This document shows, one piece after another, positions 1 to 64,000 of a DNA stretch of 64,000 nucleotides. The stretch comes from Bdellovibrionota bacterium (GTDB lineage: Bacteria; Bdellovibrionota; UBA1018; CAUJDS01). Numbering within the stretch: position 1 is the first letter of the stretch; every line of letters starts with the position of its first letter. The notes below the pieces were generated by a model, which worked only from the letters and a program-made list of their open reading frames with translations, ran no database searches and was not told the DNA's origin. Both the position numbers and the translations under genes were made by a program. The DNA lies in contig CAUJDS010000011.1 of the NCBI GenBank assembly GCA_963169695.1, positions 57,001 to 121,000 of the forward strand, given 5' to 3'.

Positions 1-655
1 CACTAGCCATCAAGCTGCCCCAGGAACTCATCGGTGCCTGAACACCCAGACCTAAGTAGCTCAAAAAAGCTTCCAAAAGCATCACACTCGGAATCGTCAA
101 TGTCGTGTAAGCGACAATAGGCCCAAGGATATTGGGAAGAATATGGAGAAATAAAATTCGAAAATGACTAAAGCCAAATCCCTTGAGGTTCAGTACAAAC
201 TCCGCCTGCCTTACTTGGGCAACTTGTCCCCGTACAACACGAGCCATCGTCAACCACTCCACGGCACCAATTGCCAGAAAAAGGAGGAGCAAGTGCCGAC
301 CAAAAACTACCGTCAGCAGAATAATAAATATAATAAAGGGCAAAGCATAGAGTGCGTCTGCGATTCGCATCATCAAGCTATCGATTTTTCCACCACAATA
401 GCCGGCTAGACCTCCCCAGATAACGCCGATTACGAGAGAAACAAAAGTTGCAGCAAACCCCACCAGAAAGCTAATGCGAGCACCTACTAGGATGCGAGCC
501 AGGAGATCCCTCCCAAGCGTATCGGTCCCCATCCAGTGCTCCCACGAAGGCGGCGTTGCGCCTAAGTTGAGTGACTGCTGATCAAAGGTGTGGGTAGCAA
601 AAAGAGGCCCAATCCCTGCAAGAAGCATGAGGGCAAAGAGGGTCCAAAGACTCAT
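1..655 (-). CDS. oppC: Oligopeptide/dipeptide ABC transporter permease, OppC/DppC-like. Partial: the C-terminal part runs off the window start.
   Basis: Manual minus-strand translation gives ...PPSWEHWMGTDTLGRDLLARILVGARISFLVGF...ILPNILGPIVAYTTLTIPSVMLLEAFLSYLGLGVQAP, the classic OppC/DppC signature. The only canonical start is an ATG at about 655. The track's 164..409 plus-strand ORF lies antisense inside this gene. Confidence 0.8.
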   Translation of the reverse strand, partial: MSLWTLFALMLLAGIGPLFATHTFDQQSLNLGATPPSWEHWMGTDTLGRDLLARILVGARISFLVGFAATFVSLVIGVIWGGLAGYCGGKIDSLMMRIADALYALPFIIFIILLTVVFGRHLLLLFLAIGAVEWLTMARVVRGQVAQVRQAEFVLNLKGFGFSHFRILFLHILPNILGPIVAYTTLTIPSVMLLEAFLSYLGLGVQAPMSSWGSLMAS

Positions 656-693
656 CCACGCGAGTGGATGCCGTGTTCGAAAAGCTCGAAGCC

Positions 694-1647
694 CTAAGAT
701 AGATCGCCTCCTTCTTGCAGTCGAATCCTTGGATTCATCGCCATTTGAAGAAAGTCCGAGAGCATATTGAAAGTTACTACCAGAACCGAAAGAAAAACGG
801 TGGTACCGAGAATCATCGTATAATCCCGATTGAATGCAGCTTGAACATAGAATCGACCTAGTCCAGGAATCTGAAACAAAGTCTCCACGACAAAAGACCC
901 TGACAATAGTGCTGCGGCTGCAGGCCCGAGAAAATTCATCACCGGGATCAGAGCGGTGCGAAGCGTATGTCCAATGAGTATCGCTCCTTCACTCAGTCCT
1001 TTTGCTCGTGCGGTGCGAATATAGTCTTCGCGTTGCGTTTCCACGATTCCAGTGCGCATCAATCGCGCGAGGTAGGACGCATAAACGGATCCGAGTGTAA
1101 TCACCGGTAAGATTTTGGAAGCTGGGGAATCCCAACCCGATACCGGGACCCAGCCCAACTTCATTCCGAAAATCCAAACGAGCAATGGCCCCAAAAGAAA
1201 GGACGGAAGACCCATCCCTAGTAGCGACATGCCCATTGCCAAACGGTCCTGCCAAGTTCCTTCGTGGGTCCCCGCCCAAATCCCCAAAGTAAGTCCTATG
1301 ACCATTGCGTAGAATAAAGCATAAACGCCCAGCTCAAACGTTATCCAAACTCCAGCTTCGATCAGCTGATTGACACTTCGATCCGACCGAATAAAGGAAG
1401 GTCCGAGATCACCATGAAGGATGCGCCCGAGGTAGTTGGTATATTGCTGAAAGACGGGTTGATCCAGGTGATAGGTTTCAAGAAGTTTTTCTTGAACCTC
1501 GGCGGGCAAATTTCGATCGCGGTCAAAAGGCCCCCCCGGCGCCAATCGAATCAAGAAAAAGGTCAAACTAATCACAAACCCCAGGACCAAAACACCTTGA
1601 AGAACCCTTCGTATCGCCCATTGAATCAAAGCAGGGCTCCCTTCCAA
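694..1647 (-). CDS. oppB: Oligopeptide ABC transporter permease, OppB/DppB-like.
   Basis: 317 aa. Multi-TM binding-protein-dependent permease fold with a ...RTARAKGLSEGAILIGHTLRTALIPVM... EAA-like loop. It sits between oppA and oppC. Confidence 0.85.
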   Translation of the reverse strand: MEGSPALIQWAIRRVLQGVLVLGFVISLTFFLIRLAPGGPFDRDRNLPAEVQEKLLETYHLDQPVFQQYTNYLGRILHGDLGPSFIRSDRSVNQLIEAGVWITFELGVYALFYAMVIGLTLGIWAGTHEGTWQDRLAMGMSLLGMGLPSFLLGPLLVWIFGMKLGWVPVSGWDSPASKILPVITLGSVYASYLARLMRTGIVETQREDYIRTARAKGLSEGAILIGHTLRTALIPVMNFLGPAAAALLSGSFVVETLFQIPGLGRFYVQAAFNRDYTMILGTTVFLSVLVVTFNMLSDFLQMAMNPRIRLQEGGDLS

Positions 1648-1653
1648 AAGTTG

Positions 1654-3291
1654 CTATGGAGCGGGAGGCTTGAGCCAAAGGTACTTGGCGGGATGACGGT
1701 CCAGCAACTGGGGATCATGGCCTTGGACTTCAGGTCGCAAAAGATACGCACGAGTATAATAATAGACAGGAATGACAGGAACTTCATCCATTAAGAGCGC
1801 TTCCATCTTTTCAAATAGCGCATTGCGCCGCTCCTCTTTCATCTCTACTTCGGTTTCCTTCAACCATTGAGAGTACCGAGGGTTCGACCAACCCGTAAAA
1901 TTATTTCCACCATCTTTGACGAAGAGCTCCAGAAAGGTGCCTGGGTCCATGTAGTCACCAATCCAAGAAGCGCGTGCAATGGTGTACTTTCCTTGCTTGC
2001 GTGAAGCTAAGTAGACCTTCCAATCTTGATTCACCAATTCAACGCGGATGCCTAGGTTCTTCAGCCACATCTGCTGAACAGCCTCCGACATCGTTCGATG
2101 CTCTTCTCCCGAGTTGTAGAGGAGTTCAATGGACGGAAAGCCCTTGCCACCCGGGTAACCAGCTTCCGCCAAAAGCTGTCGCGCTCGATCGACATCATAA
2201 GGAAGCTGCGTCTTCGGCACATACCTTCCAATTCCTGGAGGCGTAAAGGAGTCGGCCGGCTTTTGACCGGCCTTCAAAAGGTGCTCCACAAAACCCTTTC
2301 GATCAAATGCCAAGCTCAGGGCTTGTCGAACGCGTTTGTCATTGAGCGGCTTTTGAGCCGTATTCAACATGTAATAGAAAATTCCCAAATACGGCTCGAT
2401 CCTCAAATAGGTTGAGTTTTCACTCCGATAGGCTTCTACTTTGTGAAGGGGTAAGCTCTCCGTCTTATGAAGGGCTCCCGAACGAAACATTCGTTCCTCC
2501 GTCTGACGACTGTCGATTGGATAAAATCGAATCTCTTTCAAGCGAACCATCGAAGCATCCCAATAGTGAGGATTGGCCTTCGCGACCAACACTTTATTCA
2601 AATCCCATTGAGCCAACTGGAAGGGTCCGTTGCTTACCAGATTTCCAGGTTGCGTCCATTTGCCGTCACGGGCCAATGGACCGCCAAAGGACTCGATAGA
2701 ACCCCGATGCAAGGGATACGTTGGATAGAACTTGAGGATCTCAAGAAAAAAAGGCGTGGGATGCTCTAGAGTGACTTCGAGACTTTGCGGACTAAGAGCT
2801 TTCACTCCCACTTGCGCAAAATCCTTCAAGGAGCCGTCATAAAAAGCTCGTCCATTCTTCAAATGAAAAAGCAAATAAGCATACTCCGCGCCGAGATCTC
2901 TTGTAAGCAATCGTTTCCAGGCAAAAACGAAGTCCTCCGGCACGACCGCGTCCCCATTCGACCACTTCGCGTTTGACTGAAATTCAAAGGTATAAACTTT
3001 ACCGTCTTTAGAGATCCGCCATGACTGGGCTACTCCGGGCAATAGGCCGAGGCCCTTAGGATCTTCTCCGATCAGGCCCTCAAACAAAGTCGAAATCACA
3101 TGATCTTCTGGCACTCCAGTTACGCGATGAGGATCCAATCCAGAGATTTCGGACCCATTTCCTACCGCATAAATTTGATCTCGAGTGAGTTGCGCCAAAT
3201 CATTCTGGCTCCCACCCTGACAACTCACCAACATCGAAACCAAAACTAAAATCCATTTGAGACTATTTTTTTGCATAAATATAGAAATCAA
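1654..3291 (-). CDS. oppA: Peptide ABC transporter substrate-binding protein (family 5 SBP, OppA-like).
   Basis: 545 aa with a signal peptide. SBP_bac_5-like composition throughout. First gene of the opp operon on the minus strand. Confidence 0.8.
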   Translation of the reverse strand: MISIFMQKNSLKWILVLVSMLVSCQGGSQNDLAQLTRDQIYAVGNGSEISGLDPHRVTGVPEDHVISTLFEGLIGEDPKGLGLLPGVAQSWRISKDGKVYTFEFQSNAKWSNGDAVVPEDFVFAWKRLLTRDLGAEYAYLLFHLKNGRAFYDGSLKDFAQVGVKALSPQSLEVTLEHPTPFFLEILKFYPTYPLHRGSIESFGGPLARDGKWTQPGNLVSNGPFQLAQWDLNKVLVAKANPHYWDASMVRLKEIRFYPIDSRQTEERMFRSGALHKTESLPLHKVEAYRSENSTYLRIEPYLGIFYYMLNTAQKPLNDKRVRQALSLAFDRKGFVEHLLKAGQKPADSFTPPGIGRYVPKTQLPYDVDRARQLLAEAGYPGGKGFPSIELLYNSGEEHRTMSEAVQQMWLKNLGIRVELVNQDWKVYLASRKQGKYTIARASWIGDYMDPGTFLELFVKDGGNNFTGWSNPRYSQWLKETEVEMKEERRNALFEKMEALLMDEVPVIPVYYYTRAYLLRPEVQGHDPQLLDRHPAKYLWLKPPAP

Positions 3292-4597
3292 AATACGGCT
3301 GAAGGTCTACCGATATCCGCTCCTGCAGAAACGCTTGAAACATTTCTGTGCTAATCGACTGATACGCGTAAGTCTGCACAAACTCTCTCAAAACCGGAAT
3401 CAAACCATCCAGCGAAGTATGTTTCGCAAAGAGTCGATCCAATTTTGAAAAGAAGACCGATCCTACATCATAAGCATAAATCGATGTATCCCGCTTGTAC
3501 GGAGAGAACCCCGAAAGCTTCTCATGAAGTCCCTTGAGTGCTTCGTCCTTAGCCCTCGGATATCCATTGTCTCTCCAACGTGCCAATCCTTCATCAATCC
3601 AGCCAGAATTGCCGCTGCGGGGTCGCACGCCTCGCGCGTACCACGAATGAAACATTTCATGCGACAGTGCCCAAACCGAGCTATCGGTCGCACCACCATA
3701 TTCCATTCCGCCTCCAGCGGGTGTGACATGTCCCACAAATTTTTCAAAAAGATAGGGTCCAAAGTTGGATTCAATTTCTGCGAAATACCCTGGGGCGAGT
3801 TTTGCGGCGCTGCGAACCTCTCCTGCATCACGGCTATAAAACGTCAATGGTACCTCATGGCCCTCGCTGACTACTTTTACTGTTTCAAAGTTGTAGAATC
3901 GGGGATCCAGGAGGTGAAAGAAAAAACTCGACGACGAAAAAAACTCAGGAAACTGTATGACATACGCTAAGTCCGAAACTCTCGTGACTCGACCATTGGA
4001 TATCACTCGATGAGGAGTCTTGAGTCCTTCTATTTCGATGCGTAGCTCGAAGGGATAATCATCCCACTCCATATTAGATGGAAAATACCTTTCCATGTAG
4101 CCGCGGCCGAAGACATTGCCGTCCAAATTCCGGTCACTCATGCGATTCATAAAGTCTACATTTGAGGCGCCAAAGACTAAATTCGCACTTGCCTTCAAAG
4201 AATGAGTGATTCGTAACTGATGTTTTCCTTGGGCTGTCGGCTCAGGGAGCCTTCGAAACAGGGTAACTTTGTCTGGATCCGACACTTCAAGAACCTTGTT
4301 TCCTGGTGAGAAAGTACCGTCAATTTCATAGGTCAAAAGTGAAGGAACCAAATCAAATAGCGCATAGCCATCTTCCGCTTGATAGAAGTCGATTACAGTT
4401 TCTACAAAAGCCACTCGCTTAGAAAAATCAATCCTCAACCTAGAATGCGAACTCAAAATATCAATAAAGACCGACTTTTGACCGTCAATTGAGAAAGCCG
4501 GAGGTGCCTTTTTGAGATCTTCTTGCGCGTTGGCAATGGATCCCATCGCAAAGGCAAAACAAAGGACCGCCCAAATTTTTTTAATTCTTAGCCCCAT
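3263..4597 (-). CDS. Secreted zinc metallopeptidase, M1-family-like (HEXXH-W).
   Basis: N-terminal signal peptide (MGLRIKKIWAVLCFAFAMGSIANA). HEMFHSWYARGV zinc-binding motif resembling the M1 HEXXHXW signature. 444 aa. Confidence 0.6.
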   Translation of the reverse strand: MGLRIKKIWAVLCFAFAMGSIANAQEDLKKAPPAFSIDGQKSVFIDILSSHSRLRIDFSKRVAFVETVIDFYQAEDGYALFDLVPSLLTYEIDGTFSPGNKVLEVSDPDKVTLFRRLPEPTAQGKHQLRITHSLKASANLVFGASNVDFMNRMSDRNLDGNVFGRGYMERYFPSNMEWDDYPFELRIEIEGLKTPHRVISNGRVTRVSDLAYVIQFPEFFSSSSFFFHLLDPRFYNFETVKVVSEGHEVPLTFYSRDAGEVRSAAKLAPGYFAEIESNFGPYLFEKFVGHVTPAGGGMEYGGATDSSVWALSHEMFHSWYARGVRPRSGNSGWIDEGLARWRDNGYPRAKDEALKGLHEKLSGFSPYKRDTSIYAYDVGSVFFSKLDRLFAKHTSLDGLIPVLREFVQTYAYQSISTEMFQAFLQERISVDLQPYFDFYIYAKK

Positions 4598-4623
4598 GAA
4601 TCCCCCCTAGAAAGCTTCGTGAA

Positions 4624-5670
4624 CTATGGTTTCACCAAACTCTTTCTTTCGTTATCACGACCCATGCAGAGCAAGAAGGGGTTTTCACATTGACGCGCTT
4701 GGAACTCCGACTTTGAACGCAATCCTAACCAACGCTCTTGGACAAGGACTTGACCAATGGATCCGCCCAACGTTCCACCGGGTCCTAAGAGGACCAGATG
4801 ATCGGGCGCAAATTCCTTCAAACCAACCACCAGCGATTTTGTAAAATCATATGGCTCAAGGACTTGCGTTCGCAGCGTATAGCCCCTCAACGCTTCGGGA
4901 TCGGTGCTTTCTGGATACCAAATCGCACCCCTTCCATCGATGATTGGCATCGTTGGCGACTGAAATAAATCCGAAGGCAGTGCAGACAAACCTCTTTCAG
5001 AAACACTCTCCAATAGTGGTGTATGAAACGCAGCATGATGAAGCAATCGCATAGGATAGCGAGAATCTTTTTTGGGGAGTGCTTCAGCAATCGCCTTGAG
5101 ACCTGCTTCATTTCCCGCAAGTACCAGCATTCCACCCAAACGAATGGATAAAAAGAGTTCTGCCCCTGGCGTTGCTCGAACCGTCTCCATCTTTTGCATA
5201 ACACTTGCTTCTTCTTCTTTATTGCAAGTCCAATCGTCGTTGCAAACGGGATAAACGATTTGTCCTCCGATGATGCCATCCTTCATCATGGAACCCATGG
5301 TGTTCACCACCGATATCCCTGCATCTCCTTGCAAAGCCCCGGAGGCCGCCAAGGTAAGGTACCACCCCATGGAATTGCCCAAGACAGCAACCACTTCGTA
5401 TCGCTCGGAATCTAATTCAAAAAAATCCACCATTGAGCATGCATAAATCAAAGCGGACGCATTTTCTCCGGGAGTATGAAGCGCAGACTGAAATGAAGAA
5501 GCACTATCAAGGTCTTGGACTTTCGGCTGACCCTGTTGGGTGCGATACGCATCTACCGAACTCAAAAATGCCTGATACTTCTGCGCGTATTTTTTGAGGT
5601 AGCCCAATTCTTCTCGATTATAGGATCCTCGTCCGGGACAAATCACGACGATTTTTTTTCTTTGGCTCAC
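4624..5670 (-). CDS. Acyltransferase-domain protein, FabD (malonyl-CoA:ACP transacylase)-like fold.
   Basis: VVICPGRGSY... aligns with the FabD FVFPGQGSQ. VLGNSMGWYLTLAASG aligns with the GHSLGE nucleophile elbow (H->N). LLHHAAFHTP aligns with the FabD His201 region. Confidence 0.55.
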   Translation of the reverse strand: MSQRKKIVVICPGRGSYNREELGYLKKYAQKYQAFLSSVDAYRTQQGQPKVQDLDSASSFQSALHTPGENASALIYACSMVDFFELDSERYEVVAVLGNSMGWYLTLAASGALQGDAGISVVNTMGSMMKDGIIGGQIVYPVCNDDWTCNKEEEASVMQKMETVRATPGAELFLSIRLGGMLVLAGNEAGLKAIAEALPKKDSRYPMRLLHHAAFHTPLLESVSERGLSALPSDLFQSPTMPIIDGRGAIWYPESTDPEALRGYTLRTQVLEPYDFTKSLVVGLKEFAPDHLVLLGPGGTLGGSIGQVLVQERWLGLRSKSEFQARQCENPFLLCMGRDNERKSLVKP

Positions 5671-7901
5671 GGCTTGATCTCCAGAATTTCACAAATCTTT
5701 TTAGCAATACTTTCTTTACTTGGAAGTCCACTGGTTGCCGCAACTCCGAGCGGTATAAAACAGTCTTCCGCAGCCTCGCGATGCAATCGAGGCCCTCGCG
5801 GCAGTCGCTCTGCCAGCATGGCCATCAATCCTTCACTTAAGGATCCTGTTCTTCGACATTCCTCAACCATCAAGACATGCTTATCCTGCGCAACCAACTC
5901 ACAAAGTTCTTTTTCTCGAATCGGAGCAATCCATCGAAGGTCCACGATACGAAGTTTAACTTGTGCAACCTGCTTGAGGTGATCAGCTGCTTGTCGTGTA
6001 AGAAAGGTTCCATTCGCATAGGTAATCACGGTAAGGTCAGGCTTGGTTCCCGGATGAGTTTCGTAGATGCCAAATTCTCCAATTTGAATTTCCTCATTGC
6101 CAAAGGGATCGGGGTAATAATCGGCCCACAAATCATCGCCTTTTTCGTGAAGGTCCCTGGTCATATAGAGCGCAATGGGTTCAATGAACACGACCACGCG
6201 CTGATCGCAAACAGCGGCCTTTGCGCAAGAACGCAACATCAACGCCGCATCCCGACCCCGAGAAGGGGTTGCTATGATCAAGCCAGGAATGTCACGTAAA
6301 ACAGCCAAAGAATTATCGTTATGAAAATGCCCGCCGAATCCTTTCTGATAAGCTAATCCCGCTATTCTTAAGACCATCGGATTGGTGTAAAGCCCTTGCG
6401 AAAAAAAGGGCAGTGTCGAAGCTTCGCCTCGAATCTGGTCCTCGGCATTGTGGAGGTACGCCAAGAACTGAATTTCAGGAATAGGCACCATTCCATTGTG
6501 GGCCATACCCATTGCTGCACCCAGAATGCTGGTTTCATCTAATGCTGTATCAAAGACCCTCTTTAAGCCAAATTTTGATTGAAGGCCCGAAGTGATTCCA
6601 TAGACTCCGCCCTTCTTTCCAACATCTTCTCCAAAGAGAACTGTTTGTGGATACTTCGCCATCAAATCAGCCAGCCCCCATGTCAAATGCTTCGAAAGCG
6701 GCTGCTTCTCTCCAAGCGACTTGGCCTCTTTGGCAAAGAGCGCGGGACGCTGAGCCTGGAGCGTCTCGAGTGGAACACTCAGCACTTTCTTGAGGGAGGG
6801 AGGCAGGATGCTCTCCATTACCGCCTGCGACGTTCTCAATTTTGGACGCGTGATGGCCACTTCAGCCACACGCTCCATTTGTTTGCGCGTTTTTTCGTAG
6901 AGTTCAACGATCGCTTCTTTAGACAGCAATCCGTTCTCTAATACCAATCGCGCACTATGCAAGAGCGGATCCTGTTCTTCCGTTTCAAGAATTTGCTGCT
7001 GGGAATGGTAGGTGGATTCAATGTCAGAGCCCGCATGGGCAAGCAGCCGCACAGCTCGAAAATGCAGAAAAGCCGGCTTGCGAAAAGTCCTGACATAGTA
7101 CTCTACTTCGCGCGCAACTCGTGCCGTATCCAGAAGGCTAAGCCCGTCACACGCAAAGTACTTCATGACTCCACGCTTGGAGAATGCCTGTCCAATCCAC
7201 CCCTGGGGTGTCGGTACGGATATCCCAATCCCATTGTCCTCGCAGACAAAGACCAAAGGCAGCGGAATCCCCTGATAAGCAATCCACTCCGCTTGATTGA
7301 AGGCGGTTTGTGCAGTGGCATGATTGGATGAAGCATCTCCAAAACTACAAACCACAACTCCGTCATGCGGAATAACCGGCTCTAGTTTCAACTGACGGGA
7401 TCGCGCAATAGAATAGGCGGCGCCCACTGCCTTGGGCAGATGACTGGCAATGGTCGAGGTTTGGGGCGGTATGGACAAAGCCTTACTTCCAAAAACTTTA
7501 TGTCGCCCGCCTGAAATCGGATCCTCGGAAGAAGCCACAAAAGAGAGCATCAAATCATAGGTCGGCGTCGTACCCGGAACTTGCTTGCTACGCTGAGTAA
7601 AAAACGCGCCACTGCGATAATGCAGAAATGCCATATCGCTCGGCCGAAAGGCTTGGGCAATGGCTGCGTTTCCCTCATGCCCCGCACTACCAATGGTGTA
7701 AAATGATTCACCCCTCGCACGAAGCTTGCGGGCAAGCAGGTCACCATGACGACTCATGATCTGAGTGTGAAACAGGTCCACCAACTGGTAAGGGCTGAGC
7801 CCACTTTCGTCCAATGAAGTGGATGAGAGCGGGATAGGAAATTGCTCTTCCAGAACGGTTTTTTTAAAAGCTTCATCGACCGCATCTGCACGATTGATCA
7901 T
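5667..7901 (-). CDS. Fused TPP-dependent 2-oxoacid dehydrogenase E1 component (alpha+beta in one 744-aa chain).
   Basis: The N-terminal half has an E1-alpha TPP-binding region (GDASSNHATAQTAFN..., EDNGIGISVPT). The C-terminal half has transketolase-like pyrimidine-binding and C-terminal domains (GEDVGKKGGVYGITSGL...). The length matches the fused alpha/beta E1 family. Confidence 0.75.
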   Translation of the reverse strand: MINRADAVDEAFKKTVLEEQFPIPLSSTSLDESGLSPYQLVDLFHTQIMSRHGDLLARKLRARGESFYTIGSAGHEGNAAIAQAFRPSDMAFLHYRSGAFFTQRSKQVPGTTPTYDLMLSFVASSEDPISGGRHKVFGSKALSIPPQTSTIASHLPKAVGAAYSIARSRQLKLEPVIPHDGVVVCSFGDASSNHATAQTAFNQAEWIAYQGIPLPLVFVCEDNGIGISVPTPQGWIGQAFSKRGVMKYFACDGLSLLDTARVAREVEYYVRTFRKPAFLHFRAVRLLAHAGSDIESTYHSQQQILETEEQDPLLHSARLVLENGLLSKEAIVELYEKTRKQMERVAEVAITRPKLRTSQAVMESILPPSLKKVLSVPLETLQAQRPALFAKEAKSLGEKQPLSKHLTWGLADLMAKYPQTVLFGEDVGKKGGVYGITSGLQSKFGLKRVFDTALDETSILGAAMGMAHNGMVPIPEIQFLAYLHNAEDQIRGEASTLPFFSQGLYTNPMVLRIAGLAYQKGFGGHFHNDNSLAVLRDIPGLIIATPSRGRDAALMLRSCAKAAVCDQRVVVFIEPIALYMTRDLHEKGDDLWADYYPDPFGNEEIQIGEFGIYETHPGTKPDLTVITYANGTFLTRQAADHLKQVAQVKLRIVDLRWIAPIREKELCELVAQDKHVLMVEECRRTGSLSEGLMAMLAERLPRGPRLHREAAEDCFIPLGVAATSGLPSKESIAKKICEILEIKP

Positions 7902-7956
7902 ACAATAGACGTCCTACTTACGAGATGGTAAACCCTAGTTATCGAGAGGTCTTACT

Positions 7957-9123
7957 GTGGCAAGTTATCAATCTTTAGACTATTTGGAAACCGAGTCCCT
8001 ATTTAATGAAGACGAAATCCTTATTCGCGACTCAGTGCGTGACTATATGGAGTCCAACGTCCTACCCAAACTTCAAGAAGCCAATCGCAAAGAAGAATTT
8101 CCTATGGAAATTGTTCCAGGCATTGCCAAGTTAGGACTCCTTGGCGCCAACCTCAAAGGCTATGGTTGCGCGGGCATAGGGGATGTCGCCTATGGGTTGG
8201 TGATGCAGGAACTTGAGCGAGCCGATAGTGGAGTACGATCCTTTGTGTCCGTTCAAGGTGCGTTAGTCATGTATCCCATTCACACTTATGGCAGCGAGGA
8301 GCAAAAGCAGAAATACCTTCCTCACCTCGCGAGTGGAAAAATGATCGGTTGCTTTGGATTGACGGAGCCCGACTTCGGTTCTGATCCAGGCGGAATGATC
8401 ACGCGAGCCGAAAAGGTTTCTGGCGGCTACAAACTCAATGGCAATAAAATGTGGATCACCAACGGGTGCATTGCGGATGTCGCAGTGGTTTGGGCGAAGC
8501 TCGACGGCAAAGTTCGTGGCTTCTTAGTGGACAAAGGCACCAAGGGATTTTCAACCACGCGTATGAAAGGCAAATTTTCCTTACGAGTCAGCATCACCTC
8601 AGAATTGCATTTTCAAGATTGCGTTGTTCCAGAGACCAACCTCCTTCCTGGCGTCACAGGACTCAAAGGCCCTCTCTCTTGCCTTACTCAAGCTCGACAT
8701 GGAATTGCTTGGGGAGTGATCGGTGCTGCAACAACCTGCTACCAGACGGCCTTGGAATACACCAAGGCTCGCAAAATGTTTGACAAGCCCTTGGCTGGCT
8801 ACCAACTCATTCAAGCCAAGTTGGCTCGTATGGTTCAAGAAATCAGCAAAGCCCAACTCCTCGCTCACCATGTAGGACGACTCAAAGAAAAAGGCAGGCT
8901 TCAACCCCATCATGTTTCGCTCGCCAAGATGAACAACTGCCGAATGGCCCTCGATGTGGCCAGAGACGCAAGAGATATGCTCGGCGCCAATGGAATCATC
9001 GACGAGTATCCAGTGATACGTCATATGATGAATCTTGAGACCGTAAATACTTACGAAGGTACTGAGGACATTCACCGTCTTGTTATCGGTGCTGAAGTGA
9101 CTGGCTTGCCTGCCTATCGATGA
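7957..9123 (+). CDS. gcdH: Glutaryl-CoA dehydrogenase.
   Basis: 388 aa. Near-colinear similarity to eukaryotic and bacterial GCDH across the whole length (GYGCAG..., FGLTEPDFGSDP, GIAWGV, MNLETVNTYEGTEDIH). Confidence 0.9.
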   Translation: MASYQSLDYLETESLFNEDEILIRDSVRDYMESNVLPKLQEANRKEEFPMEIVPGIAKLGLLGANLKGYGCAGIGDVAYGLVMQELERADSGVRSFVSVQGALVMYPIHTYGSEEQKQKYLPHLASGKMIGCFGLTEPDFGSDPGGMITRAEKVSGGYKLNGNKMWITNGCIADVAVVWAKLDGKVRGFLVDKGTKGFSTTRMKGKFSLRVSITSELHFQDCVVPETNLLPGVTGLKGPLSCLTQARHGIAWGVIGAATTCYQTALEYTKARKMFDKPLAGYQLIQAKLARMVQEISKAQLLAHHVGRLKEKGRLQPHHVSLAKMNNCRMALDVARDARDMLGANGIIDEYPVIRHMMNLETVNTYEGTEDIHRLVIGAEVTGLPAYR

Positions 9124-9881
9124 GCGTCTGGCAATTCCTACTTGTTTTTGCTGCCTGCTTCTCGGGAGGCTTTGTGGATGCGATTGCGGGCGGAGGAGGA
9201 CTTCTCTCTTTTCCTGCAATCCTTGCATTGGGACTCACTCCTGCTCAGGTGCTCGGGACCAACAAGCTTATCGCGGCGCCCGGTACTGCAGTCTCTGTTT
9301 GGCGCTTCTATCGCAACCGACTCATTGACCCAAGGATCGCCGGCTTTGCTTTTGCGCTGACACTCTTGGGCTCTTGGCTTGGAGCGGCTGCATCCAGCTT
9401 TCAGACCAAGCGATCGTTCACTATGATACTTTTGGCCGTGATACCTGTCGTAATCTTTCTGAATTACCTCAAAGATCGTCGCAAGCGAGCGGGCCACCCA
9501 AAGCAACTCACAGCGATTCAGATTTCTTGGAGAGCCGCACTCTGTGGATTTGCACTGGGATTCTACGACGGGGTCTTTGGCCCAGGCACTGGGACTTTCT
9601 TGATGATCGCTTTTGTTTTTTCACTCGGCCTAGATTATCGAAGTGCGAGTGTTCAAGCTCGCGTGGTGAACCTTGGATCCAATCTCGCAGCGTTTGTTTT
9701 CTTCTTTTCTCGCGGAGAAATTGTTTGGGCCGTTGGATTGGCTGGCATAGCTGGAGGCATTTCAGGAAACTACCTAGGCAGTGGAATGCTCATGGATCCT
9801 CGCCGCGACCTGGTCAAACCCCTCCTCTACTTTGTCCTTGGACTCTTGATGGTGAAATGCGCATGGGATCTTGTCGGGTAA
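9120..9881 (+). CDS. TSUP family (TauE/SafE, DUF81) anion exporter membrane protein.
   Basis: 253 aa, polytopic. FSGGFVDAIAGGGGLLSFPAL...GTNK motif in both halves. Start overlaps the gcdH stop (ATGA). Confidence 0.8.
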   Translation: MSVWQFLLVFAACFSGGFVDAIAGGGGLLSFPAILALGLTPAQVLGTNKLIAAPGTAVSVWRFYRNRLIDPRIAGFAFALTLLGSWLGAAASSFQTKRSFTMILLAVIPVVIFLNYLKDRRKRAGHPKQLTAIQISWRAALCGFALGFYDGVFGPGTGTFLMIAFVFSLGLDYRSASVQARVVNLGSNLAAFVFFFSRGEIVWAVGLAGIAGGISGNYLGSGMLMDPRRDLVKPLLYFVLGLLMVKCAWDLVG

Positions 9882-9981
9882 TGGGCAGTGCATCGACGAA
9901 GTTAGAAATTTCCGTCATGGAGGCTACCTCCCATTCGCCAAAAAAAAAGACGGGCCTTGATGACCATCGATACCCAATAAA

Positions 9982-10021
9982 TTAGCAATTGCGTAATTTC
10001 GCAAGTTCTTATACAATGGAG
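9982..10021 (+). promoter_or_regulatory. Putative autoregulated promoter and operator of the toxin-antitoxin pair.
   Basis: Perfect palindrome TTGCG-taattt-CGCAA (about 9989-10004) overlaps a -35-like TTGCGT. A 17-bp spacer separates it from -10 TACAAT (about 10012-10017). GGAG Shine-Dalgarno precedes the ATG at 10026. Confidence 0.5.
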
Positions 10022-10025
10022 ACCT

Positions 10026-10331
10026 ATGCCTGGACAGCGCTCCTATAAAATAGCTCCCATTACAGTGAATGGCATTAAAATCGTTCGTGTGATCATCGAC
10101 AACCATTATAGAGAAAATCATGCTGAGCATATGAATGACGAGCTGATTCTAAAGTTGGTTATAGAGCTCGATGGCAGAAAAGAATTGCCAGAAACTAAAA
10201 CTGGGCAGTATTCGTACTTCGCTACTTTAATTGAATTAGATCAGAAGCAATACCGATTGATATGGCTACTTGAAGATCACGCGCTTTATGTAGGAGTTGT
10301 GAACGCTTACAGAGATAAAAGGAGGAAGTGA
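10026..10331 (+). CDS. DUF4258-like toxin of a type II toxin-antitoxin module.
   Basis: 101 aa. HYRENHAEHMNDELILKLVIELDG ... YRLIWLLEDHALYVGVVNAYRDK matches the DUF4258 pattern (HA.ERM.ER.I...L.G ... VVITAY). AT-rich (about 38% GC) islet. Followed 3 bp later by an XRE-HTH gene. Confidence 0.55.
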   Translation: MPGQRSYKIAPITVNGIKIVRVIIDNHYRENHAEHMNDELILKLVIELDGRKELPETKTGQYSYFATLIELDQKQYRLIWLLEDHALYVGVVNAYRDKRRK

Positions 10332-10334
10332 AAA

Positions 10335-10637
10335 GTGAGATTTCCAAGTGAAAGAGAATTAAAAACTATCCGTAAAAAACTGGAGAAGGTTGAGCCCTCT
10401 CGCACGCTTCCTAAAAATGCAAGCAAGGCTGACGAATTGAAATATAAACTTTGTGAGAAATTTGTATGCTACTTGCTTGATCATAAGATGACGCAAATTC
10501 AACTGGCAAAGAAACTCAAGATTGATCCGTCTCGAGTCAATGAAATTGTGAAATATAGAATTGATCTGTATACGATCGATAAGCTGATGGATCTTGCAGA
10601 GAAGCTCCGTTTGGAATTTGAAGTTGAAGTGGCTTAA
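10335..10637 (+). CDS. XRE-family helix-turn-helix antitoxin (HigA-like position downstream of the toxin).
   Basis: 100 aa. MTQIQLAKKLKIDPSRVNEIV is a canonical XRE HTH. Tightly coupled to the upstream toxin ORF. Confidence 0.6.
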   Translation: MRFPSERELKTIRKKLEKVEPSRTLPKNASKADELKYKLCEKFVCYLLDHKMTQIQLAKKLKIDPSRVNEIVKYRIDLYTIDKLMDLAEKLRLEFEVEVA

Positions 10638-10740
10638 GATTGACCGCTATAGAGTCACCGCCTCAATATGAATGAGTAGTCGTAAAATGGAAAGACAGAC
10701 CGCCTTACGCGCCATCGGCCCGCGGCACCCCAGTATAGGC

Positions 10741-13700
10741 TCAAGGCTCCGCCCTCAGAAGACGAAACCCAATGTCGCCGTAGCGAAGCTCGGGATGATA
10801 CCAACGCCGCCGAGAAGAGCGCAGATAACGGGCGTCGTGGCGCCAACTGCCGCCCCGAATCACTCGAGTGGAGTCCGCCTGGACGGCAGCACCGATGGGA
10901 TCCATCAAGGTCTGGCCAGAGGGGATATCCCCGTGTGCGTCCTCGCACCACTCCCAGACATTGCCAGCTATGTCATAAATCCCAAAATTATTGGGCTTAA
11001 GCCCTGCGACCGGATGGGTCTTGCTGCCAGAGTTGCTCTCGAAGTACGCATACTCAGGTAGATCGGATGCGCTCTTGCCAAAGAAATACTGCGTCTTGCT
11101 TCCAGCTCTTTGGAGGTACTCACGTTCGGCCTCGGATGGAAGGCGGTAGCTCCGGCCGGTAACTTCTGAGAGCTTCACAAGGTAGGCATGAGCGTCAGTC
11201 CAGCTGACTTGCTCAACAGGTCGATTGATGCGTTCGGGGGAGAAAACAGAGACTTTTATTCCGGCAGCGTTTTTATTGAAGTGGCTTGGGTCTTGTTTCA
11301 TCAAAAGCTGATACATCCCTTGAGTGACCGAGGCCTGCGCTGCAGAAAAAGCACGGGTCAAGACCACCTGGCGCTCGCCTTCGTCTTCGGGAGACCCCAT
11401 GGTGAAGCTCTTTCTCTCCCCACGTCTGATAATGGGCTGGTACTCAAAGCTCTCGGCCTTAGCGTATTTGGCAAAGTCCTCTAGCACGCCTTGGTCTTTG
11501 GCAAGCCGCCTAAAATGCAACAAATCCGATGTCGCATGAAAGGCTTTGATGAGTGGCTCTTGCTGAGAATGTGGAACTTCTTGGAGCAATTCTCCAAAGA
11601 CATCAAACGTACCGGATCCATGAGTCGCTTTGAGGATGGGGAGCTTAAACGACACATCGACTCCAGGATCTCGGATCCACCGAGTGATGCGATTGTTGAG
11701 TGCATCGACACGAGGATGGGGTTTTGTCTTAGGGCCTTTCCTAAGGATGCTCTGATAGGCGCGTATTGCTAGGTGATTTCTGGCAAGGTCTTCATCGCGC
11801 ACAAGCCTTATTGCTAAGGCCTTGCTTGAAGGAACTTGTGAACCAAGCGCCCAGCCAAGCTGTCTAGCAATCGCCGTATCATTGACAAGCTGTCGGATAA
11901 ATCTTCGGCCCATGGGCATGACGTAGGTCTCGAATTCAGTACCTTTTGCTAGGTTTGCAAAGTGCACCATGGGAGCCATTTCTGCCGTTGCAAGGGCATG
12001 CTTGGCTGCAACCAAGAGCGCCCGAGCCTTGTCATCGCTTAAGGCCTTGGAGTCCACAATCGCTTTTGCGAGGCCTGGCATGTGCTTAGTAAAGGCCACT
12101 TCAAGCGCTTCTCGAAACCTTGGGTCTGAGTTGTGCCGAAATTCTTGAAAAATTTGTAATCCATTCGAATCCGATAGTAGCGTGCGAAGGCTATGGGCCC
12201 GCGTATGCAGGTCGTACTTCAGTAAGTCCGTAAGACTAAATCCAAGACCTACGTCTTTGAGCTTTGTATACTCTGCTACCGTAAGCCCACGGGTATCGGT
12301 GAGTTCAATGACGGGCTTTGCAGCCTCAATCTGATCGGCACTAAGGCCCAAGGATGCTTGGACTTTGATAAGCATCTCTCCATCTTTGTCCCCTTCAATG
12401 GACTGAGCACCCAAGATCGCGCGCTCGAGTGCCGGAGTACTCTTGAGATTGGTGACAGGCTGATACCTTGCATGGTCCAAAGTGGTGACCACAATAGCTT
12501 GTTTCCCATCTTCTCCCGCAAGGATCCTCTCATCGTGTTGGAGTCTTACGAGATAGCCATTCTCAAGGTATTCTGCTTTGACATAGTTATGAGCATCTGG
12601 CTGATGGTCCGCCATGTACTGATCCAAGGCCTTCCAGCCCTGGGGAAGTGTGAAGCGAGCTTTCTCTTTGGCCCCTTCCATCAATCCCTCCTTGGCGGCT
12701 GGAGTGTTGTAGAGGTTGCTGTGCTTTTTGAGATCTGCCACCGCCACCTCTTGCACTCCGTAATCGTGTGCCACGAGCCTTCGCACCATTTCGACATCGG
12801 ATTTTTCTAACGTAGGGCCTTGGATCGAAATGACGTACGGAACGGATCTTCCACTTTCTTCCGCAAGAAAACTCAGAGCGTACCCGTCAGGTCTGGAGTT
12901 GGGGTTATCACCGAGACGGATGTAGTGTTTTTTGACTCGCTTAAGCAGCGACCAAAAAGGACCATTTTGAATCGAGCAATCATCCCCATAACACCCTGTC
13001 ACCATCCCCACGAGCGCCGGAAGCGTCTCAATCGATAGTGCTTGCACGGTTGGTGCAGGACCAGGGTCACCGGGAGGGCGAGGGATTTTTCTCATCGCTG
13101 CTTGGAAGTCTTTTTCGATCATCTGCTTGCGGATCCGTCCTAGCTGACGAGGCACTTCTCCTAGTCCTACCGACCTTCCTCCTTCTTTGGCTTCTACGGC
13201 AGCATTCACTAACGAGTCCAAATGATCCCCAAAGAAGTCTCCATAGAAGTTCTCAAGTTTTTCTGGAGTGCTAGCTAGGATGGCTCCTTCGATTTGAGGT
13301 AAATCATTTGAGAGATTCTTAAACTTCGCTTTGCCATCACCATCAAATAAATACGGCGCAACCTTAAGCAATCGATCCACCTGGGCCTGAAAACCCTTTG
13401 CATCGTGCAAGCCTTGCCCATTGACGGCTTGAGCTTTGAGCTGCTTAAGTGCTCCCAGAAAACTTCCCGGCTCGCCATGAAGAAGGATCGCCCTAAGATC
13501 TTCCACACGGGCTTGCTTGAATGCTTGGATCGCACCCACATTGTAAATCTTGCTATCTGCTGATTTCAGGTACCTAAGGCTTGTGATCCTAGGTCCATGG
13601 ATCTGAAGGCCCGCAAAGTCCTCTCCCAATACCTTCTTCAAACCCGGAACATGCGAGTACAACTCCAAGAGACTTCTGCGGTACTGAAGGTTGGCAGTCA

Positions 13701-13881
13701 CTTGATCCGGGTGCTCATTCAATAGACTTAGGATAAAACTCAGCTGCTCTTCCGTCGTATCTACCTTCGCCGTCCATGCTTTCTGCAGGCAATCGCGCAC
13801 GCTTCCCCACGCCGGCGCAACTGCACAACACGTCAAAACCAGCGCTGAAATCAGCAACCTAACCCTCACCGCACACTCCAT
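10741..13881 (-). CDS. Large secreted protein with a C-terminal formylglycine-generating enzyme (FGE/SUMF1, DUF323) domain. The N-terminal ~850 aa have no recognisable domain.
   Basis: The C-terminal ~200 aa carry the FGE-sulfatase signature (SWTDAHAYLVKL..., GNVWEWCEDAH, RVIRGGSWRHDARYLRSSRR, GFRL). The likely start is the ATG at 13881 (MECAVRVRLLISALVLTCCAVAPAWG signal peptide), not the track start at 14031. Confidence 0.65.
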   Translation of the reverse strand: MECAVRVRLLISALVLTCCAVAPAWGSVRDCLQKAWTAKVDTTEEQLSFILSLLNEHPDQVTANLQYRRSLLELYSHVPGLKKVLGEDFAGLQIHGPRITSLRYLKSADSKIYNVGAIQAFKQARVEDLRAILLHGEPGSFLGALKQLKAQAVNGQGLHDAKGFQAQVDRLLKVAPYLFDGDGKAKFKNLSNDLPQIEGAILASTPEKLENFYGDFFGDHLDSLVNAAVEAKEGGRSVGLGEVPRQLGRIRKQMIEKDFQAAMRKIPRPPGDPGPAPTVQALSIETLPALVGMVTGCYGDDCSIQNGPFWSLLKRVKKHYIRLGDNPNSRPDGYALSFLAEESGRSVPYVISIQGPTLEKSDVEMVRRLVAHDYGVQEVAVADLKKHSNLYNTPAAKEGLMEGAKEKARFTLPQGWKALDQYMADHQPDAHNYVKAEYLENGYLVRLQHDERILAGEDGKQAIVVTTLDHARYQPVTNLKSTPALERAILGAQSIEGDKDGEMLIKVQASLGLSADQIEAAKPVIELTDTRGLTVAEYTKLKDVGLGFSLTDLLKYDLHTRAHSLRTLLSDSNGLQIFQEFRHNSDPRFREALEVAFTKHMPGLAKAIVDSKALSDDKARALLVAAKHALATAEMAPMVHFANLAKGTEFETYVMPMGRRFIRQLVNDTAIARQLGWALGSQVPSSKALAIRLVRDEDLARNHLAIRAYQSILRKGPKTKPHPRVDALNNRITRWIRDPGVDVSFKLPILKATHGSGTFDVFGELLQEVPHSQQEPLIKAFHATSDLLHFRRLAKDQGVLEDFAKYAKAESFEYQPIIRRGERKSFTMGSPEDEGERQVVLTRAFSAAQASVTQGMYQLLMKQDPSHFNKNAAGIKVSVFSPERINRPVEQVSWTDAHAYLVKLSEVTGRSYRLPSEAEREYLQRAGSKTQYFFGKSASDLPEYAYFESNSGSKTHPVAGLKPNNFGIYDIAGNVWEWCEDAHGDIPSGQTLMDPIGAAVQADSTRVIRGGSWRHDARYLRSSRRRWYHPELRYGDIGFRLLRAEP

Positions 13882-14059
13882 CGCTCTCCTGTCGGCATGA
13901 CAAAGGACATATTTTATGCACACACCCGAATCACCTCGAATTTTACTTCCTAGGGATTCTGAGCGCCATCCGACGTGGTCTTTGTAAACCTTTGACGGCG
14001 CAGATTCAAAGCAATGGTCTCCAAAAAGCACTTTGAGTCATTTTTTTGACTCTCCTACC

Positions 14060-15547
14060 TTAGAATATCCGATCTACAAAAATTCCATGAAACGTATAGG
14101 GAATAGGATAGTCGAAATGCAACCTGCACATCGGCTTAAGCTCGTCACCCCAGGCATCAAGCACCTGAAGGTAGGATCGATCGCGATGCGAATCATAGAC
14201 CATTGAAAGCAAATAGCCGTCATCTTCCGCTCGAGGCCGAGCACGAGGAACAAAGATCGCTTCTGTGGTCGTATGGCCTTTGTCACAATCCCATCGCTGA
14301 GCATTTCCGGTCGGGACATGAACCTTAAAAAGGGCGCTATAAAAATCACAGGCGTCCTTGACGTCCTCCCGAAATCCAGCGAAGTAGGTCCACTCATAAT
14401 GCGTATTCACTGCAGCAGGCGCAATCGTTGGAAATTCTCCGTGAAGCTCCAACCTTTTATGATTGCGAATGGATTTGCTATCCGTCTCAATCTCCATTCG
14501 ATACACACTCTGATCTTGCCCATTCGGCGTAAGGACTCCACTCATCACCGAGCGAATCCACTCCATCCCTATGGCCGAAGTGGAGGCCATATAATCCACA
14601 ACAATCTTATTTTCACTCCGAAAGGCATTGACCACATGGACTGCCAAAAGTCCTTCGATCTTTTTTCTCCACGCTTGTGTCACATCATCCAGCGGAACCA
14701 CGATCACTTCACAACCTTTCTCAGGTGAGAATCGAAGCGAAGCATCAAAAGACTCGCCTTTCACGATGACATTGAACGGATTAGAAAAAATGGGAGAACA
14801 AATAAATACGATCGCATCGTCCACTACGGCAAAGTCATGAACAAACGCTGATGCGTTGTACCTCACCGCCCCTAAGTACCGCGCCGGACCTTCGTCAGGT
14901 AGGCAATACAAATCCAACGATGGAATCGGAAGCGGTCGAAATCCAAATGCATAATGCGCCCGTCTCGTCGGTACATATTTAGGATGAGCAGTGAAGGAAT
15001 ACCGCACAACCCCACCCAAGTCCGTAGGTCCAAGTGTCTCGAGAGTCTTAGGATCAATCTCAGTTGGATGACTTGCTTCGTAGAGTGCAAAGAGTCGGTG
15101 CTGCCACTCAAAAAGCGCCGTATTGGCAAGGTTGGCACCTGCACGTGAATCCCACATTGAGCGAATTCGAGTGGTAATTTTGGGTGCAGCTGCTCCGAAC
15201 CGAGCCAAGATGGGATGTCCCGCTTGATGTTCTTGATCTAACCCGCAATCTACCAGCCGACACGCACCCCAAGCCCCGCTTTCATTGATTCGGACGGCGG
15301 CGATTAAACCTTCTCCGTCAAACCAATGTGCATGCCTTTTGCCAAACGACTCGAAGGTCCCTGGCCCTACGCGATAAAGGCAACCTTGAAGATCTCGAGG
15401 TAGAATGCCCTCTACCCTTAGGGGTTCGAATTCATGTGCTCGGTCTGGCGTTTTTAGACTTCTAAATCCTGTAAACTTGGCGCTCGACGGCTGCTCCATG
15501 GTGTTCTCCCAGGAGGGAGTGTGACTTGATTGAACCCGATTGACCAT
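14060..15547 (-). CDS. Carotenoid cleavage oxygenase family protein (RPE65/lignostilbene dioxygenase-like).
   Basis: 495 aa. N-terminal FEPLRVEGILPRDLQGCLYRVGPG...HWFDGEGL motif typical of carotenoid oxygenases. Conserved His-containing beta-propeller blades. Confidence 0.7.
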   Translation of the reverse strand: MVNRVQSSHTPSWENTMEQPSSAKFTGFRSLKTPDRAHEFEPLRVEGILPRDLQGCLYRVGPGTFESFGKRHAHWFDGEGLIAAVRINESGAWGACRLVDCGLDQEHQAGHPILARFGAAAPKITTRIRSMWDSRAGANLANTALFEWQHRLFALYEASHPTEIDPKTLETLGPTDLGGVVRYSFTAHPKYVPTRRAHYAFGFRPLPIPSLDLYCLPDEGPARYLGAVRYNASAFVHDFAVVDDAIVFICSPIFSNPFNVIVKGESFDASLRFSPEKGCEVIVVPLDDVTQAWRKKIEGLLAVHVVNAFRSENKIVVDYMASTSAIGMEWIRSVMSGVLTPNGQDQSVYRMEIETDSKSIRNHKRLELHGEFPTIAPAAVNTHYEWTYFAGFREDVKDACDFYSALFKVHVPTGNAQRWDCDKGHTTTEAIFVPRARPRAEDDGYLLSMVYDSHRDRSYLQVLDAWGDELKPMCRLHFDYPIPYTFHGIFVDRIF

Positions 15548-15559
15548 GGGTAATCTAGG

Positions 15560-15907
15560 CTAGGATCGATGCGGCTTGAGCTCAAAGGTATTTTCAATTG
15601 CAACGACTTCGTAGATCACGCCTTCATATGGATGAGCATCCAAAAGTGCTTTCACTGCCGCATCCACGACATGCTCTGGGCAATAGATCTCCACACGATA
15701 TTCTGCAACTTTTTCGAAAGCGCCTACCTGGCCGATAAAAGGATTGGCCCCAACCATCGGCTGAAACTGACCTTCGCCAAGGACCTGCCAGCACTGTCGC
15801 TCGTAATGGATGAAGCTTCCGGCGCCGGTAGCGAAGACAGCATCTTTGACTGCTTCGAGGTGCGCGACGGGAACGTAAAACGCCAATTTTTTAAATCTCA
15901 TCGCCAA
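15560..15907 (-). CDS. Standalone PII-like domain protein homologous to the insert domain of NIF3/YqfO proteins.
   Basis: 115 aa. FYVPVAHLEAVKDAVFATGAGSFIHYERQCWQVLGEGQF.P.VGANPFIGQVGAFEKVAEYRVEIYCPEHVVDAAVKALLDAHPYEGVIYEVVAIEN aligns with the YqfO central insert. No flanking NIF3 core domains. Confidence 0.6.
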   Translation of the reverse strand: MAMRFKKLAFYVPVAHLEAVKDAVFATGAGSFIHYERQCWQVLGEGQFQPMVGANPFIGQVGAFEKVAEYRVEIYCPEHVVDAAVKALLDAHPYEGVIYEVVAIENTFELKPHRS

Positions 15908-15928
15908 CTCTCCTCTTCGGTGTGAAAA

Positions 15929-17608
15929 CTAAGCAAGCTTCTTGTATCGCACGCGCTTAGGCTCCAATGCTTCGGCACCGAGTCGGCGCTTCTTGTCTTC
16001 CTCATAGTCATGGAATCCACCTTCCACCATGACGACTCGGCTCTCACCTTCAAAGGCCATGACATGGGTGCAGATACGATCTAAGAACCAGCGATCATGG
16101 CTAATCACCAATGCGCACCCACCAAAGTTCTCCAAGGCCTCTTCGAGTGCACGCATCGTATTGACATCAAGGTCGTTGGTCGGCTCATCCAGCAAAATGA
16201 CATTGGCTCCGGACTTAAGGACCTTGGCCAGGTGAACGCGATTGCGTTCTCCACCCGAAAGGTTCTTCACTTGCTTCTGCTGATCCGATCCTGAAAAATT
16301 AAATCGTGCGCAATAGGATCGCGAACTCACTTCGCGATTGCCCAGCAAGATAGTTTCGTTCTTACCATCGGAGATTTCTTCCCAAACGGTATTTTCGCCA
16401 TTGAGCACATCACGTGACTGATCGACATAAGCGAGCTTGACACTGTCTCCAACACGGATCGTGCCTCGGTCCGGCTTCTCTTGTCCCGTGATCATACGGA
16501 AGAGTGTGGTCTTACCTGCACCGTTTCCTCCAATGATTCCGACAATGCTCCCTGCAGGAATATTGAAATTGAAATTCTCAAAAAGAACTTTGTCGCCATA
16601 TCCCTTGAAAAGCTCATTGCCTTCAATAACCAACTGGCCCAAACGTGGCCCAGCGGGAATAAAGATTTCCATTTCTTCACTGCGATTGGCAGTGTCTTGG
16701 CTCAGTAGTTTTTCGTAAGCACTGACGCGCGCCTTGCTCTTGGCTTGACGAGCCTTGGGTGACATTCGGATCCACTCCAACTCTCGAGCCAAAGTCTTCT
16801 GTCGCTTCGAAGCGTGCTTTTCTTCTAGCTCCATTCGCTTTTCTTTTTGCTCAAGCCACGAGCTGTAATTGCCCTTCCACGGAATTCCTTCACCGCGATC
16901 CAATTCCAAAATCCACTGCGCGCTATTATCAAGAAAGTAGCGATCGTGAGTCACTGCTACCACGGTGCCTTCATACTCTTGCAAGAACCGCTCAAGCCAA
17001 TTAACCGACTCAGCATCCAAATGGTTGGTAGGCTCGTCCAATAAAAGCAAATGCGGCTTCTGAAGCAAAAGACGGCAAAGTGCAACGCGGCGACGTTCTC
17101 CACCAGAAAGCGTCTTGATCTTGGCTTCACTAGGAGGCAGTCGCAGAGCTTCGGCGGCCTGTTCTATCTGGCGATCAATCTCCCAGCCATTGGCGTGGTC
17201 GATTTTTTCTTGAAGCTTGCCTTGTTCTTCGAGGAGCTTTTCCATCTTGTCGGGGTCGAGGTCTGGATCCGCAAACGCTTCACTGATTTCTTGGAAGCGA
17301 GCCAAGTGCCGAACAATGTCTCCCATCCCTTCCATGACGGCATCGCGGACGGCTTGGTCTTCTTTAAACTGAGGCTCCTGTGGGAGGAATCCGACTGTAA
17401 AACCTTCTGTAAGATGGGCCTCGCCATTAAAGTTCTTTTCGACGCCAGCCATGATCTTAAGCAGCGTCGACTTACCAGAACCATTGAGACCCAATACTCC
17501 GATTTTGGCACCGTAGTAATAAGAGAGCGACACGTCCTTCAGGACGGCCTTATTGGGTGGATAGAGCTTGCTCACCTTTGACATCGAGAAAATGAATTTT
17601 TCAGCCAT
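15929..17608 (-). CDS. ettA: ABC-F ATPase, energy-dependent translational throttle EttA.
   Basis: MAEKFIFSMSKVSKLYPPNKAVLKDVSLSYYYGAKIGVLGLNGSGKSTLL parallels E. coli EttA. Two ABC cassettes with a linker. The true start is the ATG at 17608 (residue M30 of the track ORF). Confidence 0.88.
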   Translation of the reverse strand: MAEKFIFSMSKVSKLYPPNKAVLKDVSLSYYYGAKIGVLGLNGSGKSTLLKIMAGVEKNFNGEAHLTEGFTVGFLPQEPQFKEDQAVRDAVMEGMGDIVRHLARFQEISEAFADPDLDPDKMEKLLEEQGKLQEKIDHANGWEIDRQIEQAAEALRLPPSEAKIKTLSGGERRRVALCRLLLQKPHLLLLDEPTNHLDAESVNWLERFLQEYEGTVVAVTHDRYFLDNSAQWILELDRGEGIPWKGNYSSWLEQKEKRMELEEKHASKRQKTLARELEWIRMSPKARQAKSKARVSAYEKLLSQDTANRSEEMEIFIPAGPRLGQLVIEGNELFKGYGDKVLFENFNFNIPAGSIVGIIGGNGAGKTTLFRMITGQEKPDRGTIRVGDSVKLAYVDQSRDVLNGENTVWEEISDGKNETILLGNREVSSRSYCARFNFSGSDQQKQVKNLSGGERNRVHLAKVLKSGANVILLDEPTNDLDVNTMRALEEALENFGGCALVISHDRWFLDRICTHVMAFEGESRVVMVEGGFHDYEEDKKRRLGAEALEPKRVRYKKLA

Positions 17609-17717
17609 GTCGGGGATATAGCACATTATTTTGAGCCGGCACCACTGAGAACTGACTTCGAATTTGCGCCGCAGGCCGGACCCTTGACAAATCACTTCTA
17701 TAAGCTAATCAGAGCTC

Positions 17718-19181
17718 ATGAAAACTTCGCTTCGATGGCTCGCCTTGGCAGTGACTGTTTCTTCTATCTCCCTTCCCTTCACCCCTTTTCGAAGCCAAGC
17801 CTTTGCACAATCGCCTCCCGCTGCGCATCGAGACCAGGCTTCTCGATTGCTGGAGCGGCTCTTACAACAAAGTGATCCAACTGCCATGGAGCAAATCATT
17901 CGGAGTCAAAAGCTTCAGGCAGTATTGGACCTTGCCTGGACGAGGTACCATGAAGAAGGAAGCACAAAGTATATAGACTACTACCGGACTCTGCGTGCCT
18001 ACCTTGCTTATGAAAATAGCTCAGCTCCTGCGCTCGCACTCTTGGGTAGTGAATCCGATAGGCTCCTCACCGTGGTCCAAGAATGGGATATTCTCTTTGT
18101 AGCAGGAGACCTTTATTTTAGGATCTTACGAGCCGCGCCGGGCCTTACCCCCCAGGAGCGCACTGATCGATGGAAGAAATTGGTCGAAGCCGTTGCGAAG
18201 AATCCCTTCTACCGAAGCAATGTTAATCGCGAATTCGATCAGGAGCCCGTTTGGATCAGGGACTGGGACTACGCTAAAATCCTTGCTGATTCTGATATTT
18301 ATCCTTTCATCCTAGCGAATCAAGGAAGCGACGAACCATCTTGGCTCACGATGAGGCGATTAATCGAGCATCAAAATCTTACCAATCCTGAGCTTTTTCC
18401 CGCTTTTCTGCACCTCTTTGTCAGATACACCCTAAACTCCACCTGGAGCCGCTTCAATCCTCCTCCCACTGAACAGAGTCAAGCTGCACTCAAACTCGTC
18501 TCGGAAGCTGTCACTGGAATCGGACTCCTTCCAGTTGCAGACGCAGTGAAATCCCGCGCGCTTGAGGTTCTGATGCGATCGGAGGTCATGGCGCGAGTCC
18601 ACGATCACCTGGCAATATTGGCTCACAAGAAATTTTCAGATTACCCTCTCGAGACCAATGAAGGGCCCTTTGTCCTGCGTGGACTCGATATGATCTCAGC
18701 GATGAACCAAGAGGTGCTTCGTACGGGGCAAGCCCAACTCACCCCACTACTAGTCCTTGATTACCTGCCACTTATGACCCATTTGTATGGAGATGTGGAT
18801 TGGGATTTTGAATTCCTGGATAGGGATAAAGTGAAGGCAATTTTGGATACCGCAAATTCCCTTCTCCCCGTCGAAGTATCGGAGTCAAGAACCTTTATGG
18901 ACAAAGCCACTTCCGCTGAAGCCCTTTTTCCACAGCCGACGGAGTCCCTTCTTGTAAGCTGGAAGGAAATCCTTCGAGGAAATATGCGACATTACCCTAT
19001 CAATAAAAGCATCGGGCATTCAGAGGGAATAAGGCATCCGTACCTGAACGAAGGCAAGTATGGTTATGGGTTGGCCAATCTTTCTTCGATTGGGCAATAC
19101 TCCGAAGACAAAGAAATCCGAATCGTGGCAAATGCTGTTGCCAATAATCTGAGGGGCTGGGTTACTTCCCTGATTCGGTGA
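17718..19181 (+). CDS. Secreted hypothetical protein (487 aa).
   Basis: Signal peptide MKTSLRWLALAVTVSSISLPF...AFAQ. No recognisable domain. Confidence 0.5.
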   Translation: MKTSLRWLALAVTVSSISLPFTPFRSQAFAQSPPAAHRDQASRLLERLLQQSDPTAMEQIIRSQKLQAVLDLAWTRYHEEGSTKYIDYYRTLRAYLAYENSSAPALALLGSESDRLLTVVQEWDILFVAGDLYFRILRAAPGLTPQERTDRWKKLVEAVAKNPFYRSNVNREFDQEPVWIRDWDYAKILADSDIYPFILANQGSDEPSWLTMRRLIEHQNLTNPELFPAFLHLFVRYTLNSTWSRFNPPPTEQSQAALKLVSEAVTGIGLLPVADAVKSRALEVLMRSEVMARVHDHLAILAHKKFSDYPLETNEGPFVLRGLDMISAMNQEVLRTGQAQLTPLLVLDYLPLMTHLYGDVDWDFEFLDRDKVKAILDTANSLLPVEVSESRTFMDKATSAEALFPQPTESLLVSWKEILRGNMRHYPINKSIGHSEGIRHPYLNEGKYGYGLANLSSIGQYSEDKEIRIVANAVANNLRGWVTSLIR

Positions 19182-19313
19182 GAAGGTACGGACTTACTTT
19201 TGGGACTCAATGCATTATTTTGACGCACAGGGTCTCAAAAGCAAGCGCGCGCCTTATCTAAAAAATCACATATTGTACTAAAGTCTTTTGATCAGATATC
19301 GATAAGTCATTGA

Positions 19314-19961
19314 ATGACTATTTTTGTCAGATTAAGGCAGTTTCTTCTCCTTTCATCCTTCCTGGCTGGGCTGTTTTTGCTTTCGCAGGCGGCAGCCCAG
19401 CCGCAGGCTCCCAAATCAGGGGCATCGGACGCTCAGAAGCGCCAAGCCAAAGAGAAAGAAACCGAGGAAGATAAGTACGACCGACTCGACGGCAAAGGCG
19501 CCTCCGGCAAAACCGTGGACGTTATCGAGTTTGCCGGCAACTTCGAAATTCACGTCTATCCGGGTGGCAGTACGCAGGGACTTTCTGTCAAAGTCGACCG
19601 AAGGAATAAGGACAAGCCAGTCGCAGTCATCGCTTACCGCTTCAACAACCAGGCACCACTCGTACGTCGAGCCATCCTCAGCATTCCGCTTTCGGACGGA
19701 TTCCTGTCCTATCGAGACACTAGCGTAACCGAATACGATAAATTTATTTTTAGCAATAATGAGTTAGCCGGTAAGGAACTGGTCAAATACAAGCTGGATC
19801 CTCCTCCGAAGCAACTCTACCCGGAAGGACATCCCGCCAATGATGTTCAAGCAGCGGCAGTTCGCGATGAACGGGAGCCTGCAAACAGTCCTCCAAAAAC
19901 TCCAGAAGTCGAGCAACCCACTGTCGACGAAAACGGCAGCCTCAAATCGTTCTCTTGGTAA
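19314..19961 (+). CDS. Secreted hypothetical protein (215 aa).
   Basis: Signal peptide (LLSSFLAGLFLLSQAAAQ). Charged, K/E-rich N-terminal region. No known domain. Confidence 0.45.
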   Translation: MTIFVRLRQFLLLSSFLAGLFLLSQAAAQPQAPKSGASDAQKRQAKEKETEEDKYDRLDGKGASGKTVDVIEFAGNFEIHVYPGGSTQGLSVKVDRRNKDKPVAVIAYRFNNQAPLVRRAILSIPLSDGFLSYRDTSVTEYDKFIFSNNELAGKELVKYKLDPPPKQLYPEGHPANDVQAAAVRDEREPANSPPKTPEVEQPTVDENGSLKSFSW

Positions 19962-19965
19962 AAGA

Positions 19966-20952
19966 CTAGCGACTATTCTGCCTTACTTTTTGAAACACCT
20001 CGTCGCTTAATCTCTTTGCCTCACTTTTTGTCAATGCCTTGGATCGAACAAAGTCCCGCAACTCCCTATCGAAAACACGCTTACCTTGGCGAGACAGAGT
20101 AGATCTCAGCTCGGTCATCATTGCTTTGCCCTGCAGGTCGGTTTGCTTTCCTGCAAGATAACTCCGTGGTGGAAAGCTCCCGAAACTCCAAAACAACTCA
20201 GCCAAACTTTCCTCGGCGTCAGCCGGACTCTCCAAGATCGTTACAAAGCTATGCTCGGTCATCAGGTCCAGCGAGGATGAGACGGACCTAAGATGGTTGC
20301 GTACCTCTTCCTGAAACTTCCATTCACTGAACAGCCTCTTGGAATTTTCAAGGTGAACCAAAAATGCGGCCCATTCGGACGTCACATCAACTACACGCTT
20401 CGGCAAGAGCAAGTACCCAAAGAGTCCGTGATTGCGATAATCATGGGAGAAGTAATCCGGGTTCGAAGTAGACACCGTATAGCGGCGTCTGGCCCAATTT
20501 CTTCCCACTTCCACACTCGCCAGGCCACCAAAGGTTGTTTTTTCATACGTAAAGGCTGTCACCCACGGCGCATCAGGATCGTCACCCTGCTGCAGTTCTA
20601 AGATTCTGGCATTCAGACGCGCGAGGTCTGGAATAGACAAGAATCGATTCTCCACACCAGTAACTTGAAATTTCTCACACCACTTGGGTGCAATTCGAAT
20701 CGCATCAAAGAAAGGTTCGGCTATTCCAGGATTGGTATGGGCATTATTCTTTTTGATCGCAAAATGATGGATCGCTCCACCCTGTGGGAATGAAGTTTTA
20801 TTACGCTCTCGCATTTCGTAGAGCACGTAAGCCTGCTTGGGGATTGAGCGATAACCTGGAAGAAAAGTAAACGCGCAGTCGTCTTCTTGCGACTGCGCGC
20901 TACTTACAAAAACCAATAAGAGCGTAAATCGAAGTAGCCAGTTTAAACCCAC
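19966..20952 (-). CDS. Secreted hypothetical protein (328 aa).
   Basis: Signal peptide (LLRFTLLLVFVSSAQSQ). No known domain. Confidence 0.45.
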   Translation of the reverse strand: MGLNWLLRFTLLLVFVSSAQSQEDDCAFTFLPGYRSIPKQAYVLYEMRERNKTSFPQGGAIHHFAIKKNNAHTNPGIAEPFFDAIRIAPKWCEKFQVTGVENRFLSIPDLARLNARILELQQGDDPDAPWVTAFTYEKTTFGGLASVEVGRNWARRRYTVSTSNPDYFSHDYRNHGLFGYLLLPKRVVDVTSEWAAFLVHLENSKRLFSEWKFQEEVRNHLRSVSSSLDLMTEHSFVTILESPADAEESLAELFWSFGSFPPRSYLAGKQTDLQGKAMMTELRSTLSRQGKRVFDRELRDFVRSKALTKSEAKRLSDEVFQKVRQNSR

Positions 20953-21025
20953 CCCTTCGTCGTACTTCCGAGTGGCTCGGGTGGCAAGACGAAGTGCGTC
21001 CGTTCACCGGGATAACGGTGACGAA

Positions 21026-22222
21026 TTAAACTCCGATTCCGCCGCCACAACCAACTCCTGTGCAACCTCCACCGGTTCCACCACCTGCCGGTACAAGACA
21101 GTAGTTGACGTCAACAATGGACTGAGCGTGGCCAGGTTGAAGTAGTCGAACCACATTGGTGAGACTTTGGTACTGAAACGTTGATTCTACACCATCCACA
21201 TAGACGTGAATACTCGCTGGGTCAATTTCTGGCCGAGCCAACGTGATCTCAGTAATCAGGGTCAAGCTTCTGCTGACGAGTTGACCAATGCTCGCAAGTC
21301 CTTGGTCGAAGTGTCCATTCGCCATATTGACAGCGATTCCGAGCGCGTACTGAATGGCGTCCATGTATCCCCAGCCATATTCATTTTCACCGCCCGATGG
21401 AACATGATCGCGATCACTGTAAACAATGCCGCTGATCAAGACAGGCTTGTCGCCTTTGACTGATTTCACCAAGTTCACGGTAGACTCGTGAGTGACATTT
21501 CCGCAATACTGAGTGAAGGCCGGAAGCTCCAAGTATTCTGGGTCAAAAACACGTTGAACGCCAGCGGGATAGCGGGCACAAATATCATTCTCATCCGAGA
21601 TAAAGACCACTGCAAGTGCGGCTTCATCTCTCAAGAATCCCTGCTGCTTGATGGACTGCAAGCGCGGGCCTGTCAATCCATAGCTCAGTGAATACAAGCC
21701 AGCTTCTCCCCCATCCGTACTCCAATCGGTCGCAGAGCCAGTGAGGTTATTGCGAAGCTGCGTTCGAATTTGAGCAGAAGTCATGGTGTCAGAATTGAGC
21801 ACATAAGCATTGGAACTACTGCGTCGGTACAGCTTGCCCGACCAAGTACTATTGTCTCCATGAGCGAGCATAACACCCACTCGGTAACTGGTCTGAGCTG
21901 GAAGTTCGGCGACAAAGGCGTCGATCCCATCGGCTATGGCTGCCCGTTCTTGATCTAAAGAGCCGGAGGTATCGGTAACAAATAAAATATCTACATCACT
22001 TGCAATTTGCTCTTCTGGTTGAACCAAGCGCTGATTGAAACAGCTAGGCTGGGTATCAGGTGGATCCACGGTTCCACCACCCTGACTTTCAACAGTAAGG
22101 GCATTATTGATCGCCTGTTTGGCTTGGTCTGTAAGCTCACAAGCCTGAAGAGCAACGCCCATGACCACCATGGCCGCGGCTGTAGAGAGTGTTCCATAAC
22201 TCTTTGAGTGACTTGCCTTCAT
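21026..22222 (-). CDS. von Willebrand factor type A (vWA) domain lipoprotein with a Gly/Cys-rich C-terminal tail.
   Basis: MIDAS motif DILFVTDTSGSLD. Lipobox (VALQAC). C-terminus PAGGGTGGGCTGVGCGGGIGV. Likely start is M16 (MKASHSK...) of the track ORF. Confidence 0.65.
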   Translation of the reverse strand: MKASHSKSYGTLSTAAAMVVMGVALQACELTDQAKQAINNALTVESQGGGTVDPPDTQPSCFNQRLVQPEEQIASDVDILFVTDTSGSLDQERAAIADGIDAFVAELPAQTSYRVGVMLAHGDNSTWSGKLYRRSSSNAYVLNSDTMTSAQIRTQLRNNLTGSATDWSTDGGEAGLYSLSYGLTGPRLQSIKQQGFLRDEAALAVVFISDENDICARYPAGVQRVFDPEYLELPAFTQYCGNVTHESTVNLVKSVKGDKPVLISGIVYSDRDHVPSGGENEYGWGYMDAIQYALGIAVNMANGHFDQGLASIGQLVSRSLTLITEITLARPEIDPASIHVYVDGVESTFQYQSLTNVVRLLQPGHAQSIVDVNYCLVPAGGGTGGGCTGVGCGGGIGV

Positions 22223-22267
22223 GCGATCTCCCAATCTGGCGACTTCCCGTCGTCGTATATTTAACAT

Positions 22268-22358
22268 TTATTAACATTATGCATTATGTTTCATTATTCA
22301 GCAAGTCATGGCATTTTACGAGTTATTTCATAAGGTTATATGCTAGCCTCAGTGGCAT
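22268..22358. promoter_or_regulatory. AT-rich divergent intergenic region with TTAACATT direct repeats.
   Basis: ttaacatttattaacattatgcattatgtttcattattcag lies between the divergently transcribed vWA and GT87-like genes. Repeated TTAACATT and ATTATG motifs suggest a regulator binding site. Confidence 0.35.
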
Positions 22359-23492
22359 ATGACTGGGTTGATCCGAGGTTTTAGGCGCATAAACCCCCTT
22401 TGGCTGCTGGCCCTTCTCTGGGGTGTAGGCATGGTTGCTGGGGTCTACCGATCGTGGATCACTCGCTGCTATACCGACTTTGATGTCTACTATGATGCTG
22501 GCACGAGGTTCTACCAGGTGCTTCGGGGCCAAGCAGCCGACTTCACTGTTCGAACCGACGAGACTTCGCCCTTTCGATACGCGCCCTTTCTTGGGTGGCT
22601 TTTTATTCCGCTTACCTTCTTACCTCGTTACGGAGCATTGGCGGTCTGGGCTTTCCTTCAATGGTGCTGTTACGGTTGCTCTCTTTGGCTATTACGAAAA
22701 CATTTCAAACTTTCCGCCGGATCTTGCTGGATTGTCTTTTTGGGAACTTTGCGATTCGCGGTGGACAATGCAAACATCGGCCAAATTTCTGCACTGGACC
22801 TTTTACTCCTCACTTTTGCAGCTACCTCTACGTCAGCAACTTTTAGCGGATGGAGCCTCGCTGCAACATCGTTAATCAAAATTCGGCCTTTGGCATTTGC
22901 CGGTATCTGGATCCTCAGAAAAGACTGGAAACGCATTCGCTCTTTGGGAATGGGATTGGTGGTACTGATCCTTCTTTCACTCAGCTTTGGGCACGAGGCT
23001 TTCCTCTATTGGACAAAAAATCTCTTTCATACATCCTTGATTCACGCTTCCAGCTTTGGCAATCAAGCACTTTGGGGAGTGTTTTCACAAAATACAAACT
23101 ACGGTTCGCTTCTTCATCACACCTTGGCAGTATGCACATTGATTGGATTTTACAGGCTCTGGCTTCGTCACCGAAAGAACTTTAATTTAGGTTGGTCCTT
23201 AGGAATTGTATGGATCCTCGCCTTCGGAATGCTCACTTGGAAAAACACTTTTATCCTTCTGGCATTTCCACTGAGTTACGTACTGACCCTAAAAAGCTCG
23301 TCATCCACGCGATTGGCGTTGGGAGCATCGCTGATTTTTCTTCTCAGCTCTCGCGAAGTGATTGGATGGCTTTCCGTCCCGATCTATGATGCGACGATGC
23401 TCTACCGCACCACTGCAGTCCTTAGCCTTCTTCTGATTCCCCTAGCCCTGATCGGCTCCAAAGAAAGCGCCTCTGCCCGCAAACATCGGTGA
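22359..23492 (+). CDS. Polytopic membrane protein, DUF2029/GT87-like (PimE-type mannosyltransferase family).
   Basis: 377 aa with 9 or more TM segments. N-terminal ...YTDFDVYYDAGTRFYQVLRGQ resembles the GT87 DUF2029 signature. Confidence 0.5.
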   Translation: MTGLIRGFRRINPLWLLALLWGVGMVAGVYRSWITRCYTDFDVYYDAGTRFYQVLRGQAADFTVRTDETSPFRYAPFLGWLFIPLTFLPRYGALAVWAFLQWCCYGCSLWLLRKHFKLSAGSCWIVFLGTLRFAVDNANIGQISALDLLLLTFAATSTSATFSGWSLAATSLIKIRPLAFAGIWILRKDWKRIRSLGMGLVVLILLSLSFGHEAFLYWTKNLFHTSLIHASSFGNQALWGVFSQNTNYGSLLHHTLAVCTLIGFYRLWLRHRKNFNLGWSLGIVWILAFGMLTWKNTFILLAFPLSYVLTLKSSSSTRLALGASLIFLLSSREVIGWLSVPIYDATMLYRTTAVLSLLLIPLALIGSKESASARKHR

Positions 23493-26139
23493 GTCGGCAG
23501 CGAACGCATTCCTTCTCCAAACGAGGCTTTGCTTCGTAATGACCCTGCTTAATCGATCGAACACTTTCCTCGACCAGAGCCTTCGCGCGGGACCAAATCA
23601 CTTCAGGTTCGTCCGAGAATAGCGAGGCTTTGGAGCGTGTATGGGTAAGTGATCCGGGATTTTTTCCGTTGTAAGCTTCCAAGAAAATTCCACGCGCGCG
23701 ACTCACTTCTCGTCCTAAACTAACGTATTGCGCGCCCAAGACTTCTTGCCCCAATTTTTCGCGAGCCGCGACCGCATAAAAAGGAAGCTGAAGGCGATAC
23801 CCCTGCTCTAGAATTTCGGCACCGGTCGGAACGTCCGTTGTCGTCTTATAGTCGATCACAAAGACACCGTCGACATGCTGATCCAAGCGGTCTGGCACTC
23901 CGCGCACCAGCGTCCCATCTACTTCCAACTCCAAGACTTGCTCGCGTTCGACCGAGTAGAGTTTTGTTTCGGAACGAGCACGATACACTTGCTCGTCGTC
24001 CCAAAAACTCACCAAAATCTTCATCAATCGCCCTTTGACGTATTGTTCAGAATGCCGGCCTTTCATCCAACCCGCAGGATTGCGCTCGGACCATGCGCGC
24101 TCAAGGGCTCCAGCAAGATTGACGTCTTGCCCCTTCTCTCGGTCCTGTAAGATCCATTCAATTGCTCGATGAAGGATGGTACCCCGAACATCTGGCCAAA
24201 GTTCATCCTCAGGCTCGCGCTCATCTTGTATCTTCCAGCGATGGTCTACTAACGCCTGGAAGGAGCAGCGGGTATAACGATCCAATTCGGTCGCTTCAAG
24301 GTGCTTCTTTCCGCGATTTTCCCAGTTGGGCAGCTTCACCGATCGACATTGGATTCGTGTCGTGTTGCGATAACTCAAAAGGCGCTCTTTTCGAGGCTGA
24401 TCGATGACTCGATTCCAATTCACCGGAATTTTTTCTGCGATCAACTCATCGATATTGCGTAGTTCTTTGCCTTGACCATCATACGAGGCGAGGTGCCAAT
24501 GAACTTCTTTGGCTCCCACAAACCACTGCAGCAGGAGTCGCTGCCGGTCCTCCTGAAGGCCTCGCAATCCCTCAATCTGAAAGTCCACAGCAAGCCATTC
24601 TCGTTCTTTCCAAGAAAGTGCCATATCCGATTCGGTTGGTTCCCAATACAAATCCCGTTCTCCCAATCCAAAGAAATGAACGGCGACGCGCTCTCCTTCC
24701 TTCCAAAGTGGCGCTTGCTGGAAAAGGTGAATCTCCACCCCCTCCTGTGCAACCAGACGTTGTACCGAAGGAGCAATTTCTTCCAGAAGCTCTTGGAGCT
24801 TCTTCAGCCAGGACAACACTGGAAGCGCAAGGGTCTCCTGCTTGAGAAACTCCCAATCTACGCTGAGTGATTCATACACCCTCGTCAAGAACTCTCGCTC
24901 ATCTCCCGTTTCAAAACAGGCCTCATGCTGGACTTGGAGCTGCTCCAAGGTGAGCCGCTGAGAAAACCTGCCCTGAAGCGTGGCAAGTTCTTTGCCCAGC
25001 CCTGCTAAGACACCACCTTGATAGCCCTGTAAACCACGACGAAGTCCTCGTCGCTGAATCTCTCGGGTCAAAACTTGTTTCTCGGAGCCTGAATACTGCG
25101 GTAAAGACCAGAGCCATTCAAGAACCTTTGATCTCTCAAAGCGCTGCCCAACTAGTTGAAGCGGAAGAAGGATGCGCTTGGAAACCTCTGCTTGCCGAAC
25201 AGACAAGGGGTCACGCGTTTCTCGCGTGGCAATTCCCGCTGCTTTCAATCCTCTCCGCAAGGACCTCCGAAGCTCAGGACGATCCGGAATAACAAGAAGG
25301 CTACGCTCCCCGGACTCTTTTTTTGCGAGAGTGTCTGCCAGGGCACTTACTGCTTCATCCCAGGTATGGGCTCGGTGAAGCGTCCACACATCATTTGTCG
25401 TGGAATCCATCCCCGTTTTGACCCATTCACAAGAAACGCACTTGGCCACCTCGTCTAAAAAACTCTGCTCCAAGGATTCTGAGTCGCTCTGGTAAAGATA
25501 GACCCACTCCACTCCCCGCCAGCCTTCGGGAATAGCTCCATCCCGCAGGCGATCCCGCGCCAATCGCAAAAGCAGCGGCGAATCCACTCCCCCGTACGAA
25601 TCAAGGTAGGACTCATACGCATCCGCCATGCGTAGGATTTCTTCTCTCAAAACGGAGTGCGCGTTCTTCTCTGCCAATCTTGCTAGTAGGACTTCACGCT
25701 CTTCAAGCTCTGCATACAATCCGCGTGTCTTCTGAAGTGCTCGATCCAATCGCTTAAGAAATCCTGCACGCTTCTGAAATTTTCGCAGCTCCGGAAAGTA
25801 AACTGCGATCTCTTGCCGTCTCAGGAGCATTTCTAAGATTGCCCGTCGCACACCGGGAGAAACAAGGACTCGGTCCGGCACTACTTGTTGCGCTAGCTCC
25901 TGAATGGAGCAGATCTGGTGAGAAAGGAGCGATCCGCCTCGCGCAAAGATTTGTTCCTTGGCAGCCTCCTTAGAAAGACCCCGTCCTAGGCAGATCCGCT
26001 TCCTGGCACGCAGCCCACTGAAGTCCGACCAGTCCAACTGACTTATAGGTAATGCAGACGCGTATTTCCCCAATCGCGAGACTCCAAGTCTATCTTGGGC
26101 ACCCGTCCGGACTTCTTGCGGGTTTCTCCAATCAGCCAA
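23422..26139 (-). CDS. PD-(D/E)XK nuclease superfamily protein, AddB/RecB-nuclease-like with a C-terminal Fe-S cysteine cluster.
   Basis: 905 aa. RecB-type nuclease motif GVFVIDYKTT. C-terminal CVRC...C cysteine set as in AddB. No Walker A motif seen. Its 5' end overlaps purM by about 97 nt, so the true start may be downstream. Confidence 0.6.
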   Translation of the reverse strand: MADWRNPQEVRTGAQDRLGVSRLGKYASALPISQLDWSDFSGLRARKRICLGRGLSKEAAKEQIFARGGSLLSHQICSIQELAQQVVPDRVLVSPGVRRAILEMLLRRQEIAVYFPELRKFQKRAGFLKRLDRALQKTRGLYAELEEREVLLARLAEKNAHSVLREEILRMADAYESYLDSYGGVDSPLLLRLARDRLRDGAIPEGWRGVEWVYLYQSDSESLEQSFLDEVAKCVSCEWVKTGMDSTTNDVWTLHRAHTWDEAVSALADTLAKKESGERSLLVIPDRPELRRSLRRGLKAAGIATRETRDPLSVRQAEVSKRILLPLQLVGQRFERSKVLEWLWSLPQYSGSEKQVLTREIQRRGLRRGLQGYQGGVLAGLGKELATLQGRFSQRLTLEQLQVQHEACFETGDEREFLTRVYESLSVDWEFLKQETLALPVLSWLKKLQELLEEIAPSVQRLVAQEGVEIHLFQQAPLWKEGERVAVHFFGLGERDLYWEPTESDMALSWKEREWLAVDFQIEGLRGLQEDRQRLLLQWFVGAKEVHWHLASYDGQGKELRNIDELIAEKIPVNWNRVIDQPRKERLLSYRNTTRIQCRSVKLPNWENRGKKHLEATELDRYTRCSFQALVDHRWKIQDEREPEDELWPDVRGTILHRAIEWILQDREKGQDVNLAGALERAWSERNPAGWMKGRHSEQYVKGRLMKILVSFWDDEQVYRARSETKLYSVEREQVLELEVDGTLVRGVPDRLDQHVDGVFVIDYKTTTDVPTGAEILEQGYRLQLPFYAVAAREKLGQEVLGAQYVSLGREVSRARGIFLEAYNGKNPGSLTHTRSKASLFSDEPEVIWSRAKALVEESVRSIKQGHYEAKPRLEKECVRCRLTDVCGQRRFLWSRSGLGESEEG

Positions 26140-27074
26140 GCCATTTTACCAGAACGATGAATCGCTCCAATCACTGGGCCGACATCTTTGGGCTTCACCG
26201 CTAGAACCATTCCAAGTCCCATATTGAAGGTCTGAGCAGCTTCTTCAAATTTTATTTTCCCGGTATGGCGCAGCCAAGTATAGCATGGCGCGATCTCTTC
26301 GAGAGGCGGCAGCACCAGATCATAATCCAGTTTGTCGCTGATCCTTGGTAGGTTCAAAAAACCCGACCCCGTAATATGGGCCATGCCCTGAACCCAGCCT
26401 TTTTCTATGACTGGCCAAAGCGAGCGCACATAAATCTCGGTTGGACTTAATAGGGCTTTGACGAGGTCCTTACGGTTCTTTCCGGATTGGGGCAGGAGTT
26501 TTCTGAGGAGGCTGTAGCCATTGCTATGAAACCCGCTGGAGGCCACTCCCACCAGTGCCAAACCTGATGGCAAAGCCTTCTTAGGCAGTAGCTGCTTTGA
26601 GGATAAAAAACCTACTGCAAAACCTGCCAAATCATACTCACCTTTTTGGTAGATACCAGGCATCTCAGCGGTTTCGCCACCGACGAGTGCGCATTCGGCC
26701 ATCTCACAACCCTTGACGATTCCTGAGAGTACTTTCTTGGCGGTTGAAAGCTTGAGTCCTCCCGTTGCAAAGTAGTCCAGAAAAAATGCCGGCTTGGATC
26801 CCACACAGAGCAAGTCATTGACAGACATCGCAACCAAGTCGATGCCAATAGTTGAATGAATTCCCGATTCAAAAGCCAATTTCAGCTTAGTTCCAACTCC
26901 ATCAGTCGTAGCCGCGACATACTGAGCACCAGATCGAATCACGGACGCATAGCCACCAATCGAAGGATGGACTTTGGATGCCTGATTTCCTCGATTCATT
27001 TTCTGAATGCTGCTCACCAGCTGATCGCCGCGTTTTCGAGAAACTCCTGCTTTTTCGTACGTCCACGTCTTCAT
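26043..27074 (-). CDS. purM: Phosphoribosylformylglycinamidine cyclo-ligase (AIR synthetase).
   Basis: 343 aa. PurM N-terminal and C-terminal domain motifs (GGYASVIRSG..., DGVGTKLKLA, GGETAEMPG). Confidence 0.88.
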   Translation of the reverse strand: MKTWTYEKAGVSRKRGDQLVSSIQKMNRGNQASKVHPSIGGYASVIRSGAQYVAATTDGVGTKLKLAFESGIHSTIGIDLVAMSVNDLLCVGSKPAFFLDYFATGGLKLSTAKKVLSGIVKGCEMAECALVGGETAEMPGIYQKGEYDLAGFAVGFLSSKQLLPKKALPSGLALVGVASSGFHSNGYSLLRKLLPQSGKNRKDLVKALLSPTEIYVRSLWPVIEKGWVQGMAHITGSGFLNLPRISDKLDYDLVLPPLEEIAPCYTWLRHTGKIKFEEAAQTFNMGLGMVLAVKPKDVGPVIGAIHRSGKMAWLIGETRKKSGRVPKIDLESRDWGNTRLHYL

Positions 27075-27080
27075 ACTACC

Positions 27081-28667
27081 TCAGTGCTTAAAATGCCTAC
27101 GACCACTCATCATCATCCCGAGACCCCTTTGATCACATTCCGCAATAACTTCTGAATCCTTGATGCTCCCACCTGGCTGCACAATCCAAGCTATTCCAGC
27201 CTCGGCACAAACCTGAATGGAATCCGCAAAAGGGAAGAACGCATCGCTAATGAGAAGCGATTGCTTGAGATCTCCGGGCCATTGTGATTCCTTCAGGGTC
27301 TTCTTGGCGCGAGGAATTGCTAAAATCTGAATCGCATCAATTCGATTGGGCTGCCCTTGTCCCGCGCCAATCAACTGGTAGCCACGTTTCTCTGGAAGCT
27401 CTCTCACCAACGCAATGGCATTGGACCGCAGGCATCGCGTTACTGCTATACCAAAAGAAGTCAACGATCTGAATTCTTCAGGAAATGTCTTTTTCGTTAC
27501 GGACTTCAATTCCTCTTCTCCGCCACTGTCGGGAGATTGCATCAAACGGCCACCAGGAATAGCGGTCACTAGTTGGTCAGCCCAAGGCTCAATCCTTCTC
27601 AGCGACAATGCTTTCAGTTTTTTTCGCGATCGCAGCAAGGCATTCAATTCCTTAGAACCCGAAGCCAATCCCGGGGCAGCAACCAATTCTACAAATCGTG
27701 GGGCCAACCATTCTGCGGACTCTTGCGTAAGAGGATCACTGAAGCACAGCACTCCACCGAAAGCGGAAACGGGGTCTCCCTCCCACGCAGCCTGAAGTGC
27801 CTTAAGCTGAGACTGCGGTTCTGCTCGATTGATCCACGCTACTCCACAAGGATTGCCGTGTTTGACTATGACGACGCCGGTCCGCCCAGGAAAGCCTCGA
27901 TGCAATTCTTGAGTAAGATCATAAGCAGCCGTCATATCCAAAACATTATTGTAAGAGAGCGCCTGATCGGTCAGAGGCTTCTCAGAACCCACGGGCCAAG
28001 CAATCGGAGAATTCGGATCGACTTGCATCGAGGCCGTTTGATGCGGATTCTCGCCATAGCGTAGGGTCAAGGTCTCGCAACCTCTCAATTTTCTTTCTAT
28101 GGCGGAATCATAGTCCGCTACTCGCCTCCAAGCCTCCAATGCCGCTTGGCGAATGGTACTCTCTTCCACGCCATTAGTCCGATTCAATTCCAGAATCACT
28201 TGTGGATACTGCTTAGGATCGGTGAGCACGAGACAATCCGGCACACTCTTCGCCGCAGCTCGCACCCACGTAGGTCCGCCGATATCTATTTCTTCATGCA
28301 AGGCTCTAGCGTCCTGAAGCAAGTCCATTTTTTCAGCAGCTTTTTCAAAAGGATAGAAATTAATGACCACGGCATCAATAGGAAGCAGCCCTAGCTTCTT
28401 GAGATCGGCTTCATCTTTTTCGTCACCACGGCGATAGAGCAAACCGCTCCCAACCTGAAAAGAGAGTGTTTTCATCCGTCCCTGAAAGGCTTCAGGATTC
28501 CCAGTGATCTTCTCAATCGGCACAACCGACAGGCCTGCATCGACAAGAACTTGCGCCGTCTTGCCAGTTGCTACTAGTTCTGCGCCCGCCTTCGCAAAAG
28601 CATGGCCCAACTCAGCCAACTGATCTTTATTTGACACACTCAAGAGAACCCTTCGAGGTCGAAGCAC
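27081..28667 (-). CDS. purH: Bifunctional AICAR transformylase/IMP cyclohydrolase.
   Basis: 528 aa. N-terminal MGS-like domain (RVLLSVSNKDQLAELGHAFAKAGAELVATGKTA). C-terminal AICARFT domain. Confidence 0.88.
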   Translation of the reverse strand: MLRPRRVLLSVSNKDQLAELGHAFAKAGAELVATGKTAQVLVDAGLSVVPIEKITGNPEAFQGRMKTLSFQVGSGLLYRRGDEKDEADLKKLGLLPIDAVVINFYPFEKAAEKMDLLQDARALHEEIDIGGPTWVRAAAKSVPDCLVLTDPKQYPQVILELNRTNGVEESTIRQAALEAWRRVADYDSAIERKLRGCETLTLRYGENPHQTASMQVDPNSPIAWPVGSEKPLTDQALSYNNVLDMTAAYDLTQELHRGFPGRTGVVIVKHGNPCGVAWINRAEPQSQLKALQAAWEGDPVSAFGGVLCFSDPLTQESAEWLAPRFVELVAAPGLASGSKELNALLRSRKKLKALSLRRIEPWADQLVTAIPGGRLMQSPDSGGEEELKSVTKKTFPEEFRSLTSFGIAVTRCLRSNAIALVRELPEKRGYQLIGAGQGQPNRIDAIQILAIPRAKKTLKESQWPGDLKQSLLISDAFFPFADSIQVCAEAGIAWIVQPGGSIKDSEVIAECDQRGLGMMMSGRRHFKH

Positions 28668-28670
28668 TTT

Positions 28671-29318
28671 CTATCTCCTCTTCAAAACTTCATTGGTGAG
28701 TTCATTTTTGTCGTCTGCAGTTTTAGGGAAAACCTGAGACAGCTCTTCACCTAATTTTTCAATTCGTGCGCAGACTCCTTCCATTCCTTTGGAGGATCTC
28801 CATACCGTACAAAGATCTGTCACGAGTTTTTTCCAATAGGACTCGGACATTCGCAAATAAGCTTCCTTATCTGCGATAACTTCGATAGCGCGTTCCATGT
28901 CCGACAGGTAAATCAAAACTCCGTTGTGTTGGCGTGTCTCAGCCAAACCCTGTAGCAAAAACTGCGCTAGGGCTTCTCTTCTCAATGAGGCTGCAACTAT
29001 CTTTTGTGAGAGCGTCTTACGCTTCAGCCAAGGAAGAAAGGCCAGTCCATTGCCAATCGCCATGCCGAGTGTTTGCCAAAATAAAATTTCCACGAGACCC
29101 TGATTCCAACTTGGGGCCTGAAGGTACTGAATCCATAGAATCATCGAAGCAAAAATCCAACCCAGAATTGCCCAAAACGCATGAACCCAAGCTGCTGGCG
29201 TACTAGAAGTAGCCATTACGATTGCAATTTCAGCGTTCGTGAGCGACTCCGCATGCTCAACTGCTTTTTGGATTTGCTCCTGATCTTTTATATTAAGTGG
29301 GTCTTTTTTGGATATCAT
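28671..29318 (-). CDS. TPM-like domain membrane protein (third member of the LemA/TPM triplet).
   Basis: 215 aa. Central TM helices. Weak TPM-fold pattern (...NAEIAIVMATSS...GVLIYLSDMERAIEVIADKEA). Confidence 0.45.
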   Translation of the reverse strand: MISKKDPLNIKDQEQIQKAVEHAESLTNAEIAIVMATSSTPAAWVHAFWAILGWIFASMILWIQYLQAPSWNQGLVEILFWQTLGMAIGNGLAFLPWLKRKTLSQKIVAASLRREALAQFLLQGLAETRQHNGVLIYLSDMERAIEVIADKEAYLRMSESYWKKLVTDLCTVWRSSKGMEGVCARIEKLGEELSQVFPKTADDKNELTNEVLKRR

Positions 29319-29327
29319 TGCTTCACC

Positions 29328-30095
29328 CTACCATCGTCCTGATGCACCGCCACCTCCAAAACCACCGCCTCCTCCGCCGAAGCCACCACCACCAAATCCA
29401 CCACCGCCTCCGAAACCTCCCCCACCAAAACCCCCGCGACCTGACCATCCTCTTCGCCGCGACCAATTTTGTGAATGACCGCCTCCAAGTGAACTGAGAT
29501 AAACAAATAGAATCAGCACAAAGATCAAAAAGATAATGGTGCTTACCTGACCTGCCCTACCATCACTTATTCGACCCTTTACAGCCGGAGCCTGAATGGA
29601 TGGATCCAAATGATGAAGAATAGTCAAATAGGCACTACGAATACCCTCGCTGTAATTCCCGGCTCGAAAGAAAGGAACCAACTGATCTTGAATAATCTCC
29701 GAAGCAACTGCATCTGGAATTTCTCCTTCCAGGCCATACCCTACTTCGATCCGCATTTGTCGCTCTTTGGGAGCAATGAGTAACAAAACCCCGCGATCCG
29801 AGCCCTTCACTCCGAGTTTCCACTTCTCGGCCACGGCAATACTGAAGGATTCGATGGCGTGCCCTTGCAAAGAAGCTGGAATATAGACCGCCAACTGGAT
29901 GCCCTTGGATTGATAGACCTCTAGCAACTCCTTGGCCAAGACCTCACGCTCTGGAGAAGAAAGCAGTCCAGCGGAGTCCATAATAGGATCTCGCAATTCC
30001 GGAATGGTCTTCTTGAGGTCATCATTCAAAGCCGCCTGCGATACCAAGGCCGCAAATAAGATGGCAAGACTCCATCCGGCAAAACGAAGCTTCAT
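29328..30095 (-). CDS. TPM domain protein (YgcG-like) with a C-terminal Gly/Phe-rich tail.
   Basis: Signal peptide. TPM domain (DSAGLLSSPEREVLAKELLEVYQSKGIQLAVYIP...GVLLLIAPKERQMRIEVGYGLEG). Tail GGFGGGGFGGGGGFGGGG. The tail produces the low-complexity DNA repeat at about 29,340-29,440. Confidence 0.75.
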   Translation of the reverse strand: MKLRFAGWSLAILFAALVSQAALNDDLKKTIPELRDPIMDSAGLLSSPEREVLAKELLEVYQSKGIQLAVYIPASLQGHAIESFSIAVAEKWKLGVKGSDRGVLLLIAPKERQMRIEVGYGLEGEIPDAVASEIIQDQLVPFFRAGNYSEGIRSAYLTILHHLDPSIQAPAVKGRISDGRAGQVSTIIFLIFVLILFVYLSSLGGGHSQNWSRRRGWSGRGGFGGGGFGGGGGFGGGGFGGGGGGFGGGGASGRW

Positions 30096-30680
30096 TTAGA
30101 AACTCACTTTAGGAGTCTCTTGTGCTGACTCAGCGGCCTTAAAGGTTTCTCGTACTTGCAAATCCAAAAGGTACTTAGCCGTCAGGTTGGTCGGAAAGTA
30201 TCGAACCTTCTTATTGTAATTAGCCACCTGATCAATATAGCGTGTGCGAGCTACTGCGATTCGATTTTCAGTGCCTTCTAGCTGAGCCTGAAGAGAAAGA
30301 AAATTCTGATTGGCTTTGAGGTCTGGGTAACGCTCAATCGAAACTAGAAGGCGCCCCAGACTTCTGCCAAGCTGATCTTGAGCGGCCTGATATTTTTGAA
30401 ACATCTCCGGATTCGAAAGATCCTTTGCGTTGAGCTGGATTTGGGTGGCTTTGGCTCGCGCTTCAATTACGGCTTGCAGCGTATCTTTTTCATGCTTCGC
30501 GTATCCCTTAACCGTCTCTACCAAGTTCGGAATCAAGTCCGAACGACGCTGAAACTGATTTTGAACTTCAGACCACGAAGCTTTGACGTCTTCATCCAGT
30601 CCTTGAAGCGAATTGTACCCACAGCCCGCAAGACTTAGGTTGAACAAAACAAGTACCACTAAACTCTTAACCATCTTCAT
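30096..30680 (-). CDS. lemA: LemA family protein.
   Basis: 194 aa. N-terminal anchor followed by the LemA signature (GYNSLQGLDEDVKASWSEVQNQFQRRSDLIPNLVETVKGYAKHE). Confidence 0.8.
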   Translation of the reverse strand: MKMVKSLVVLVLFNLSLAGCGYNSLQGLDEDVKASWSEVQNQFQRRSDLIPNLVETVKGYAKHEKDTLQAVIEARAKATQIQLNAKDLSNPEMFQKYQAAQDQLGRSLGRLLVSIERYPDLKANQNFLSLQAQLEGTENRIAVARTRYIDQVANYNKKVRYFPTNLTAKYLLDLQVRETFKAAESAQETPKVSF

Positions 30681-31459
30681 TTTCCACTTACCTCCTGAAA
30701 CGCATTTTGAAACATCAACAGACCATCACCCGGTCCCCCAGCTCGATCAGGCTGGTAGGTCCACTCGGGATGAGAAGTCCATCGCACAAAGGCCTCGGGA
30801 TGCGGCATTAATCCAAAGATCCTTCCCGTCGAATCACATAGCCCTGCCAAACCAAAGGCGCTGCCATTTGGATTTTGTTCATACTTCAAACACATCATTC
30901 CGTAGCGTTCAAACTTACTTACGACTTCTGCGCTATGAGAGCCCTGAAACAAAATCCTACCCTCACCATGACGAATCGGAAGGTCAATCGTCCCCATTCG
31001 CTTGAGCCAAACGCAAGAATCACTTCCTCGCACAACCCGCACCCATTTATTTACGAACTTGCCTTGCTCGTTATTGGTTATGGTGACTGACTTTCCAAAG
31101 ATGCCTAGGCGAATCAAAGCCTGAAATCCGTTACAAACTCCAAGCACTAGGCCGCCGCGCGCTGCAAAAGCTGCAAGATCCCAACGCAAGCCATGCTGAA
31201 TTTTGAGGGCCAGTAGCTTTCCTGATGAAAGATCATCCGCAAACGAGAAGCCGCCCGGCAGCGCCAGCACCGAGTAACGCGACGACAGGTGGTCAAGCGT
31301 CATGCTCTCGGCAATCATATCGTTGAGGTGCCGTATCTCTGCTTCAAACCCAACGAGCCTCAAGGCTTCCGCTGTTTCTGTTTCGCAGTTGATGCCATCT
31401 CCCGTAATGACCAACGCACGCAAAGGTGAACTCATTCCCAATATCCTTCCCGACTCCAA
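30677..31459 (-). CDS. purQ: Phosphoribosylformylglycinamidine synthase glutaminase subunit PurQ.
   Basis: 260 aa type-I glutamine amidotransferase. Catalytic LGVCNGFQAL. Lies directly downstream of purL. Confidence 0.8.
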   Translation of the reverse strand: MESGRILGMSSPLRALVITGDGINCETETAEALRLVGFEAEIRHLNDMIAESMTLDHLSSRYSVLALPGGFSFADDLSSGKLLALKIQHGLRWDLAAFAARGGLVLGVCNGFQALIRLGIFGKSVTITNNEQGKFVNKWVRVVRGSDSCVWLKRMGTIDLPIRHGEGRILFQGSHSAEVVSKFERYGMMCLKYEQNPNGSAFGLAGLCDSTGRIFGLMPHPEAFVRWTSHPEWTYQPDRAGGPGDGLLMFQNAFQEVSGK

Positions 31460-34400
31460 GCCTTACGGCATAAATCCATGTCCAAGCTCCAAGACTCCGG
31501 TTTTACACCAGTCTGAAATTGAACTTCCAAACGAGGCGCCTTCTGCACATGGCCCATCGCCAAGAAGGGGACCTCATAGTTTTTCCACTCGGCCTCTAAG
31601 AATTGAGTATGAGCCGGAGAACAGGAGACGACGAAAGAGTGAAACCCCTCTCCAAAGCAAAACTCCCACGGATCCTCATAACGAGGAACCTGAATCAATC
31701 CGCCAAGCCCCCTTCCAAGAATACTCTCCACAACCGCTACCAAAACTCCGCCTTCCGACACATCATGAACGGAGGACAAACGTTCTTGATGCTCGCCCAG
31801 ACTTCCGCCCAACCAACGATAAATTCGCTGCGCCACTCTCCAGTCTGGAAGTCCCAATCGGTGCTCTTTGGTAAGGAGATTCGATGTTGGCAACACTGCT
31901 GAATTCTGCGAGCCACCCTTTTCTCGAATACGCTCCATCAGCATGGCGTGCATTTCTGAACCCAGGAGTCCAAATTGCCGGCCGCCTAATAGATAGATAC
32001 TCTGGCCGTCACCCTTGAAATCCGCCGTACGTGCCTTACGTATATCTTTGACTCGTCCCATGGCTGTGACTAGCAACGTGGGCGGTACCGAAATCCGGAT
32101 TTCTTTGCCTTCGCGCTTTCCGACGTAGTCATTCTTCATGGAATCTTTGCCCGATATCAAGGGCGCGCCCAATTCCAAACAAGCGTCACGCAAGCCAAAA
32201 CAGGCTCGGACCAAGGCACCCGCTTTCTCGGTATCCACCAGTGGATCAGGCCAACAGAAATTATCGACCAGTGCCAACATGGACTCGGCTGTCCCATACT
32301 CGGCACCAACGGCAAGGATGTTTCGAACGGATTCATCCACCGCACTTTGGGCCATGAGGTAGGGATCCAAATCCGAAAGCTTGGGGTTGATTCCGCATCC
32401 AACAGCGATTCCAATATTCTTATTGGGTTTTGGCTTCAAGACGGCAGCATCATTGGGACCACTAAACTCACTAGGCGTCCCCACCATTCGAGTATGGAGC
32501 GGTTTGATCACAGACATCCCTTGAACTTCATGGTCATACTGACGGATCAGCCATTCCTTAGACGCAATATTGGGGCGCTCAAGAAGCTCCAAGAGGCGCT
32601 TAGGTCCATCGATCGAAAAGTCCCATTCAATTTTTCCTGGTGTCTGATTTTCATGGGTCCAACTCGCTTCGATTTCGAGGGTTGGTCCACCATGATGAAG
32701 GAACTTGAGGTCAATCAATGCCAGGGCTTTTCCGTTATATAGGATTTCAAAAAATCCGCTGGTATTGAACTCACCAAGGTCACTGACTTCTACACCGCGT
32801 CTTTGCGCAAGCACCTTAAAGGCATCACGCTTCTCAGGCGGAACCGCAACGGTCATTCGCTCTTGGGATTCACTGATCACCAGTTCGTAGGGCCGAAGTC
32901 CTGGGTACTTGGTTTTGGCAAGTCCCACGTCGATCTTTGCGCCACCGCTCAGGGTTGCAAGCTCACCCACTGAGGAAGACAATCCGCCCGCTCCATTGTC
33001 GGTAAGCGTGCGATACAATCCAAGGTCGCGCGCTTCCAAAATAAAGTCGCTCATACGCTTCTGAGTAATGGGATCACCCAACTGAACGGCGGAGGTAGGA
33101 GAACTTTCTTGAAGGGCCAAAGAAGAAAACGTCGCTCCATGAATCCCGTCTTTACCGATTCTTCCTCCCACCATAAAGACTCGATCGGAAGGTCGAATCT
33201 CCTTGGTCTGACAAGGGATACCTCCGCTCATGCGTGGCATGATTCCGCCCGTACCGCAATAAATGAGGGGTTTGCCAAGAAAGCGATCATCAAAAACCAA
33301 GGCGCCATTGACGGTTGGAATCCCACTTTGATTTCCGCCGTCTTCCACTCCTTTGCGAACCCCATCTAAAATTCGACGCGGATGCAAGATACGATCAGGC
33401 AAAGGGGCCAGGTAGTCTGGTTTTGCCACGCAGAATACATCAGTATTGAAAATGGGTTTGGCACCGCGTCCACATCCCAAGATATCGCGATTGACGCCAA
33501 CGATTCCGGTAAGTGCGCCGCCATAAGGATCCAAGGCGGATGGAGAATTATGCGTTTCGACTTTGATACAAATGGCATCTTCTTCATCGAGCGCAACAAT
33601 GCCCGCGTTGTCCTTGAATACGGATAGGAGCCAAGGTCGTTGAATCTCTGCCGTAGTTCCAGCAATCGTGGTCTTAAAAAGACTATCTACTCGCTCTGGC
33701 AAACTCGAACGTACACCCCAAGGGCTCTCACCGATTTCACGATAGTGAATCGTCGCATTGAATATCTTATGTTTGCAGTGCTCAGACCAAGTCTGTGCAA
33801 AAACTTCCATCTCCACATCCGTGGGCTGAATGGGCAAATCTCGATCCGTGCGAAGCGACTTCACGCGATTGTCTTGAAAGTGCTTTCGAATAGCTTTCAT
33901 CTCGTCCAACGAAAGTGCCCAGAGTGCTTCGCGGCTCATATCCGTCAGCGCTTGATCATTGAGGCCGTCGAGCGCCACTTCATGAACGCGATCTGAACCC
34001 TTCATTGGACTTCTCGAAAACCCAAACCGCACATGATCTGGTTGAAAGCGTTCATTTGAGCGCAGCTCAACAGCAGGAACGAGGGTCCACGAGTGAATCA
34101 ATTCATTACTCAAGACATCTTTGGCAAGCAAGGTTACGTCGGATTCTTTGAGGTCCACGCCTTCCAAAACCAAAAGACAACCACTTGATGCTCGAGGATG
34201 GGTGTTCTTTCCAGCAAGCACAATATCCAAAGCTTCGCGCGCTGACCGTCCAACATTGTCTGTGACGCCTGGACGAAAACGGCGCTCAATCCCCCAGAAA
34301 TTTCCCGATCGCTGAGGAGCCGATTCAAAGAGGTCCAAAAGGCCGCCGTGAGACCCTGCCGTAGAAGGAATCAAATCGCCTGTAAAAAGCCAATTGACCA

Positions 34401-34602
34401 CGGGGTCATGAAAAATGGCGCTCACCGCAGGGATCACTTGTTCGCGTGGAGCCTGAACCTCTAACCAATAGACTTGCAACATCCGCGCCCAGCGAATTGC
34501 GCGCCGAATCTTTGGATGGGCCATCTCGATTCGTCGAAGGATTCGATCTGCTTCGGGGTCATTGAATTCTGGACGACGTGCAACTTCAACTCGGACGAAC
34601 AA
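31432..34602 (-). CDS. purL: Phosphoribosylformylglycinamidine synthase PurL. Large-type architecture but no C-terminal glutaminase domain.
   Basis: 1056 aa. N-terminal large-PurL-type domain followed by duplicated AIRS-like FGAM synthetase domains. Length lies between the small (~740 aa) and large (~1300 aa) PurL forms. A separate purQ follows. Confidence 0.8.
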   Translation of the reverse strand: MFVRVEVARRPEFNDPEADRILRRIEMAHPKIRRAIRWARMLQVYWLEVQAPREQVIPAVSAIFHDPVVNWLFTGDLIPSTAGSHGGLLDLFESAPQRSGNFWGIERRFRPGVTDNVGRSAREALDIVLAGKNTHPRASSGCLLVLEGVDLKESDVTLLAKDVLSNELIHSWTLVPAVELRSNERFQPDHVRFGFSRSPMKGSDRVHEVALDGLNDQALTDMSREALWALSLDEMKAIRKHFQDNRVKSLRTDRDLPIQPTDVEMEVFAQTWSEHCKHKIFNATIHYREIGESPWGVRSSLPERVDSLFKTTIAGTTAEIQRPWLLSVFKDNAGIVALDEEDAICIKVETHNSPSALDPYGGALTGIVGVNRDILGCGRGAKPIFNTDVFCVAKPDYLAPLPDRILHPRRILDGVRKGVEDGGNQSGIPTVNGALVFDDRFLGKPLIYCGTGGIMPRMSGGIPCQTKEIRPSDRVFMVGGRIGKDGIHGATFSSLALQESSPTSAVQLGDPITQKRMSDFILEARDLGLYRTLTDNGAGGLSSSVGELATLSGGAKIDVGLAKTKYPGLRPYELVISESQERMTVAVPPEKRDAFKVLAQRRGVEVSDLGEFNTSGFFEILYNGKALALIDLKFLHHGGPTLEIEASWTHENQTPGKIEWDFSIDGPKRLLELLERPNIASKEWLIRQYDHEVQGMSVIKPLHTRMVGTPSEFSGPNDAAVLKPKPNKNIGIAVGCGINPKLSDLDPYLMAQSAVDESVRNILAVGAEYGTAESMLALVDNFCWPDPLVDTEKAGALVRACFGLRDACLELGAPLISGKDSMKNDYVGKREGKEIRISVPPTLLVTAMGRVKDIRKARTADFKGDGQSIYLLGGRQFGLLGSEMHAMLMERIREKGGSQNSAVLPTSNLLTKEHRLGLPDWRVAQRIYRWLGGSLGEHQERLSSVHDVSEGGVLVAVVESILGRGLGGLIQVPRYEDPWEFCFGEGFHSFVVSCSPAHTQFLEAEWKNYEVPFLAMGHVQKAPRLEVQFQTGVKPESWSLDMDLCRKAWSREGYWE

Positions 34603-35236
34603 AGGCCCTCCTCTCGGGGCCTGCGCCCCGGTTCTCTACCATAAACTTCTCTGACAAAATCCAATTCAGGGCTCGAGGATAGAGGTCATGCTCTAGCTCA
34701 AGGCCCTTTTTTTCGACTTCTGAAATGGAAGTCAAATGCTGAATATCAAATGCTTCCTGTGCACAAACAGGTCCTTCGTCCATCCCTTCACTGACCAAAT
34801 GAACGGTGACTCCGGTAACTTTAGCGCCATAGTGAAAAGCCTTGGCGTAACTACCCAATCCAGGAAAAGCTGGCAAAAGCGAAGGATGAATGTTCACCAC
34901 GCGCTGATAGCCTTTGCCCGAATCAAATGCGCCTAAAAACTCAGGGGATAAAAGACGATCATACCCCGCGAGTACAACAAACCCCACCCTTTGAGCACGC
35001 AATAGCAATAAGACACGTTGGTCATAGCTAGTCCGAGATTCTTGAGGAAGGGCAATCAAACATTCTGAATGAACTTTTGCTTCGCTAGCATAAGCCAGGA
35101 CAGGAGCCTTCTCCCGATTGGAAAGCACTAAAACCGGGTCGTGTTGCAAATCCCCGCGCCGACAAGCTTCTAGGATTGCCTTGGCATTGCTTCCACGGCC
35201 CGAGGCCAAAATAGCAAATCGCTGACGTATGCTCAT
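34586..35236 (-). CDS. purN: Phosphoribosylglycinamide formyltransferase.
   Basis: MSIRQRFAILASGRGSNAKAIL... with the PurN motif. The true start is the ATG at 35236 (M70 of the track ORF). Start overlaps the purD stop (ATGA). Confidence 0.85.
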   Translation of the reverse strand: MSIRQRFAILASGRGSNAKAILEACRRGDLQHDPVLVLSNREKAPVLAYASEAKVHSECLIALPQESRTSYDQRVLLLLRAQRVGFVVLAGYDRLLSPEFLGAFDSGKGYQRVVNIHPSLLPAFPGLGSYAKAFHYGAKVTGVTVHLVSEGMDEGPVCAQEAFDIQHLTSISEVEKKGLELEHDLYPRALNWILSEKFMVENRGAGPERRAFVRPS

Positions 35237-36513
35237 AAGACGCCTACGTCCTCTCGGTTCTGCATTCCTCGAAACCGCATGGTCTCCAATCGCTGGTAGG
35301 CCAACGCACGCGCCTCTTCCAATTTTGGCGCCTGTCCCAATGCACCAAGTACGCGTCCTCCAGAAGTCACGCCGGGTTCTTTCATACCAGCAACAAATCC
35401 AGAGGGATCTTGGCACGACCGAAGCGACTCCTTCCACTTCCAACCCGAAACAGAATCACCTTTCACGGGCGCATCAGGATATCCTTCGGCGGCACCGACG
35501 ACATAGACTGCCGCGCGATCATGAAATCCAACACGCACCTGATCGTGTTGCCATCCTTCGCCCGTAGCTACTCGCATAACCCATTGCCAAAGATCGTCTT
35601 TCATACGCGGAAGCAAGACTTGCGCTTCTGGATCTCCGAGCCTTGCATTGAATTCCAAAACCGAGAGCCGCTGCGTACTAGAATTGAAAATCAATCCTGC
35701 ATAGAGGATTCCATGAAATGGGGTTCCGCGCTTTTTCATTTCATGAAGCACAGGAAGGAACACATCCTTTCGCACTCGCTCAAAAGCTTCTTCTGTTTGA
35801 AACAAAGCGACTGGACTGTAGGCGCCCATGCCACCCGTATTAGGACCTAGGTTTTTGGTTTGGAGGCGCTTGTAATCTCGAGAAGTATCCCAAAGCGCTA
35901 CGCGATCACCGCGACAGAACGCCATCCAAGAAACCTCTTCTCCCTCTAAAAACTCTTCAATGACGACGTTGCCCGACAATTCCAATAGTGTCTCTAACGC
36001 CTGACTTGCATCCTTGCGTGTCGAGCAAATCTTGACGCCTTTGCCGAGTGCGAGTCCGTCTGCTTTGATCACCCAAGGAGACTTGAATCGATCGAGCGCA
36101 CGCTCACCCGCACTTCGATCTGTGACGCTGACCCAAGCGGCTGTATCAACCTTTGCAGCTTGCATGATTTCTTTTGCAAAGGACTTGCTGGATTCTAATT
36201 TTGCGCCGGTCGCGAGCGGTCCAAGTGCTGGAATACCTGCTGCTACGAAGTGATCGCAGAGCCCTTGAGCAATGGGATCATCTGGCCCAACCACTGCACA
36301 TTGAACACCTTCGGTTTTTGCTCGCTGAACGATTTCTTCAAATCCAATTTCTGGATTCCAAACTTCGAGCGACCATTGGGATTCTTTTTCTGGAACGGCT
36401 GCAATATGAGACGCCACCCAAATGAGTCGAGTCACCTCAGTCGACTGCGCCAACTTCCAAGCCCACGCGTGCTCTCTCGCACCAGAGCCATAAAGAAGGA
36501 CCGTCGCTCCCAC
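35233..36513 (-). CDS. purD: Phosphoribosylamine--glycine ligase.
   Basis: ATP-grasp. VLLYGSGAREHAWAWKL N-terminal motif. The start is probably a GTG at about 36513 that overlaps the purC stop (TAGTG); the exact start is uncertain. Confidence 0.82.
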   Translation of the reverse strand: MGATVLLYGSGAREHAWAWKLAQSTEVTRLIWVASHIAAVPEKESQWSLEVWNPEIGFEEIVQRAKTEGVQCAVVGPDDPIAQGLCDHFVAAGIPALGPLATGAKLESSKSFAKEIMQAAKVDTAAWVSVTDRSAGERALDRFKSPWVIKADGLALGKGVKICSTRKDASQALETLLELSGNVVIEEFLEGEEVSWMAFCRGDRVALWDTSRDYKRLQTKNLGPNTGGMGAYSPVALFQTEEAFERVRKDVFLPVLHEMKKRGTPFHGILYAGLIFNSSTQRLSVLEFNARLGDPEAQVLLPRMKDDLWQWVMRVATGEGWQHDQVRVGFHDRAAVYVVGAAEGYPDAPVKGDSVSGWKWKESLRSCQDPSGFVAGMKEPGVTSGGRVLGALGQAPKLEEARALAYQRLETMRFRGMQNREDVGVL

Positions 36514-37793
36514 TAGCTTCCCTCCATATGGACAGAGTATTCTTGCAGCACCCGATCGAGTGACCACGCTTGAGCAAACCAACGTTTGCCCGTGAGTTCA
36601 TTGGCGAGTGCTTGATAAAGCTGAGAAACCCATTCACGCTTGGCCTTCGGGAGGGACTGGGGCTGCTCAGCAACTAATTTTTTCCAATCCAAGATCCCTT
36701 TGGCCTTGGCCTCCTCTTTTGCTCGCTCTACGCCTTGATACCAACTCGTTGTACGGTAATGCGAACGAAGCGCTTCCTTCGAAAGTTGAATGCCGTTCTT
36801 GAGGATCCGTAGTTCATCCGGACCAATCGCATCCACGAGCATCAACTCCCCAGTCTCCGTCAAACCCCATTCGAGTTTTCCGTCAGCGAGTTCGAGGCCC
36901 GATCGAGCGCAAAGGTCTTTGAGGTAGCCAGCCACCCAAACGGTCTTTAAGAAAAGCTCCTCAAGAATCCTCGCAGGAATTCCACAGAGATTGATGGCTT
37001 CGGTGGTTCCGATCCTACGATCTTCGGATTCGAGCTTCGTCGAAAACTCGATCACCGGAAAATCCCACTTCGTGCCGGGTTCTACTCCACGCGCCATGAC
37101 CTCAGGAGGTAGCGCAAGGTTCTTCCAATAATCCGCGTGTTTTTGAACGTAAGAAACCAAAGAACTTCCCGGTGGGCACGAAAAACGAAACAGAACCTCA
37201 AGTGGAATCAACCGAGGAGGCTTGGTCGCCCGGACGGGCGAGTAATCCAAGACCGAGCGCCCCAAAAAGACATCCTCTCTCGGGCGCTCTACTGCTACCT
37301 TCCGCACCACGAGGTGCCGAAAAACCTCGGGATCTGGCTTTTCAAATAGTTCACTCGAGAGCCTTGGCTGAACACCCCCACCATCCATCAAAGAAGCCAC
37401 CAACGAAGATGGTGCAACCCCAAGCATGTGAGTGAGGAGACCTTTTTGCTTCAGCACCTCACCGATTTCATTGAAGGTTGAATTGATTGAGACGGGCTCT
37501 GCAGTCTTACGTTTGGGACTCGCTGCTCCCAGGGCTGACATACCTTTGCGAATCTGCAGTGCGGTCTCTGATTTCGAGAATCGCTCCCACGATCGAGGAT
37601 CCTGCAACCGCTCGTACCAGCAAGCTGCGAGAATGGCCAATGCAGCGCCTTTTTCTGGAAGGAGGTCGGGCATCCTTCCCCAATCAAATACCGAATAAGC
37701 GTCCGTATAGTGAAAGAGGAGCGCGTCCGAGCCTTCAAATTGAACGGGTCCCAGTACGTCTTTGACGGATCCACGATAAAGGGTAGAAATCAC
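36513..37793 (-). CDS. purC: SAICAR synthetase (phosphoribosylaminoimidazole-succinocarboxamide synthase), long form with a ~150-aa insertion.
   Basis: MISTLYRGSVKDVL, IPLEVLFR, LADGKLEWG and LVDAIGPDELRI match PurC motifs. 426 aa against the usual 240-300. Confidence 0.75.
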   Translation of the reverse strand: MISTLYRGSVKDVLGPVQFEGSDALLFHYTDAYSVFDWGRMPDLLPEKGAALAILAACWYERLQDPRSWERFSKSETALQIRKGMSALGAASPKRKTAEPVSINSTFNEIGEVLKQKGLLTHMLGVAPSSLVASLMDGGGVQPRLSSELFEKPDPEVFRHLVVRKVAVERPREDVFLGRSVLDYSPVRATKPPRLIPLEVLFRFSCPPGSSLVSYVQKHADYWKNLALPPEVMARGVEPGTKWDFPVIEFSTKLESEDRRIGTTEAINLCGIPARILEELFLKTVWVAGYLKDLCARSGLELADGKLEWGLTETGELMLVDAIGPDELRILKNGIQLSKEALRSHYRTTSWYQGVERAKEEAKAKGILDWKKLVAEQPQSLPKAKREWVSQLYQALANELTGKRWFAQAWSLDRVLQEYSVHMEGS

Positions 37794-37808
37794 TCTCTCT
37801 CCTCCAAG

Positions 37809-39296
37809 TTAATTCGAAGTGGAGCGGCGATCGGATTCTCTCGTTTCCGCAAATCGCAGCCCCGTAGCTACATCGGTAGGATATTTTCCATTGAGGCATG
37901 CCATACAGGGATTACTAATCTTCTTGTTCCCATTGGCACTTTCTTCGATCGACTTTTGAAGGCCCTCTTCCGTGATATAAATCACAGCATCCGCACCTAA
38001 CAAAGATTCAATCTCGGCATTGCTACGCTGATAGGCCACCAACTCTGACCCACTAGGAAAATCAATGCCATAATAACAGGGGTTCTTAATGGGAGGACAG
38101 GTCGATACAAAATAGACTTTCTTCGCCCCTGCATTGCGCACGTGCTGAATCAAACGTGTGGAAGTCGTTCCACGAACAATGGAATCATCGACCAAGACCA
38201 CTTCTTTCCCTTTGATCTCGGATTTTACGGGCGAGAGCTTCAACTCTACTGCGCGACGTCTCTTGTCATCAGAATCTAGAATAAAGGTTCGCTTGATGTA
38301 GCGATTTTTAATCAAGACTTCGCGATAGGGAATTCCCAATTCCTCCGAAACTGCAATAGCTGCAATTCGGGAGGTCTCTGGCACCGGCACAATCATATCT
38401 GGTTTGATGCCCCTTTTTGAAAACTCGGCTTTCAATTGCGTAGCGAGGTTCTTTCCTAAATTGATTCGTGTCCGATAGACTGGCGTCTCGTCCAATACCG
38501 ATTCAGGCGATGCAAAATAGACCCACTCAAACATACAAGGTCTGCGAGGCTTTCCGCCCAGCACCTTCGTAAAGACTTCTCCCTTGAGATTGATGGCAAT
38601 CACTTCACCGGGTTCAAGGTTTCGGACAATCTGATAGCCATTGAAATCCAAAGCTACGCTTTCGGATGCAACCATATGCGCTTCACCCGAGGGCAACGAT
38701 CCTTCTTTCTTTCCCCAGATCATCGGACGCAATCCAAGCCGATCTCGAAAGGCGACCATTCCAAACCCTGCAACAAGTAGCGCGACACAGTAGCTGCCGT
38801 TGACATGATCCATAAGGCCACTCACTGCGTGGCAGATCGTCTCGAACTTCAATTCTTCCGTCACTGGACCATGGGCAACAAGTCCTTCAGAAAAGAGATT
38901 CAAAAGAACTTCGCCATCCGAGTGCGAAAGTGGATGCCGCTTGCTTTCTTTGATCTGTCGCTTCAGCAAGTCCGAGTAATTGACGGTGTTTCCGTTTTGC
39001 ACCAATCCAATTCCGTAAGGATAGTTGGAGACAAAGGGCTGAACGTCGCTGAGATCCCCTTTTCCAATGGTAGAATAACGCGCATGACCAATCGCCATCT
39101 CGCCGGTGAGGGTTTCAAATTTCTCTCGAGTAAAAACGGATTCGACTAGTCCTGTATTTCTGACGCGGTGAAAACCTTCTGAGTCATAAGTAAGGATGCC
39201 AGCGGCGTCCTGACCGCGATGCTGCAGCGTAGTAAGCCCAAGAAAGGCTTCCCGAGCTGAGGAAGGAGAACCGATGATTCCGACGACGCCGCACAT
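37809..39296 (-). CDS. purF: Amidophosphoribosyltransferase.
   Basis: MCGVVGIIGSP... N-terminal Cys nucleophile. PRTase domain. 495 aa. Confidence 0.9.
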   Translation of the reverse strand: MCGVVGIIGSPSSAREAFLGLTTLQHRGQDAAGILTYDSEGFHRVRNTGLVESVFTREKFETLTGEMAIGHARYSTIGKGDLSDVQPFVSNYPYGIGLVQNGNTVNYSDLLKRQIKESKRHPLSHSDGEVLLNLFSEGLVAHGPVTEELKFETICHAVSGLMDHVNGSYCVALLVAGFGMVAFRDRLGLRPMIWGKKEGSLPSGEAHMVASESVALDFNGYQIVRNLEPGEVIAINLKGEVFTKVLGGKPRRPCMFEWVYFASPESVLDETPVYRTRINLGKNLATQLKAEFSKRGIKPDMIVPVPETSRIAAIAVSEELGIPYREVLIKNRYIKRTFILDSDDKRRRAVELKLSPVKSEIKGKEVVLVDDSIVRGTTSTRLIQHVRNAGAKKVYFVSTCPPIKNPCYYGIDFPSGSELVAYQRSNAEIESLLGADAVIYITEEGLQKSIEESANGNKKISNPCMACLNGKYPTDVATGLRFAETRESDRRSTSN

Positions 39297-39446
39297 TTTG
39301 CGTCTTGTTTATCATAAACTTTATCGCGTTAGCACTGCTTTTGACGTTTAATACAGAAGTGAATACAATCATTTCCGGGGGGAGGCTTAACTGGTGCTTG
39401 TGGTGCCGGCTAGGTCCATCAACGAATTCACTTCAGATTTGGGGGA

Positions 39447-39677
39447 TTGATGTCTGCTCTTGCTAGTAGCCCGGTAACGGGCGTAATCGATGAGTCCTTG
39501 GTGATCATCGACTTTGGAAGATACGAAGGTCGTACCGTCCGAGATATCGGAGAGGTAGATCCCAGCTTCTATCAACAACTTGCTACCGAAAAGGAGAAGG
39601 GCATCTTTGCGATTCGTCGTCATCGCGACAAGTCGTTTCGGCTCTACATGAATCCTCTGTCTTCACTCGACCAGTGA
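39447..39677 (+). CDS. Small DUF3820-like protein (76 aa). Tentative.
   Basis: DFGRYEGRTVRDIGEVDPSFYQQLA resembles the FGKYKG.TL.E....D..YL.WL motif of the DUF3820/ExoX C-terminal-like family. Convergently overlaps the dapF 3' end by about 15 nt. Confidence 0.35.
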   Translation: MMSALASSPVTGVIDESLVIIDFGRYEGRTVRDIGEVDPSFYQQLATEKEKGIFAIRRHRDKSFRLYMNPLSSLDQ

Positions 39678-40454
39678 GTAGGTCCCGACAAAGACCTCGT
39701 GGGCTGGACCTCGGAGAATAGCTCCGGATCCCGGTCCCAGCCACTCCACAGTGGCTCGCCCACCGGGAAGCTCCACCGTAACGGGAGATTTTCCACCCTG
39801 CAAAGCAATAGCTGCGGCGGCCGACGCACAAGCACCCGATCCACAGGCCAAAGTTGCGCCTGCACCCCGCTCCCAAATCCCGACACGAAGCTGCCTAGGT
39901 CCCTGGACCTCCACCCACTCTACATTAGTTCGATCAGGGAAGTCTGGGTGCACCTCTAACTCCGGGCCCCAGCGCTCCACATCAGCCTGCGTCCAATTTT
40001 GCGCAAAAAGCACGAGATGAGGATTGCCGACATGGACCACCACAGCCGGAATTTCCTGATCGCCGACTCGCATAGTCCTGGGGGGCTTCACATCCAACTC
40101 CCCCATTTCTACGGCCACCCAGTTGGGTGATTCGACACGAAGGGTCTGTTCACCTTTGACGGTGCGTACCTTAGCTACTGGCTTATTCAGAAACACGCCC
40201 ACCGCTCGCAATCCATTGCCGCACATCTCTGCCTGGGACCCATCGGCATTCCAAAATTTTACATGTGCGTCGAGTCCCGATCCATCTGGCAACAATTCGA
40301 TGAGTTGATCGCATCCAATCCCCCAACGGCGATCAGCCATAGCTTTGGCTTGCTGGGACGAGAGTTGCTTTTCTTTTCTTTCCTCGCGATGATCCACCAG
40401 GACGAAATCATTGCCGAGAGCTGTGAGTTTCCAAAATTTGAGTGACCGCACCAA
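39663..40454 (-). CDS. dapF: Diaminopimelate epimerase.
   Basis: 263 aa. FWKLTALGNDFVLVD, an active-site Cys-containing GNG motif, and a duplicated fold. Confidence 0.88.
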   Translation of the reverse strand: MVRSLKFWKLTALGNDFVLVDHREERKEKQLSSQQAKAMADRRWGIGCDQLIELLPDGSGLDAHVKFWNADGSQAEMCGNGLRAVGVFLNKPVAKVRTVKGEQTLRVESPNWVAVEMGELDVKPPRTMRVGDQEIPAVVVHVGNPHLVLFAQNWTQADVERWGPELEVHPDFPDRTNVEWVEVQGPRQLRVGIWERGAGATLACGSGACASAAAAIALQGGKSPVTVELPGGRATVEWLGPGSGAILRGPAHEVFVGTYSLVE

Positions 40455-40521
40455 ACCTCCAAGGGACCTAAGGTTTTGCTATATCCCGTTGGCTCCAGTA
40501 AGATAAAGAGGATTATCTGAC

Positions 40522-42243
40522 ATGAAAGATCTACGCATCCTCAAAAAATTGATCCCCTACCTTCGTCCGTACCTTCGCCTCATCTTGGTGAGCTTGGCCC
40601 TAAGCATTCCGCTATCCCTTCTTCGCACAAGCCCGGTTGTGATCGTCAAGTATTTAGTAGACCAATTCCTAATCAAAAAAGAAGCCAAGTACCTCTACCT
40701 CTTTCCACTCGCGGTGATCGGGATCTTTGGCTTGAACTTCGTGATTCGTTTTTTTCACTACTACTGCCTTCGCGTGGTGATTGTTCGAGTCAATCAAAAG
40801 ATCAAAAACGACGTCTACCAACACCTCTTAGGGCTTTCTCCCGATTACTTCACTCAGCAGAGCACGGGGTCGCTGATGTCTCGCGTGGCCAGCGATCCAC
40901 AGTACATCGATGGCGGACTTTCTTGTCTCAATGTTCTGATACGAGAACCGCTGACTTTTACCTTTCTTTTGGGAGCCGCATTCTACCTCAATTGGAAGCT
41001 TACGCTCATTACGCTGGCGATTTTTCCGATGCTGGCTTGGGTTTTTCGAGCCACGGGCCGCAACCTCAAACGCTACATCCACCGCATGACAGAAGAGAGC
41101 GAGCGCGTTTTCTCCCACCTTCAAGAAGCGTTTACTGGATTTCGAGTGATCAAACTGTTTCGGCTCGAAAAGTATGTGCGCAAGAAATTCAGAAACCGAA
41201 CGGAAGAATTTTCTCGTATCGCGCTTAAGACTGCCGTCTTAGAAGAAATTGCGCACCCGGCGGTAGAGCTGATCACGGCATTTGCTATTGCAGGTGTTAT
41301 CTACTCAGGCGGATCCATGGTCTTGAGCGGTACCATGACGTCGGGCGATCTTCTGGCTTTCTTCACCGCATTTGCAATCATGATTGATCCCATTCGCAAG
41401 CTCAATGACGTCAACATCAAGCTCCACCAAGCCGCAGCTGCTACCGAGCGGGTCATGGATATTCTCTCCTGGAAGTCACGTTTGCCGCAAAGCCAGCATC
41501 CTTCTCGCCTTCGCAGCTTCGAAGACAGCATCCGGTTTGAAAAGGTAAGCTTCGCGTATCCAGACCAGCCCGACCGCATGGTGCTGAAGAACCTTTCTTT
41601 TAACCTAAATAAAGGCAGTGTCATTGCGTTGGTGGGAGCCAGCGGCTCTGGCAAGAGTTCTGCGACTTATCTGATGGCTCGTCTTTATGACGTTTCCGAA
41701 GGAAGGATCTTGATGGATGGACACGACATCCGTAACCTTCCAGTAGAGGACCTTCGCAACCTTATTTCGGTAGTGAGCCAAGATGTCTTTCTGTTTAATG
41801 ACACCATTGCCGAGAACATTCGATGCGGAAAACTCGGTGCGGGGATGGACAAGATTCGAGAAGCTGCCCAGAAAGCCAATGCCCTTGAGTTTATTGAAAG
41901 TATGCCCGAAGGCTTTAACTCGATCATCGGAGATCGCGGAATCAAACTTTCTGGTGGAGAACGTCAGCGCATATCGGTAGCACGCGCGTTCTTGAGGGAA
42001 GCGCCACTTTTGATTTTGGATGAAGCAACGTCCAACTTGGATACCGTTGCAGAACGTGCCGTTCAAACGGCCTTAGAGGACTTGATGGCGGATCGTACAA
42101 CGTTGATTATCGCCCATCGACTGTCCACGGTACGAAAGGCCAACGAGATTCTCGTCCTCAAACACGGATCCGTTATTGAGCACGGTACCCACCAGTCCCT
42201 CCTCGACCACTCCGGTGAGTACGCCCGCTTCCACGCGCTCTAA
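40522..42243 (+). CDS. msbA: ABC transporter permease/ATPase fusion, MsbA-like lipid exporter family.
   Basis: 573 aa. Six-TM N-terminal domain. Walker A GASGSGKSS. LSGGERQRISVARA signature. Walker B ILDEATSNLD. Confidence 0.75.
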   Translation: MKDLRILKKLIPYLRPYLRLILVSLALSIPLSLLRTSPVVIVKYLVDQFLIKKEAKYLYLFPLAVIGIFGLNFVIRFFHYYCLRVVIVRVNQKIKNDVYQHLLGLSPDYFTQQSTGSLMSRVASDPQYIDGGLSCLNVLIREPLTFTFLLGAAFYLNWKLTLITLAIFPMLAWVFRATGRNLKRYIHRMTEESERVFSHLQEAFTGFRVIKLFRLEKYVRKKFRNRTEEFSRIALKTAVLEEIAHPAVELITAFAIAGVIYSGGSMVLSGTMTSGDLLAFFTAFAIMIDPIRKLNDVNIKLHQAAAATERVMDILSWKSRLPQSQHPSRLRSFEDSIRFEKVSFAYPDQPDRMVLKNLSFNLNKGSVIALVGASGSGKSSATYLMARLYDVSEGRILMDGHDIRNLPVEDLRNLISVVSQDVFLFNDTIAENIRCGKLGAGMDKIREAAQKANALEFIESMPEGFNSIIGDRGIKLSGGERQRISVARAFLREAPLLILDEATSNLDTVAERAVQTALEDLMADRTTLIIAHRLSTVRKANEILVLKHGSVIEHGTHQSLLDHSGEYARFHAL

Positions 42244-42300
42244 CCCAAAAAGGTGCCAAAAAACGTGTCTCACACGTTTATTGGCACCTATTGAGGAACC
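42244..42300. repeat. Intergenic repeat family, copy 1 (ccaaaaaggtgcc + hairpin + ggcacctattg).
   Basis: Shares the ccaaaaagg, AAACGTGT/ACACGTTT palindrome and ggcacctattg motifs with copies at 43.5 and 44.2 kb. Confidence 0.55.
42256..42283. terminator. Bidirectional rho-independent terminator hairpin between convergent genes.
   Basis: aaaAAACGTGT-ctc-ACACGTTTatt. An 8-bp perfect stem flanked by A and T runs, between the msbA-like stop (42243) and the lipoprotein gene stop (42288). Confidence 0.6.
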
Positions 42301-42884
42301 TCTAGAACTTCATAACTGTAATAACTGCCGTCAAGCGCGCGGTCTTCGAATCCAATCCAAACCTTCTCGCTACTTTCCGCAAGTATTTCAAATTGGTAAC
42401 TCCACCCTGCATCACCACTCAACTGGAATAGGTTGCGAGCTATTCTCTCCCACTTCAGGTCCAAATCCTTGGCATAAACTGGAACTTTCTTAGGAAGGCG
42501 CGGCCCCAAGGAAGAAGTGAAAGCTGCGAAGTCCAGATTTTGAGGTTCAAATCTTGGACTTCCGATAGCCTCATTCAATGCAAGCCCTTGCAGGGCTCCA
42601 AACTCAGCAATTGCACAAACCCGATAGTTCTTAAACTTGTGGAAGCTGGCGGTCGTCTCAGGCAGGGACTGAGCTCGATAAGCCTTTAGCCAGCTCTCGC
42701 AATTGTTGATACCCTTCTTGATCAATGTGCGTTTTATCTTCAGCACCTTTGCGGACTGTGCATCGGCAAGTAAGGCTTTGTCAAAGACTCGAATAGAATC
42801 TTGCTGAGATGTCTGCTGAGCACTCGAACAAGCGGTTGATAGTGCCAACGCAAATAGAAGGACTGCAAAACTACTTCTTCTCAT
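42288..42884 (-). CDS. Lipoprotein of unknown function, co-transcribed with the upstream lysozyme-like gene.
   Basis: Signal peptide and lipobox (ALALSTAC). 198 aa. Start overlaps the upstream gene's 3' end by 14 nt. Confidence 0.5.
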   Translation of the reverse strand: MRRSSFAVLLFALALSTACSSAQQTSQQDSIRVFDKALLADAQSAKVLKIKRTLIKKGINNCESWLKAYRAQSLPETTASFHKFKNYRVCAIAEFGALQGLALNEAIGSPRFEPQNLDFAAFTSSLGPRLPKKVPVYAKDLDLKWERIARNLFQLSGDAGWSYQFEILAESSEKVWIGFEDRALDGSYYSYEVLEVPQ

Positions 42885-43449
42885 TGAAACCCTTCATACC
42901 GGTTAGAAGATCGGCTTCTTTTCTCCTTCTGGTAGGATAGCGATCGCCAAAATTTCTTAGTTCGCTTTCAACCTTTGCCCATTCGTTCTTCTTTACGTGA
43001 TTCCAAAGATTCGGCGCTCGGCGTTCAAGGTTTGGTCCATATTGATAGGAAACAGAAAGAATTACTGTCTGTGCTTCCTGCTCCAGCTCATCAAAACTCT
43101 TGGAGTCTTTCGCATCCCTCGTTCTGTTATATACTTGCCTTATGCGTTCGAGATGCCGCACTTGAATCGCCCGGTCCAGATCTCCGGCCTCAACTGCACT
43201 CAGGACCAGGGGCTTCTTCTTTATAAAATCCACAGCCTTGGACCCTTTTAATCCTAAGTAAGGAGTCAATTTAGTGCGAGTAACATCTTTAATGGATAAA
43301 CTCTTGAGGTCTTCGGCACTCAACTGCCCCAAATCCACCCCAGTTGCTGCAGTTACACCACTTCCACTGGCACTCGAATCTGGTACGTAACCCTTGAGCA
43401 CTCGAGCACCTTCTAACGATTCAATAAACCGAAAATCTGGTCTAGCCAT
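42871..43449 (-). CDS. GH24 (phage T4-type) lysozyme-like protein.
   Basis: N-terminal FIESLEGARVLKGYVPD...SGVTAATGVDLG matches the catalytic Glu/Asp region of GH24 lysozymes (EGxRLxAYxD). C-terminal ...ILSVSYQYGPNL...W..V......W.......RR..E..LL matches the GH24 C-lobe pattern. No signal peptide. Confidence 0.55.
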   Translation of the reverse strand: MARPDFRFIESLEGARVLKGYVPDSSASGSGVTAATGVDLGQLSAEDLKSLSIKDVTRTKLTPYLGLKGSKAVDFIKKKPLVLSAVEAGDLDRAIQVRHLERIRQVYNRTRDAKDSKSFDELEQEAQTVILSVSYQYGPNLERRAPNLWNHVKKNEWAKVESELRNFGDRYPTRRRKEADLLTGMKGFNEKK

Positions 43450-43500
43450 GAAGTCGAGCTAGCCCTCCAATTAGCCAAAGTCAACGAAACACAGCAATAG

Positions 43501-43545
43501 CTATGACGCGCCTCGGGCCAAAAAGGTGACGGGCACCTTTTAAAA
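43501..43545. repeat. Intergenic repeat family, copy 2 (tgacgcgcctcgggccaaaaagg + hairpin).
   Basis: The 23-mer tgacgcgcctcgggccaaaaagg (43504-43526) is identical to 44172-44194. It is followed by the hairpin AAAAGGTG-acggg-CACCTTTT. It lies in the divergent region between the lysozyme-like gene and the 43557 lipoprotein gene. Confidence 0.55.
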
Positions 43546-43556
43546 AGGTCTTCAAT

Positions 43557-44162
43557 ATGCTAATGCCCGGCAATATGAAAATATTACTCAGAATGCTCCT
43601 TTTATCCCTTCTGCCGGCCGCCTGTGCCACTCCCCGTTTTGATGCACGAATAGAGCCCAATCAGGGTGACTCTGCTCAAATCAATGCGGCAATCGATGGT
43701 GTAACAGAAGAGCAGGAGAACGAAATCAAAGTCCATATGGGAAGCTTGCCAGCTGGAGTTCGAATCAATGGGGAAACGGTCGAACTCAGCAGTTCCTCAC
43801 CTCTAAAATATTTAGGACCAGTTCATACGACAGGTGGAAGTGGAGTTTTTCAATGGTCCTTCAACGATGACCGTACCGAGTGGTGCAGCGTTAGTAACGT
43901 TCTTACCATCGCTACAGGCTTCCTCTGGTCAATTTTGCCAATGCACTATCCTTGTTGGCCGTCTTACACATCAGACAGCCTCGAATCTGTCGAAATGAGG
44001 AAAACACACCTCCTTCGCGCGCTTAAGCGTGCGACCGTTGCAGCCGGAGGAAGTATTTTAGTCGTAAGATCGTTCGGACGAGTCGAAATCTTCAATGGCT
44101 TGACCGGCCATCACCTCGATTCAACCGAAATGGTCAATGCGCAAGGCTGGGCTTTCAAATAG
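43557..44162 (+). CDS. Lipoprotein of unknown function (201 aa).
   Basis: Signal peptide and lipobox (LLSLLPAAC). Confidence 0.45.
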   Translation: MLMPGNMKILLRMLLLSLLPAACATPRFDARIEPNQGDSAQINAAIDGVTEEQENEIKVHMGSLPAGVRINGETVELSSSSPLKYLGPVHTTGGSGVFQWSFNDDRTEWCSVSNVLTIATGFLWSILPMHYPCWPSYTSDSLESVEMRKTHLLRALKRATVAAGGSILVVRSFGRVEIFNGLTGHHLDSTEMVNAQGWAFK

Positions 44163-44169
44163 CGGAACA

Positions 44170-44270
44170 ACTGACGCGCCTCGGGCCAAAAAGGAAAAAA
44201 CGTGTGAGACACGTTTTCTGGCACCTATTGGCACGTTTTCTGGCACCTATTGGCAGCACCTATTGGCACC
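44170..44270. repeat. Intergenic repeat family, copy 3: 23-mer, inverted hairpin and tandem 21/22-bp direct repeats.
   Basis: tgacgcgcctcgggccaaaaagg (44172-44194). The hairpin AAACGTGT-gag-ACACGTTT (44198-44216) is the exact reverse complement of the 42.26-kb hairpin. cgttttctggcacctattggca occurs twice in tandem, followed by a third partial gcacctattggcacc. Confidence 0.6.
44195..44220. terminator. Bidirectional rho-independent terminator hairpin between convergent genes.
   Basis: aaaaAAACGTGT-gag-ACACGTTTtct between the 43557..44162 (+) gene and the 44272..47349 (-) gene. Confidence 0.55.
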
Positions 44271-44271
44271 T

Positions 44272-47200
44272 TTATTCCGCTTTGGAAGAAGTGCTGCGGT
44301 AGCGGGCGGCGGCTTCTTTGAGTTCGTCTTTTTTTGCAATGAGGCTACTGGAAATGGATTCGCAACTCGCATCTCCATCATCCATTTTTGATTCACCGGT
44401 TGTCTTCTTCTCAGCGGTCTTATCTCTATTGGCCCGCAAGTCTCGCAAGTCAGCATTCTTTTCTTCTTTTTCTTTTTCTATACGGTCTATTTCATCTTGG
44501 AGATTCTTGCCATTGGCTGAATCAAACGCCGCTTTTCTAAAATCATATTCTCTTTGATCTCTTCTTGCAGCATCCTCCGCTGCGGTCACTTTCGATCGAA
44601 GCTCGTTGTATTCAGCATTCAGTTGGTTTAATACACTTTCAGCTCGAGTCTTATCACTCTGTAATCTTGGCACTTTCTCTGGGTTTTTCTTATCGCCTTC
44701 GGTTGCCTCATAAAAAGCTTTGTCGGCATTTTTTAAAGCCTCATTTGCCACAAACCAGCCACTGCTATCACCAGATTTTTTAAAATTATTTAACCGAGCT
44801 GAAAGCACCTCCAACTCGGACTTCGAGGTCAACCACGTTTTTTCAATTGCTTGAAAATTGGTCTCTTTAGTACCGTAGCTCGCATCATTCTTCGACTTGA
44901 GCGCCGCCAGGTCGGACTTCAACTTTCGAATTTCCTCTTCAGCATCTTTCACTTTCTTCTCAGAACTTGCAATGGAAGCCAGGTCCCTAGCATTACTAGT
45001 CCCAGTCACTTTGCTCACGCCAGATCTCAGGATATCTGCGATATCCCGTGGCAGGTCATTGATCACAAGCTCCATATTCGACGTAAATTCTTTGAGTCGG
45101 TCGGTACCACCAAATTTATCTTCCATCCATGCGCAGGATTCCTTGAACTTGATACCAAGGGCTTCAAGTTCCTTGGCTTTGTCCTTCAAGCGATCCAAAG
45201 AACATTCGGACTTCAGCTCTTCGATTTCTTGAGAGACTTTGGCGATCTTCTGATTCTCTTTTTCTAATTCGGCTGCCTTCTCAGTGACCTTAGACAACTC
45301 ACCATTGAGGTCGCTCGAACCAAAATCAATCAACGGAGTACCTTGCATTTGTCCCGCAATAAGCCCCATAACATTCGTGCTTTTGCCCGGAATAGTAATC
45401 GGTTCGCCACTTGCTGTTTTTCCGACAACCTCTTGTGGTGCCTCAACCGGCGAAATGTACTTAAACCGAAAACCACCCGAAACTCTCAAGTCTTTTCCCG
45501 ATAGGTATTTGGATATCTTATCCAGCTGAGTCTTGATACTAGCAGCGTCTCCCGCAGGCCCACTGAGTGCCTGGCCAATAGTTTTGAGCTTGGTCGTGTA
45601 GCGTTCTTCCGCCAATCTCGCTGCCTCTTGCTGATTGCTTCGTACTTCGTTCACCGTGCGAATAAAATTGGTCGTCTGCTGCTGAAGGTTGCTAATAAAC
45701 CCTTCGATTCCTGCTCCGGGAATGGTCAAATTCTTTACGTAAGTGCCACCCTTGAAAGTCATGCTCGTAACCGAGACCTGGGGGTCGTCGCCGCGAACCA
45801 GAGAGCCCAATGTTTTTTTGAGGTCATTCAGGCAATTTTCTTCTGCATAGCCCAATGAGCTATCACACTGTTTGGTAGGAATGGCCACGTGGCCAGCACC
45901 TAGGACGCGCGCCACATTTTGAATATCAGCGGTATACTGCCCCAACATGGTCTGCGCAATTTGTTTGGAGGTTCGGCGAGTTTCTTCAATCTCTCGCTTC
46001 TTGTTGGCCAATGGGGTGCCTTCTTGTTTGGTACGACTGTTCACCGTCTTAAAGGCTGCGCTATAACAACCGCTCACTGCTGCATTGAGGAATCCTAGCA
46101 GATTGATTCCCGGCGTACTGATTCCAGAAAAGCGCTTGTTCAAGGTGGCAATCAATTCTTCCTTGGACATGATATTGAACGTCTGCCCGCCATAAGCTTC
46201 GGCAGCCTGAGGATTGGTAGCCGCACCTTTGGTCTTTGGCACATCCCCAAAAAGGCGTGCTAGCTGACTCTTCACCAAATTAGCGGTACTTGCGGCAGAT
46301 TTTTTATTAGCTGTACGGGTCTTGGCCTGGCCATCCTCGCCACGAAGGGATTCTTGCTCAATGCGTTCCAACAAAGCTTGCTCTCGACTACAAGAAACCG
46401 TTTGGCCAAGTTGCTCGCCTTTTCCAAGACACTTCATATTTGGGTCTGGTGTCTCTCGGAAGCAACGCTCAGTCTCTTCCATAATGGAGACGGACCATTG
46501 TTGATTGTATTCGGTGACTTTCTTTCTGAGATCCGACATAGCACGACTAACAACGGCTGAATCATTTTCGAGGCGGACGTTGAAATCTCCCTGGCCACGG
46601 GCCAACTTTTCTTTGAGTTGAAGGAGTCCGTCCTGTCCAACGGCTGGATTACCCGAAAGCTTAAGTTGAACTTCTTGTTGCTGCTGACCCAATTCTTCGA
46701 GCGCCTGACGATAGCCTTTTTGTACACGAAGGTTTTCGTCTACTTCCGATTGAAGGGGCGAGGCCAAAGAAGACGCGAATTGCTGAAAACTGCTGCCCTT
46801 TTCTACCAGACAAGCTACTTCCTGTTGCACGTAGTTGGCTTTGTTGATCTTACAAATATTGGCTTCTATTGCTGCCGCGTTATCTTGAATCAAACTACTC
46901 GTGGCCTTGAGACTAAAAACTCCCGTCTTATCTTTTACTGAAGAGGAGCTACAAGAAGGCGCAGATAGCACGGGGGTCACTTCCGGACAGTCGACTTCTA
47001 GCCCCATCGCGTTCTGCGCGCTACCGACGAAGGCTGAGTTAGAAATCTTCTTTGCTTTGGTATCTGTATAGCCAAGGTCCTCGTCTTCCGTAGCCTTTGG
47101 CGCTGCTTTGCTTTGCCTTGCTACTTGAATCACTTTACCTGTCAGACATTGATAGGGAAGCGACGGAGATGCTAGCCCGGTCAAATTGACATTGGACGAT

Positions 47201-47349
47201 GAGAAGTTGGTGGAAGGTCCCCAGGCAGCCGGCAAGTTTACCGAGGGCGCATTCACTGCAGCTGCATGGGCAAAAAGCACAACTCCTAAACCCGTAGGAA
47301 TAAGAAATCCAATGACCATTGCAAAATGAGGACGAAACAAACCCCGCAA
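44272..47349 (-). CDS. Large secreted coiled-coil protein (1025 aa), unknown function.
   Basis: N-terminal signal/TM (VIGFLIPTGLGVVLFAHAAAV). Long K/E/Q-rich predicted coiled-coil segments. Multiple Cys pairs. No recognisable catalytic domain. GC lower than its surroundings. Confidence 0.6.
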   Translation of the reverse strand: MRGLFRPHFAMVIGFLIPTGLGVVLFAHAAAVNAPSVNLPAAWGPSTNFSSSNVNLTGLASPSLPYQCLTGKVIQVARQSKAAPKATEDEDLGYTDTKAKKISNSAFVGSAQNAMGLEVDCPEVTPVLSAPSCSSSSVKDKTGVFSLKATSSLIQDNAAAIEANICKINKANYVQQEVACLVEKGSSFQQFASSLASPLQSEVDENLRVQKGYRQALEELGQQQQEVQLKLSGNPAVGQDGLLQLKEKLARGQGDFNVRLENDSAVVSRAMSDLRKKVTEYNQQWSVSIMEETERCFRETPDPNMKCLGKGEQLGQTVSCSREQALLERIEQESLRGEDGQAKTRTANKKSAASTANLVKSQLARLFGDVPKTKGAATNPQAAEAYGGQTFNIMSKEELIATLNKRFSGISTPGINLLGFLNAAVSGCYSAAFKTVNSRTKQEGTPLANKKREIEETRRTSKQIAQTMLGQYTADIQNVARVLGAGHVAIPTKQCDSSLGYAEENCLNDLKKTLGSLVRGDDPQVSVTSMTFKGGTYVKNLTIPGAGIEGFISNLQQQTTNFIRTVNEVRSNQQEAARLAEERYTTKLKTIGQALSGPAGDAASIKTQLDKISKYLSGKDLRVSGGFRFKYISPVEAPQEVVGKTASGEPITIPGKSTNVMGLIAGQMQGTPLIDFGSSDLNGELSKVTEKAAELEKENQKIAKVSQEIEELKSECSLDRLKDKAKELEALGIKFKESCAWMEDKFGGTDRLKEFTSNMELVINDLPRDIADILRSGVSKVTGTSNARDLASIASSEKKVKDAEEEIRKLKSDLAALKSKNDASYGTKETNFQAIEKTWLTSKSELEVLSARLNNFKKSGDSSGWFVANEALKNADKAFYEATEGDKKNPEKVPRLQSDKTRAESVLNQLNAEYNELRSKVTAAEDAARRDQREYDFRKAAFDSANGKNLQDEIDRIEKEKEEKNADLRDLRANRDKTAEKKTTGESKMDDGDASCESISSSLIAKKDELKEAAARYRSTSSKAE

Positions 47350-47598
47350 GACACATCCCCCGATACCTTATTATTTTACAGGGTTAATAGCGGATTTGAA
47401 AAGGGAAACTACCATCCGCTTGCCCAATCCGAGAAGCCGTTGAGTTACAGGCAAGTAGTCAAAGAACTGTCGGATTTTTAGACAGGGACTGTTTAGCGAT
47501 TGGACAGCGGAAGTGGTTTGCCGAATGCACGATGAAAATCATACGTCATTAAGAAGCTCCTTGAAGTCTGCAGAGGTTTTCACCGGAGCCACCCGGCC

Positions 47599-49262
47599 CC
47601 AGCAAGGCGGGTTTGATTCTTGGAAGTGGGTAATGGATGACAGGAAGGGGAGCAGCGAGGGAGGCAAAATTGAAAGAGTATTTTCAGTAAGGACCCGTGA
47701 ATACTCGTTTCATTGACTCCCTTTCTGCGCGCGAAATGGAAAGGAATTTTTCATCATCCTATTTGTAATTCAGAATTTTTCTCAAATTTTCTGTCATTTT
47801 TGCTTGACCGAGTTTTTTTATAAAAGGGTATTCTTCATTCAGTAAATCCAAGCAATGCGTAATGTCCTATTGCACGCGCATAATGCCTCAGTAGAGCATC
47901 GTTCGCTTAGCAATCCTCCGGGCTCATTTGAATGCTTGTATCGAGTCTCCTATAGAAGACTAAGGACTAAATATTCGACCAAAAATTCCGTGATAAGTAG
48001 TTTCGAAGAAAAAGAAACGGAGAAATGCAATGCTGCAAAATGAATCCACTCAAGCGTCAAAGATTAAAAATATTAGCACAGAACAATCGCCTTCTAGCCT
48101 CAAGGGATTGTCGGATTCTCAGTTGCAGCTTCGAATCCGAGAGCTTGCCAAAGCGGAACAGAGACTGACTTTACAAGTGCTGCTTCACCTCAAAGAAATC
48201 TCCGATCGCAAGCTCCATGCAAAGCTTGGATATGCTTCCTTATGGGAATATGCGGTGAAAGAACTAGGCTATTGCGAGGCTTCCGCTTCCTCTCGTATTG
48301 CGGCGATGCGACTGATGGTGAGTGTTCCAGAAGCTAGGACTCAGATCGAAAACGGGAAACTCACACTTTCTCAGGCAGCAAGGATTCAGCAGTTTATTCG
48401 CAAGGAGAATCAAGTTTCTTCTCAGCCCATTACGAAAAGCGAAACCAAAGCAATCATCCAGGCCTCCGTAGGTACTTCCATCCGAGAGACCCAGAGGATG
48501 CTCGAAGCCAAAGCCCAAGAACGAAGACCCAGCCTGATTGCAGAAAAGCCGAATCAACCTACTATCTCCTTCCAAGCCGATGAAGAAACCATGCAAATGC
48601 TAGAAAGGCTCCGAGAGCTGCGTGGAAACTTGGGAGCCTTGGAGTTATTTAAGCTAAGCCTGAGAACCACTTTAGACAAACTCGATCCACTCCGAAAGAA
48701 GCAGAAGGTAATAGGAAATAGCAAACCAGATCCATCCCTTTTTGCGCAGAAACCCGAGGATGATTGCCTCGTTTTTGATAGGAATTTATGCCCAACTTCT
48801 CCGAAGCCTTCACGCTTTATTCCGCAATGGATTCGGATCGAAGTGGCTAAGCGTAGCAAAGGCCAGTGCGAGTACCATAGTCCTTTAAACGGCAAGCGAT
48901 GCGAGAGTCGGTACCGCGTTCAATACGACCACATTGTGCCGATTGCTCGTGGGGGAGTAGGAACGCTAGCTAACATTCAGCACCTTTGCGGACTGCACAA
49001 TCGTACAAAGGGGGTGCAGATGGAGGCTGCGTACTTCGGGGTAGGACATGCAGTTGCGCCACCAGAAAGAAGAAGCTAATTTTGGTACTTATAGTGAGTA
49101 CGCGCGCGCGAAGAAGGGAAATGTTTTGATTGGCTAACAGGCAACTGTAAAATGCATGAATGTTTTGCAATTTTGAACCTACTTTTTGCACCCCCTCACC
49201 CTTGCTGTTCTCCATCCTGTCATCCATTGCTAACTTCCAAGAATCAAACCCGCCTTGCTGGA
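47599..49262. mobile_element. TIR-bounded cassette carrying an HNH endonuclease gene (putative small mobile element).
   Basis: Left repeat 47599-47655 (ccagcaaggcgggtttgattcttggaagtgggtaatggatgacaggaaggggagcagc). The right repeat 49201-49262 is its imperfect reverse complement. The first 29 bp are identical and overall identity is about 85% over about 60 bp. The pseudo-ORFs 47513..47716 (+) and 48970..49269 (-) encode the same QQGGFDSWK.MDDR peptide because of this symmetry. Confidence 0.6.
48030..49079 (+). CDS. HNH endonuclease domain protein (C-terminal HNH, N-terminal ~250 aa uncharacterised).
   Basis: C-terminal CEYHSPLNGKRCESRYRVQYDHIVPIARGGVGTLANIQHLCGLHNR is an HNH motif (CxxH..C...DHIxP...GG...N...LC..HN). 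Confidence 0.8.
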   Translation: MLQNESTQASKIKNISTEQSPSSLKGLSDSQLQLRIRELAKAEQRLTLQVLLHLKEISDRKLHAKLGYASLWEYAVKELGYCEASASSRIAAMRLMVSVPEARTQIENGKLTLSQAARIQQFIRKENQVSSQPITKSETKAIIQASVGTSIRETQRMLEAKAQERRPSLIAEKPNQPTISFQADEETMQMLERLRELRGNLGALELFKLSLRTTLDKLDPLRKKQKVIGNSKPDPSLFAQKPEDDCLVFDRNLCPTSPKPSRFIPQWIRIEVAKRSKGQCEYHSPLNGKRCESRYRVQYDHIVPIARGGVGTLANIQHLCGLHNRTKGVQMEAAYFGVGHAVAPPERRS

Positions 49263-49465
49263 GTTGCACTGGTGCTATTTAGGGTCGTTGAATGGTCAGT
49301 GGCTTAGAGGAAGATGCCTACCAGGAACAAGCGGAACGATGCTCTCCTGTAGATTCGCATAAAGCTACGATGAATCACGTCCTCCCTGCGAGGGCTAACG
49401 AGAATGGGCCTGGGCTCGAATTATTTCTTGCAAGCCCGAGTTGGGTTCATTAAACCCAAGAAATC

Positions 49466-49936
49466 ATGAAACGACGCTATTGGATCCTAAAGAACGAAGT
49501 GACGGACTACTCCATCGATGAAATGAAAAAAGACGGACAGACCGATTGGACGGGAGTCCGCAACTACCAGGCTCGTAATTTTATGATGAAGGACATGAAA
49601 GCTGGAGACTGGGCCTACTTCTACCACAGCAATGCTGAGCCTCCGGGATGCGCCGGCATTATAGAGATCTCTCGCGAAGCAAAGCCCGACCTCACGGCAC
49701 TAGACCCCAAGAGCAAATACTTCGAAAAGCGGGCCACCAAGGAAAACCCTGTATGGCATTGTGTTCAAGTAAAGTTCAAACGAAAGCTGAAGCGTCTCGT
49801 ACCCCTCAGCGAACTTCGAGAAAACCCAAAGCTCAAAGACCTCTTACTTCTCCAACGAGGAAGTCGACTTTCGATCACGCCCGTCAGCCAAGAAGCATTT
49901 GAAGAAATAGAAAGAATGTCCAAAGAGATCCGATAG
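49466..49936 (+). CDS. EVE domain protein (PUA-like, DUF55).
   Basis: 156 aa. MKRRYWILKNEVTDYSIDE...WTGVRNYQARNFMMKDMKAGDWAYFYHS...GCAGIIEISREAKPD... matches the EVE/thymocyte-nuclear-protein-1-like fold signature. Confidence 0.8.
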   Translation: MKRRYWILKNEVTDYSIDEMKKDGQTDWTGVRNYQARNFMMKDMKAGDWAYFYHSNAEPPGCAGIIEISREAKPDLTALDPKSKYFEKRATKENPVWHCVQVKFKRKLKRLVPLSELRENPKLKDLLLLQRGSRLSITPVSQEAFEEIERMSKEIR

Positions 49937-49940
49937 TGCT

Positions 49941-51545
49941 TTATCGCCTTCCAAATACAACATCCAAAGCACACCGAATCAAGGAACGCCTTTCAACGCT
50001 CTTTGAAGACTCCTTGCCTTTATCCGGATCCAAGAGTGGCTCGAGAAAGGACCTCAGGGCCAACTGACCTTTTGCCTCATTGGTATAGAAATCATGCAAC
50101 ACCGCCTGACCGGGTTTGACCCAGGCCAGAGTGGATTGATCAGTCCCAAGTACCAGCGTCTTTTGAAAGTCCGCGTGGAGGTTAGCCATATGCAAAAATC
50201 CACTATCTTGGGTAATTATGGCGCTGGCTTCTTTCATTGCTGAATACCATATGGGTTTGAGGTCCGGCTCGGCTGGAAGGAATGCAAGCTTGCCTGTTTG
50301 CTCTTGGTATTTTTTCAAAAATGCTTCCGCCTTTGCATAAGCTGATTGAATAGCTTTTTGTTCTTCAGCGTAGTGCTGCGAACTTGGATTCTCCAGTGGT
50401 GTAACTATAATGCGGGTACGGGGATTGACCGAATGGACCGTGCGAAGGATCGCTTCCAGTGCTGCATCTACCTTAGGTCCAATAACCGCCGTCTTAAAGG
50501 TTCCAGCTGTGTTGAGATTCAAAACAAGTAGTGGACCGTCCTGTGACCGAAAGGACGAGCTCAAAAAAGCCCTCCATGCGTTCTCTTCCGCGGGCATTTT
50601 CAACAAAGTGGCCGGAATATGAAAGTCCACGGGAGTCCCAAACAGCACGCCACTTTGCATGCCACTCACTTCATAATTAGACCTGCTCCTGCCAATAAAC
50701 AGATCCTTCCACTTGTCCCAAATCTGATGCCCTGATTCCTGATGACTCGTTTCAATCAGAGAACGCTGAGCTGGGGTGAGGTTCTTGTTCCAAGAGTAAA
50801 CCTCCGCAAGTCCCCCTTCCGTCAGAATCGCCGTCCCTTCTATCGCCTTCAGACGATCTCGGATCGCTTTCTTTACGTGATGGGCTACCCAGCTACTTGC
50901 TTGAGCAATTCTCTCGTTAGATCGCTTGTCAAAAGGTAGTTTCTCTCGCAATCGCCTACGAATTACCGTATTAACAATTTCTCCATCCAAATAACTCGCG
51001 TCCACATAGTAAAGCGTCGTGGGATGTTGAAGTGGCGCCAGCATCTTGCCAAGAAAAGGCTCTAGCTCCCACTTCCAACTCACTGGTGATTTGAAATCGG
51101 TATCCGCCGCATACCGTTCAATTTGACTAAAGACATCCTGACCAATGACTTCCGGAAGCCTCATCGGCTCCAATATCAATCCGCGCTGCGCTCTCAGAAT
51201 ATCTACAAACGGGCTGGTTACGTGCAAAGGAGTTGTTGGAAAAGCGGACTGAATCCCATTCAGCGCCGAAAATCCAAATAGCACCGTATCGCCAAGGTAG
51301 GAGCGATAGCTCAAGAGATGTACCTTCTCCCAAGGCAACCTGATCAATCCGGTAGCCTCTACCATGCTTCGAGGCAAGGGTCCCGTTATCCCAGCAACAC
51401 GCAGGAAATCCGCCCAAAATCCGGGTGGAACCTTCCGGGGTTCCGCTGCAAACACGGAGACCTGCAAGGCCAAGAAAAGGCACAAAAACAAATGTCGCTT
51501 GCAGTGCCGGCCTATGAACTTCTTGAAGAACATCCCTTTCCTCAC
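49941..51545 (-). CDS. Secreted hypothetical protein with a GT9 (heptosyltransferase)-like C-terminal region.
   Basis: Signal peptide (LFLCLFLALQVSVFAA). C-terminal ...IITQDSGFLHMANLHADFQKTLVLGTD resembles the GT9 xTNDSGPMHLAAA...LFG motif. The N-terminal half has no known domain. Confidence 0.4.
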   Translation of the reverse strand: MRKGMFFKKFIGRHCKRHLFLCLFLALQVSVFAAEPRKVPPGFWADFLRVAGITGPLPRSMVEATGLIRLPWEKVHLLSYRSYLGDTVLFGFSALNGIQSAFPTTPLHVTSPFVDILRAQRGLILEPMRLPEVIGQDVFSQIERYAADTDFKSPVSWKWELEPFLGKMLAPLQHPTTLYYVDASYLDGEIVNTVIRRRLREKLPFDKRSNERIAQASSWVAHHVKKAIRDRLKAIEGTAILTEGGLAEVYSWNKNLTPAQRSLIETSHQESGHQIWDKWKDLFIGRSRSNYEVSGMQSGVLFGTPVDFHIPATLLKMPAEENAWRAFLSSSFRSQDGPLLVLNLNTAGTFKTAVIGPKVDAALEAILRTVHSVNPRTRIIVTPLENPSSQHYAEEQKAIQSAYAKAEAFLKKYQEQTGKLAFLPAEPDLKPIWYSAMKEASAIITQDSGFLHMANLHADFQKTLVLGTDQSTLAWVKPGQAVLHDFYTNEAKGQLALRSFLEPLLDPDKGKESSKSVERRSLIRCALDVVFGRR

Positions 51546-51585
51546 TTACGACAAGCATCCCGCGAGTCGTACCTTCTCGCTTAGT

Positions 51586-52647
51586 CTACGCGGCTTCCTT
51601 CGCAACTTCACGAATCAAATCACGGATTGAATCCGCTTGTGGCACACTGGCCGCCTCTAAGGGATCTGCCAAACCCACTCCAGGCAGGAAAGCTCCCGCC
51701 AACAAGCGAGGCCGTGCAACCAAGTCGTAGAAATGCTCTTCCACCGCTCGACGCAATAGGTGCTCACCAAAATTAGAAACTTCCGTATCTTCGTTGATAA
51801 AGACCGCACGACGCGTCTTCTTGATCGACTCCGAAATCATTGCCCAATCATAGGGCCATAAAGTTCGAAGATCGATGACCTCGGCCGAAATACCTTCTTG
51901 CGCTTCCAACTCTTGCGCAACTTGCTTGGCAATCGGGAGCGTCCGACCGTAAGAAACCACGGTCACTTGCTTGCCTGGTTTAACGATCTTGCCCTTACCT
52001 AGTTCAATCGTAAAATCCGTCAACCCCTCAGGCCACTTTGGTTTCCACTGGGTGCGGTCACCCAACGGCGCATCGATTCGGTCTCGCAGTTCTTTTTCAT
52101 TCTCGGGTTCGCCAGGGATGAGGTCTTCACCTTTTACGCGAAGGAGTGCCTTTGGCTTGAGGTACATCGTCGGATTAGGATCCTTCATGCACGCAATCAA
52201 AAGTCCGTAGGCATCCAAGGCATTGGAAGGCATTACAATCTTCCAACCAGGGATATGGGTCGCCGTCGCATCAAAAGAATGCGAATGATAAATAGCTCCA
52301 CGGATACCGCTTCCAACAGGCGTCATCACCGTCATCGGAAGATTCCAGTCGCCATTGGATGCCCAGCAAGCATTGCCAGCGAGCTTCAAGAGGTCAATGG
52401 TGTTGTAGATGTAATCGCAGAACTGAATCTCAGCCACGCATCGATCTCCAGCCAAGGCAATCCCCATTGCTGCACCAATAATGCCACGTTCGTCCAAGGG
52501 AGAATTCCAAGTCTTCGTCAAACCTTGGGTAGCCGTGAATACTCCACCCAGCGGCGGACCCACATCTTCGCCAAAGATATCAGTCACACCAAGTTTGGTT
52601 TCACCCACATGAAGCGCCATTCGAATGGCCTGTGCAATCGTTGCCAT
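51586..52647 (-). CDS. 2-oxoacid (branched-chain/pyruvate) dehydrogenase E1 component beta subunit.
   Basis: MATIAQAIRMALHVGETKLGVTDIFGEDVGPPLGGVFTATQGL. Transketolase-like pyrimidine-binding and C-terminal domains. Start at M20 of the track ORF. Confidence 0.85.
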   Translation of the reverse strand: MATIAQAIRMALHVGETKLGVTDIFGEDVGPPLGGVFTATQGLTKTWNSPLDERGIIGAAMGIALAGDRCVAEIQFCDYIYNTIDLLKLAGNACWASNGDWNLPMTVMTPVGSGIRGAIYHSHSFDATATHIPGWKIVMPSNALDAYGLLIACMKDPNPTMYLKPKALLRVKGEDLIPGEPENEKELRDRIDAPLGDRTQWKPKWPEGLTDFTIELGKGKIVKPGKQVTVVSYGRTLPIAKQVAQELEAQEGISAEVIDLRTLWPYDWAMISESIKKTRRAVFINEDTEVSNFGEHLLRRAVEEHFYDLVARPRLLAGAFLPGVGLADPLEAASVPQADSIRDLIREVAKEAA

Positions 52648-52648
52648 C

Positions 52649-53734
52649 TTACCAACCTTTTCCTCTCTGGCCAAAATAGACGTAGTCGTAAATCGTCGAA
52701 GCATCTGGCATCGGCTCTTGCTTCACTTGCTTAGCCATATCTAAGAATTCTTGCGTGTAACGATCTCGCAATTCATCCATCTGCTTTCGTGTCATGACTT
52801 TGGATTCTTCCAACTTCTTTTCAAAAAGCACTAAGGGGTCCGCTTCGCCACCTACAAAGTTGGCTCCACTTGCTGAACTATGCCCGTAGAGACGCGATAC
52901 GCGCGCTTCAATAAAGAAAGGCTTTCGTTCTTTGCGAATGTAATCCATCGCCTCTTGAATCGCTTGATACGACTCTTCAACGTCGTTTCCGTTGATGGTG
53001 CGTGACTCAATCCCGAAAGCACGAGCACGATCCGAAATTTGTTTTTCGCCGTGCTGACCTTCCGAAGGCGTAGAGATCCCGTACGAGTTATTGGTTACAA
53101 TAATCAATATCGGTAGTGGATTGATTGGACGAGAAGCCCAGATCAAGCACGAAGCAAATTCACCTTCCGCTGTGCCGGCATCACCACCATTGACGATGGT
53201 GATTCCAGTACCGCCATGGCGTTTTTGCGCAATGGCCGTCCCAATCGCTGAAGCGTATTGGGTTTCGATCGTCGAAGAAATCGGAACAATGTTCCATTTG
53301 CGAATGGAGTAATGATTCGAAAAATTTCTTCCGCCCGAATACGGATCGGTTGCCACGTTTTTCATTTGGCGAATGGAGCCAATCGGTTCTGCCCCCATCG
53401 CTAATACAATGGCACTCGAACGATAGTGAAGGTGAAGGTAATCATAGTCCTTGCCTTCGCCTTTTTTGACCTGAAGACCTAGCGGAACGTTGAACGCTTC
53501 TTCGCCGGGACCTCCAATCCAAAAATATCCGTCCGACTGCTTGTACATCTTGATGAGACGTTCTTCGAGAACGCGCGACTTCACCATGACATCATGAATG
53601 CGAGTCAAGACTTCGGGGCTGATACGCGCTTTGGAGTCGTTGGACTTCAACTGCGTGACATTGTCTTGGTTACCTTTGGAGCGCTCCGGCGATGCCGAAG
53701 CGGTACGGGCTGCTACTTTCAAATGCGACTTCAA
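52649..53734 (-). CDS. 2-oxoacid dehydrogenase E1 component alpha subunit (TPP-binding).
   Basis: 361 aa. TPP-binding motif (GDAGTAEGEFASCLIWASRPINPLPILIIVTNN). YR.H phosphorylation-loop-like region. Confidence 0.85.
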   Translation of the reverse strand: MKSHLKVAARTASASPERSKGNQDNVTQLKSNDSKARISPEVLTRIHDVMVKSRVLEERLIKMYKQSDGYFWIGGPGEEAFNVPLGLQVKKGEGKDYDYLHLHYRSSAIVLAMGAEPIGSIRQMKNVATDPYSGGRNFSNHYSIRKWNIVPISSTIETQYASAIGTAIAQKRHGGTGITIVNGGDAGTAEGEFASCLIWASRPINPLPILIIVTNNSYGISTPSEGQHGEKQISDRARAFGIESRTINGNDVEESYQAIQEAMDYIRKERKPFFIEARVSRLYGHSSASGANFVGGEADPLVLFEKKLEESKVMTRKQMDELRDRYTQEFLDMAKQVKQEPMPDASTIYDYVYFGQRGKGW

Positions 53735-53869
53735 GGGCTTTCCTCCTGCCTCTATTTATCGGATAAAACCCACCCTACATAATAACGCTACGGTCCACAA
53801 GTCGTTCAGTTTCGAGAACAGCAAAAAAAAGCTTGGCGTTTTTTTGACAGTTGGGCTTATGACTGAGAG

Positions 53870-54475
53870 ATGACTCGGTTGGCGCTCACTTTTTATGATT
53901 CGTATCGTAGTTTGGTCCGGGGAAAGACCCGTATTGGCCTTGCCTGGATCTTCGCGGCTTGGATGGTGCTTACCACCCGAGAAAATCCTCAATGGCCTGG
54001 GATTTTAGTCTGTTTTTTTGGCGCATCGCTCCGATTCTGGGCAAGTGGGTATCTGCGAAAAGATTCCGAGATGTCCATTGGGGGGCCTTATCGCTGGACC
54101 CGCAATCCCCTCTATCTTGGGACCTACCTGATGGCAGTGGGCGCTGCGCTAGCTGCAGAACAATGGGCCTTTGCACTTTTTGTTAGCGTGGCCTTTGCTT
54201 CCGTCTATCGATTTATTATTCAAGATGAGGAAGCCAAATTACTTCGTCTCTTTGGGGAGACTTATCGCCGCTACTTGGAAGTGGTGCCCCGCTTCTTTCC
54301 ACTACGCGGAAGAGCCAATGATGCCATTGCAAAAGAGCTGTCGTCGCAAGAAGGTCTACGTTTTTCGTGGGCAGTGGCCATGCAAAACAAAGCATTTGAG
54401 GCCTATTACACTTGGGCCGCACTCGTTGGCTTTATGGCCATTCTCGCTGCTTTTTGGCAGCATTACTCTGGTTGA
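53870..54475 (+). CDS. Membrane methyltransferase of the isoprenylcysteine carboxyl methyltransferase/PEMT family.
   Basis: 201 aa. 4-5 TM segments. GPYRWTRNPLYLGTYLMAVGAA motif. Confidence 0.7.
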   Translation: MTRLALTFYDSYRSLVRGKTRIGLAWIFAAWMVLTTRENPQWPGILVCFFGASLRFWASGYLRKDSEMSIGGPYRWTRNPLYLGTYLMAVGAALAAEQWAFALFVSVAFASVYRFIIQDEEAKLLRLFGETYRRYLEVVPRFFPLRGRANDAIAKELSSQEGLRFSWAVAMQNKAFEAYYTWAALVGFMAILAAFWQHYSG

Positions 54476-54957
54476 TCCCATCCGTCTAATCGAACCGCAA
54501 CGCCATAGCCATCCGCAAGATCCAGAATTTCGCGAGCCCAAGCCCAATGCTCCAGACGAACAACAATGACCGTGATTCCCTCGGCGGAAGCTTCGAACTG
54601 AAATCGTGCTGCGCCCCCCTTCACTCCCAGCCTCTTCTTAACGGCCATCACAAACGCAGTTGTCGGATCTAGCGGTCCCACTTCACTAGGACCTGTGCCA
54701 AACCAGGTTCGGGTTCGAAGCTCCTCCGGAATAAGAGGACGACGACGCAACAAAAGGTTTGCCTCGCGCTCTCCCGTCTGCCTTAGATGAGGAAGTACTT
54801 CCGCACGCCAGGCCTTAAAGCAATGCACTGGCGAGACACCTTCTTTTCCGTCTTCTGTGTGAGCATTTGCAAATGAAGCCGCTACTCCGCTCGTCAGTAA
54901 CGCAAAGCCGGCGACGCACCCCCGTGCACACAATTTCAATCCATCCATTTTGACCAT
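54463..54957 (-). CDS. Secreted hypothetical protein (164 aa).
   Basis: Signal peptide (LCARGCVAGFALLTSGVAASFANA). No known domain. Confidence 0.4.
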   Translation of the reverse strand: MVKMDGLKLCARGCVAGFALLTSGVAASFANAHTEDGKEGVSPVHCFKAWRAEVLPHLRQTGEREANLLLRRRPLIPEELRTRTWFGTGPSEVGPLDPTTAFVMAVKKRLGVKGGAARFQFEASAEGITVIVVRLEHWAWAREILDLADGYGVAVRLDGWDQPE

Positions 54958-55058
54958 CCGCCGAAATCCTAGCTAACACTCCCCGGGAATGCAAGGTACT
55001 GGACGACCTCAGCTGAGTTCGTTAAGGTTGCCGGAGCTCAATATTGAAAGGGGGCTCT

Positions 55059-55706
55059 ATGAAATCCATTATCGAATCACGTCACCTACTCAAACATCCT
55101 TACTACCAAGCTTGGGAGTGCGGAATGTTGCCCGCATCGTCGCTTCAGCACTACGCTGCTCAGTACTTTCATCATGTGCAGGCTTTTCCACGCTACCTAA
55201 GCGCCATCCACTCGCAAATGAAAACGGTTGAAGAGCGCCAGAGCATTCTTGAAAACCTCATTGATGAGGAACGTGGAACAGAAAACCATCCAGAACTCTG
55301 GCTTCGCTTTGCAGAGGGAATGGGAATCACTCGCCAAGAAGTCATGGCAAGCCAACCTGAGCCGGCTGTGCGCAATATTATGGAAACTTTTCTTGGATCT
55401 GCTCGCAATTCAGCGGCCCAAGGATTGGGTGCGCTCTATGCTTATGAGAGTCAGGTTCCTCAAATTGCGGAATTCAAAATAGCTGCGTTGAAGAAATTCT
55501 ATCTTCAAAACCAAACTCCCGCGGATCAACAACGAACACTTCGGTTTTTTGAAGTGCATCGTCAAGCCGATGTTTATCACACGGAAGCGGTTGAATCGCT
55601 GATCAACGGCCTACCAGCCGAGCAGAAGGCAGAAGCAGAAGTCGCCTGCAAAAAGGCAGCCGACGCCCTATGGAGCTTTCTCGACTCCATGCCGATCCAA
55701 GCTTAA
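55059..55706 (+). CDS. PqqC/TenA/CADD-like (haem-oxygenase-fold) protein.
   Basis: LKHPYYQAWECGMLPASSLQHYAAQYFHHVQAFPRYLSAI resembles the PqqC/CADD N-terminal motif. Likely ATG at 55059 preceded by an AAAGGGGG Shine-Dalgarno; the track start at 55044 is a TTG. Confidence 0.6.
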   Translation: MKSIIESRHLLKHPYYQAWECGMLPASSLQHYAAQYFHHVQAFPRYLSAIHSQMKTVEERQSILENLIDEERGTENHPELWLRFAEGMGITRQEVMASQPEPAVRNIMETFLGSARNSAAQGLGALYAYESQVPQIAEFKIAALKKFYLQNQTPADQQRTLRFFEVHRQADVYHTEAVESLINGLPAEQKAEAEVACKKAADALWSFLDSMPIQA

Positions 55707-56410
55707 GGTAGATCAAACCATAGGATTTCGCATCCATCGGCTCCCGCGACAAACGTCAGGTTGGTTTCGGAGCTGATGGATGCACCATCTCCGGCCTTTA
55801 CTTTATGCTCCTGCAACATTCCATCTCCCCGCACCACTTGAAGCCAACCATAGCGTCTCTGCCCTAGCGGAAGCTCCACTGATTTATTGGAAGCCACTCG
55901 AACTCCAAATAACTTTGCGTCTTGATGAATCGCTATGGATTCACTCTCTCCATTCGGACTAGCCAGTAGCGTAAGTGCTCCAGAATCCAGATTTTTACTA
56001 AAGGACTTCTGATCATAGCGAGGAGCCCCGTCTTTCTGATTGGGAAGGATCCAGATTTGAAGAAAATGTACTTTTTCTTCAAAGTCCGGATTGAACTCGC
56101 TATGAGTCACGCCTTTGCCGGCACTCATGTACTGCACTTCACCAGGGAGAATGACCGATCCATTGCCCATGCTATCTTTGTGCTGCAATTTTCCTTCAAT
56201 GACGTAGGAAAGAATCTCCATGTTTTGGTGAGCATGGGTTCCAAATCCCTTTTCGGGCTCTACCCGATCTTCATTGATGACGCGAAGCTCACGGTAACCC
56301 ATGAACCTTGAATCCCGATAGTCTCCAAAGGAAAAGGTATGAAAGCTTTTTAGCCAACCGTGGTCTGCAAGACCTCGCTCATCCGAACGCCGTAATTCTA
56401 TCATTTTCAT
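55703..56410 (-). CDS. Pirin family cupin protein.
   Basis: 235 aa. HTFSFGDY...GFGTHAHQNMEILSYVIEGKLQHKDSMGNG matches the pirin N-terminal cupin with metal-binding His residues. Confidence 0.85.
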   Translation of the reverse strand: MKMIELRRSDERGLADHGWLKSFHTFSFGDYRDSRFMGYRELRVINEDRVEPEKGFGTHAHQNMEILSYVIEGKLQHKDSMGNGSVILPGEVQYMSAGKGVTHSEFNPDFEEKVHFLQIWILPNQKDGAPRYDQKSFSKNLDSGALTLLASPNGESESIAIHQDAKLFGVRVASNKSVELPLGQRRYGWLQVVRGDGMLQEHKVKAGDGASISSETNLTFVAGADGCEILWFDLP

Positions 56411-56469
56411 TACTCCTTCTCGTTCAATACTTCATTGAAACTCACGTCCTAACATGGCATTTCTGACAT

Positions 56470-58467
56470 TTGACAGTGGGGGATCAGGCTATCTTAAAAA
56501 AACTTATGACACTAGGGATACTCCTGCTTGGCCTTGATGGAATGGCCTGGGCACAGGATTATCGGACCGTCCGAAAAGAATTAGAGGCGGCATTCTCACA
56601 ATTGGCTGACGCGGGTGATTCGAAGGAAGTCGAGGCCTCCCAGGGGCGTATCCAAACTTGGATCAGTGAGTGGGAAAAGCATCCCACCGAGATGGGCGAT
56701 CAGGCCTTGCTCTTGATCGGCAGAAAATACCTCTCCTCTGAAAAAGATCCGGAAATTCAGCGTAGTGCCGCCTCCCTTCTTCTTAGCACCTTGAAGCGCC
56801 ATCCTTGGGCGAGAAATGACCTTCTGGCTTTTGCCGAAACTGAGATTCCATCCAAACCCTTTCTCGGCCAACTCCTAAAGGCAGACCTGCCCAATGCTGA
56901 AATGCTCGAACGTTCGCTACAGATTCTCCTTCGCCGTCCTGACTACGCGGTGGATCTCGCGATGGCACTCTTTGACAATAATGGTCGTACGTGGAAGTCT
57001 GTCTTTCTGGAACGGCGCGATCTCCTCGCCCGAGTCCTGGACACTCGCAACCTTGAACGCGCATTTGAGAACTGGATCTCTCTGCACTCTTTGATTCATA
57101 GTGAAATTTCGAAGGAAGAGCTTTTCAATACGCCAGCGTTCTTTAATGCCTGGCTTCGCGAAGGCCGAGCCATTCCAGAACTGCGAAGTAGAGCTGAGAC
57201 TTTAGTCAACAGTGCGAGCCTTGAAGACCTGCCTGCCCTTGCCAAAGATCCCAGGACCTACGTTTCTCAGCTAGCCATTCCTAGGCTCCTCTCGCTCCAT
57301 TTAACTGAGGCCATACAAAGAGATCTACCTAATGGACTTGTTCAAGATCTTTTTTGGCGATGGAATGAAGTTGAAGAAGATTCAGACTTTTCTTCCATAC
57401 CTGGAACTTTTTTCATCCTTGGACGATTGTCAACTCAGAGTGATATCGCCGCAATCACAAAGAAAGGGTGGAATCAAGGCTGCGCTACTCCCTTCGTTCG
57501 AAATTTCTTCCGCTTTCTCGGTAGAACGGACGCCTCGAAGCCATTACCCGAAGTGACCCATCAGTGGATCCTTCGTCAAATGAAAAACTGCCCTTGTCCG
57601 AAGATCCACCCTTTGCTCGACTCCTACTTTGCTTATACCTCTCCCGACGAGCCCACCCAAAGTGGGCTTGCAAAGCAAATCGCAGCCATCATAGAAAGCC
57701 GAACTGCATTATCCGAAGATAATCCTCTCGCTTTGGACTTAGAATGGTCCCTTCCTATCAATATTCTGCTGGGCGCCGCCGGCTCCACCAACTGTGAGAA
57801 AATACTTCTTTGCTCTACTTGCTCTATCAATGCAAGATTGTTGGCGCTCTTTCACTACGGAAAATACCATCTCATCGAACCCTATTTTGACGAATTTGAA
57901 AGACTCTTCCACGCCCTCATCGAAGAGAAAAAGGGAAACGATACAGACTGGATTTACAAGACAAAGGATTTTTTTGAAGTGCTCAGCGAATCGCCTAGCG
58001 AACGGCGCCGAATGGAAGAGGTGCTACTTCATGAACTTCAAACCCAGGACGAAAAAGGAATCTACTGGCTCCTTATATCACTTTCATCGTCGCCGCTCTA
58101 TTCTAGCGATTTAATAAATCAGTTACTACGACTGATTCAGCCTATTGGCGGGCCCGTTCCTATTTGGTTGGTTCTCAATACCGTACGCAACCTACTGGAG
58201 AGACCTGATAAATTTGATGAAGCGACTTTTTACGCTGCATTTGATCAAATCCACAACGTCGTCGTGGCTACCAAAGAACTTCACTTCGTCAAACAAGAAC
58301 GGTACTGGGCGTTGATTATGAGCCGAGCTACCGAAGAAAAAGTTGTGGCCTACCTTGGCAATACTTCTGGTTGGAAACCCAAGGAAATGGAACGTTTTGT
58401 AAGAGCAACGCTCTACGTCCTAAAAAAACTCAACCTCGAGCCACCACCTGCTTTGCTTCAATACTAA
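56470..58467 (+). CDS. Secreted hypothetical protein (665 aa), helical-repeat-like.
   Basis: Signal peptide (MTLGILLLGLDGMAWAQ). The probable start is the internal M at about 56506. No known domain. Confidence 0.45.
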   Translation: MTVGDQAILKKLMTLGILLLGLDGMAWAQDYRTVRKELEAAFSQLADAGDSKEVEASQGRIQTWISEWEKHPTEMGDQALLLIGRKYLSSEKDPEIQRSAASLLLSTLKRHPWARNDLLAFAETEIPSKPFLGQLLKADLPNAEMLERSLQILLRRPDYAVDLAMALFDNNGRTWKSVFLERRDLLARVLDTRNLERAFENWISLHSLIHSEISKEELFNTPAFFNAWLREGRAIPELRSRAETLVNSASLEDLPALAKDPRTYVSQLAIPRLLSLHLTEAIQRDLPNGLVQDLFWRWNEVEEDSDFSSIPGTFFILGRLSTQSDIAAITKKGWNQGCATPFVRNFFRFLGRTDASKPLPEVTHQWILRQMKNCPCPKIHPLLDSYFAYTSPDEPTQSGLAKQIAAIIESRTALSEDNPLALDLEWSLPINILLGAAGSTNCEKILLCSTCSINARLLALFHYGKYHLIEPYFDEFERLFHALIEEKKGNDTDWIYKTKDFFEVLSESPSERRRMEEVLLHELQTQDEKGIYWLLISLSSSPLYSSDLINQLLRLIQPIGGPVPIWLVLNTVRNLLERPDKFDEATFYAAFDQIHNVVVATKELHFVKQERYWALIMSRATEEKVVAYLGNTSGWKPKEMERFVRATLYVLKKLNLEPPPALLQY

Positions 58468-58534
58468 AATCGCTTCATTTGGAGTGACAGGAAGCCGTCT
58501 CCTCTGGCATTCTTGCGGATGAAAAAAGGAATCC

Positions 58535-58828
58535 ATGCTTATGAAAATTTGCGCCTTCCTCGCGCTTGCCCTCGGCATCGCTCTTTCGTCCTATGCTCAC
58601 GCGGAAACCGTCTTAGTCAAGGTAGAAGGGATGGTTTGCTCGTCTTGCGCTAAGAAGATTGAGAAAGACCTCTCCGCCCTACCGTCAGTCCAATCCGCCA
58701 AAGTGGAATTCAAAAAACACCTCGTCAGAATAGATACGCAAAAAGGTATCCAACTCGAGGATGCTCTGATTGAGAAAACACTCACGGATGCTGGATTTCA
58801 TCTGAAGTCGATTAAACGAGTAAACTAG
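58535..58828 (+). CDS. Periplasmic heavy-metal-associated (HMA) domain metallochaperone, MerP/CopZ-like.
   Basis: Signal peptide followed by the GMVCSSCAKKIEKDL metal-binding CxxC motif. 97 aa. Confidence 0.8.
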   Translation: MLMKICAFLALALGIALSSYAHAETVLVKVEGMVCSSCAKKIEKDLSALPSVQSAKVEFKKHLVRIDTQKGIQLEDALIEKTLTDAGFHLKSIKRVN

Positions 58829-59619
58829 GGCTTAAGCTGCTGCACTACCGAGCGATGCATCTGCCATAGATGCGTGTAAAGCTTTCGACCCTCGTCTGTA
58901 AGCACGTAACGAGTACCCTCTTCCAATCGGATCCACTTAGCTGTTTCGAAAAAGCTCAAAGCACTTGCTAGGCTGCTAAAACTCACCACGCCTGCTAGTT
59001 GAGTACCAATGCCCTCTCGCGTGGCAACAGGAGTAAAATCAATCGCACCGAGAACCATCAGTCGCGAGTTAGCGACGGAGAAAGTAACCGAACCATCGCC
59101 CCTCGAGCGTATCCATGGCCCCTTAAGGGATGGAGTTTCAGGCATCACCGTGGCTTCAGTGCCCAGAACATCTTTTCTCAATGAAACATAAGCATCGATA
59201 TAGCCATGATGATCCAGCCACTCGGTACCCGATGCAGCTACCTTATACCCGGATGGGGTACGAGCTCCTTCACTGACAAAGCCCATTTCTTTGAGGCGCT
59301 CCAACGTTTGCAGGGCAGCCTTTTCCGATATTGCCCTACTGGCAGCGATACTCGTCAAAGTGGATTTTGGGGTTTTTCGAAAGCTGGCCAGGAAAAGTCC
59401 ATCCATCAAAGATGGTAGCTTGGGATGCTTTTTGCGGTAGGCGATCAGACTCTGGAAGCTCTCCTTCATTTCAGCAGGCGTAGGAACTGGGACGGAAGCG
59501 AAGGTCTCATAGACACAACTCCATCGGCGCCTGACGGCTTCATTGTCCGCAAAGGAGGAGGCCGAATACTGGGTGACCGTAAGTAGCGATAGAAGGAGAC
59601 CAAACCAAGCCATGCGCAT
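58825..59619 (-). CDS. Secreted hypothetical protein (264 aa).
   Basis: Signal peptide (MRMAWFGLLLSLLTVTQYSASSFA). No confident domain assignment. Confidence 0.4.
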   Translation of the reverse strand: MRMAWFGLLLSLLTVTQYSASSFADNEAVRRRWSCVYETFASVPVPTPAEMKESFQSLIAYRKKHPKLPSLMDGLFLASFRKTPKSTLTSIAASRAISEKAALQTLERLKEMGFVSEGARTPSGYKVAASGTEWLDHHGYIDAYVSLRKDVLGTEATVMPETPSLKGPWIRSRGDGSVTFSVANSRLMVLGAIDFTPVATREGIGTQLAGVVSFSSLASALSFFETAKWIRLEEGTRYVLTDEGRKLYTHLWQMHRSVVQQLKP

Positions 59620-59675
59620 AACCTAAGCTTATCATCCTTTGGTAGAATAATTCCAGCGCCGCGTTAAGTAGGCCC

Positions 59676-60095
59676 TTATTCTAGGAAATAGGCCCGGTTC
59701 TTTTCCTCGGGCAGAGCGCAGTCCTTAGAAGGTCGAAAAATTTTGTGCCGATGCCGGGCGATAAAATTATAAAACCCATCTCGTTTTGCCGGCGAGACTC
59801 GTTTAAGCCAAAGGGACATCTGATATCCCCATATGCCTAGACGAGGCAGGATCTGAAGGATCGCTTCACTTCGTTCATAGAGTCGACCATCCTGCCAGAG
59901 CATGACCGTGTCCGAAGTCTTGGCTTGTACCCCAATAAGGAGAAGAGCGGTTTTTCCCTGGAGAGGAGCAAATTGAAATACATGCTTCTCGTCATGCTTC
60001 AGCACCCACTGAACAACGCGATTGCAGAGGCCGCACTTGCCGTCGTAGAAAACCACAGGCTGGCTTGGAAGCGGTGTTTGGAGGGAAGAACTCAT
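59676..60095 (-). CDS. Thiol-disulfide oxidoreductase DCC family protein (DUF393).
   Basis: VVFYDGKCGLCNRVVQWVLKHD...FAPLQ is the DCC-family CxxC signature. 139 aa. Confidence 0.8.
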   Translation of the reverse strand: MSSSLQTPLPSQPVVFYDGKCGLCNRVVQWVLKHDEKHVFQFAPLQGKTALLLIGVQAKTSDTVMLWQDGRLYERSEAILQILPRLGIWGYQMSLWLKRVSPAKRDGFYNFIARHRHKIFRPSKDCALPEEKNRAYFLE

Positions 60096-60183
60096 GTCCT
60101 CTTCTTACAATACTCTCTCGCGGCTGCCTATTGGACTTTACCCCCTTTAAAAACTCAGACCTTTCCGCTATAGCCACGAATGC

Positions 60184-60930
60184 ATGCGGTCGAAACTAAG
60201 TGTTCTCTTTTTGCTCCTCATTTTCCTTACTTCGCCTGAAGAAATACTGGCGAGCTCGCCCATTCGAACGACTTTTTACGATAGTTGCCAGGCCACTCTA
60301 GTTGATGACCCGCTCTGGAAAAAGCTAGATCAATTCAAAGCCCTGATGCAGTCCCTCCAACCTGAGCTCATCAGTCGAATGCTCCAGCAAATTGAAAATG
60401 AAGACCCGTTCTCTCTAATAGTTCCGAGACAAATGCGCATACCTGAAAAAATCCTCAAAGAACCCCGATGCGGGATCGCAGTCAAGCACCTCAGAGCGAT
60501 TTTAGAAGAGCATGGCATTACGTTTAAACAGCACCTTATCATTCTTCCGGATCAGTACCATCGCTCGGGGGACCATACTTTTCTTGTCGTTGAACTCGAA
60601 GGTCACCGAATTATTCTCGACCCAACTTATCAGCAATTCATCTACGACTTTATTTATCTCCCCTACTACTCTAGAGACTCCATCGATACCGCTGGGTATT
60701 TTCCACAGGAACAAATTTTGGTTTTGCCCGAAGAACACCTCGATCTATTTATTCAGTCCTTCGTAGACGCGAGAAATCACCTTCTCCAGCAGTGGCAAAG
60801 CGCCTATGGCATTCTAAAAGAACCTCCGGACAAGCCGAGAGTTCTTGCGATGACTGATGCTCGATTTGCAGCCTTTATGAAAGAACCTTGGAATTTTATG
60901 GAGCCAAGGTATTCCATCGAGAAGGATTGA
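60184..60930 (+). CDS. Secreted hypothetical protein (248 aa).
   Basis: Signal peptide (LSVLFLLLIFLTSPEEILA). No known domain. Confidence 0.4.
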   Translation: MRSKLSVLFLLLIFLTSPEEILASSPIRTTFYDSCQATLVDDPLWKKLDQFKALMQSLQPELISRMLQQIENEDPFSLIVPRQMRIPEKILKEPRCGIAVKHLRAILEEHGITFKQHLIILPDQYHRSGDHTFLVVELEGHRIILDPTYQQFIYDFIYLPYYSRDSIDTAGYFPQEQILVLPEEHLDLFIQSFVDARNHLLQQWQSAYGILKEPPDKPRVLAMTDARFAAFMKEPWNFMEPRYSIEKD

Positions 60931-60960
60931 TCTACCGTTGAGACCTAGCGTCGCGAAATG

Positions 60961-63900
60961 CTACATATTCCTGCGGTATTTGCCGCCGACTTCATAGAGC
61001 GCGTGAGTCATCTGCCCTAAAGTACAAACGCGACTGGTCTCCATCATCTGGTCGAAGAGATTTTGGTGGGTAACGGCTGCTTCTTGCAGCCCCCGAAGAG
61101 CGATGGCCCCTTCTTTGGCAAAACGCTTTTTCATTTCTGCCACCGTGCGAATCTGGGCTGCTTTTTCTTCCTCAGTCGATCGTATCACTTCACGAGGCAG
61201 AACGGTCGGCGAGCCTTCTTTTGATAGAAACGTATTGACCCCAACAATAGGATACTCTCCCGAATGCTTCAGCGTCTCGTAGTAGAGGGACTCTTCTTGA
61301 ATCTTTCCACGCTGGTACATGGTCTCCATCGCACCTAGTACTCCGCCACGTTCCGTGATGCGATCAAACTCTGCAAGCACGGCAGCTTCTACTTGATCCG
61401 TCAAATACTCCAAAAGGTAGGACCCTTGAAATGGATTTTGATTCTTCGTCATGCCAAATTCGTAGTTAATCACCATTTGAATCGCGATTGCCCTTCGAAC
61501 GGATTCTTCCGTCGGTGTCGTAATGGCTTCGTCATAGGCGTTGGTGTGAAGCGAATTGCAACTATCCGCAATGGCATACAAAGCCTGAAGTGTCGTCCGA
61601 ATGTCATTGAATGCAATCTCTTGTGCGTGAAGCGATCGTCCCGAGGTCTGAATATGGTACTTAAGTTTCTGTGAACGCTCGGATGCTCCGTACTTGAGTT
61701 TCATTGCCTTGGACCAGATGCGACGTGCCACCCTTCCAATCACGGCATACTCGGGATCCACACCGTTGGAGAAGAAGAACGAAAGATTGGGCGCAAAGTC
61801 ATCCGCCACCATTCCGCGCGAAAGGTAATACTCCACGAAAGTAAATCCATTCGCCAACGTAAAGGCTAACTGAGAAATCGGATTGGCCCCTGCTTCGGCG
61901 ATGTGATAGCCCGAAATCGAAACCGAATAAAAATTACGAACGTGATGCTTGATGAAAGACGCTTGAACATCGCCCATCAATTTCAATGCAAATTCCGTCG
62001 AAAAAATGCAAGTATTCTGCGCCTGATCTTCTTTCAGAATATCTGCCTGCACGGTCCCACGAACCGAGGCAAGCGCCTGAGCACGGATCTTCTCGTAGAC
62101 GTCGTGAGGGAGGTGATCCTTTCCAGAGGAGCCCAAGAGCAGAAGTCCAAGTCCATCGTTCCCTTCGGGCAAGGGACCAAGGTAACAAGGCCGAGGCATT
62201 CCAAGCTTGCGATAATACTCTTCGATGCGCTTGGCAACGACTTCTGCTTCGCCACGACGAATGATCTCTTTCTCGCACTGCTGATCAATGGCGGCATTGA
62301 GAAAGAATGCCAGCACCAAGGGGGCGGGACCATTGATGGTCATGGAGACGGAAGTCTTTGGATCACAAAGGTCAAAACCCGAATACAATTTCTTTGCATC
62401 ATCCAAGCAACAAACGGATACGCCTGAGTTTCCTATTTTTCCGTAGATATCCGGACGAAGGTCGGGATCCTCCCCGTATAAAGTCACGGAATCAAATGCG
62501 GTGGATAGCCGAAGTGCGGGCATTCCTTGAGACACATAATGAAACCTGCGATTGGTTCGCTCCGGAGCCCCTTCACCCGCAAACATTCTCGTAGGGTCTT
62601 CAAATTCACGCTTAAACGGAAACACGCCCGCCGTGAAAGGAAATAATCCTGGGACATTTTCTTGCCCTTCCCAACGCAAAACCTCGCCCCACGATTCTAG
62701 TTTGGGTACCAAGACCTTTGGAATTCGTGTGTGGGACAAGCTCTCGGTATGGGTTCGGACCACCATCTCGCGGTCTCGCACTTTGAATCGGTATTCATCC
62801 GCTTCGTAGCGTTTTCGCTTGTCTTCAAAGCCTTTTAGTTTTTCGAGTGCGGGAGCACCCAATTCCTTTTCGAGCTTTTGCTGCTCGGACTGCAGCTTCT
62901 TTTGCAAGGTGGGCTCGGCATCCTTTGCTAGGTAAGCCGCAGTCTCTGTCACACTCTGCAGTTTTCTGGCTTGAATCGCTTGGACTTCTAATGATTCATT
63001 GTAAGCCCTTATCGTTTCTGCAATCTCAGACAAGTAGCGTGTGCGCTGGGGCGGAATGATCGATACCTTCTTGGACTCTTCCGTCACCTTGAGCGGCGAA
63101 GCGATTCGAAATTGTGAGCCGTGACTTTGGGCAAGTCGCTCCGTCATTTTTTGGTAGAGGCGTTCGGTCCCGGGATCGCTGAATTGTGAAGCAATGGTGC
63201 CATATACCAAAAGGTCTTCGTCTTTGGCATCAAAGAGCTTTCTGGCACGTTGGTACTGCTTCTTGACGTCGCGAAGGGCGTCGTGTGCACCTCGCCGATC
63301 GAATTTATTGATGGCGATCAAGTCTGCATAATCGATCATGTCGATTTTCTCGAGCTGCGTAGCTGCGCCGTACTCCGGCGTCATCACATAGAGCGAAAGA
63401 TCCGAATGATCCACCACTTCGGTATCGGATTGACCGATGCCGGAGGTTTCGAGAATCACCAAATCAAATGGCGCCAGCTTCATGAGCTGAAGCGCCGACT
63501 GAACATTTTTGGCCAGTGCAAGATTGGCCTGACGTGTTGCCATGGAACGCATGTAGATTCCGGGATGATAAATAGCGTTCATCCGGATACGGTCACCCAA
63601 CAGGGCTCCGCCCGTTTTTCGTTTGGAAGGGTCGACCGACAAAATCCCTATTCGAATTTTCGGAAAGTCCCGCAAAAACCTCCGAACCAACTCGTCCACG
63701 AGAGAAGACTTACCCGCTCCTCCCGTACCCGTCACACCGAGGACGGGGATCTTTGACGAGGCCGCCTTTGCTGCAACTTCTGCAATCCATTTGGAGTCGG
63801 GAGCGTTTTCTGGCGCCTCTGCAAAGCTAAGCAAGCGAGCGAGGGTCGTCCAGTTACCTTGCTGAAGGGACTTCCAAGCATCCTTCGGAAAATCAAAGAG

Positions 63901-64000
63901 TGAATAATCCGATTCCCTCAGGACTTCATTGATCATGCCCTGCAGTCCCAGAGCGCGTCCGTCATCCGGGGTAAAAATCCGCGCAACCTTGGTCTCTCCC
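60961..64000 (-). CDS. icmF: Fused isobutyryl-CoA mutase (B12 domain + MeaB-like GTPase + mutase). Partial: the N-terminal B12-binding domain extends beyond the window end.
   Basis: MeaB G-domain ([19 protein letters not shown]) followed by the methylmalonyl/isobutyryl-CoA mutase substrate-binding TIM barrel. The minus-strand frame stays open upstream of the 63936 ATG to the window edge (...[26 protein letters not shown]), as expected for the B12-domain C-terminus. Confidence 0.8.

Follow-up and report, generated by a model that had tools for sequence, protein, structure and literature searches.

Terminator-Like Hairpin Copies and a Probable Inversion of the Lysozyme Operon Between Them in a Bdellovibrionota Contig

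Three intergenic gaps in the window, a 64-kb stretch of DNA from an uncultured Bdellovibrionota lineage, carry degenerate, collinear copies of what is predicted to be one quasi-palindromic, intrinsic-terminator-like hairpin with an arm of 38 nt (arm X, TGACGCGCCTCGGGCCAAAAAGGTGCCAAAAAACGTGT). The new observation is a metagenome contig of a 99.07%-identical strain that contains a junction in the opposite orientation. We consider it probable that the local hairpin copies were reshuffled by inversion of positions 42258–43531, which hold a lipoprotein and pesticin-like lysozyme operon, across a 10-bp repeat.

Gene Layout and Shared Sequence Modules

The first gap (gap1) follows the ABC transporter gene (40522–42243, plus strand) and precedes a minus-strand operon made up of the genes for a 198-aa lipoprotein (42288–42884) and a pesticin-like muramidase, the lysozyme (42871–43449). 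A divergent gap (gap2) leads to the plus-strand gene of a 201-aa lipoprotein (43557–44162), and gap3 separates the latter from the convergent minus-strand gene of a 1015/1025-aa protein (44272–47349). The layout agrees with that given by an earlier, sequence-only reading of this DNA. No homologue of the 201-aa protein was found, the sole match in a search of 5.8 billion sequences being the same protein itself. The best homologue of the lysozyme is 52% identical and hence offers no sister locus for comparison. The two lipoproteins show no BLASTP similarity and were rejected as paralogues that could be the source of the duplicated flanks; the cluster members P0126 and P0127 are unrelated short proteins. 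The nearest GTDB genomes display 57–63% amino-acid identity on the ABC transporter, no synteny to the right of it, and none of the motifs described below.

The repeats that the sequence-only reading had listed, namely a 23-mer, an 8-3-8 palindrome with complementary loops and a tandem 22-nt unit, were all recovered and lie far above chance expectation. The 23-mer TGACGCGCCTCGGGCCAAAAAGG occurs exactly at 43504–43526 and 44172–44194, with no third copy at up to three mismatches in the 64-kb window, and shuffled sequences are expected to contain none. Homology of the 23-mer flank to a remnant of a gene 3' end was considered and set aside, the sequences upstream of the two copies having only AATAGC in common. 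The palindrome AAACGTGT-N3-ACACGTTT is found at 42261–42279 with the loop CTC and at 44198–44216 with the loop GAG. A search that permitted two mismatches gave no further match in the 64 kb, the expected number being 0.03. Exact copies of GGCACCTATTG start at 42283, 44220 and 44242, a one-mismatch copy (AGCACCTATTG) starts at 44255, and GGCACCTTTAT closes the array. Tandem Repeats Finder reports the 22-nt unit CACGTTTTCTGGCACCTATTGG in 2.1 copies at 44210–44255 with 100% matches, and a 13-nt unit in two copies at 44243–44268. A shorter shared sequence, CCAAAAAGGTGCC, is present as described, but it starts at 42245 rather than 42246.

The three gaps had been proposed to share sequence modules, and this was borne out in a simple form: each module is a piece of X or of its reverse complement, from which the gaps can be read as three degenerate copies of one hairpin. 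In gap1, the left arm (42231..42268, plus strand) matches X at 30/38 positions, with the ACGCGC block and CCAAAAAGGTGCCAAAAAACGTGT identical, and extends over the final codons of the ABC transporter gene, stop codon included. This arm is kept entire, together with 21 nt of the right arm, which agree with X at 19/21. The predicted gap1 hairpin (42251..42289) consists of an outer stem AGGTGCCAA/TTGGCACCT and the inner stem of the palindrome around the loop CTC, with a single A.A mismatch at 42260/42280. Gap2 comprises X[1-27] at 26/27, then a G, then the right arm at 10/10, the inner 25 nt being lost. Its candidate hairpin (43521..43541, AAAAGGTG-ACGGG-CACCTTTT) contains eight perfect pairs and lacks the inner palindrome, and the 23-mer copy at 43504..43526 (plus strand) represents the outer part of X, left as an unpaired arm in the divergent gap in the window arrangement.

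Gap3 matches X at 23/23 plus 11/11 positions on the left, where the second, exact 23-mer copy (44172..44194, plus strand) lies, and at 19/21 in the right arm. It has lost TGCC, and its right arm is enlarged by two tandem duplications of a right-arm fragment (44210..44268, plus strand; 22 nt twice, then 13 nt twice). The predicted hairpin (44195..44219) reads AAAACGTGT-GAG-ACACGTTTT, with A and T runs at its flanks. The plus-strand sequence TTGGCACCTTT (44263..44273) forms an 11-nt inverted repeat (I14) with 42249–42259, across which no rearrangement was observed. An all-against-window blastn search with 7-nt words found no other significant copy of gap1, gap2 or gap3 in the 64 kb. Its best similarity between gap1 and gap3 is in inverted orientation (28/29, E = 3e-9). 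Perfect stems of at least 7 bp are nearly absent from the other intergenic gaps.

Predicted Folding and Terminator Character

The computed fold of the gap1 hairpin has an energy of -27.7 kcal/mol on the plus strand and -32.4 kcal/mol on the minus strand (z about -6.8), and ranks third in stability among the 44-nt windows of the 64 kb. The gap3 hairpin reaches a z of -3.6 on the minus strand, where a terminator scan flagged it as terminator-like with 11 pairs, and the gap2 hairpin is weak in its window context (-14.2 kcal/mol, z -0.7). A stable stem-loop directly follows a stop codon in gap1 and gap3, and in gap2 only in the inverted arrangement. On the minus strand the stem is followed by a candidate U-tract in gap1 (UUUUUGGG) and in gap3 (UUCCUUUUUGG), whereas those of the plus strand are poor (UAUUGAGG in gap1; CUGGCACC in gap3, after four U within the stem). 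The copies between convergent genes had been called bidirectional terminators. Their intrinsic-terminator look holds for gap1 and gap3, but it is convincing mainly on the minus strand. Hairpins of the X type probably terminate or insulate transcription. Rfam covariance models gave no match at E <= 1 in 41500–48500, and no tRNA or tmRNA attachment site was found.

A Junction of Opposite Orientation in a Related Strain

A 23.7-kb contig from metagenome sample ERR15459719 (L054) is 99.07% identical to positions 30522–42257 of the window, from which it differs by 109 single bases and no gaps. Beyond 42257 the contig reads CGTCACCTTTTTGGCCCGAG, which is the reverse complement of 43512–43531 (20/20). 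It thus joins the end of the ABC transporter gene and AAAAGGTGCC straight to a sequence that lies more than a kilobase away on the opposite strand in the window. Exactly at this junction sits a perfect 10-nt inverted repeat (I17), with its left copy AAAAGGTGCC at 42248..42257 and its right copy GGCACCTTTT, 100% complementary to the left, at 43532..43541 (both given on the plus strand). The junction is what would be expected from an inversion of 42258–43531 across AAAAGGTGCC/GGCACCTTTT, with the left copy as the breakpoint and the right copy as the presumed second one. The 1,274-bp segment (42258..43531), whose opposite orientation in the related strain is indicated by this junction, contains the inner hairpin, the 198-aa lipoprotein and muramidase genes with their upstream region, and the 23-mer copy at 43504..43526. 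Of the inverted form, L054 covers 20 nt past the repeat; the sequence beyond and the second junction are inferred.

We designate the junctions of the window J1 and J2 and those of the inverted form J3 and J4. J3 (L+AAAAGGTGCC+CGTCACC..., ...CTCTAACCCAAAAAGGTGCCCGTCACCTTTTTGGCCCGAGG) is the one observed in L054, and J4 would read ...AAACGTGTGAGACACGTTTTTTGGCACCTTTTAAAAAGGTCTTC (also ...ACACGTTTTTTGGCACCTTTTAAAAAGG). Both are predicted to form symmetric hairpins. In J3 (-24.7 kcal/mol, z -4.3), the 3' end of the ABC transporter gene pairs with the reverse complement of the 23-mer through 11 + 6 bp around a 6-nt bubble, the partner of the 23-mer copy being 42233–42255; the fold of J4 has an energy of -25.8 kcal/mol (z -6.1).

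The ends of other metagenome contigs suggest that both orientations coexist within samples. In a k=31 de Bruijn simulation, the window sequence alone produces no break in the region, whereas a mixture of both orientations breaks exactly at 42277 and 20 nt beyond the repeat. These simulated breaks are the observed ends of two contigs in the window orientation (L055 and L056) and of L054 in the other. The contig ends at 42250, 43538 and 43515 lie 2-3 nt off the two-orientation prediction and would need more polymorphisms, for example at 42280, 43508 and 43545. Contig ends in the four samples concerned (ERR15459719 and ERR10643333-35) fit such a mixture.

That the same element is present inverted, as the sequence-only reading had put it, proved literally right, since the gap1 hairpin lies inside the segment that is flipped in the 99%-identical strain. 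The inverted orientation of the best match between gap1 and gap3 is expected if gap1 belongs to the flipped segment. A model in which the loop alone was inverted (CTC versus GAG), for which alignments counted by hand gave 40/45 matches in direct and 34/50 in inverted orientation, was dropped because L054 places the entire hairpin in the flipped segment.

Proposed Course of the Rearrangement

The hairpin arms would act as short inverted repeats because they are complementary from one hairpin to another. Recombination between AAAAGGTGCC (42248-57) and GGCACCTTTT (43532-41) would flip the 1,274-bp segment, of which the window and the related strain show the two alternative orientations. The arms would thereby be re-partnered, such that the reverse complement of the 23-mer supplies the right-hand arm for a long hairpin immediately behind the ABC transporter gene, and the hairpin with the CTC loop becomes one with a GAG loop directly upstream of the 201-aa lipoprotein gene, oriented as its paralogue in gap3. 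An inversion of this kind explains both the flipped loop and the orphan 23-mer in the divergent gap. Of the two orientations, that of the window is probably derived, with the 23-mer left orphaned. The copy at 43.5 kb had been assigned to a divergent promoter region; the divergent location stands, but the sequence is better read as an orphan hairpin arm from the inversion than as a promoter element. Most likely the inversion arose sporadically, with no dedicated recombinase required, for instance through a replication-associated template switch of the quasi-palindrome type, and would now segregate among co-occurring strains.

Alternative Explanations

It is unlikely that the arrangement reflects programmed phase variation, in which a recombinase encoded elsewhere would reversibly flip the 1.27-kb segment across the 10-bp repeats and thereby switch the 201-aa lipoprotein, the lysozyme operon or both. 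The segment is flanked by an inverted repeat of 10 nt that is 100% complementary, and natural samples contain both types of junction: one junction of opposite orientation is seen in L054, and contig ends suggest both orientations inside each of the four samples. However, the two orientations may just be two co-occurring strains 1% apart, and the flanking sequence shows no similarity outside the 10-bp core. The adjoining orphan surface lipoprotein gene is a typical target of phase variation, and the flipped state would create a candidate TTGGCA-17-CAATAT element (8/12) upstream of it. Against such a switch, no promoter with at least 9/12 consensus matches was detected in gap2, and the entire operon flips along with its upstream region, so that a clear on/off logic does not follow. 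The HNH segment at 47.6-49.3 kb, 3 kb off, is likewise bounded by an inverted repeat. A Pfam scan of the ~47 window proteins revealed no integrase, resolvase or invertase domain and hence no dedicated invertase among them. An extension of this idea to a programmed multi-site, shufflon-like inversion system, with the terminator-hairpin arms as recombination sites, appears quite unlikely.

The same hairpins could be members of a dispersed REP/REPIN- or MITE-like palindrome family with its remaining members outside the window, as had been suggested from the repeats themselves. An imperfect palindrome of ~80 nt in intergenic gaps at the 3' ends of genes would suit such a family, and extra branch points in metagenome contigs (43509-43544 common to some other context) could reflect further copies. 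The suggestion gained no support and is very unlikely to be correct. All three copies fall within 2 kb, and the remaining 62 kb of the window have none, the window being the part of the 185.5-kb source contig searched for within-genome copies. The hairpin pattern has no exact match in 185,579 GTDB representative genomes or in IMG/VR, where two 17-mer matches were obtained. In JGI metagenomes the 23-mer core gave chance matches only, in GC-rich coding sequence. GTAG, which is conserved at the 5' end of REP elements, is absent from all three gaps, as is CTAC, and no RAYT-type or other transposase-like protein was identified among the scanned window proteins. The modules have neither the terminal inverted repeats nor the target-site duplication of a MITE; they are collinear hairpin copies without duplicated flanks. 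Gene-cassette scars, in which the 23-mers would be an attachment core that was duplicated when the 201-aa lipoprotein gene integrated and the hairpins would be attC-like, are highly improbable. Perfect 23-bp direct repeats do bracket this one orphan gene, the flanking hairpins are imperfect palindromes, and the DNA that lies right of the ABC transporter gene is non-syntenic with the nearest relatives and slightly lower in GC. By contrast, no integrase was found among the scanned window proteins, GTTRRRY/RYYYAAC core sites are absent (the sole GTT candidate, GTTTATT, does not fit GTTRRRY), the units are oriented in opposite directions, and the 23-mers are inverted repeats in the other orientation, so that the flip accounts for their direct arrangement. 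We assign hardly any probability to a shared operator, in which a dimeric regulator would bind AAACGTGT-N3-ACACGTTT and control the neighbouring genes jointly. The inverted halves of 8 bp match perfectly around a spacer of 3 bp, and two occurrences compare with an expectation of 0.03, as would suit such a site, but the transcription-factor box once proposed here is not supported by its position: both copies are located downstream of convergent genes rather than in promoters, nested in longer RNA-type stems with A and T runs at their flanks. The divergent promoter gap lacks this palindrome, and the 64 kb offer no third copy even at two mismatches. A sigma-54 promoter in TGGCACCTATTGGCA was also considered and rejected, as the GG-to-GC spacing is 9 nt instead of 10 and the -12 element is GGCA instead of TTGC; the transcripts would moreover be antisense.

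Discussion

The inversion that we favour is best placed by comparison with known systems. The hairpins resemble intrinsic, partly bidirectional terminators in having a stable stem-loop between an A-run and a T-run right after stop codons, with an apparently canonical U-tract on the minus strand of gap1 and gap3. They differ in that a single arm sequence recurs in three predicted terminators within 2 kb, that gap2, as arranged in the window, has nothing to terminate, and that the plus-strand U-tracts are weak. Invertons, which methods based on read orientation have catalogued (PMC11892184; PMC11602134; bioRxiv 10.1101/2023.03.11.532203), are invertible segments between inverted repeats. The present segment has in common with them the inverted-repeat bounds, the occurrence of both orientations in natural sequence data and an adjoining surface-lipoprotein gene. 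Its repeat, however, is only 10 bp long and at the same time forms an arm of a terminator stem; what flips is not a promoter but an entire operon of two genes (1.27 kb), and an invertase is not found nearby.

The REP, BIME and REPIN elements of Proteobacteria are likewise intergenic imperfect palindromes, often between convergent genes, and can act at mRNA 3' ends; a function of REPs in 3' UTRs has been described (bioRxiv 10.64898/2026.03.23.713779). The present copies are three and clustered, with no dispersed family in the 64 kb, no GTAG and no RAYT-type transposase. Integron attC sites also are imperfect palindromes that separate small gene units, and here too one gene lies between identical short repeats; the region differs from cassette arrays in lacking an integrase and conserved core sites, in its opposite gene directions, and in having no array beyond two units. 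The likeness to quasi-palindrome template-switch mutagenesis (PMC7202029; PMC6357072) lies in imperfect inverted repeats able to fold during replication, with tandem duplications, internal deletions and the A.A mismatch site, which may be polymorphic, as signs of instability. The classic events take place within one quasi-palindrome over a few bases, whereas the exchange proposed here would connect the arms of two hairpins 1.27 kb apart and invert the intervening DNA.

An unexplained set of motifs is thereby given a concrete structure, that of paralogous terminator hairpins whose complementary arms serve as short inverted repeats, with the apparent result that near-identical strains carry a toxin-like lysozyme operon in opposite orientations. 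If the shufflon-like reading were true, flipping would re-partner the terminator arms and so set insulation, read-through or a -35 element; the genes so controlled would be the lysozyme/immunity operon versus the orphan surface lipoprotein, and the neighbouring HNH segment flanked by inverted repeats could belong to the same plastic region. Were the flip reversible and regulated, it would represent an inverton with terminator-stem sites, and this in a phylum with few studies of phase variation. The case illustrates how small inversions can start from the palindromes of terminators, with orphan arms left behind that resemble regulatory motifs or mobile repeats, and it calls for caution in repeat annotation based on a single assembly.

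Organization of the locus

The gene order at the locus agrees with that described in the sequence-only reading. The ABC transporter gene (plus strand) converges on a two-gene operon (42288-43449, minus strand), which diverges from the gene of a 201-aa lipoprotein (43557-44162, plus strand); the latter converges on the gene of a 1015/1025-aa protein without a family match. The operon encodes a muramidase of the pesticin-C-terminus type (PF16754, E = 3.5e-42), which has no recognisable signal peptide and shares just 52% identity with its closest lysozyme homologue, and a 198-aa lipoprotein (lipobox LSTAC, no family match) whose gene lies downstream of that of the muramidase and overlaps it by 14 nt. 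Together they resemble a lysozyme toxin with its immunity protein. The 201-aa lipoprotein has the lipobox LPAAC, given a translation start at 43575, and a search of 5.8 billion sequences returned no homologue but itself.

Three degraded copies of one quasi-palindrome

The intergenic gaps after the ABC gene (gap 1), before the 201-aa gene (gap 2) and after it (gap 3) carry a local repeat set that is real and non-random, and whose nature is now largely explained. The modules proposed from the sequence were recovered. The 23-mer TGACGCGCCTCGGGCCAAAAAGG occurs at 43504-43526 and 44172-44194, with no third copy in the window at up to three mismatches (0 in 100 shuffles). The palindrome AAACGTGT-N3-ACACGTTT lies at 42261-42279 with loop CTC and at 44198-44216 with loop GAG (0.03 expected), and GGCACCTATTG is found at 42283, 44220 and 44242 and, with one mismatch, at 44255. 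Tandem Repeats Finder resolves 44210-44255 into 2.1 perfect copies of a 22-nt unit and 44243-44268 into two copies of a 13-nt unit. The shorter CCAAAAAGGTGCC is also present, its true start being 42245 instead of 42246.

Every module is reducible to a 38-nt hairpin arm, X (TGACGCGCCTCGGGCCAAAAAGGTGCCAAAAAACGTGT), and its reverse complement. The left arm of gap 1 matches X at 30 of 38 positions, the mismatches being two initial ones and a block that has TCTAAC in place of CTCGGG, in a stretch that contains the ABC stop codon; the loop CTC and a right arm (19/21) that extends into the stop codon of the 198-aa gene follow. Gap 2 contains positions 1-27 of X (26/27 identical), one G and the right-arm middle (10/10), and the inner 25 nt are absent. 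Gap 3 comprises the 23-mer, an inner arm without TGCC, the loop GAG and a right arm (19/21), followed by two partial tandem duplications of that arm. The "family" thus amounts to a single quasi-palindrome present in three collinear copies, each degraded in its own way.

The gap 1 hairpin, with folding energies of -27.7 (plus strand) and -32.4 kcal/mol (minus strand) and a z score near -6.8, ranks third in stability among the 44-nt windows of the whole 64 kb; that of gap 2 is weak in the window context (z -0.7). The other 27 intergenic gaps of the window have hardly any perfect stems of at least 7 bp (three weak 7-bp stems), so that the three related hairpins are conspicuous in the genome. Canonical hairpin terminators, judged from the window gaps, seem rare in this genome. 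The gap 3 hairpin is terminator-like on the minus strand in a consensus scan. Of the bidirectional termination proposed earlier, the minus strand is the more convincing candidate, with proper U-tracts in both gaps 1 and 3; on the plus strand the tails are poor. The elements resemble intrinsic terminators, and termination or insulation would be their most likely role.

The other classes suggested by the sequence-only reading, a REP/MITE-like family or a transcription-factor operator, were not substantiated. A blastn search with 7-nt words returned no significant copies of the three gaps elsewhere in the window, within the window REP/REPIN elements failed on copy number, GTAG and RAYT, and MITEs on terminal inverted repeats, target-site duplication and copies; the position is unsuitable for an operator. 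Integron attC sites (core sites, integrase) and Rfam families found no support in the window either. The pattern AAACGTGTNNNACACGTTTNNTGGCACC was unmatched in 185,579 species (one genome each) and in IMG/VR, collections without the source genome, and the two JGI metagenome matches to the 20-nt core of the 23-mer both lie within GC-rich coding sequence of unrelated organisms. The window is part of a 185.5-kb NCBI contig from a Bdellovibrionota/Oligoflexia-like organism; dispersal through the rest of that genome is conceivable but has no support.

A probable inversion of the lysozyme/lipoprotein operon

Exact-protein look-ups in metagenome assemblies located an identical ABC transporter on contigs from four runs. 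Two of these (L055 and L056) share 99.99% identity with the window, and both end at 42277. Contig L054 (ERR15459719, 23.7 kb) represents a distinct strain, with 109 single-base differences in 11.7 kb (99.07% identity, no gaps). Past CTCTAACCCAAAAAGGTGCC (window 42257) it reads CGTCACCTTTTTGGCCCGAG, the exact reverse complement of gap 2 at 43512-43531. As AAAAGGTGCC (42248-42257) and GGCACCTTTT (43532-43541) form a perfect 10-nt inverted repeat, this junction is as expected from inversion of 42258-43531 across that repeat.

In k=31 de Bruijn graph simulations, the window sequence alone gave no branch in the region. With a mixture of both orientations, flank contigs ended exactly 20 nt beyond the repeat, at 42277 for the window order and at the observed L054 end for the other, an argument for both arrangements being present together in each of the four samples. 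The interior and right-flank contig ends fit imperfectly (42250, 43538 and 43515 against the predicted 42248, 43541 and 43512). These off-model ends (contigs L001-L004) recur at identical positions in three samples, 2-3 nt from prediction; with extra variants at 42280 (the A.A mismatch of the gap 1 stem), 43508 and 43545 the model would fit, as it would with another copy sharing 43509-43544.

A strain-level inversion of the operon across the 10-bp arm would largely explain the locus. The loop would be flipped between CTC and GAG because the gap 1 hairpin sits inside the inverted segment, in line with the earlier description of one element present inverted; in the other orientation this hairpin reads AAACGTGTGAGACACGTTTTTTGGCACCT, a direct repeat of the gap 3 copy (28/29 identical), and the best gap 1-gap 3 blastn alignment is this inverted-orientation match (E = 3e-9). 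The 23-mer in the divergent gap would be an arm orphaned by the flip; the other order puts its reverse complement immediately downstream of the ABC stop codon. At this ABC-side junction (J3), the ABC 3' end ACGCGC TCTAAC CCAAAAAGGTG pairs with CACCTTTTTGG CCCGAG GCGCGT in a hairpin of 11 + 6 bp around a 6-nt bubble (-24.7 kcal/mol, z -4.3). The left flank of gap 1 matches the 23-mer at 15/23 since both are arms of one hairpin. The predicted junction on the side of the 201-aa gene (J4) has a folding energy of -25.8 kcal/mol (z -6.1). Both junction hairpins are symmetric and strong in the inverted order, in which the ABC transporter gene, the 201-aa lipoprotein gene and the two genes between them all point the same way. 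One junction of the window order is a weak leftover. We therefore infer that the L054-type order is probably ancestral and the window order derived.

Mechanism and possible consequences

No integrase, resolvase or invertase domain was detected among about 47 window proteins scanned, and the two recombination sites have nothing in common outside the 10-bp core. The locus also bears marks of hairpin-associated instability: an internal deletion, another of 4 nt, and tandem duplications with CAC/GGCAC microhomology at their borders. On these grounds we favour a sporadic exchange that needs no recombinase and takes place between short inverted repeats of foldable DNA, a kind of exchange known for quasi-palindromes (PMC7202029, PMC6357072), and the inversion would now be segregating among co-occurring strains. 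That a programmed inverton flips the segment (cf. PMC11892184, PMC11602134, bioRxiv 10.1101/2023.03.11.532203) is possible but less likely. The locus shares two of four defining features of invertons, namely inverted repeats on either side and the occurrence of both orientations in the data; no invertase was detected nearby, and an expression switch would be hypothetical.

A regulatory effect of the flip, if any, may bear on the adjoining orphan (201-aa) lipoprotein gene. The flipped state would place a strong hairpin ahead of this gene, plus a better -35: just upstream, J4 would contain the candidate promoter TTGGCA-17-CAATAT (8/12 to the sigma-70 consensus), whose TTGGCA position reads CGGGCA in the window order. 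No convincing promoter was predicted in gap 2 in the window state.

A 349-aa ORF (48030-49079) with a weak C-terminal HNH match is bracketed by a 63-nt inverted repeat (47599-47661 / 49199-49261; 89% complementary, 29 nt exact). Metagenome contigs of three samples begin at 49232, the exact break predicted by a two-orientation k=31 graph for the 29-nt repeat; others end at 47621 and 47625, and the HNH protein is recorded solely in the NCBI contig. Lying 3 kb from gap 3, this segment may be a second one that is invertible or mobile. The nearest GTDB relatives share only 57-63% ABC transporter identity, and none is syntenic to the right of this gene, where other genes follow. The genes at 42000-50000 (lysozyme pair, orphan lipoprotein, large family-less protein, HNH, EVE domain) are non-syntenic with these relatives, and GC there is 0.47-0.48, compared with about 0.50 on either side; the region may be a variable island.

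The locus, which combines paralogous terminator-like quasi-palindromes with a probable strain-level inversion, is a further case of phenomena already known. Its main interest is as a clean example of terminator arms serving as recombination substrates, and it constitutes a phase-variation candidate in an uncultured lineage of predatory bacteria.

Follow-up and report, generated by a model that had tools for sequence, protein, structure and literature searches.

A single-gene unit between long inverted repeats

The window, as the whole 64-kb stretch of DNA analysed is called here, contains a compact unit of about 1666 bp (47596..49261, + strand) composed of a left inverted repeat arm, a leader, one HNH endonuclease gene, a 3' spacer, and a right inverted repeat arm. 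The unit occupies a chromosomal, intergenic position with housekeeping genes on both sides, and the adjacent ORF (49466-49936) is an EVE-domain gene. Pfam and NCBIfam searches yielded HNH only, with no DDE, HUH, serine, tyrosine, or DEDD transposase in the unit, and no intron, intein, or phage context was found at the locus. PADLOC returned nothing meaningful for defence systems there, and the PHROG matches cover the HNH domain, apart from one weak N-terminal match to a function-unknown family (E=1.4e-3). Together with the housekeeping neighbours, these results ruled out a phage or defence-island context.

The sole gene of the unit (48030..49079, + strand) encodes a protein of 349 aa with an intact HNH motif and lies inside the inverted repeats, as a preliminary description of this DNA had stated. 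In the product, a DNA-binding-like helical domain at the N-terminus is followed by an HNH nuclease at the C-terminus. Residues 29-165 (48114..48524, + strand) form a confidently modelled helical domain resembling the helix-turn-helix DNA-binding domains of ParB, KorB, and SopB and remotely DUF222-like, while residues 261-334 (48810..49031, + strand) form the HNH (His-Me finger) domain with C280, C291, D300-H301, N315, C320, and H323-N324. Across 97 sequences, C280, H301, G309, and H323 were invariant and C291, N315, C320, and N324 were at least 90% conserved; D300 was invariant in the 14 closer relatives, and the beta-beta-alpha fold by which the HNH superfamily is recognised was found. On its own, the window protein scored 19.7 bits with Pfam HNH (E=1e-3), which is below the curated cut-off of 21.4, and it was matched by PHROG HNH families with a best E of 4e-8; Pfam HNH matched 91 of the 97 family members, with a best E of 1.6e-9. 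Based on the PHROG matches, the Pfam matches of the family, and the Cys/His/Asn columns, the protein is securely predicted to be an HNH (His-Me finger) nuclease. The single NCBIfam match of the window protein was Cas9d, at 12.4 bits against a cut-off of 375, and the NCBIfam IscB model matched family members in the HNH region only, at 15-27 bits against a cut-off of 175.

A search for DUF222-like recognition in the N-terminal part had been suggested in the preliminary description, and its outcome was positive but weak. Neither the window protein nor any of its 13 nearest relatives matched DUF222 (PF02720) at E<=1, and in the wider family there were matches for 36 of 97 members at E<=0.1, the best having E=7.5e-7; one such match, inspected in detail, reached 17.2 bits against a cut-off of 24.4. 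The family may be distantly related to the DUF222-HNH proteins found in the mycobacterial REP13E12 repeats.

The leader (47662..48029, + strand) measures 368 nt, close to the 375 bp first estimated, and is AT-rich as described, with 37-41% G+C versus about 49% for the ORF and the surroundings; the ORF has the G+C content of the host. Within it, a TTGACC motif resembling a -35 box lies at 47804-47809, and GGAG precedes the ATG by 7 nt; among 64 family loci, 11 have the motif TTGAC[ACT]G[AG] at a distance of 117-418 nt upstream of their ATG. The leader folded no better than its shuffles (z=+1.27) and the unit had no Rfam match at E<=1, results that ruled out a structured or guide RNA in the leader. 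Within the 3' spacer (49080..49198, + strand) lies a weak outward-facing promoter-like site (49126-49153) with 9 of 12 consensus matches, which is not above shuffle expectation, and none of the promoters or terminators predicted in the unit exceeded that expectation.

The two arms (left, 47599..47661, + strand; right, 49199..49261, - strand) were recovered by a repeat search as an inverted repeat of 63 nt each, 89% complementary, with 1537 nt between them. The repeats reported earlier are therefore real, at a higher identity than the approximately 85% first given, and their outer 29 nt are indeed identical. This outer 29-mer, CCAGCAAGGCGGGTTTGATTCTTGGAAGT, occurred exactly twice in the 64-kb window, once on each strand, even with 3 mismatches permitted, and its expected count in 100 shuffles was 0. 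When the upstream region was aligned by Smith-Waterman to the reverse complement of the downstream region, the result was z=36.8 against shuffles, the top value among 56 family loci, and the arm pair was the strongest repeat of any kind within the window, which held no further copy of the terminus. The inner 34 nt of the arms share 79% identity, and the outer 29-30 nt are far more conserved than either this inner part or the ORF, which argues for a function at the extreme termini and is easier to reconcile with a transposase that recognises the ends than with a passive homing flank.

Each arm contains two copies of a CAGCRAGG sub-repeat, at 47600..47607 (outer) and 47653-47660 (inner) on the + strand of the left arm, with a spacing of 53 nt, and at 49253..49260 (outer) and 49200-49207 (inner) on the - strand of the right arm. 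Four of the 13 CAGCRAGG matches in the window fall in the 126 nt of the arms, and they are candidate protein-binding sites. Mirror-image pseudo-ORFs spanning the arms had also been pointed out, and both exist, the one on the + strand reading ...QQGGFDSWKWVMDDR... and its counterpart on the - strand ...QQGGFDSWKLAMDDR...; in a protein search, the peptide that spans the right arm found only itself. The 24-nt terminus had 0 matches in JGI metagenomes.

Two further proposals concerned the nature of the arms. When their folding was checked as had been recommended, the arms did not fold alone, being neither hairpin-forming nor palindromic. No REP family was found in the 64-kb window, so that within it the arms are not two copies of a common REP element, the alternative the preliminary description had allowed for. 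The absence of both self-folding and a REP family in the window ruled out REP hairpins as the identity of the arms. A target-site duplication had not been seen before and was absent in every register here, with ...CACCCGGCC as the left flank and AGTTGCAC... as the right flank.

Element boundaries, copies, and relatives

Independent assemblies of the same organism were available as Logan contigs, which are built at k=31 (PMC12424806). In three runs the right-side contigs had their start at 49232, which lies 30 nt inward from the right outer end, and the left-flank contig of one run ended at 47625, 27 nt inside the repeat, or 30 nt inside if the unit begins at 47596. The break would fall at 49262 with an empty-site allele and at 49233 if the segment between the arms flipped, and the position observed in three runs led to the rejection of both as causes; an empty-site contig was not found in Logan. 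The HNH gene itself was not assembled intact, as expected if it has 31-mers in common with its paralogues. With the left contig break lying 27 rather than 30 nt inside, the left boundary carries an uncertainty of 3 nt.

Four other intact proteins, P0002-P0005, are 81-90% identical to the window protein. No homologue of the EVE-domain gene above 63% identity was found in 5.8 billion proteins; the database thus appears to hold no close relative genome, and P0002-P0005 must be paralogues. Accordingly, this genome very probably holds at least 5 copies. Variable columns across the five copies amounted to 72-93% in disordered segments versus 14-17% in folded domains, a concentration of substitutions which indicates that all five copies are under purifying selection. 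The paralogues, together with the assembly-graph breaks at both outer ends, indicate that the unit is a discrete repeated element bounded by the repeats, and its boundaries are very probably the outer repeat ends. Among the forms suggested earlier, that of a small mobile element stands in the sense of a discrete, repeated, and presumably mobile unit, whereas the foldback form was supported neither by the leader fold nor by Rfam.

The protein had seemed very rare in a first word-indexed search with 15 matches, an impression overturned by an exhaustive profile search with 29211 matches, of which 4573 were cluster representatives at E<=1e-30. In thousands of bacterial genomes, the annotation includes lone "HNH endonuclease" genes whose N-terminus is DUF222-like. 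Seventy-five related loci were retrieved, mostly from Bdellovibrionota, and some genomes contain about 9 to 10 copies. Many related copies sit at contig ends and many are pseudogenes with frameshifts or stops; copies inside one genome have the leader, the ORF, and a short 3' tail in common.

The ends of these relatives differ between lineages. In OZ245336, a 26-nt terminal inverted repeat marks the exact limits of the homology between copies, the flanks are unrelated, the ends read 5'-TGT...ACA-3', and 5-bp duplications (ATTCC or GGAAT) accompany two of the three intact copies. In the genome nzgw168, the left boundaries of the copies are ragged, and a conserved GC-rich hairpin at this end showed no covariation. 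Elements abut or lie within host REP palindromes in three lineages, and in the JAPPLG genome the HNH genes are bracketed by inverted host REP palindromes much like RAYT genes. Flanking inverted repeats were present in only 8 of 56 loci, several of them being host REP palindromes, and the other 48 (about 85%) had none. Terminal inverted repeats are a feature of certain lineages and not of the whole family.

Possible routes of spread

The favoured explanation, to which we assign a probability of roughly 0.55, is that the unit (47596/47599-49261) represents one of several copies of a selfish, single-gene DNA element that spreads by nuclease-initiated, repair-mediated copying. Its first part, a multi-copy selfish element with the 63-bp inverted repeats as its termini, is probable. 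The gene product would join a ParB/KorB-like helix-turn-helix DNA-binding domain to an HNH nuclease. It may bind DNA sequence-specifically, with the paired CAGCRAGG motifs of each arm as candidate sites, and would then make a DNA break at a putative cleavage site, after which host recombination or repair would copy the whole unit into the broken site. Spread would be homing-like, among copies of a dispersed target sequence, and would differ from strand transfer of the DDE type; granted the selfish element, this particular route is tentative, at somewhat under even odds. The 48 of 56 loci free of repeats, the ragged ends in nzgw168, the REP adjacency, and the gene conversion of REP13E12 speak in favour of copying by recombination and against terminal repeats being required. 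Several results count against the favoured explanation, among them the marked conservation of the outermost arm sequence. Frequent homing or gene conversion should homogenise the copies, which diverge by 10-18%, and the TGT...ACA ends with 5-bp duplications in OZ245336 are a signature of DDE-type transposition and not of homing. If spread does proceed by homing into dispersed repeats, a homing gene would be able to proliferate in a genome with no intron, intein, or phage.

The same termini can be read as the ends of an autonomous HNH transposon, in which the HTH-HNH protein would be the transposase, of a new class, binding the terminal repeats at the paired CAGCRAGG motifs and cutting the element out or nicking its ends. 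A single-gene insertion sequence would then be inserted elsewhere with no DDE, HUH, or recombinase chemistry. This explanation is unlikely, although several features speak for it: long terminal repeats, each arm with two direct sub-repeats, enclose the nuclease as the sole gene, and the searches found no other transposase inside the unit; the two arms agree fully over their outer 29-30 nt, a stretch that the k=31 breaks suggest is common to other copies despite the 10-18% protein divergence; and the OZ245336 copies end at a terminal repeat, with duplications at two of three intact copies. However, flanking inverted repeats, which about 85% of the family loci do not have, cannot be a general requirement of the family, the window copy has no target-site duplication, and the copies, being old and diverged, do not resemble those of a recently active insertion sequence. 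Moreover, His-Me finger nucleases hydrolyse DNA, and we know of no strand-transfer activity among them. Prokaryotic precedent is also missing from a 2026 review, in which no prokaryotic transposon driven by a protein-guided homing-type nuclease is reported and the only transposon-borne example, the eukaryotic KolobokP, has its own DDD/E transposase (PMC13565253). Were the protein a transposase, the DUF222-like HNH family, with thousands of 50%-identity clusters, would constitute an unrecognised superfamily of prokaryotic transposable elements, and the REP13E12 repeats of M. tuberculosis would be explained too. An action of the protein on its own termini would add a nuclease class to the known transposition chemistries and provide compact sequence-specific nucleases.

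By analogy with domesticated RAYTs flanked by inverted REPs, the copies could instead form a stable, non-mobile paralogous family, with the repeats as binding sites of the protein itself for autoregulation or for a host function such as repeat maintenance. The age of the copies (81-90% identity), the purifying selection on all of them, the host-like G+C content of the ORF, the RAYT-like bracketing of the JAPPLG genes, and the lack of any observed empty site or recent insertion are consistent with such a family. Its probability is nonetheless low, since the repeated DNA stops sharply at the outer repeat ends with unrelated flanks, many copies in relatives are pseudogenes and many lie at contig ends, as is typical of selfish repeats, and the window has neither hairpin-forming arms nor a REP family. 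In addition, some HNH genes occupy different positions in different Peredibacter strains (PMC13147790).

A passenger gene in a non-autonomous element, akin to a mobile insertion cassette or MITE, which a DDE-type insertion sequence encoded elsewhere would move in trans with the HNH gene as cargo or as an invading homing gene, would fit terminal repeats that enclose no recognisable transposase, their lineage-specific occurrence, and the OZ245336 ends and duplications, but it is the most doubtful of the explanations because many unrelated genomes, some with the repeats and some without, have the same kind of gene as their multi-copy unit, which makes accidental cargo unlikely, because the terminus occurs nowhere else in the 64-kb window and that of OZ245336 is absent from about 75 kb of its genome outside the HNH elements, and because all five paralogues keep intact, constrained proteins and the window copy has no target-site duplication. 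Retroviral-integrase-type DDE transposons, among them Tn7 and Mu, typically have ends of the TGT...ACA type with 5-bp duplications.

Taking the favoured selfish element again, mobility of the window unit itself is presumed from its repeated occurrence. The question whether an HNH nuclease alone can mobilise DNA, and by which route, has been made testable.

Comparison with known elements

Several known systems share part of this anatomy. Insertion sequences, MITEs, and mobile insertion cassettes likewise have terminal inverted repeats, a size of 1.3-1.8 kb, multiple copies, and sharp ends, and the OZ245336 relative has 5-bp duplications. In contrast to insertion sequences, the window unit has no DDE, HUH, serine, or tyrosine recombinase and no target-site duplication, and its copies are far more diverged than typical active ones. 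Free-standing HNH homing genes of the phage type resemble the unit as a lone nuclease gene with its own promoter, and the HNH domain matches phage HNH families; break-and-repair spread, the route favoured here, would be a further point in common. Yet the window site is chromosomal and intergenic, the element is multi-copy in one genome with discrete ends and terminal repeats, and its N-terminal domain is ParB/KorB-like and not a typical DNA-binding module of homing endonucleases.

With IscB/OMEGA and Cas9, the unit shares an upstream non-coding leader and weak family matches to the HNH region of the IscB and Cas9d models (12-27 bits), but it has no RuvC domain and no HEARO/omega-RNA or other Rfam match, and the leader has no excess structure. 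The RAYT/REPIN system offers a gene bracketed by inverted short repeats, and relatives in three lineages abut host REP palindromes. Here, however, an HNH nuclease takes the place of the Y1 HUH transposase, the arms are non-palindromic and not dispersed in the window, and the gene is multi-copy.

The closest resemblance is to REP13E12 ("13E12 repeat family") of Mycobacterium and other Actinobacteria, whose DUF222-HNH units have a single ORF with an N-terminal helical region followed by a C-terminal HNH, measure about 1.3-1.7 kb, occur in several diverged copies per genome, and encode no transposase and no defined function. The window protein differs in having no significant DUF222 match, the host is Bdellovibrionota-like and not an actinobacterium, and the window unit is bounded by long terminal inverted repeats. 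In the literature covered, which did not include the original 1999 description, no mention of inverted repeats together with 13E12 was found. The preliminary description had regarded the architecture as unusual; the unit indeed has no known transposase, intron, intein, or phage context, but the protein family is very large and no oddity, and its closest named relatives, the DUF222-HNH genes of REP13E12, are known dispersed repeats. The element is a variant of an already known, uncharacterised kind. The function of REP13E12 is still undefined about 25 years after its description. The present locus and its relatives supply a family anatomy, namely a discrete unit of 1.3-1.8 kb with one constrained gene and several copies per genome, to which some lineages add sharp terminal inverted repeats and target duplications. 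REP13E12 loci, which "lack defined biological function", recombine often and are hot spots of gene conversion in M. tuberculosis (PMC13061034), and they behave as repeats in mobile-element screens (PMC10589994).

Anatomy of the inverted-repeat unit

The HNH gene of the window is enclosed by a left arm (47599-47661) and a right arm (49199-49261) of 63 nt each, which are 89% complementary and separated by 1537 nt. The outer 29 nt of the arms are identical and occur only at these two sites in the window with up to three mismatches allowed, the expected number of occurrences being 0 in 100 shuffles, and the outer 29-30 nt are far better conserved than the remainder. Local alignment of the upstream region with the reverse-complemented downstream region gave z=36.8 against shuffles, and no other repeat in the 64-kb window, of whatever type, is as strong as the arm pair. 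The inverted repeat is thus genuine and well above the chance level, confirming the repeats that the preliminary description had placed around the ORF; the mirror-image pseudo-ORFs that it reported across the arms are likewise present.

Each arm contains two direct copies of CAGCRAGG at a spacing of 53 nt, and one strand of the arms is purine-rich. Folding of the arms had also been raised, and the arms do not fold on themselves. Between them lie a leader of 368 nt (37-41% G+C), a sole ORF of 349 aa (48030-49079) and a 3' spacer of 119 nt preceding the right arm. No target-site duplication is present at the window copy, as already noted in the preliminary description. A weak outward sigma-70-like site (TTGATT-16-TAAAAT, 49126-49153) near the right end faces the EVE-domain gene (49466-49936), 204 nt past the element, with a match not above shuffle expectation; insertion sequences commonly carry outward promoters.

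The HNH protein and its family

Taken alone, the match of the window protein to Pfam HNH is marginal (19.7 bits, cut-off 21.4). The HNH assignment is nevertheless secure because the protein matches PHROG HNH families (4e-8), 91 of 97 relatives match Pfam HNH, and the Cys/His/Asn motif columns of the family alignment are invariant or almost so. The AlphaFold model (pLDDT 73.8 overall, about 90 or higher at residues 31-160) displays three parts, one of which is a disordered linker. A word-indexed protein search returned 15 relatives only, a small number that reflects the sensitivity limit of that search. When 1.84 billion cluster representatives were searched exhaustively with a profile, 29211 matched at E<=1e-3 and 4573 of them reached E<=1e-30; among the top 150, almost every alignment spanned essentially the whole profile.

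The DUF222-like recognition suggested earlier was weakly present in the family, with 36 of the 97 members scanned matching Pfam DUF222 (best E 7.5e-7), and not in the window protein itself, so that the family is related, at a distance, to proteins of DUF222-HNH architecture. Searches for transposase families, a RuvC domain, defence-system families and Rfam families gave no match. A -35-like motif, TTGAC[ACT]G[AG], usually following an A/T-rich run, is located 117-418 nt upstream of the start codon in the window (47804-47811) and at related loci L011, L015, L021, L022, L025, L030, L040, L050, L051 and L057, recurring across elements whose proteins are just ~30% identical; the elements may therefore share a conserved promoter followed by a long 5' untranslated region.

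Probable copies and boundaries in the source genome, and copies in relatives

Four further intact proteins (P0002-P0005) share 81-90% identity with the window protein and among themselves. An exact match to the EVE-domain gene beside the unit lies on the same 185531-bp contig; since the homologue ranked next, out of 5.8 billion proteins, is only 63% identical (the best named matches being from Bdellovibrio), no genome of a close relative is present in the database. We infer that all four proteins have to be paralogues encoded by this one organism, making the unit putatively multi-copy in the source genome. Substitutions among the five copies cluster in the disordered tails and linker, where 72-93% of columns vary, against 14-17% of columns in the folded domains, and all five are under purifying selection.

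In a de Bruijn graph, a contig runs k-1 nt from a unique flank into sequence that recurs with other flanks. Independent evidence of this kind comes from Logan contigs of three sequencing runs containing this organism: every right-flank contig starts at 49232, having crossed exactly 30 nt of the right arm from its outer end, and one left-flank contig stops at 47625, after 27 nt of the left arm. With the k=31 of the Logan assembly (PMC12424806), these breaks would make the repeated DNA end precisely with the right arm on the right, and within 3 nt of the outer end of the left arm, possibly at 47596, on the left. Neither an empty-site allele (predicted start 49262) nor flipping between the arms (predicted start 49233) accounts for the observed right-flank start. 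The HNH gene was not assembled intact in the three runs, as expected if the paralogues share 31-mers. A single constrained nuclease gene occupies a discrete, repeated unit, bounded in the window lineage by long inverted repeats, and we assign a probability of about 0.75 to a multi-copy selfish element with these repeats as its termini.

A scan of species-representative genomes yielded 75 loci, nearly all in Bdellovibrionota, with about 9 to 10 HNH copies in some genomes, many copies at contig ends and several pseudogenes. Within-genome copies have the leader, ORF and short 3' tail in common at 80-95% identity. A significant flanking inverted repeat was found at 8 of 56 testable loci, the window included, and several of these are host REPs; the DNA sampled contained neither solo nor empty termini. 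On the 1.5-Mb chromosome OZ245336, copy homology starts exactly at TGTATGTGTTCAGTAATTCGCTGACA and stops exactly at its reverse complement, with unrelated flanks; 5-bp duplications (ATTCC or GGAAT) surround two of three intact copies, in the arm of a host REP palindrome, and additional degenerate copies are present. Inverted REP palindromes bracket the JAPPLG copies, REP arrays precede each UBA2339 copy, and the nzgw168 unit has ragged left boundaries and no terminal inverted repeat.

OZ245336 (Bdellovibrionales; L016, L036, L037, L022) carries many REP palindromes GTCATTCC-N8-11-GGAATCCAG, similar to the dRS3 motif of Neisseria (ATTCCC-N8-GGGAAT); one REP arm receives the HNH element, in either orientation and with the 5-bp duplication, and the flanks of L016 are mismatched, as though two copies had recombined. 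In UBA2339 (L031, L033, L043, L061, L065, L066, L069, L074), 1-4 tandemly spaced palindromes GTGACCCGCGCCAGCGCGGGT precede every HNH copy, the last at a fixed distance from the leader, so this REP either belongs to the unit or is its target. The repeat-less nzgw168 elements (L018, L019, L023, L026, L041) have at their left end a GC-rich, conserved hairpin GGGGCGGCGGCCGTGGGACCTTTCAGGAGGTCCCGGCCAGCCGCCC, located ~330-610 nt upstream of the protein match, its almost invariant sequence offering no covariation to test. A second, 46-nt repeat CAAATCCGAACTCGTTTGAGCCTCTTATACAAAATATTTTATCCTG upstream of the REP arrays in JAPPLG (L021, L030, L059), also inverted downstream in L021, is possibly a further small mobile repeat that nests around HNH genes.

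Possible routes of spread and the surrounding locus

Within the reading as a selfish element, we tentatively put forward a homing-like route, in which the unit would spread by nuclease-initiated, repair-mediated copying and dispersed host repeats could serve as a recurring target and, at once, as homology for repair. It is favoured by the absence of terminal repeats from most of the family, ragged boundaries in at least one genome, the repeated residence of elements in dispersed host repeats, and the mycobacterial REP13E12 relatives, which are gene conversion hot spots (PMC13061034). Sharp, strongly conserved termini, paired sub-repeats in each arm, and the OZ245336 copies with TGT...ACA ends and 5-bp duplications speak for true transposition, be it by the HNH protein or by a DDE enzyme acting in trans. 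We rate the HNH protein as transposase unlikely. The missing duplication of the window copy and the 10-18% inter-copy divergence fit neither transposition nor homing-like copying neatly. The small mobile unit of the preliminary description is indirectly supported by the paralogues and the Logan breaks at the repeat ends, and a stable, non-mobile paralogue family is improbable. Mobilisation of the cassette in trans by a DDE enzyme is the least probable.

Membership in a known insertion-sequence family is ruled out by the lack of a known transposase and of a target-site duplication at the window copy, IscB/OMEGA identity by the lack of a RuvC domain and guide RNA, and RAYT/REPIN identity by the absent HUH enzyme and non-palindromic arms. 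Among named systems, the DUF222-HNH genes of REP13E12 repeats come closest; they are multi-copy with undefined function (PMC13061034; PMC10589994, citing Gordon et al. 1999). Prokaryotic transposons that a protein-guided homing-type nuclease drives are not reported in a 2026 review, where the one case borne on a transposon, the eukaryotic KolobokP, has its own DDD/E transposase (PMC13565253). In a comparative study of Peredibacter, each genome had 10-13 HNH endonucleases, of which some occupied strain-specific sites, with ends not analysed (PMC13147790). Calling the architecture unusual, as was done earlier, needs tempering, because the gene family is huge and its actinobacterial branch has long counted among dispersed repeats; the sharply bounded, TIR-ended form is a new version of a kind that is known yet mechanistically unexplained, and worth an experimental test.

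The locus is flanked by large ORFs of 1025 aa (coiled-coil-looking, 44272-47349, minus strand) and 534 aa (49941-51545, minus strand), neither with a Pfam match, so both proteins are probably lineage-specific to this Bdellovibrionota-like organism. Further upstream are two near-identical terminator-like hairpin sequences of 35 nt (42248-42293 and 44195-44230), 91% alike in inverted and 86% in direct comparison. The 1.9-kb block that they enclose contains a gene for a pesticin-like lysozyme (PF16754), an ORF of 198 aa and a lipoprotein-like ORF of 201 aa. Logan contigs from three runs share a break at 43538, and a further contig picks up at 43852, which suggests a variable or repeated stretch at 43539-43851.

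Follow-up and report, generated by a model that had tools for sequence, protein, structure and literature searches.

A repeat-bounded HNH endonuclease cassette beside a stand-alone EVE gene in a Bdellovibrionota bacterium: two probably unrelated units

Proteins that combine an EVE domain with an HNH nuclease domain, such as those of the VcaM4I/TspA15I group, are genuine modification-dependent enzymes (PMC7897488, PMC6765204). EVE domains also occur alone. Cellular EVE proteins have been described in a gene context of the ZapA/ZapB/5-FTHF cyclo-ligase type, and EVE domains associated with defence are more diverse in sequence (Bell et al., 2020; PMC7641849). HNH domains are found in a different setting in the DUF222/HNH proteins, known in Mycobacterium tuberculosis as the REP13E12 family, which has been characterized as a repetitive element (PMC10589994).

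The stretch of DNA analyzed here (the window, 64,000 nucleotides from a Bdellovibrionota bacterium) resembles the EVE-HNH enzymes in that both domain types are encoded in it. In contrast to VcaM4I, in which the EVE domain is N-terminal, they belong to two proteins separated by a repeat boundary, with HNH first, and the HNH protein has, instead of a reader, a predicted helical domain of the ParB type. An earlier note on this DNA had described an HNH gene (349 aa) and an EVE gene (156 aa) on the same strand about 390 bp apart, with the right terminal inverted repeat (TIR) between them. This arrangement was confirmed (Table 1): both open reading frames are on the + strand, with a gap of 386 nt, and the right arm falls between them. 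The note had proposed either a two-gene version of an EVE-HNH defence module or an HNH cassette that landed beside a housekeeping EVE gene. We favor the latter, at a probability of roughly 85%: a repeated HNH cassette and a native EVE gene of the housekeeping type would be two unrelated units lying side by side, and their adjacency would be accidental.

Table 1. Features of the HNH cassette and of the neighboring EVE gene, in window positions.
Feature	Position	Strand	Remarks
Whole repeated cassette	47596-49261	+	about 1.67 kb; boundaries from assembly breaks; HNH relatives on other contigs
Left terminal inverted repeat	47596-47661	.	arm 47599-47661 by repeat search; weaker similarity inward to about 47690
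AT-rich non-coding leader within the cassette, upstream of the HNH gene	47662-48029	+	GC 0.378 versus 0.497 for the window
HNH endonuclease gene	48030-49079	+	349-aa open reading frame
HNH protein domains			residues about 23-165, predicted DUF222-like/ParB-KorB-like helical DNA-binding N-terminus; second helical region; about 260-335, HNH
Right terminal inverted repeat	49199-49261	.	marks the cassette limit with its outer end
Presumed native EVE upstream region	49262-49465	+	204 nt; unique; within Logan contigs L001-L003
Stand-alone EVE (PUA-like) gene	49466-49936	+	156 aa; single copy; THYN1/PSPTO5229-like clade

The Pfam HNH match of the 349-aa protein lies just under the gathering score (19.7 versus 21.4 bits, residues 289-328). 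The domain is nevertheless secure, as the PHROG HNH families match the protein (E = 4e-8), PF01844 is matched by 77 of the 82 members of its family, and the motif residues are kept, with D300-H301, N315, H323-N324 and the cysteines 280, 291 and 320 invariant or nearly so in the alignment. The N-terminal domain, which the note had called unknown, has no Pfam match of its own; its predicted structure is all-helical, with a fold that matches ParB/KorB-like proteins. Among the closest known domains to the structure model are the DNA-binding domains of ParB, KorB, SopB and VirB, which suggests that the HNH protein carries a DNA-binding domain of its own, of the ParB/KorB type. The note had also asked whether this N-terminus holds a second reader or a DNA-binding fold. 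The model points to the latter, and a second modified-base (PUA-type) reader was dropped as an idea in view of the all-helical model and its ParB/KorB-like matches.

By sequence comparison the HNH protein is a member of a very large DUF222-like-HNH family, with 4520 representatives at 50% identity (E<=1e-30); metagenomes were scanned for this family with an 11-sequence alignment as the query. DUF222 (PF02720) is matched by 33 of the 82 family members at E<=0.1 (best 7.5e-7), the individually inspected ones falling below the gathering score, and the protein in the window reaches no Pfam score for DUF222. It shares with the REP13E12 proteins of M. tuberculosis and its relatives a helical N-terminus, a C-terminal HNH domain and the occurrence of multiple copies in genomes. 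It differs from them in being shorter (349 aa), in lacking a DUF222 score and in that its family derives from metagenomic lineages outside the actinobacteria. A predicted DNA-binding domain of the ParB/KorB type can thereby be assigned to a very large family whose function is unexplained.

In the 156-aa EVE protein, EVE is the only domain, and PF01878 is matched over its full length (E = 7e-51, residues 4-151 of the protein, positions 1-145 of the 145 in the profile). About 8000 homologs at 45-63% identity were found in many bacterial and archaeal phyla. The nearest solved structures are 2g2x (3e-35), 2eve (7e-35), 2ar1 (7e-34) and THYN1 (3eop, 1e-29), and the protein shares with THYN1, PSPTO5229 (2eve) and PP5205 (2g2x) a single-domain architecture of about 150 aa. 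A profile built from its clade matches PSPTO5229, PP5205 and THYN1 at E-values of 1e-45 to 1e-54, and leaves the EVE-HNH enzyme VcaM4I undetected at a cutoff as loose as E<=10. These comparisons place the protein in a conserved, slowly evolving THYN1/PSPTO5229-like clade and not in the restriction-enzyme clade. Two residues, W28 and Y85, show no variation in the alignment; judging from the alignment offsets, they are probably the counterparts of the 2eve pocket residues W26 and Y82. The protein is presumed to be a reader of modified RNA or DNA bases with a cellular (housekeeping) role.

Recurrent neighbors of the EVE orthologs are ZapA, ZapB, 5-FTHF cyclo-ligase, PepP, YgfB and RpiA, the setting reported for cellular EVE proteins (PMC7641849). 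In proteobacteria the gene sits in a ZapB-ZapA-ssrS-YgfA or TsaD-GpsA-YciI context. The EVE gene in the window does not: unlike the proteobacterial loci it is monocistronic, between the cassette and a 534-aa orphan gene on which it converges, with 4 nt between the two.

The HNH gene alone, and not the EVE gene, is bracketed by the inverted repeat. According to the repeat search, the arms are 63 nt long, inverted and 89% complementary, and a blastn comparison of the two flanks of the HNH gene with each other gave E = 1e-19. Only 29 perfect bases are common to both arms, forming the core CCAGCAAGGCGGGTTTGATTCTTGGAAGT; a 28-nt repeat core occurs twice in the 64-kb window, versus 0 copies expected, and the core has no exact match in a viral contig collection. 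The cassette lies in a divergent intergenic region between a 1025-aa gene (-) and the EVE gene (+), and its removal in silico leaves an intergenic region of 450 nt. The HNH protein is the sole product of a cassette open reading frame with a family match. The leader shows no Rfam family and no convincing promoter consensus on the + strand, and the repeat search found no repeats within the upstream region of the EVE gene.

Terminal inverted repeats are what the cassette has in common with a classical insertion sequence or transposon; it differs in having neither a recognized transposase nor a target-site duplication. In Pfam, NCBIfam and PHROGs no transposase was found in it, whether a DDE or HUH enzyme or a serine or tyrosine recombinase, and the flanks (...GGAGCCACCCGG / cassette / AGTTGCACTGG...) carry no direct repeat. 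Insertion and movement of the cassette, and the mechanism of either, are thus matters of inference. Neither Rfam families nor tRNAs were detected anywhere in the window, which rules out an explanation through a HEARO/omega-RNA-type element or a tRNA attachment site.

The ends of the repeated unit could be placed by breaks in independent assemblies. Logan contigs covering the EVE flank (L001-L003, from three runs) all start at 49232, 30 nt inside the 49261/49262 boundary, and in one independent Logan contig of the left flank the last base is 47625, again 30 nt inward, relative to 47596. This left-flank contig was found through the 1025-aa gene, and those found through a 192-aa gene end short of the repeat. 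The Logan assemblies presumably use k = 31. In a de Bruijn graph of that k, breaks 30 nt inside the repeat ends are expected where several different flanks converge on one repeat. As the arms share only 29 perfect bases, other copies of the repeat are needed to produce these breaks; the two arms alone are ruled out as their source, also because some bases at the break positions are not identical in the two arms. A polymorphism between occupied and empty sites is likewise ruled out, since it would place the breaks at the edge of the element, and they are found 30 nt further in. Breakpoints in independent short-read assemblies can in this way map where a repeated element starts and stops with single-base precision, even without the sequence of the other copies.

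Relatives of the HNH protein are encoded on four other NCBI contigs, at 89, 88, 87 and 83% identity. The best non-self relative of the EVE protein has 63% identity, and no relative of the neighboring 534-aa gene was found. The extra HNH copies are therefore probably not orthologs from sister genomes, and they appear to come without accompanying EVE copies. We infer that the four close relatives are paralogs in the same genome, which would carry about five HNH copies and one EVE gene. Several copies of the HNH family are also present within other genomes and samples. With a multi-copy cassette ending 204 bases before a single-copy EVE gene, the pairing looks accidental.

The earlier note had suggested a survey of EVE homologs for an HNH neighbor. 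In 80 genomic loci of EVE orthologs, not one HNH gene was found within 10 kb, using a family profile and an HNH-only profile at E<=1, and there was none at the nearest EVE relatives, two loci added from contig look-ups (P0002 and P0006). These nearest relatives (61 and 54% identity) lie in contexts unlike that of the window, and the 80 EVE loci contain no homologs of the genes that neighbor EVE there. Conversely, none of 52 HNH-family loci (329 kb in all) contains an EVE gene at E<=10; for 25 of 53 loci, a tally that includes the one in the window, the sequence extends 1.5 kb or more past the end of the HNH gene. The EVE-HNH pairing of the window was thus not conserved in any sampled locus.

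These data bear directly on the two-gene module envisaged in the note. As a split type IV system it would be a two-gene counterpart of enzymes such as VcaM4I, in which the EVE protein would sense 5mC/5hmC-type bases in invading DNA and recruit or activate the separate HNH nuclease. The orientation and spacing of the two genes, the existence of true EVE-HNH enzymes and the fact that stand-alone EVE proteins accompany some restriction systems, mostly archaeal (PMC7641849), would all agree with such a system. Against it stand the repeat boundary at 49261, which shows that the two genes do not form one duplicated unit, the copy numbers (about five versus one), the lack of co-occurrence from either side, the THYN1-like clade of the EVE protein without a detectable match to VcaM4I, and the predicted DNA-binding domain of the HNH protein itself. 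NTP-independent modification-dependent enzymes are, moreover, typically single polypeptides. In PADLOC neither HNH nor EVE had a significant match, nor did either of two flanking genes that were included; NCBIfam gave no useful matches, and the wider neighbors are genes for 2-oxoacid dehydrogenase E1 subunits, PEMT, TenA, pirin and an ABC transporter and DapF/PurF-like genes, so that the locus is one of housekeeping neighbors and not a defence island. A two-gene defence module is very improbable on this evidence, and hardly any weight can be given to a variant in which the single EVE protein senses modified bases in trans on behalf of all dispersed HNH copies. A lineage-specific co-option of the pair would be compatible with the lack of association in distant relatives. 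By comparison, the note's other reading, that an HNH cassette landed beside a housekeeping EVE gene, is supported by the repeat boundary, the copy numbers, the co-occurrence data and the EVE clade. Documenting that chance adjacency is the most likely case spares catalogs of defence systems a spurious 'split type IV system' entry.

The cassette could also affect the EVE gene by supplying or disrupting its transcription, either by HNH transcripts that run on into EVE or by an outward promoter near the right repeat. Only 204 nt separate its end from the EVE start codon, and a sigma-70-like match (49126-49153, +) lies between the HNH stop codon and the right repeat. No strong terminator was found between the genes, which are on the same strand, and HNH and EVE may be co-transcribed by read-through. 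However, the promoter scan gave 4 sites versus 2.9 expected by chance, so the sigma-70-like match carries no weight, and the remaining 204 nt suffices for a native promoter. Such a regulatory side effect is improbable, if less so than the split system.

In the preferred reading, that of two unrelated neighbors, the cassette consists of 63-nt imperfect inverted repeats bounding a single gene for a fusion of a predicted DNA-binding domain to HNH. It is a repeated selfish element that probably is, or once was, mobile, and the genome would contain about five diverged copies of it. One of these would have landed between the 1025-aa gene and the EVE gene, where the promoters diverge. The EVE gene lies outside, beyond the right repeat, and the two proteins would not be expected to cooperate. 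In a different view, the two arms are copies of an independent short repeat of the dispersed MITE or REP type, and it is by chance that they flank an ordinary HNH gene of an expanded family. Indeed, neither the 63-nt repeat nor any other flanking inverted repeat was found at the 24 other HNH-family loci with enough flank, and in two paralogs of another genome the DNA similarity begins only about 40 nt ahead of the start codon. The missing target-site duplication fits this view as well, and the assembly breaks bear on the recurrence of the repeat ends elsewhere and not on that of the cassette interior. On the other side, the window holds only two copies in 64 kb, both bracketing the one multi-copy gene; the arms are oriented toward each other with a spacing that fits the ends of an element, and their 89% identity equals that among the paralogs (83-89%). 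We regard independent repeats as unlikely.

We are equally doubtful of a more ambitious proposal, in which the cassette would be an autonomous mobile element of an undescribed kind whose HNH protein recognizes and cuts the 63-nt TIRs in order to spread. Were this the case, the DUF222-like-HNH lineage would represent a nuclease-driven, TIR-bounded transposon or homing element, with the EVE gene still a bystander, and it would hint at a function for the enigmatic REP13E12/DUF222-HNH repeats. An HNH gene between long inverted repeats in this lineage is in any event a concrete candidate for studying how HNH repeats spread. The locus is ordinary apart from one mildly unusual feature, namely that a DUF222-like-HNH cassette carries a lineage-specific TIR.

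The HNH nuclease gene and the EVE gene lie on the same strand with 386 nt between them, in agreement with the arrangement described in the earlier note. An inverted repeat encloses the HNH gene only, and its right arm indeed falls between the two genes. The arms are 89% complementary, the HNH flanks align with each other at E=1e-19 (blastn), and the number of chance matches expected in the window for the 28-nt core of the repeat is 0.

Features of the HNH-EVE region (window coordinates) and of related loci (coordinates within the retrieved locus)
Feature	Coordinates	Strand	Remarks
HNH ORF	48030-49079	+	349 aa
EVE ORF	49466-49936	+	156 aa
Left repeat arm	47599-47661		63 nt
Right repeat arm	49199-49261		63 nt
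Signal-peptide-like ORF	44272-47349	-	1025 aa
Convergent orphan ORF	49941-51545	-	534 aa
Pesticin-domain ORF	42871-43449	-	192 aa
Secreted-looking ORF	42288-42884		198 aa
Second assembly gap	43539-43851		within ORF 43557-44162
HNH copy, locus L004	7971-9062		contig k141_211312
HNH copy, locus L008	2792-3865		contig k141_211312
HNH copy, contig L128	9914-10810
HNH copy, contig L128	19449-20388
Bdellovibrio-like EVE locus L010	3445-4833		EVE with fumarase C
Bdellovibrio-like EVE locus L093	8505-9902		EVE with fumarase C

Assembly breakpoints place the ends of the cassette. The EVE-carrying contigs from three independent Logan assemblies (ERR10643333, ERR10643334, ERR10643335) all begin at 49232 and show no other difference from the window, and a fourth Logan contig, with the 1025-aa gene on the opposite side, stops at 47625. 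Both breaks lie 30 nt inward of the outer repeat ends (49261/49262 and 47595/47596). Logan uses de Bruijn graphs at k=31; where several flanks meet at a shared repeat end in such a graph, a unique contig retains an overlap of k-1 = 30 nt into the repeat. As the two arms of the window copy have only 29 perfect bases in common, and the break positions include bases that differ between them, the arms alone cannot account for the breaks; the sample must contain further copies whose flanks differ. The repeated unit is thus 47596-49261 (about 1.67 kb). An occupied/empty-site polymorphism would break at the element edge rather than 30 nt inside, and was rejected as the cause. Given the 30-nt inward overlap, the cassette ends agree to the base with the breakpoints in four independent short-read contigs. 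The unit that contains the HNH gene is bounded by repeats, and its ends are found elsewhere next to different flanks; the EVE gene, which starts 204 nt beyond the cassette, is outside it. Without the cassette, the divergent genes for the 1025-aa protein (-) and EVE (+) would be separated by 450 nt of intergenic DNA; the cassette flanks show no target-site duplication.

The copy numbers of the two genes also appear to differ. Only 15 homologues of the HNH protein are in the word index; four of them, at 89, 88, 87, and 83% identity, are located on four other NCBI contigs. For the EVE protein about 8000 homologues are found, the best non-self match having 63% identity, and the 534-aa protein encoded next to it has, among 5.8 billion proteins searched, no homologue besides itself (annotated there as 407 aa). 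Since neither EVE nor the 534-aa gene has relatives at 80-90%, the four HNH relatives would not derive from sister genomes, and the simplest reading is that one genome carries about five HNH paralogues versus a single EVE gene.

The earlier note had considered a split modification-dependent restriction pair, which the gene neighborhoods do not bear out. A genome scan with the EVE-clade alignment yielded 80 loci, each flanked on either side by as much as 10 kb of sequence; they represent Bdellovibrionota, Myxococcota, Gamma- and Betaproteobacteria, Bacteroidota, Patescibacteria, Planctomycetota, archaea, and others. Within these flanks, none of the 80 has a match to the HNH-family or HNH-only profile at E<=1, and none has neighbor genes in common with the window; the HNH neighbor is absent at the closest EVE relatives with a long contig (61 and 54% identity). 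In the opposite direction, no EVE ORF turned up, even at a cut-off of E<=10, in the 329 kb spanned by 50 metagenomic HNH-family loci and a further two copies on a 302-kb contig; of the 53 loci tallied, the window's own included, 25 extend 1.5 kb or more past the HNH gene on its downstream side. Among the loci surveyed in both directions, the pairing is found solely in the window.

The EVE protein matches PF01878 over the full domain (residues 4-151, E=7e-51), and its closest solved structures are PP5205 (2g2x), PSPTO5229 (2eve), a Leishmania protein (2ar1), and human THYN1 (E 1e-35 to 1e-29). The EVE-clade profile finds these founding stand-alone EVE proteins at 1e-45 to 1e-54, but has no match even at E<=10 to the EVE-HNH enzyme VcaM4I, of which structures are in the PDB (6YEX and related entries). 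Recurrent neighbors at 82 orthologue loci are ZapA (18 loci), 5-formyltetrahydrofolate cyclo-ligase (12), TauE (12), aminopeptidase P (10), ZapB (9), RpiA (8), UPF0149/YgfB (8), and fumarase C (6). Such a cellular context has been described for beta- and gammaproteobacterial EVE proteins, which were contrasted with the more sequence-diverse EVE domains of defense systems (Bell, Wolf and Koonin, 2020; PMC7641849). As clade matches and orthologue neighbors both fit this context, the window gene is, judged by its sequence, a housekeeping-type, single-copy gene for a THYN1-like stand-alone EVE protein of the cellular clade. It is monocistronic, between the cassette and the convergent orphan gene. 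In the Bdellovibrio-like loci L010 and L093 the gene adjoining EVE is that for fumarase C, a context different from the proteobacterial ZapA/ZapB/YgfA one, and in L093 a glutaredoxin gene directly follows EVE.

For the HNH protein, the Pfam HNH match (residues 289-328, 19.7 bits) is just below the gathering score of 21.4. The assignment is nevertheless secure: the protein matches phage HNH families (E=4e-8), PF01844 is found in 77 of the 82 family members, and conservation within the family is complete or nearly so at D300-H301, N315, H323-N324, and three cysteines. This family is very large (4520 representatives at 50% identity and E<=1e-30 in an exhaustive profile search, full-length architecture kept). 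DUF222 (PF02720) matches the N-terminal part of 33 of the 82 members (best E=7.5e-7), though not the window protein itself; DUF222/HNH proteins form the REP13E12 repeat family of M. tuberculosis, counted among repetitive elements (PMC10589994). The N-terminal domain is predicted to be helical, ParB/KorB-like, and DNA-binding-like, so the nuclease has a DNA-binding module of its own, probably a sequence-specific one; the second modified-base reader looked for in this domain did not emerge, as the protein has no PUA-like or other beta-barrel reader.

Elsewhere the family is also multi-copy: contig k141_211312 and the retrieved contig L128 carry two copies each, and in Ga0302277 members of the family are on six contigs. 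Copies in other genomes are diverged, their DNA being about 75% identical across the first 700 nt of the gene, and lie in unrelated housekeeping contexts, and many metagenomic contigs stop at or near the gene. Several copies per genome and contigs ending at the gene fit a repeated selfish gene family, and by sequence the window gene belongs to this DUF222-like-HNH type. A flanking inverted repeat was found in 0 of 24 testable family loci, and DNA similarity between two paralogues in another genome begins only about 40 nt before the start codon; the 63-nt repeat is thus a feature of the window lineage rather than of the family, possibly a lineage-specific packaging of the gene between inverted repeats.

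Most likely, the HNH-EVE adjacency is real but accidental. This favors the alternative in the earlier note, an HNH cassette that landed beside a housekeeping EVE gene, given that EVE lies outside the repeat unit, copy numbers differ, and co-occurrence is absent. The cassette, mobile now or formerly, would have inserted in the divergent promoter region upstream of EVE. Its spread would not be recent, since the HNH gene does not stand out from the window in coding GC content or GC3 and the divergence among the paralogues is 10-17%. Movement may have occurred by nuclease-driven homing or transposition, with its own HNH and ParB-like domain acting on the repeats, or the cassette may have been mobilized in trans. 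The most likely role of EVE, in line with the proposal for its clade, would be to recognize a modified base in the RNA or DNA of the cell, with no involvement of the HNH protein.

It is unlikely that the repeats are a short dispersed element in their own right, on either side of an ordinary HNH paralogue, and the verdict on EVE would then be unchanged. A regulatory side effect, in which the insertion alters EVE transcription, would fit the lack of a good terminator between the two genes, but the one candidate promoter close to the right repeat does not rise above chance expectation, and we regard this as improbable. A split EVE and HNH restriction system is very hard to sustain: a repeat boundary separates the genes, which have unequal copy numbers and do not co-occur in either direction; the EVE protein falls in the cellular clade, and the HNH protein has its own helical DNA-binding-like domain; and there is neither a PADLOC match nor a defense-island context. 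Both genes are of already known kinds, and the only mildly unusual point is that a DUF222-like-HNH gene lies between long inverted repeats.

Among the other neighbors, the orphan ORF converges on EVE with a 4-nt gap and has no match in Pfam, NCBIfam, or PADLOC. The 1025-aa protein has a signal-peptide-like N-terminus and long charged regions, coiled-coil in appearance, and matches nothing in any family library searched. At the second assembly gap, where the retrieved contig L090 begins (43538) and L147 stops (43852), about 310 nt are not covered by the Logan contigs retrieved, possibly owing to another repeat, microdiversity, or low coverage. The 192-aa protein carries a Pesticin domain (PF16754, lysozyme-like toxin) in the precomputed Pfam annotation of Logan contigs; its ORF overlaps the downstream secreted-looking ORF by 14 nt, and the two could be a toxin/immunity-like pair.
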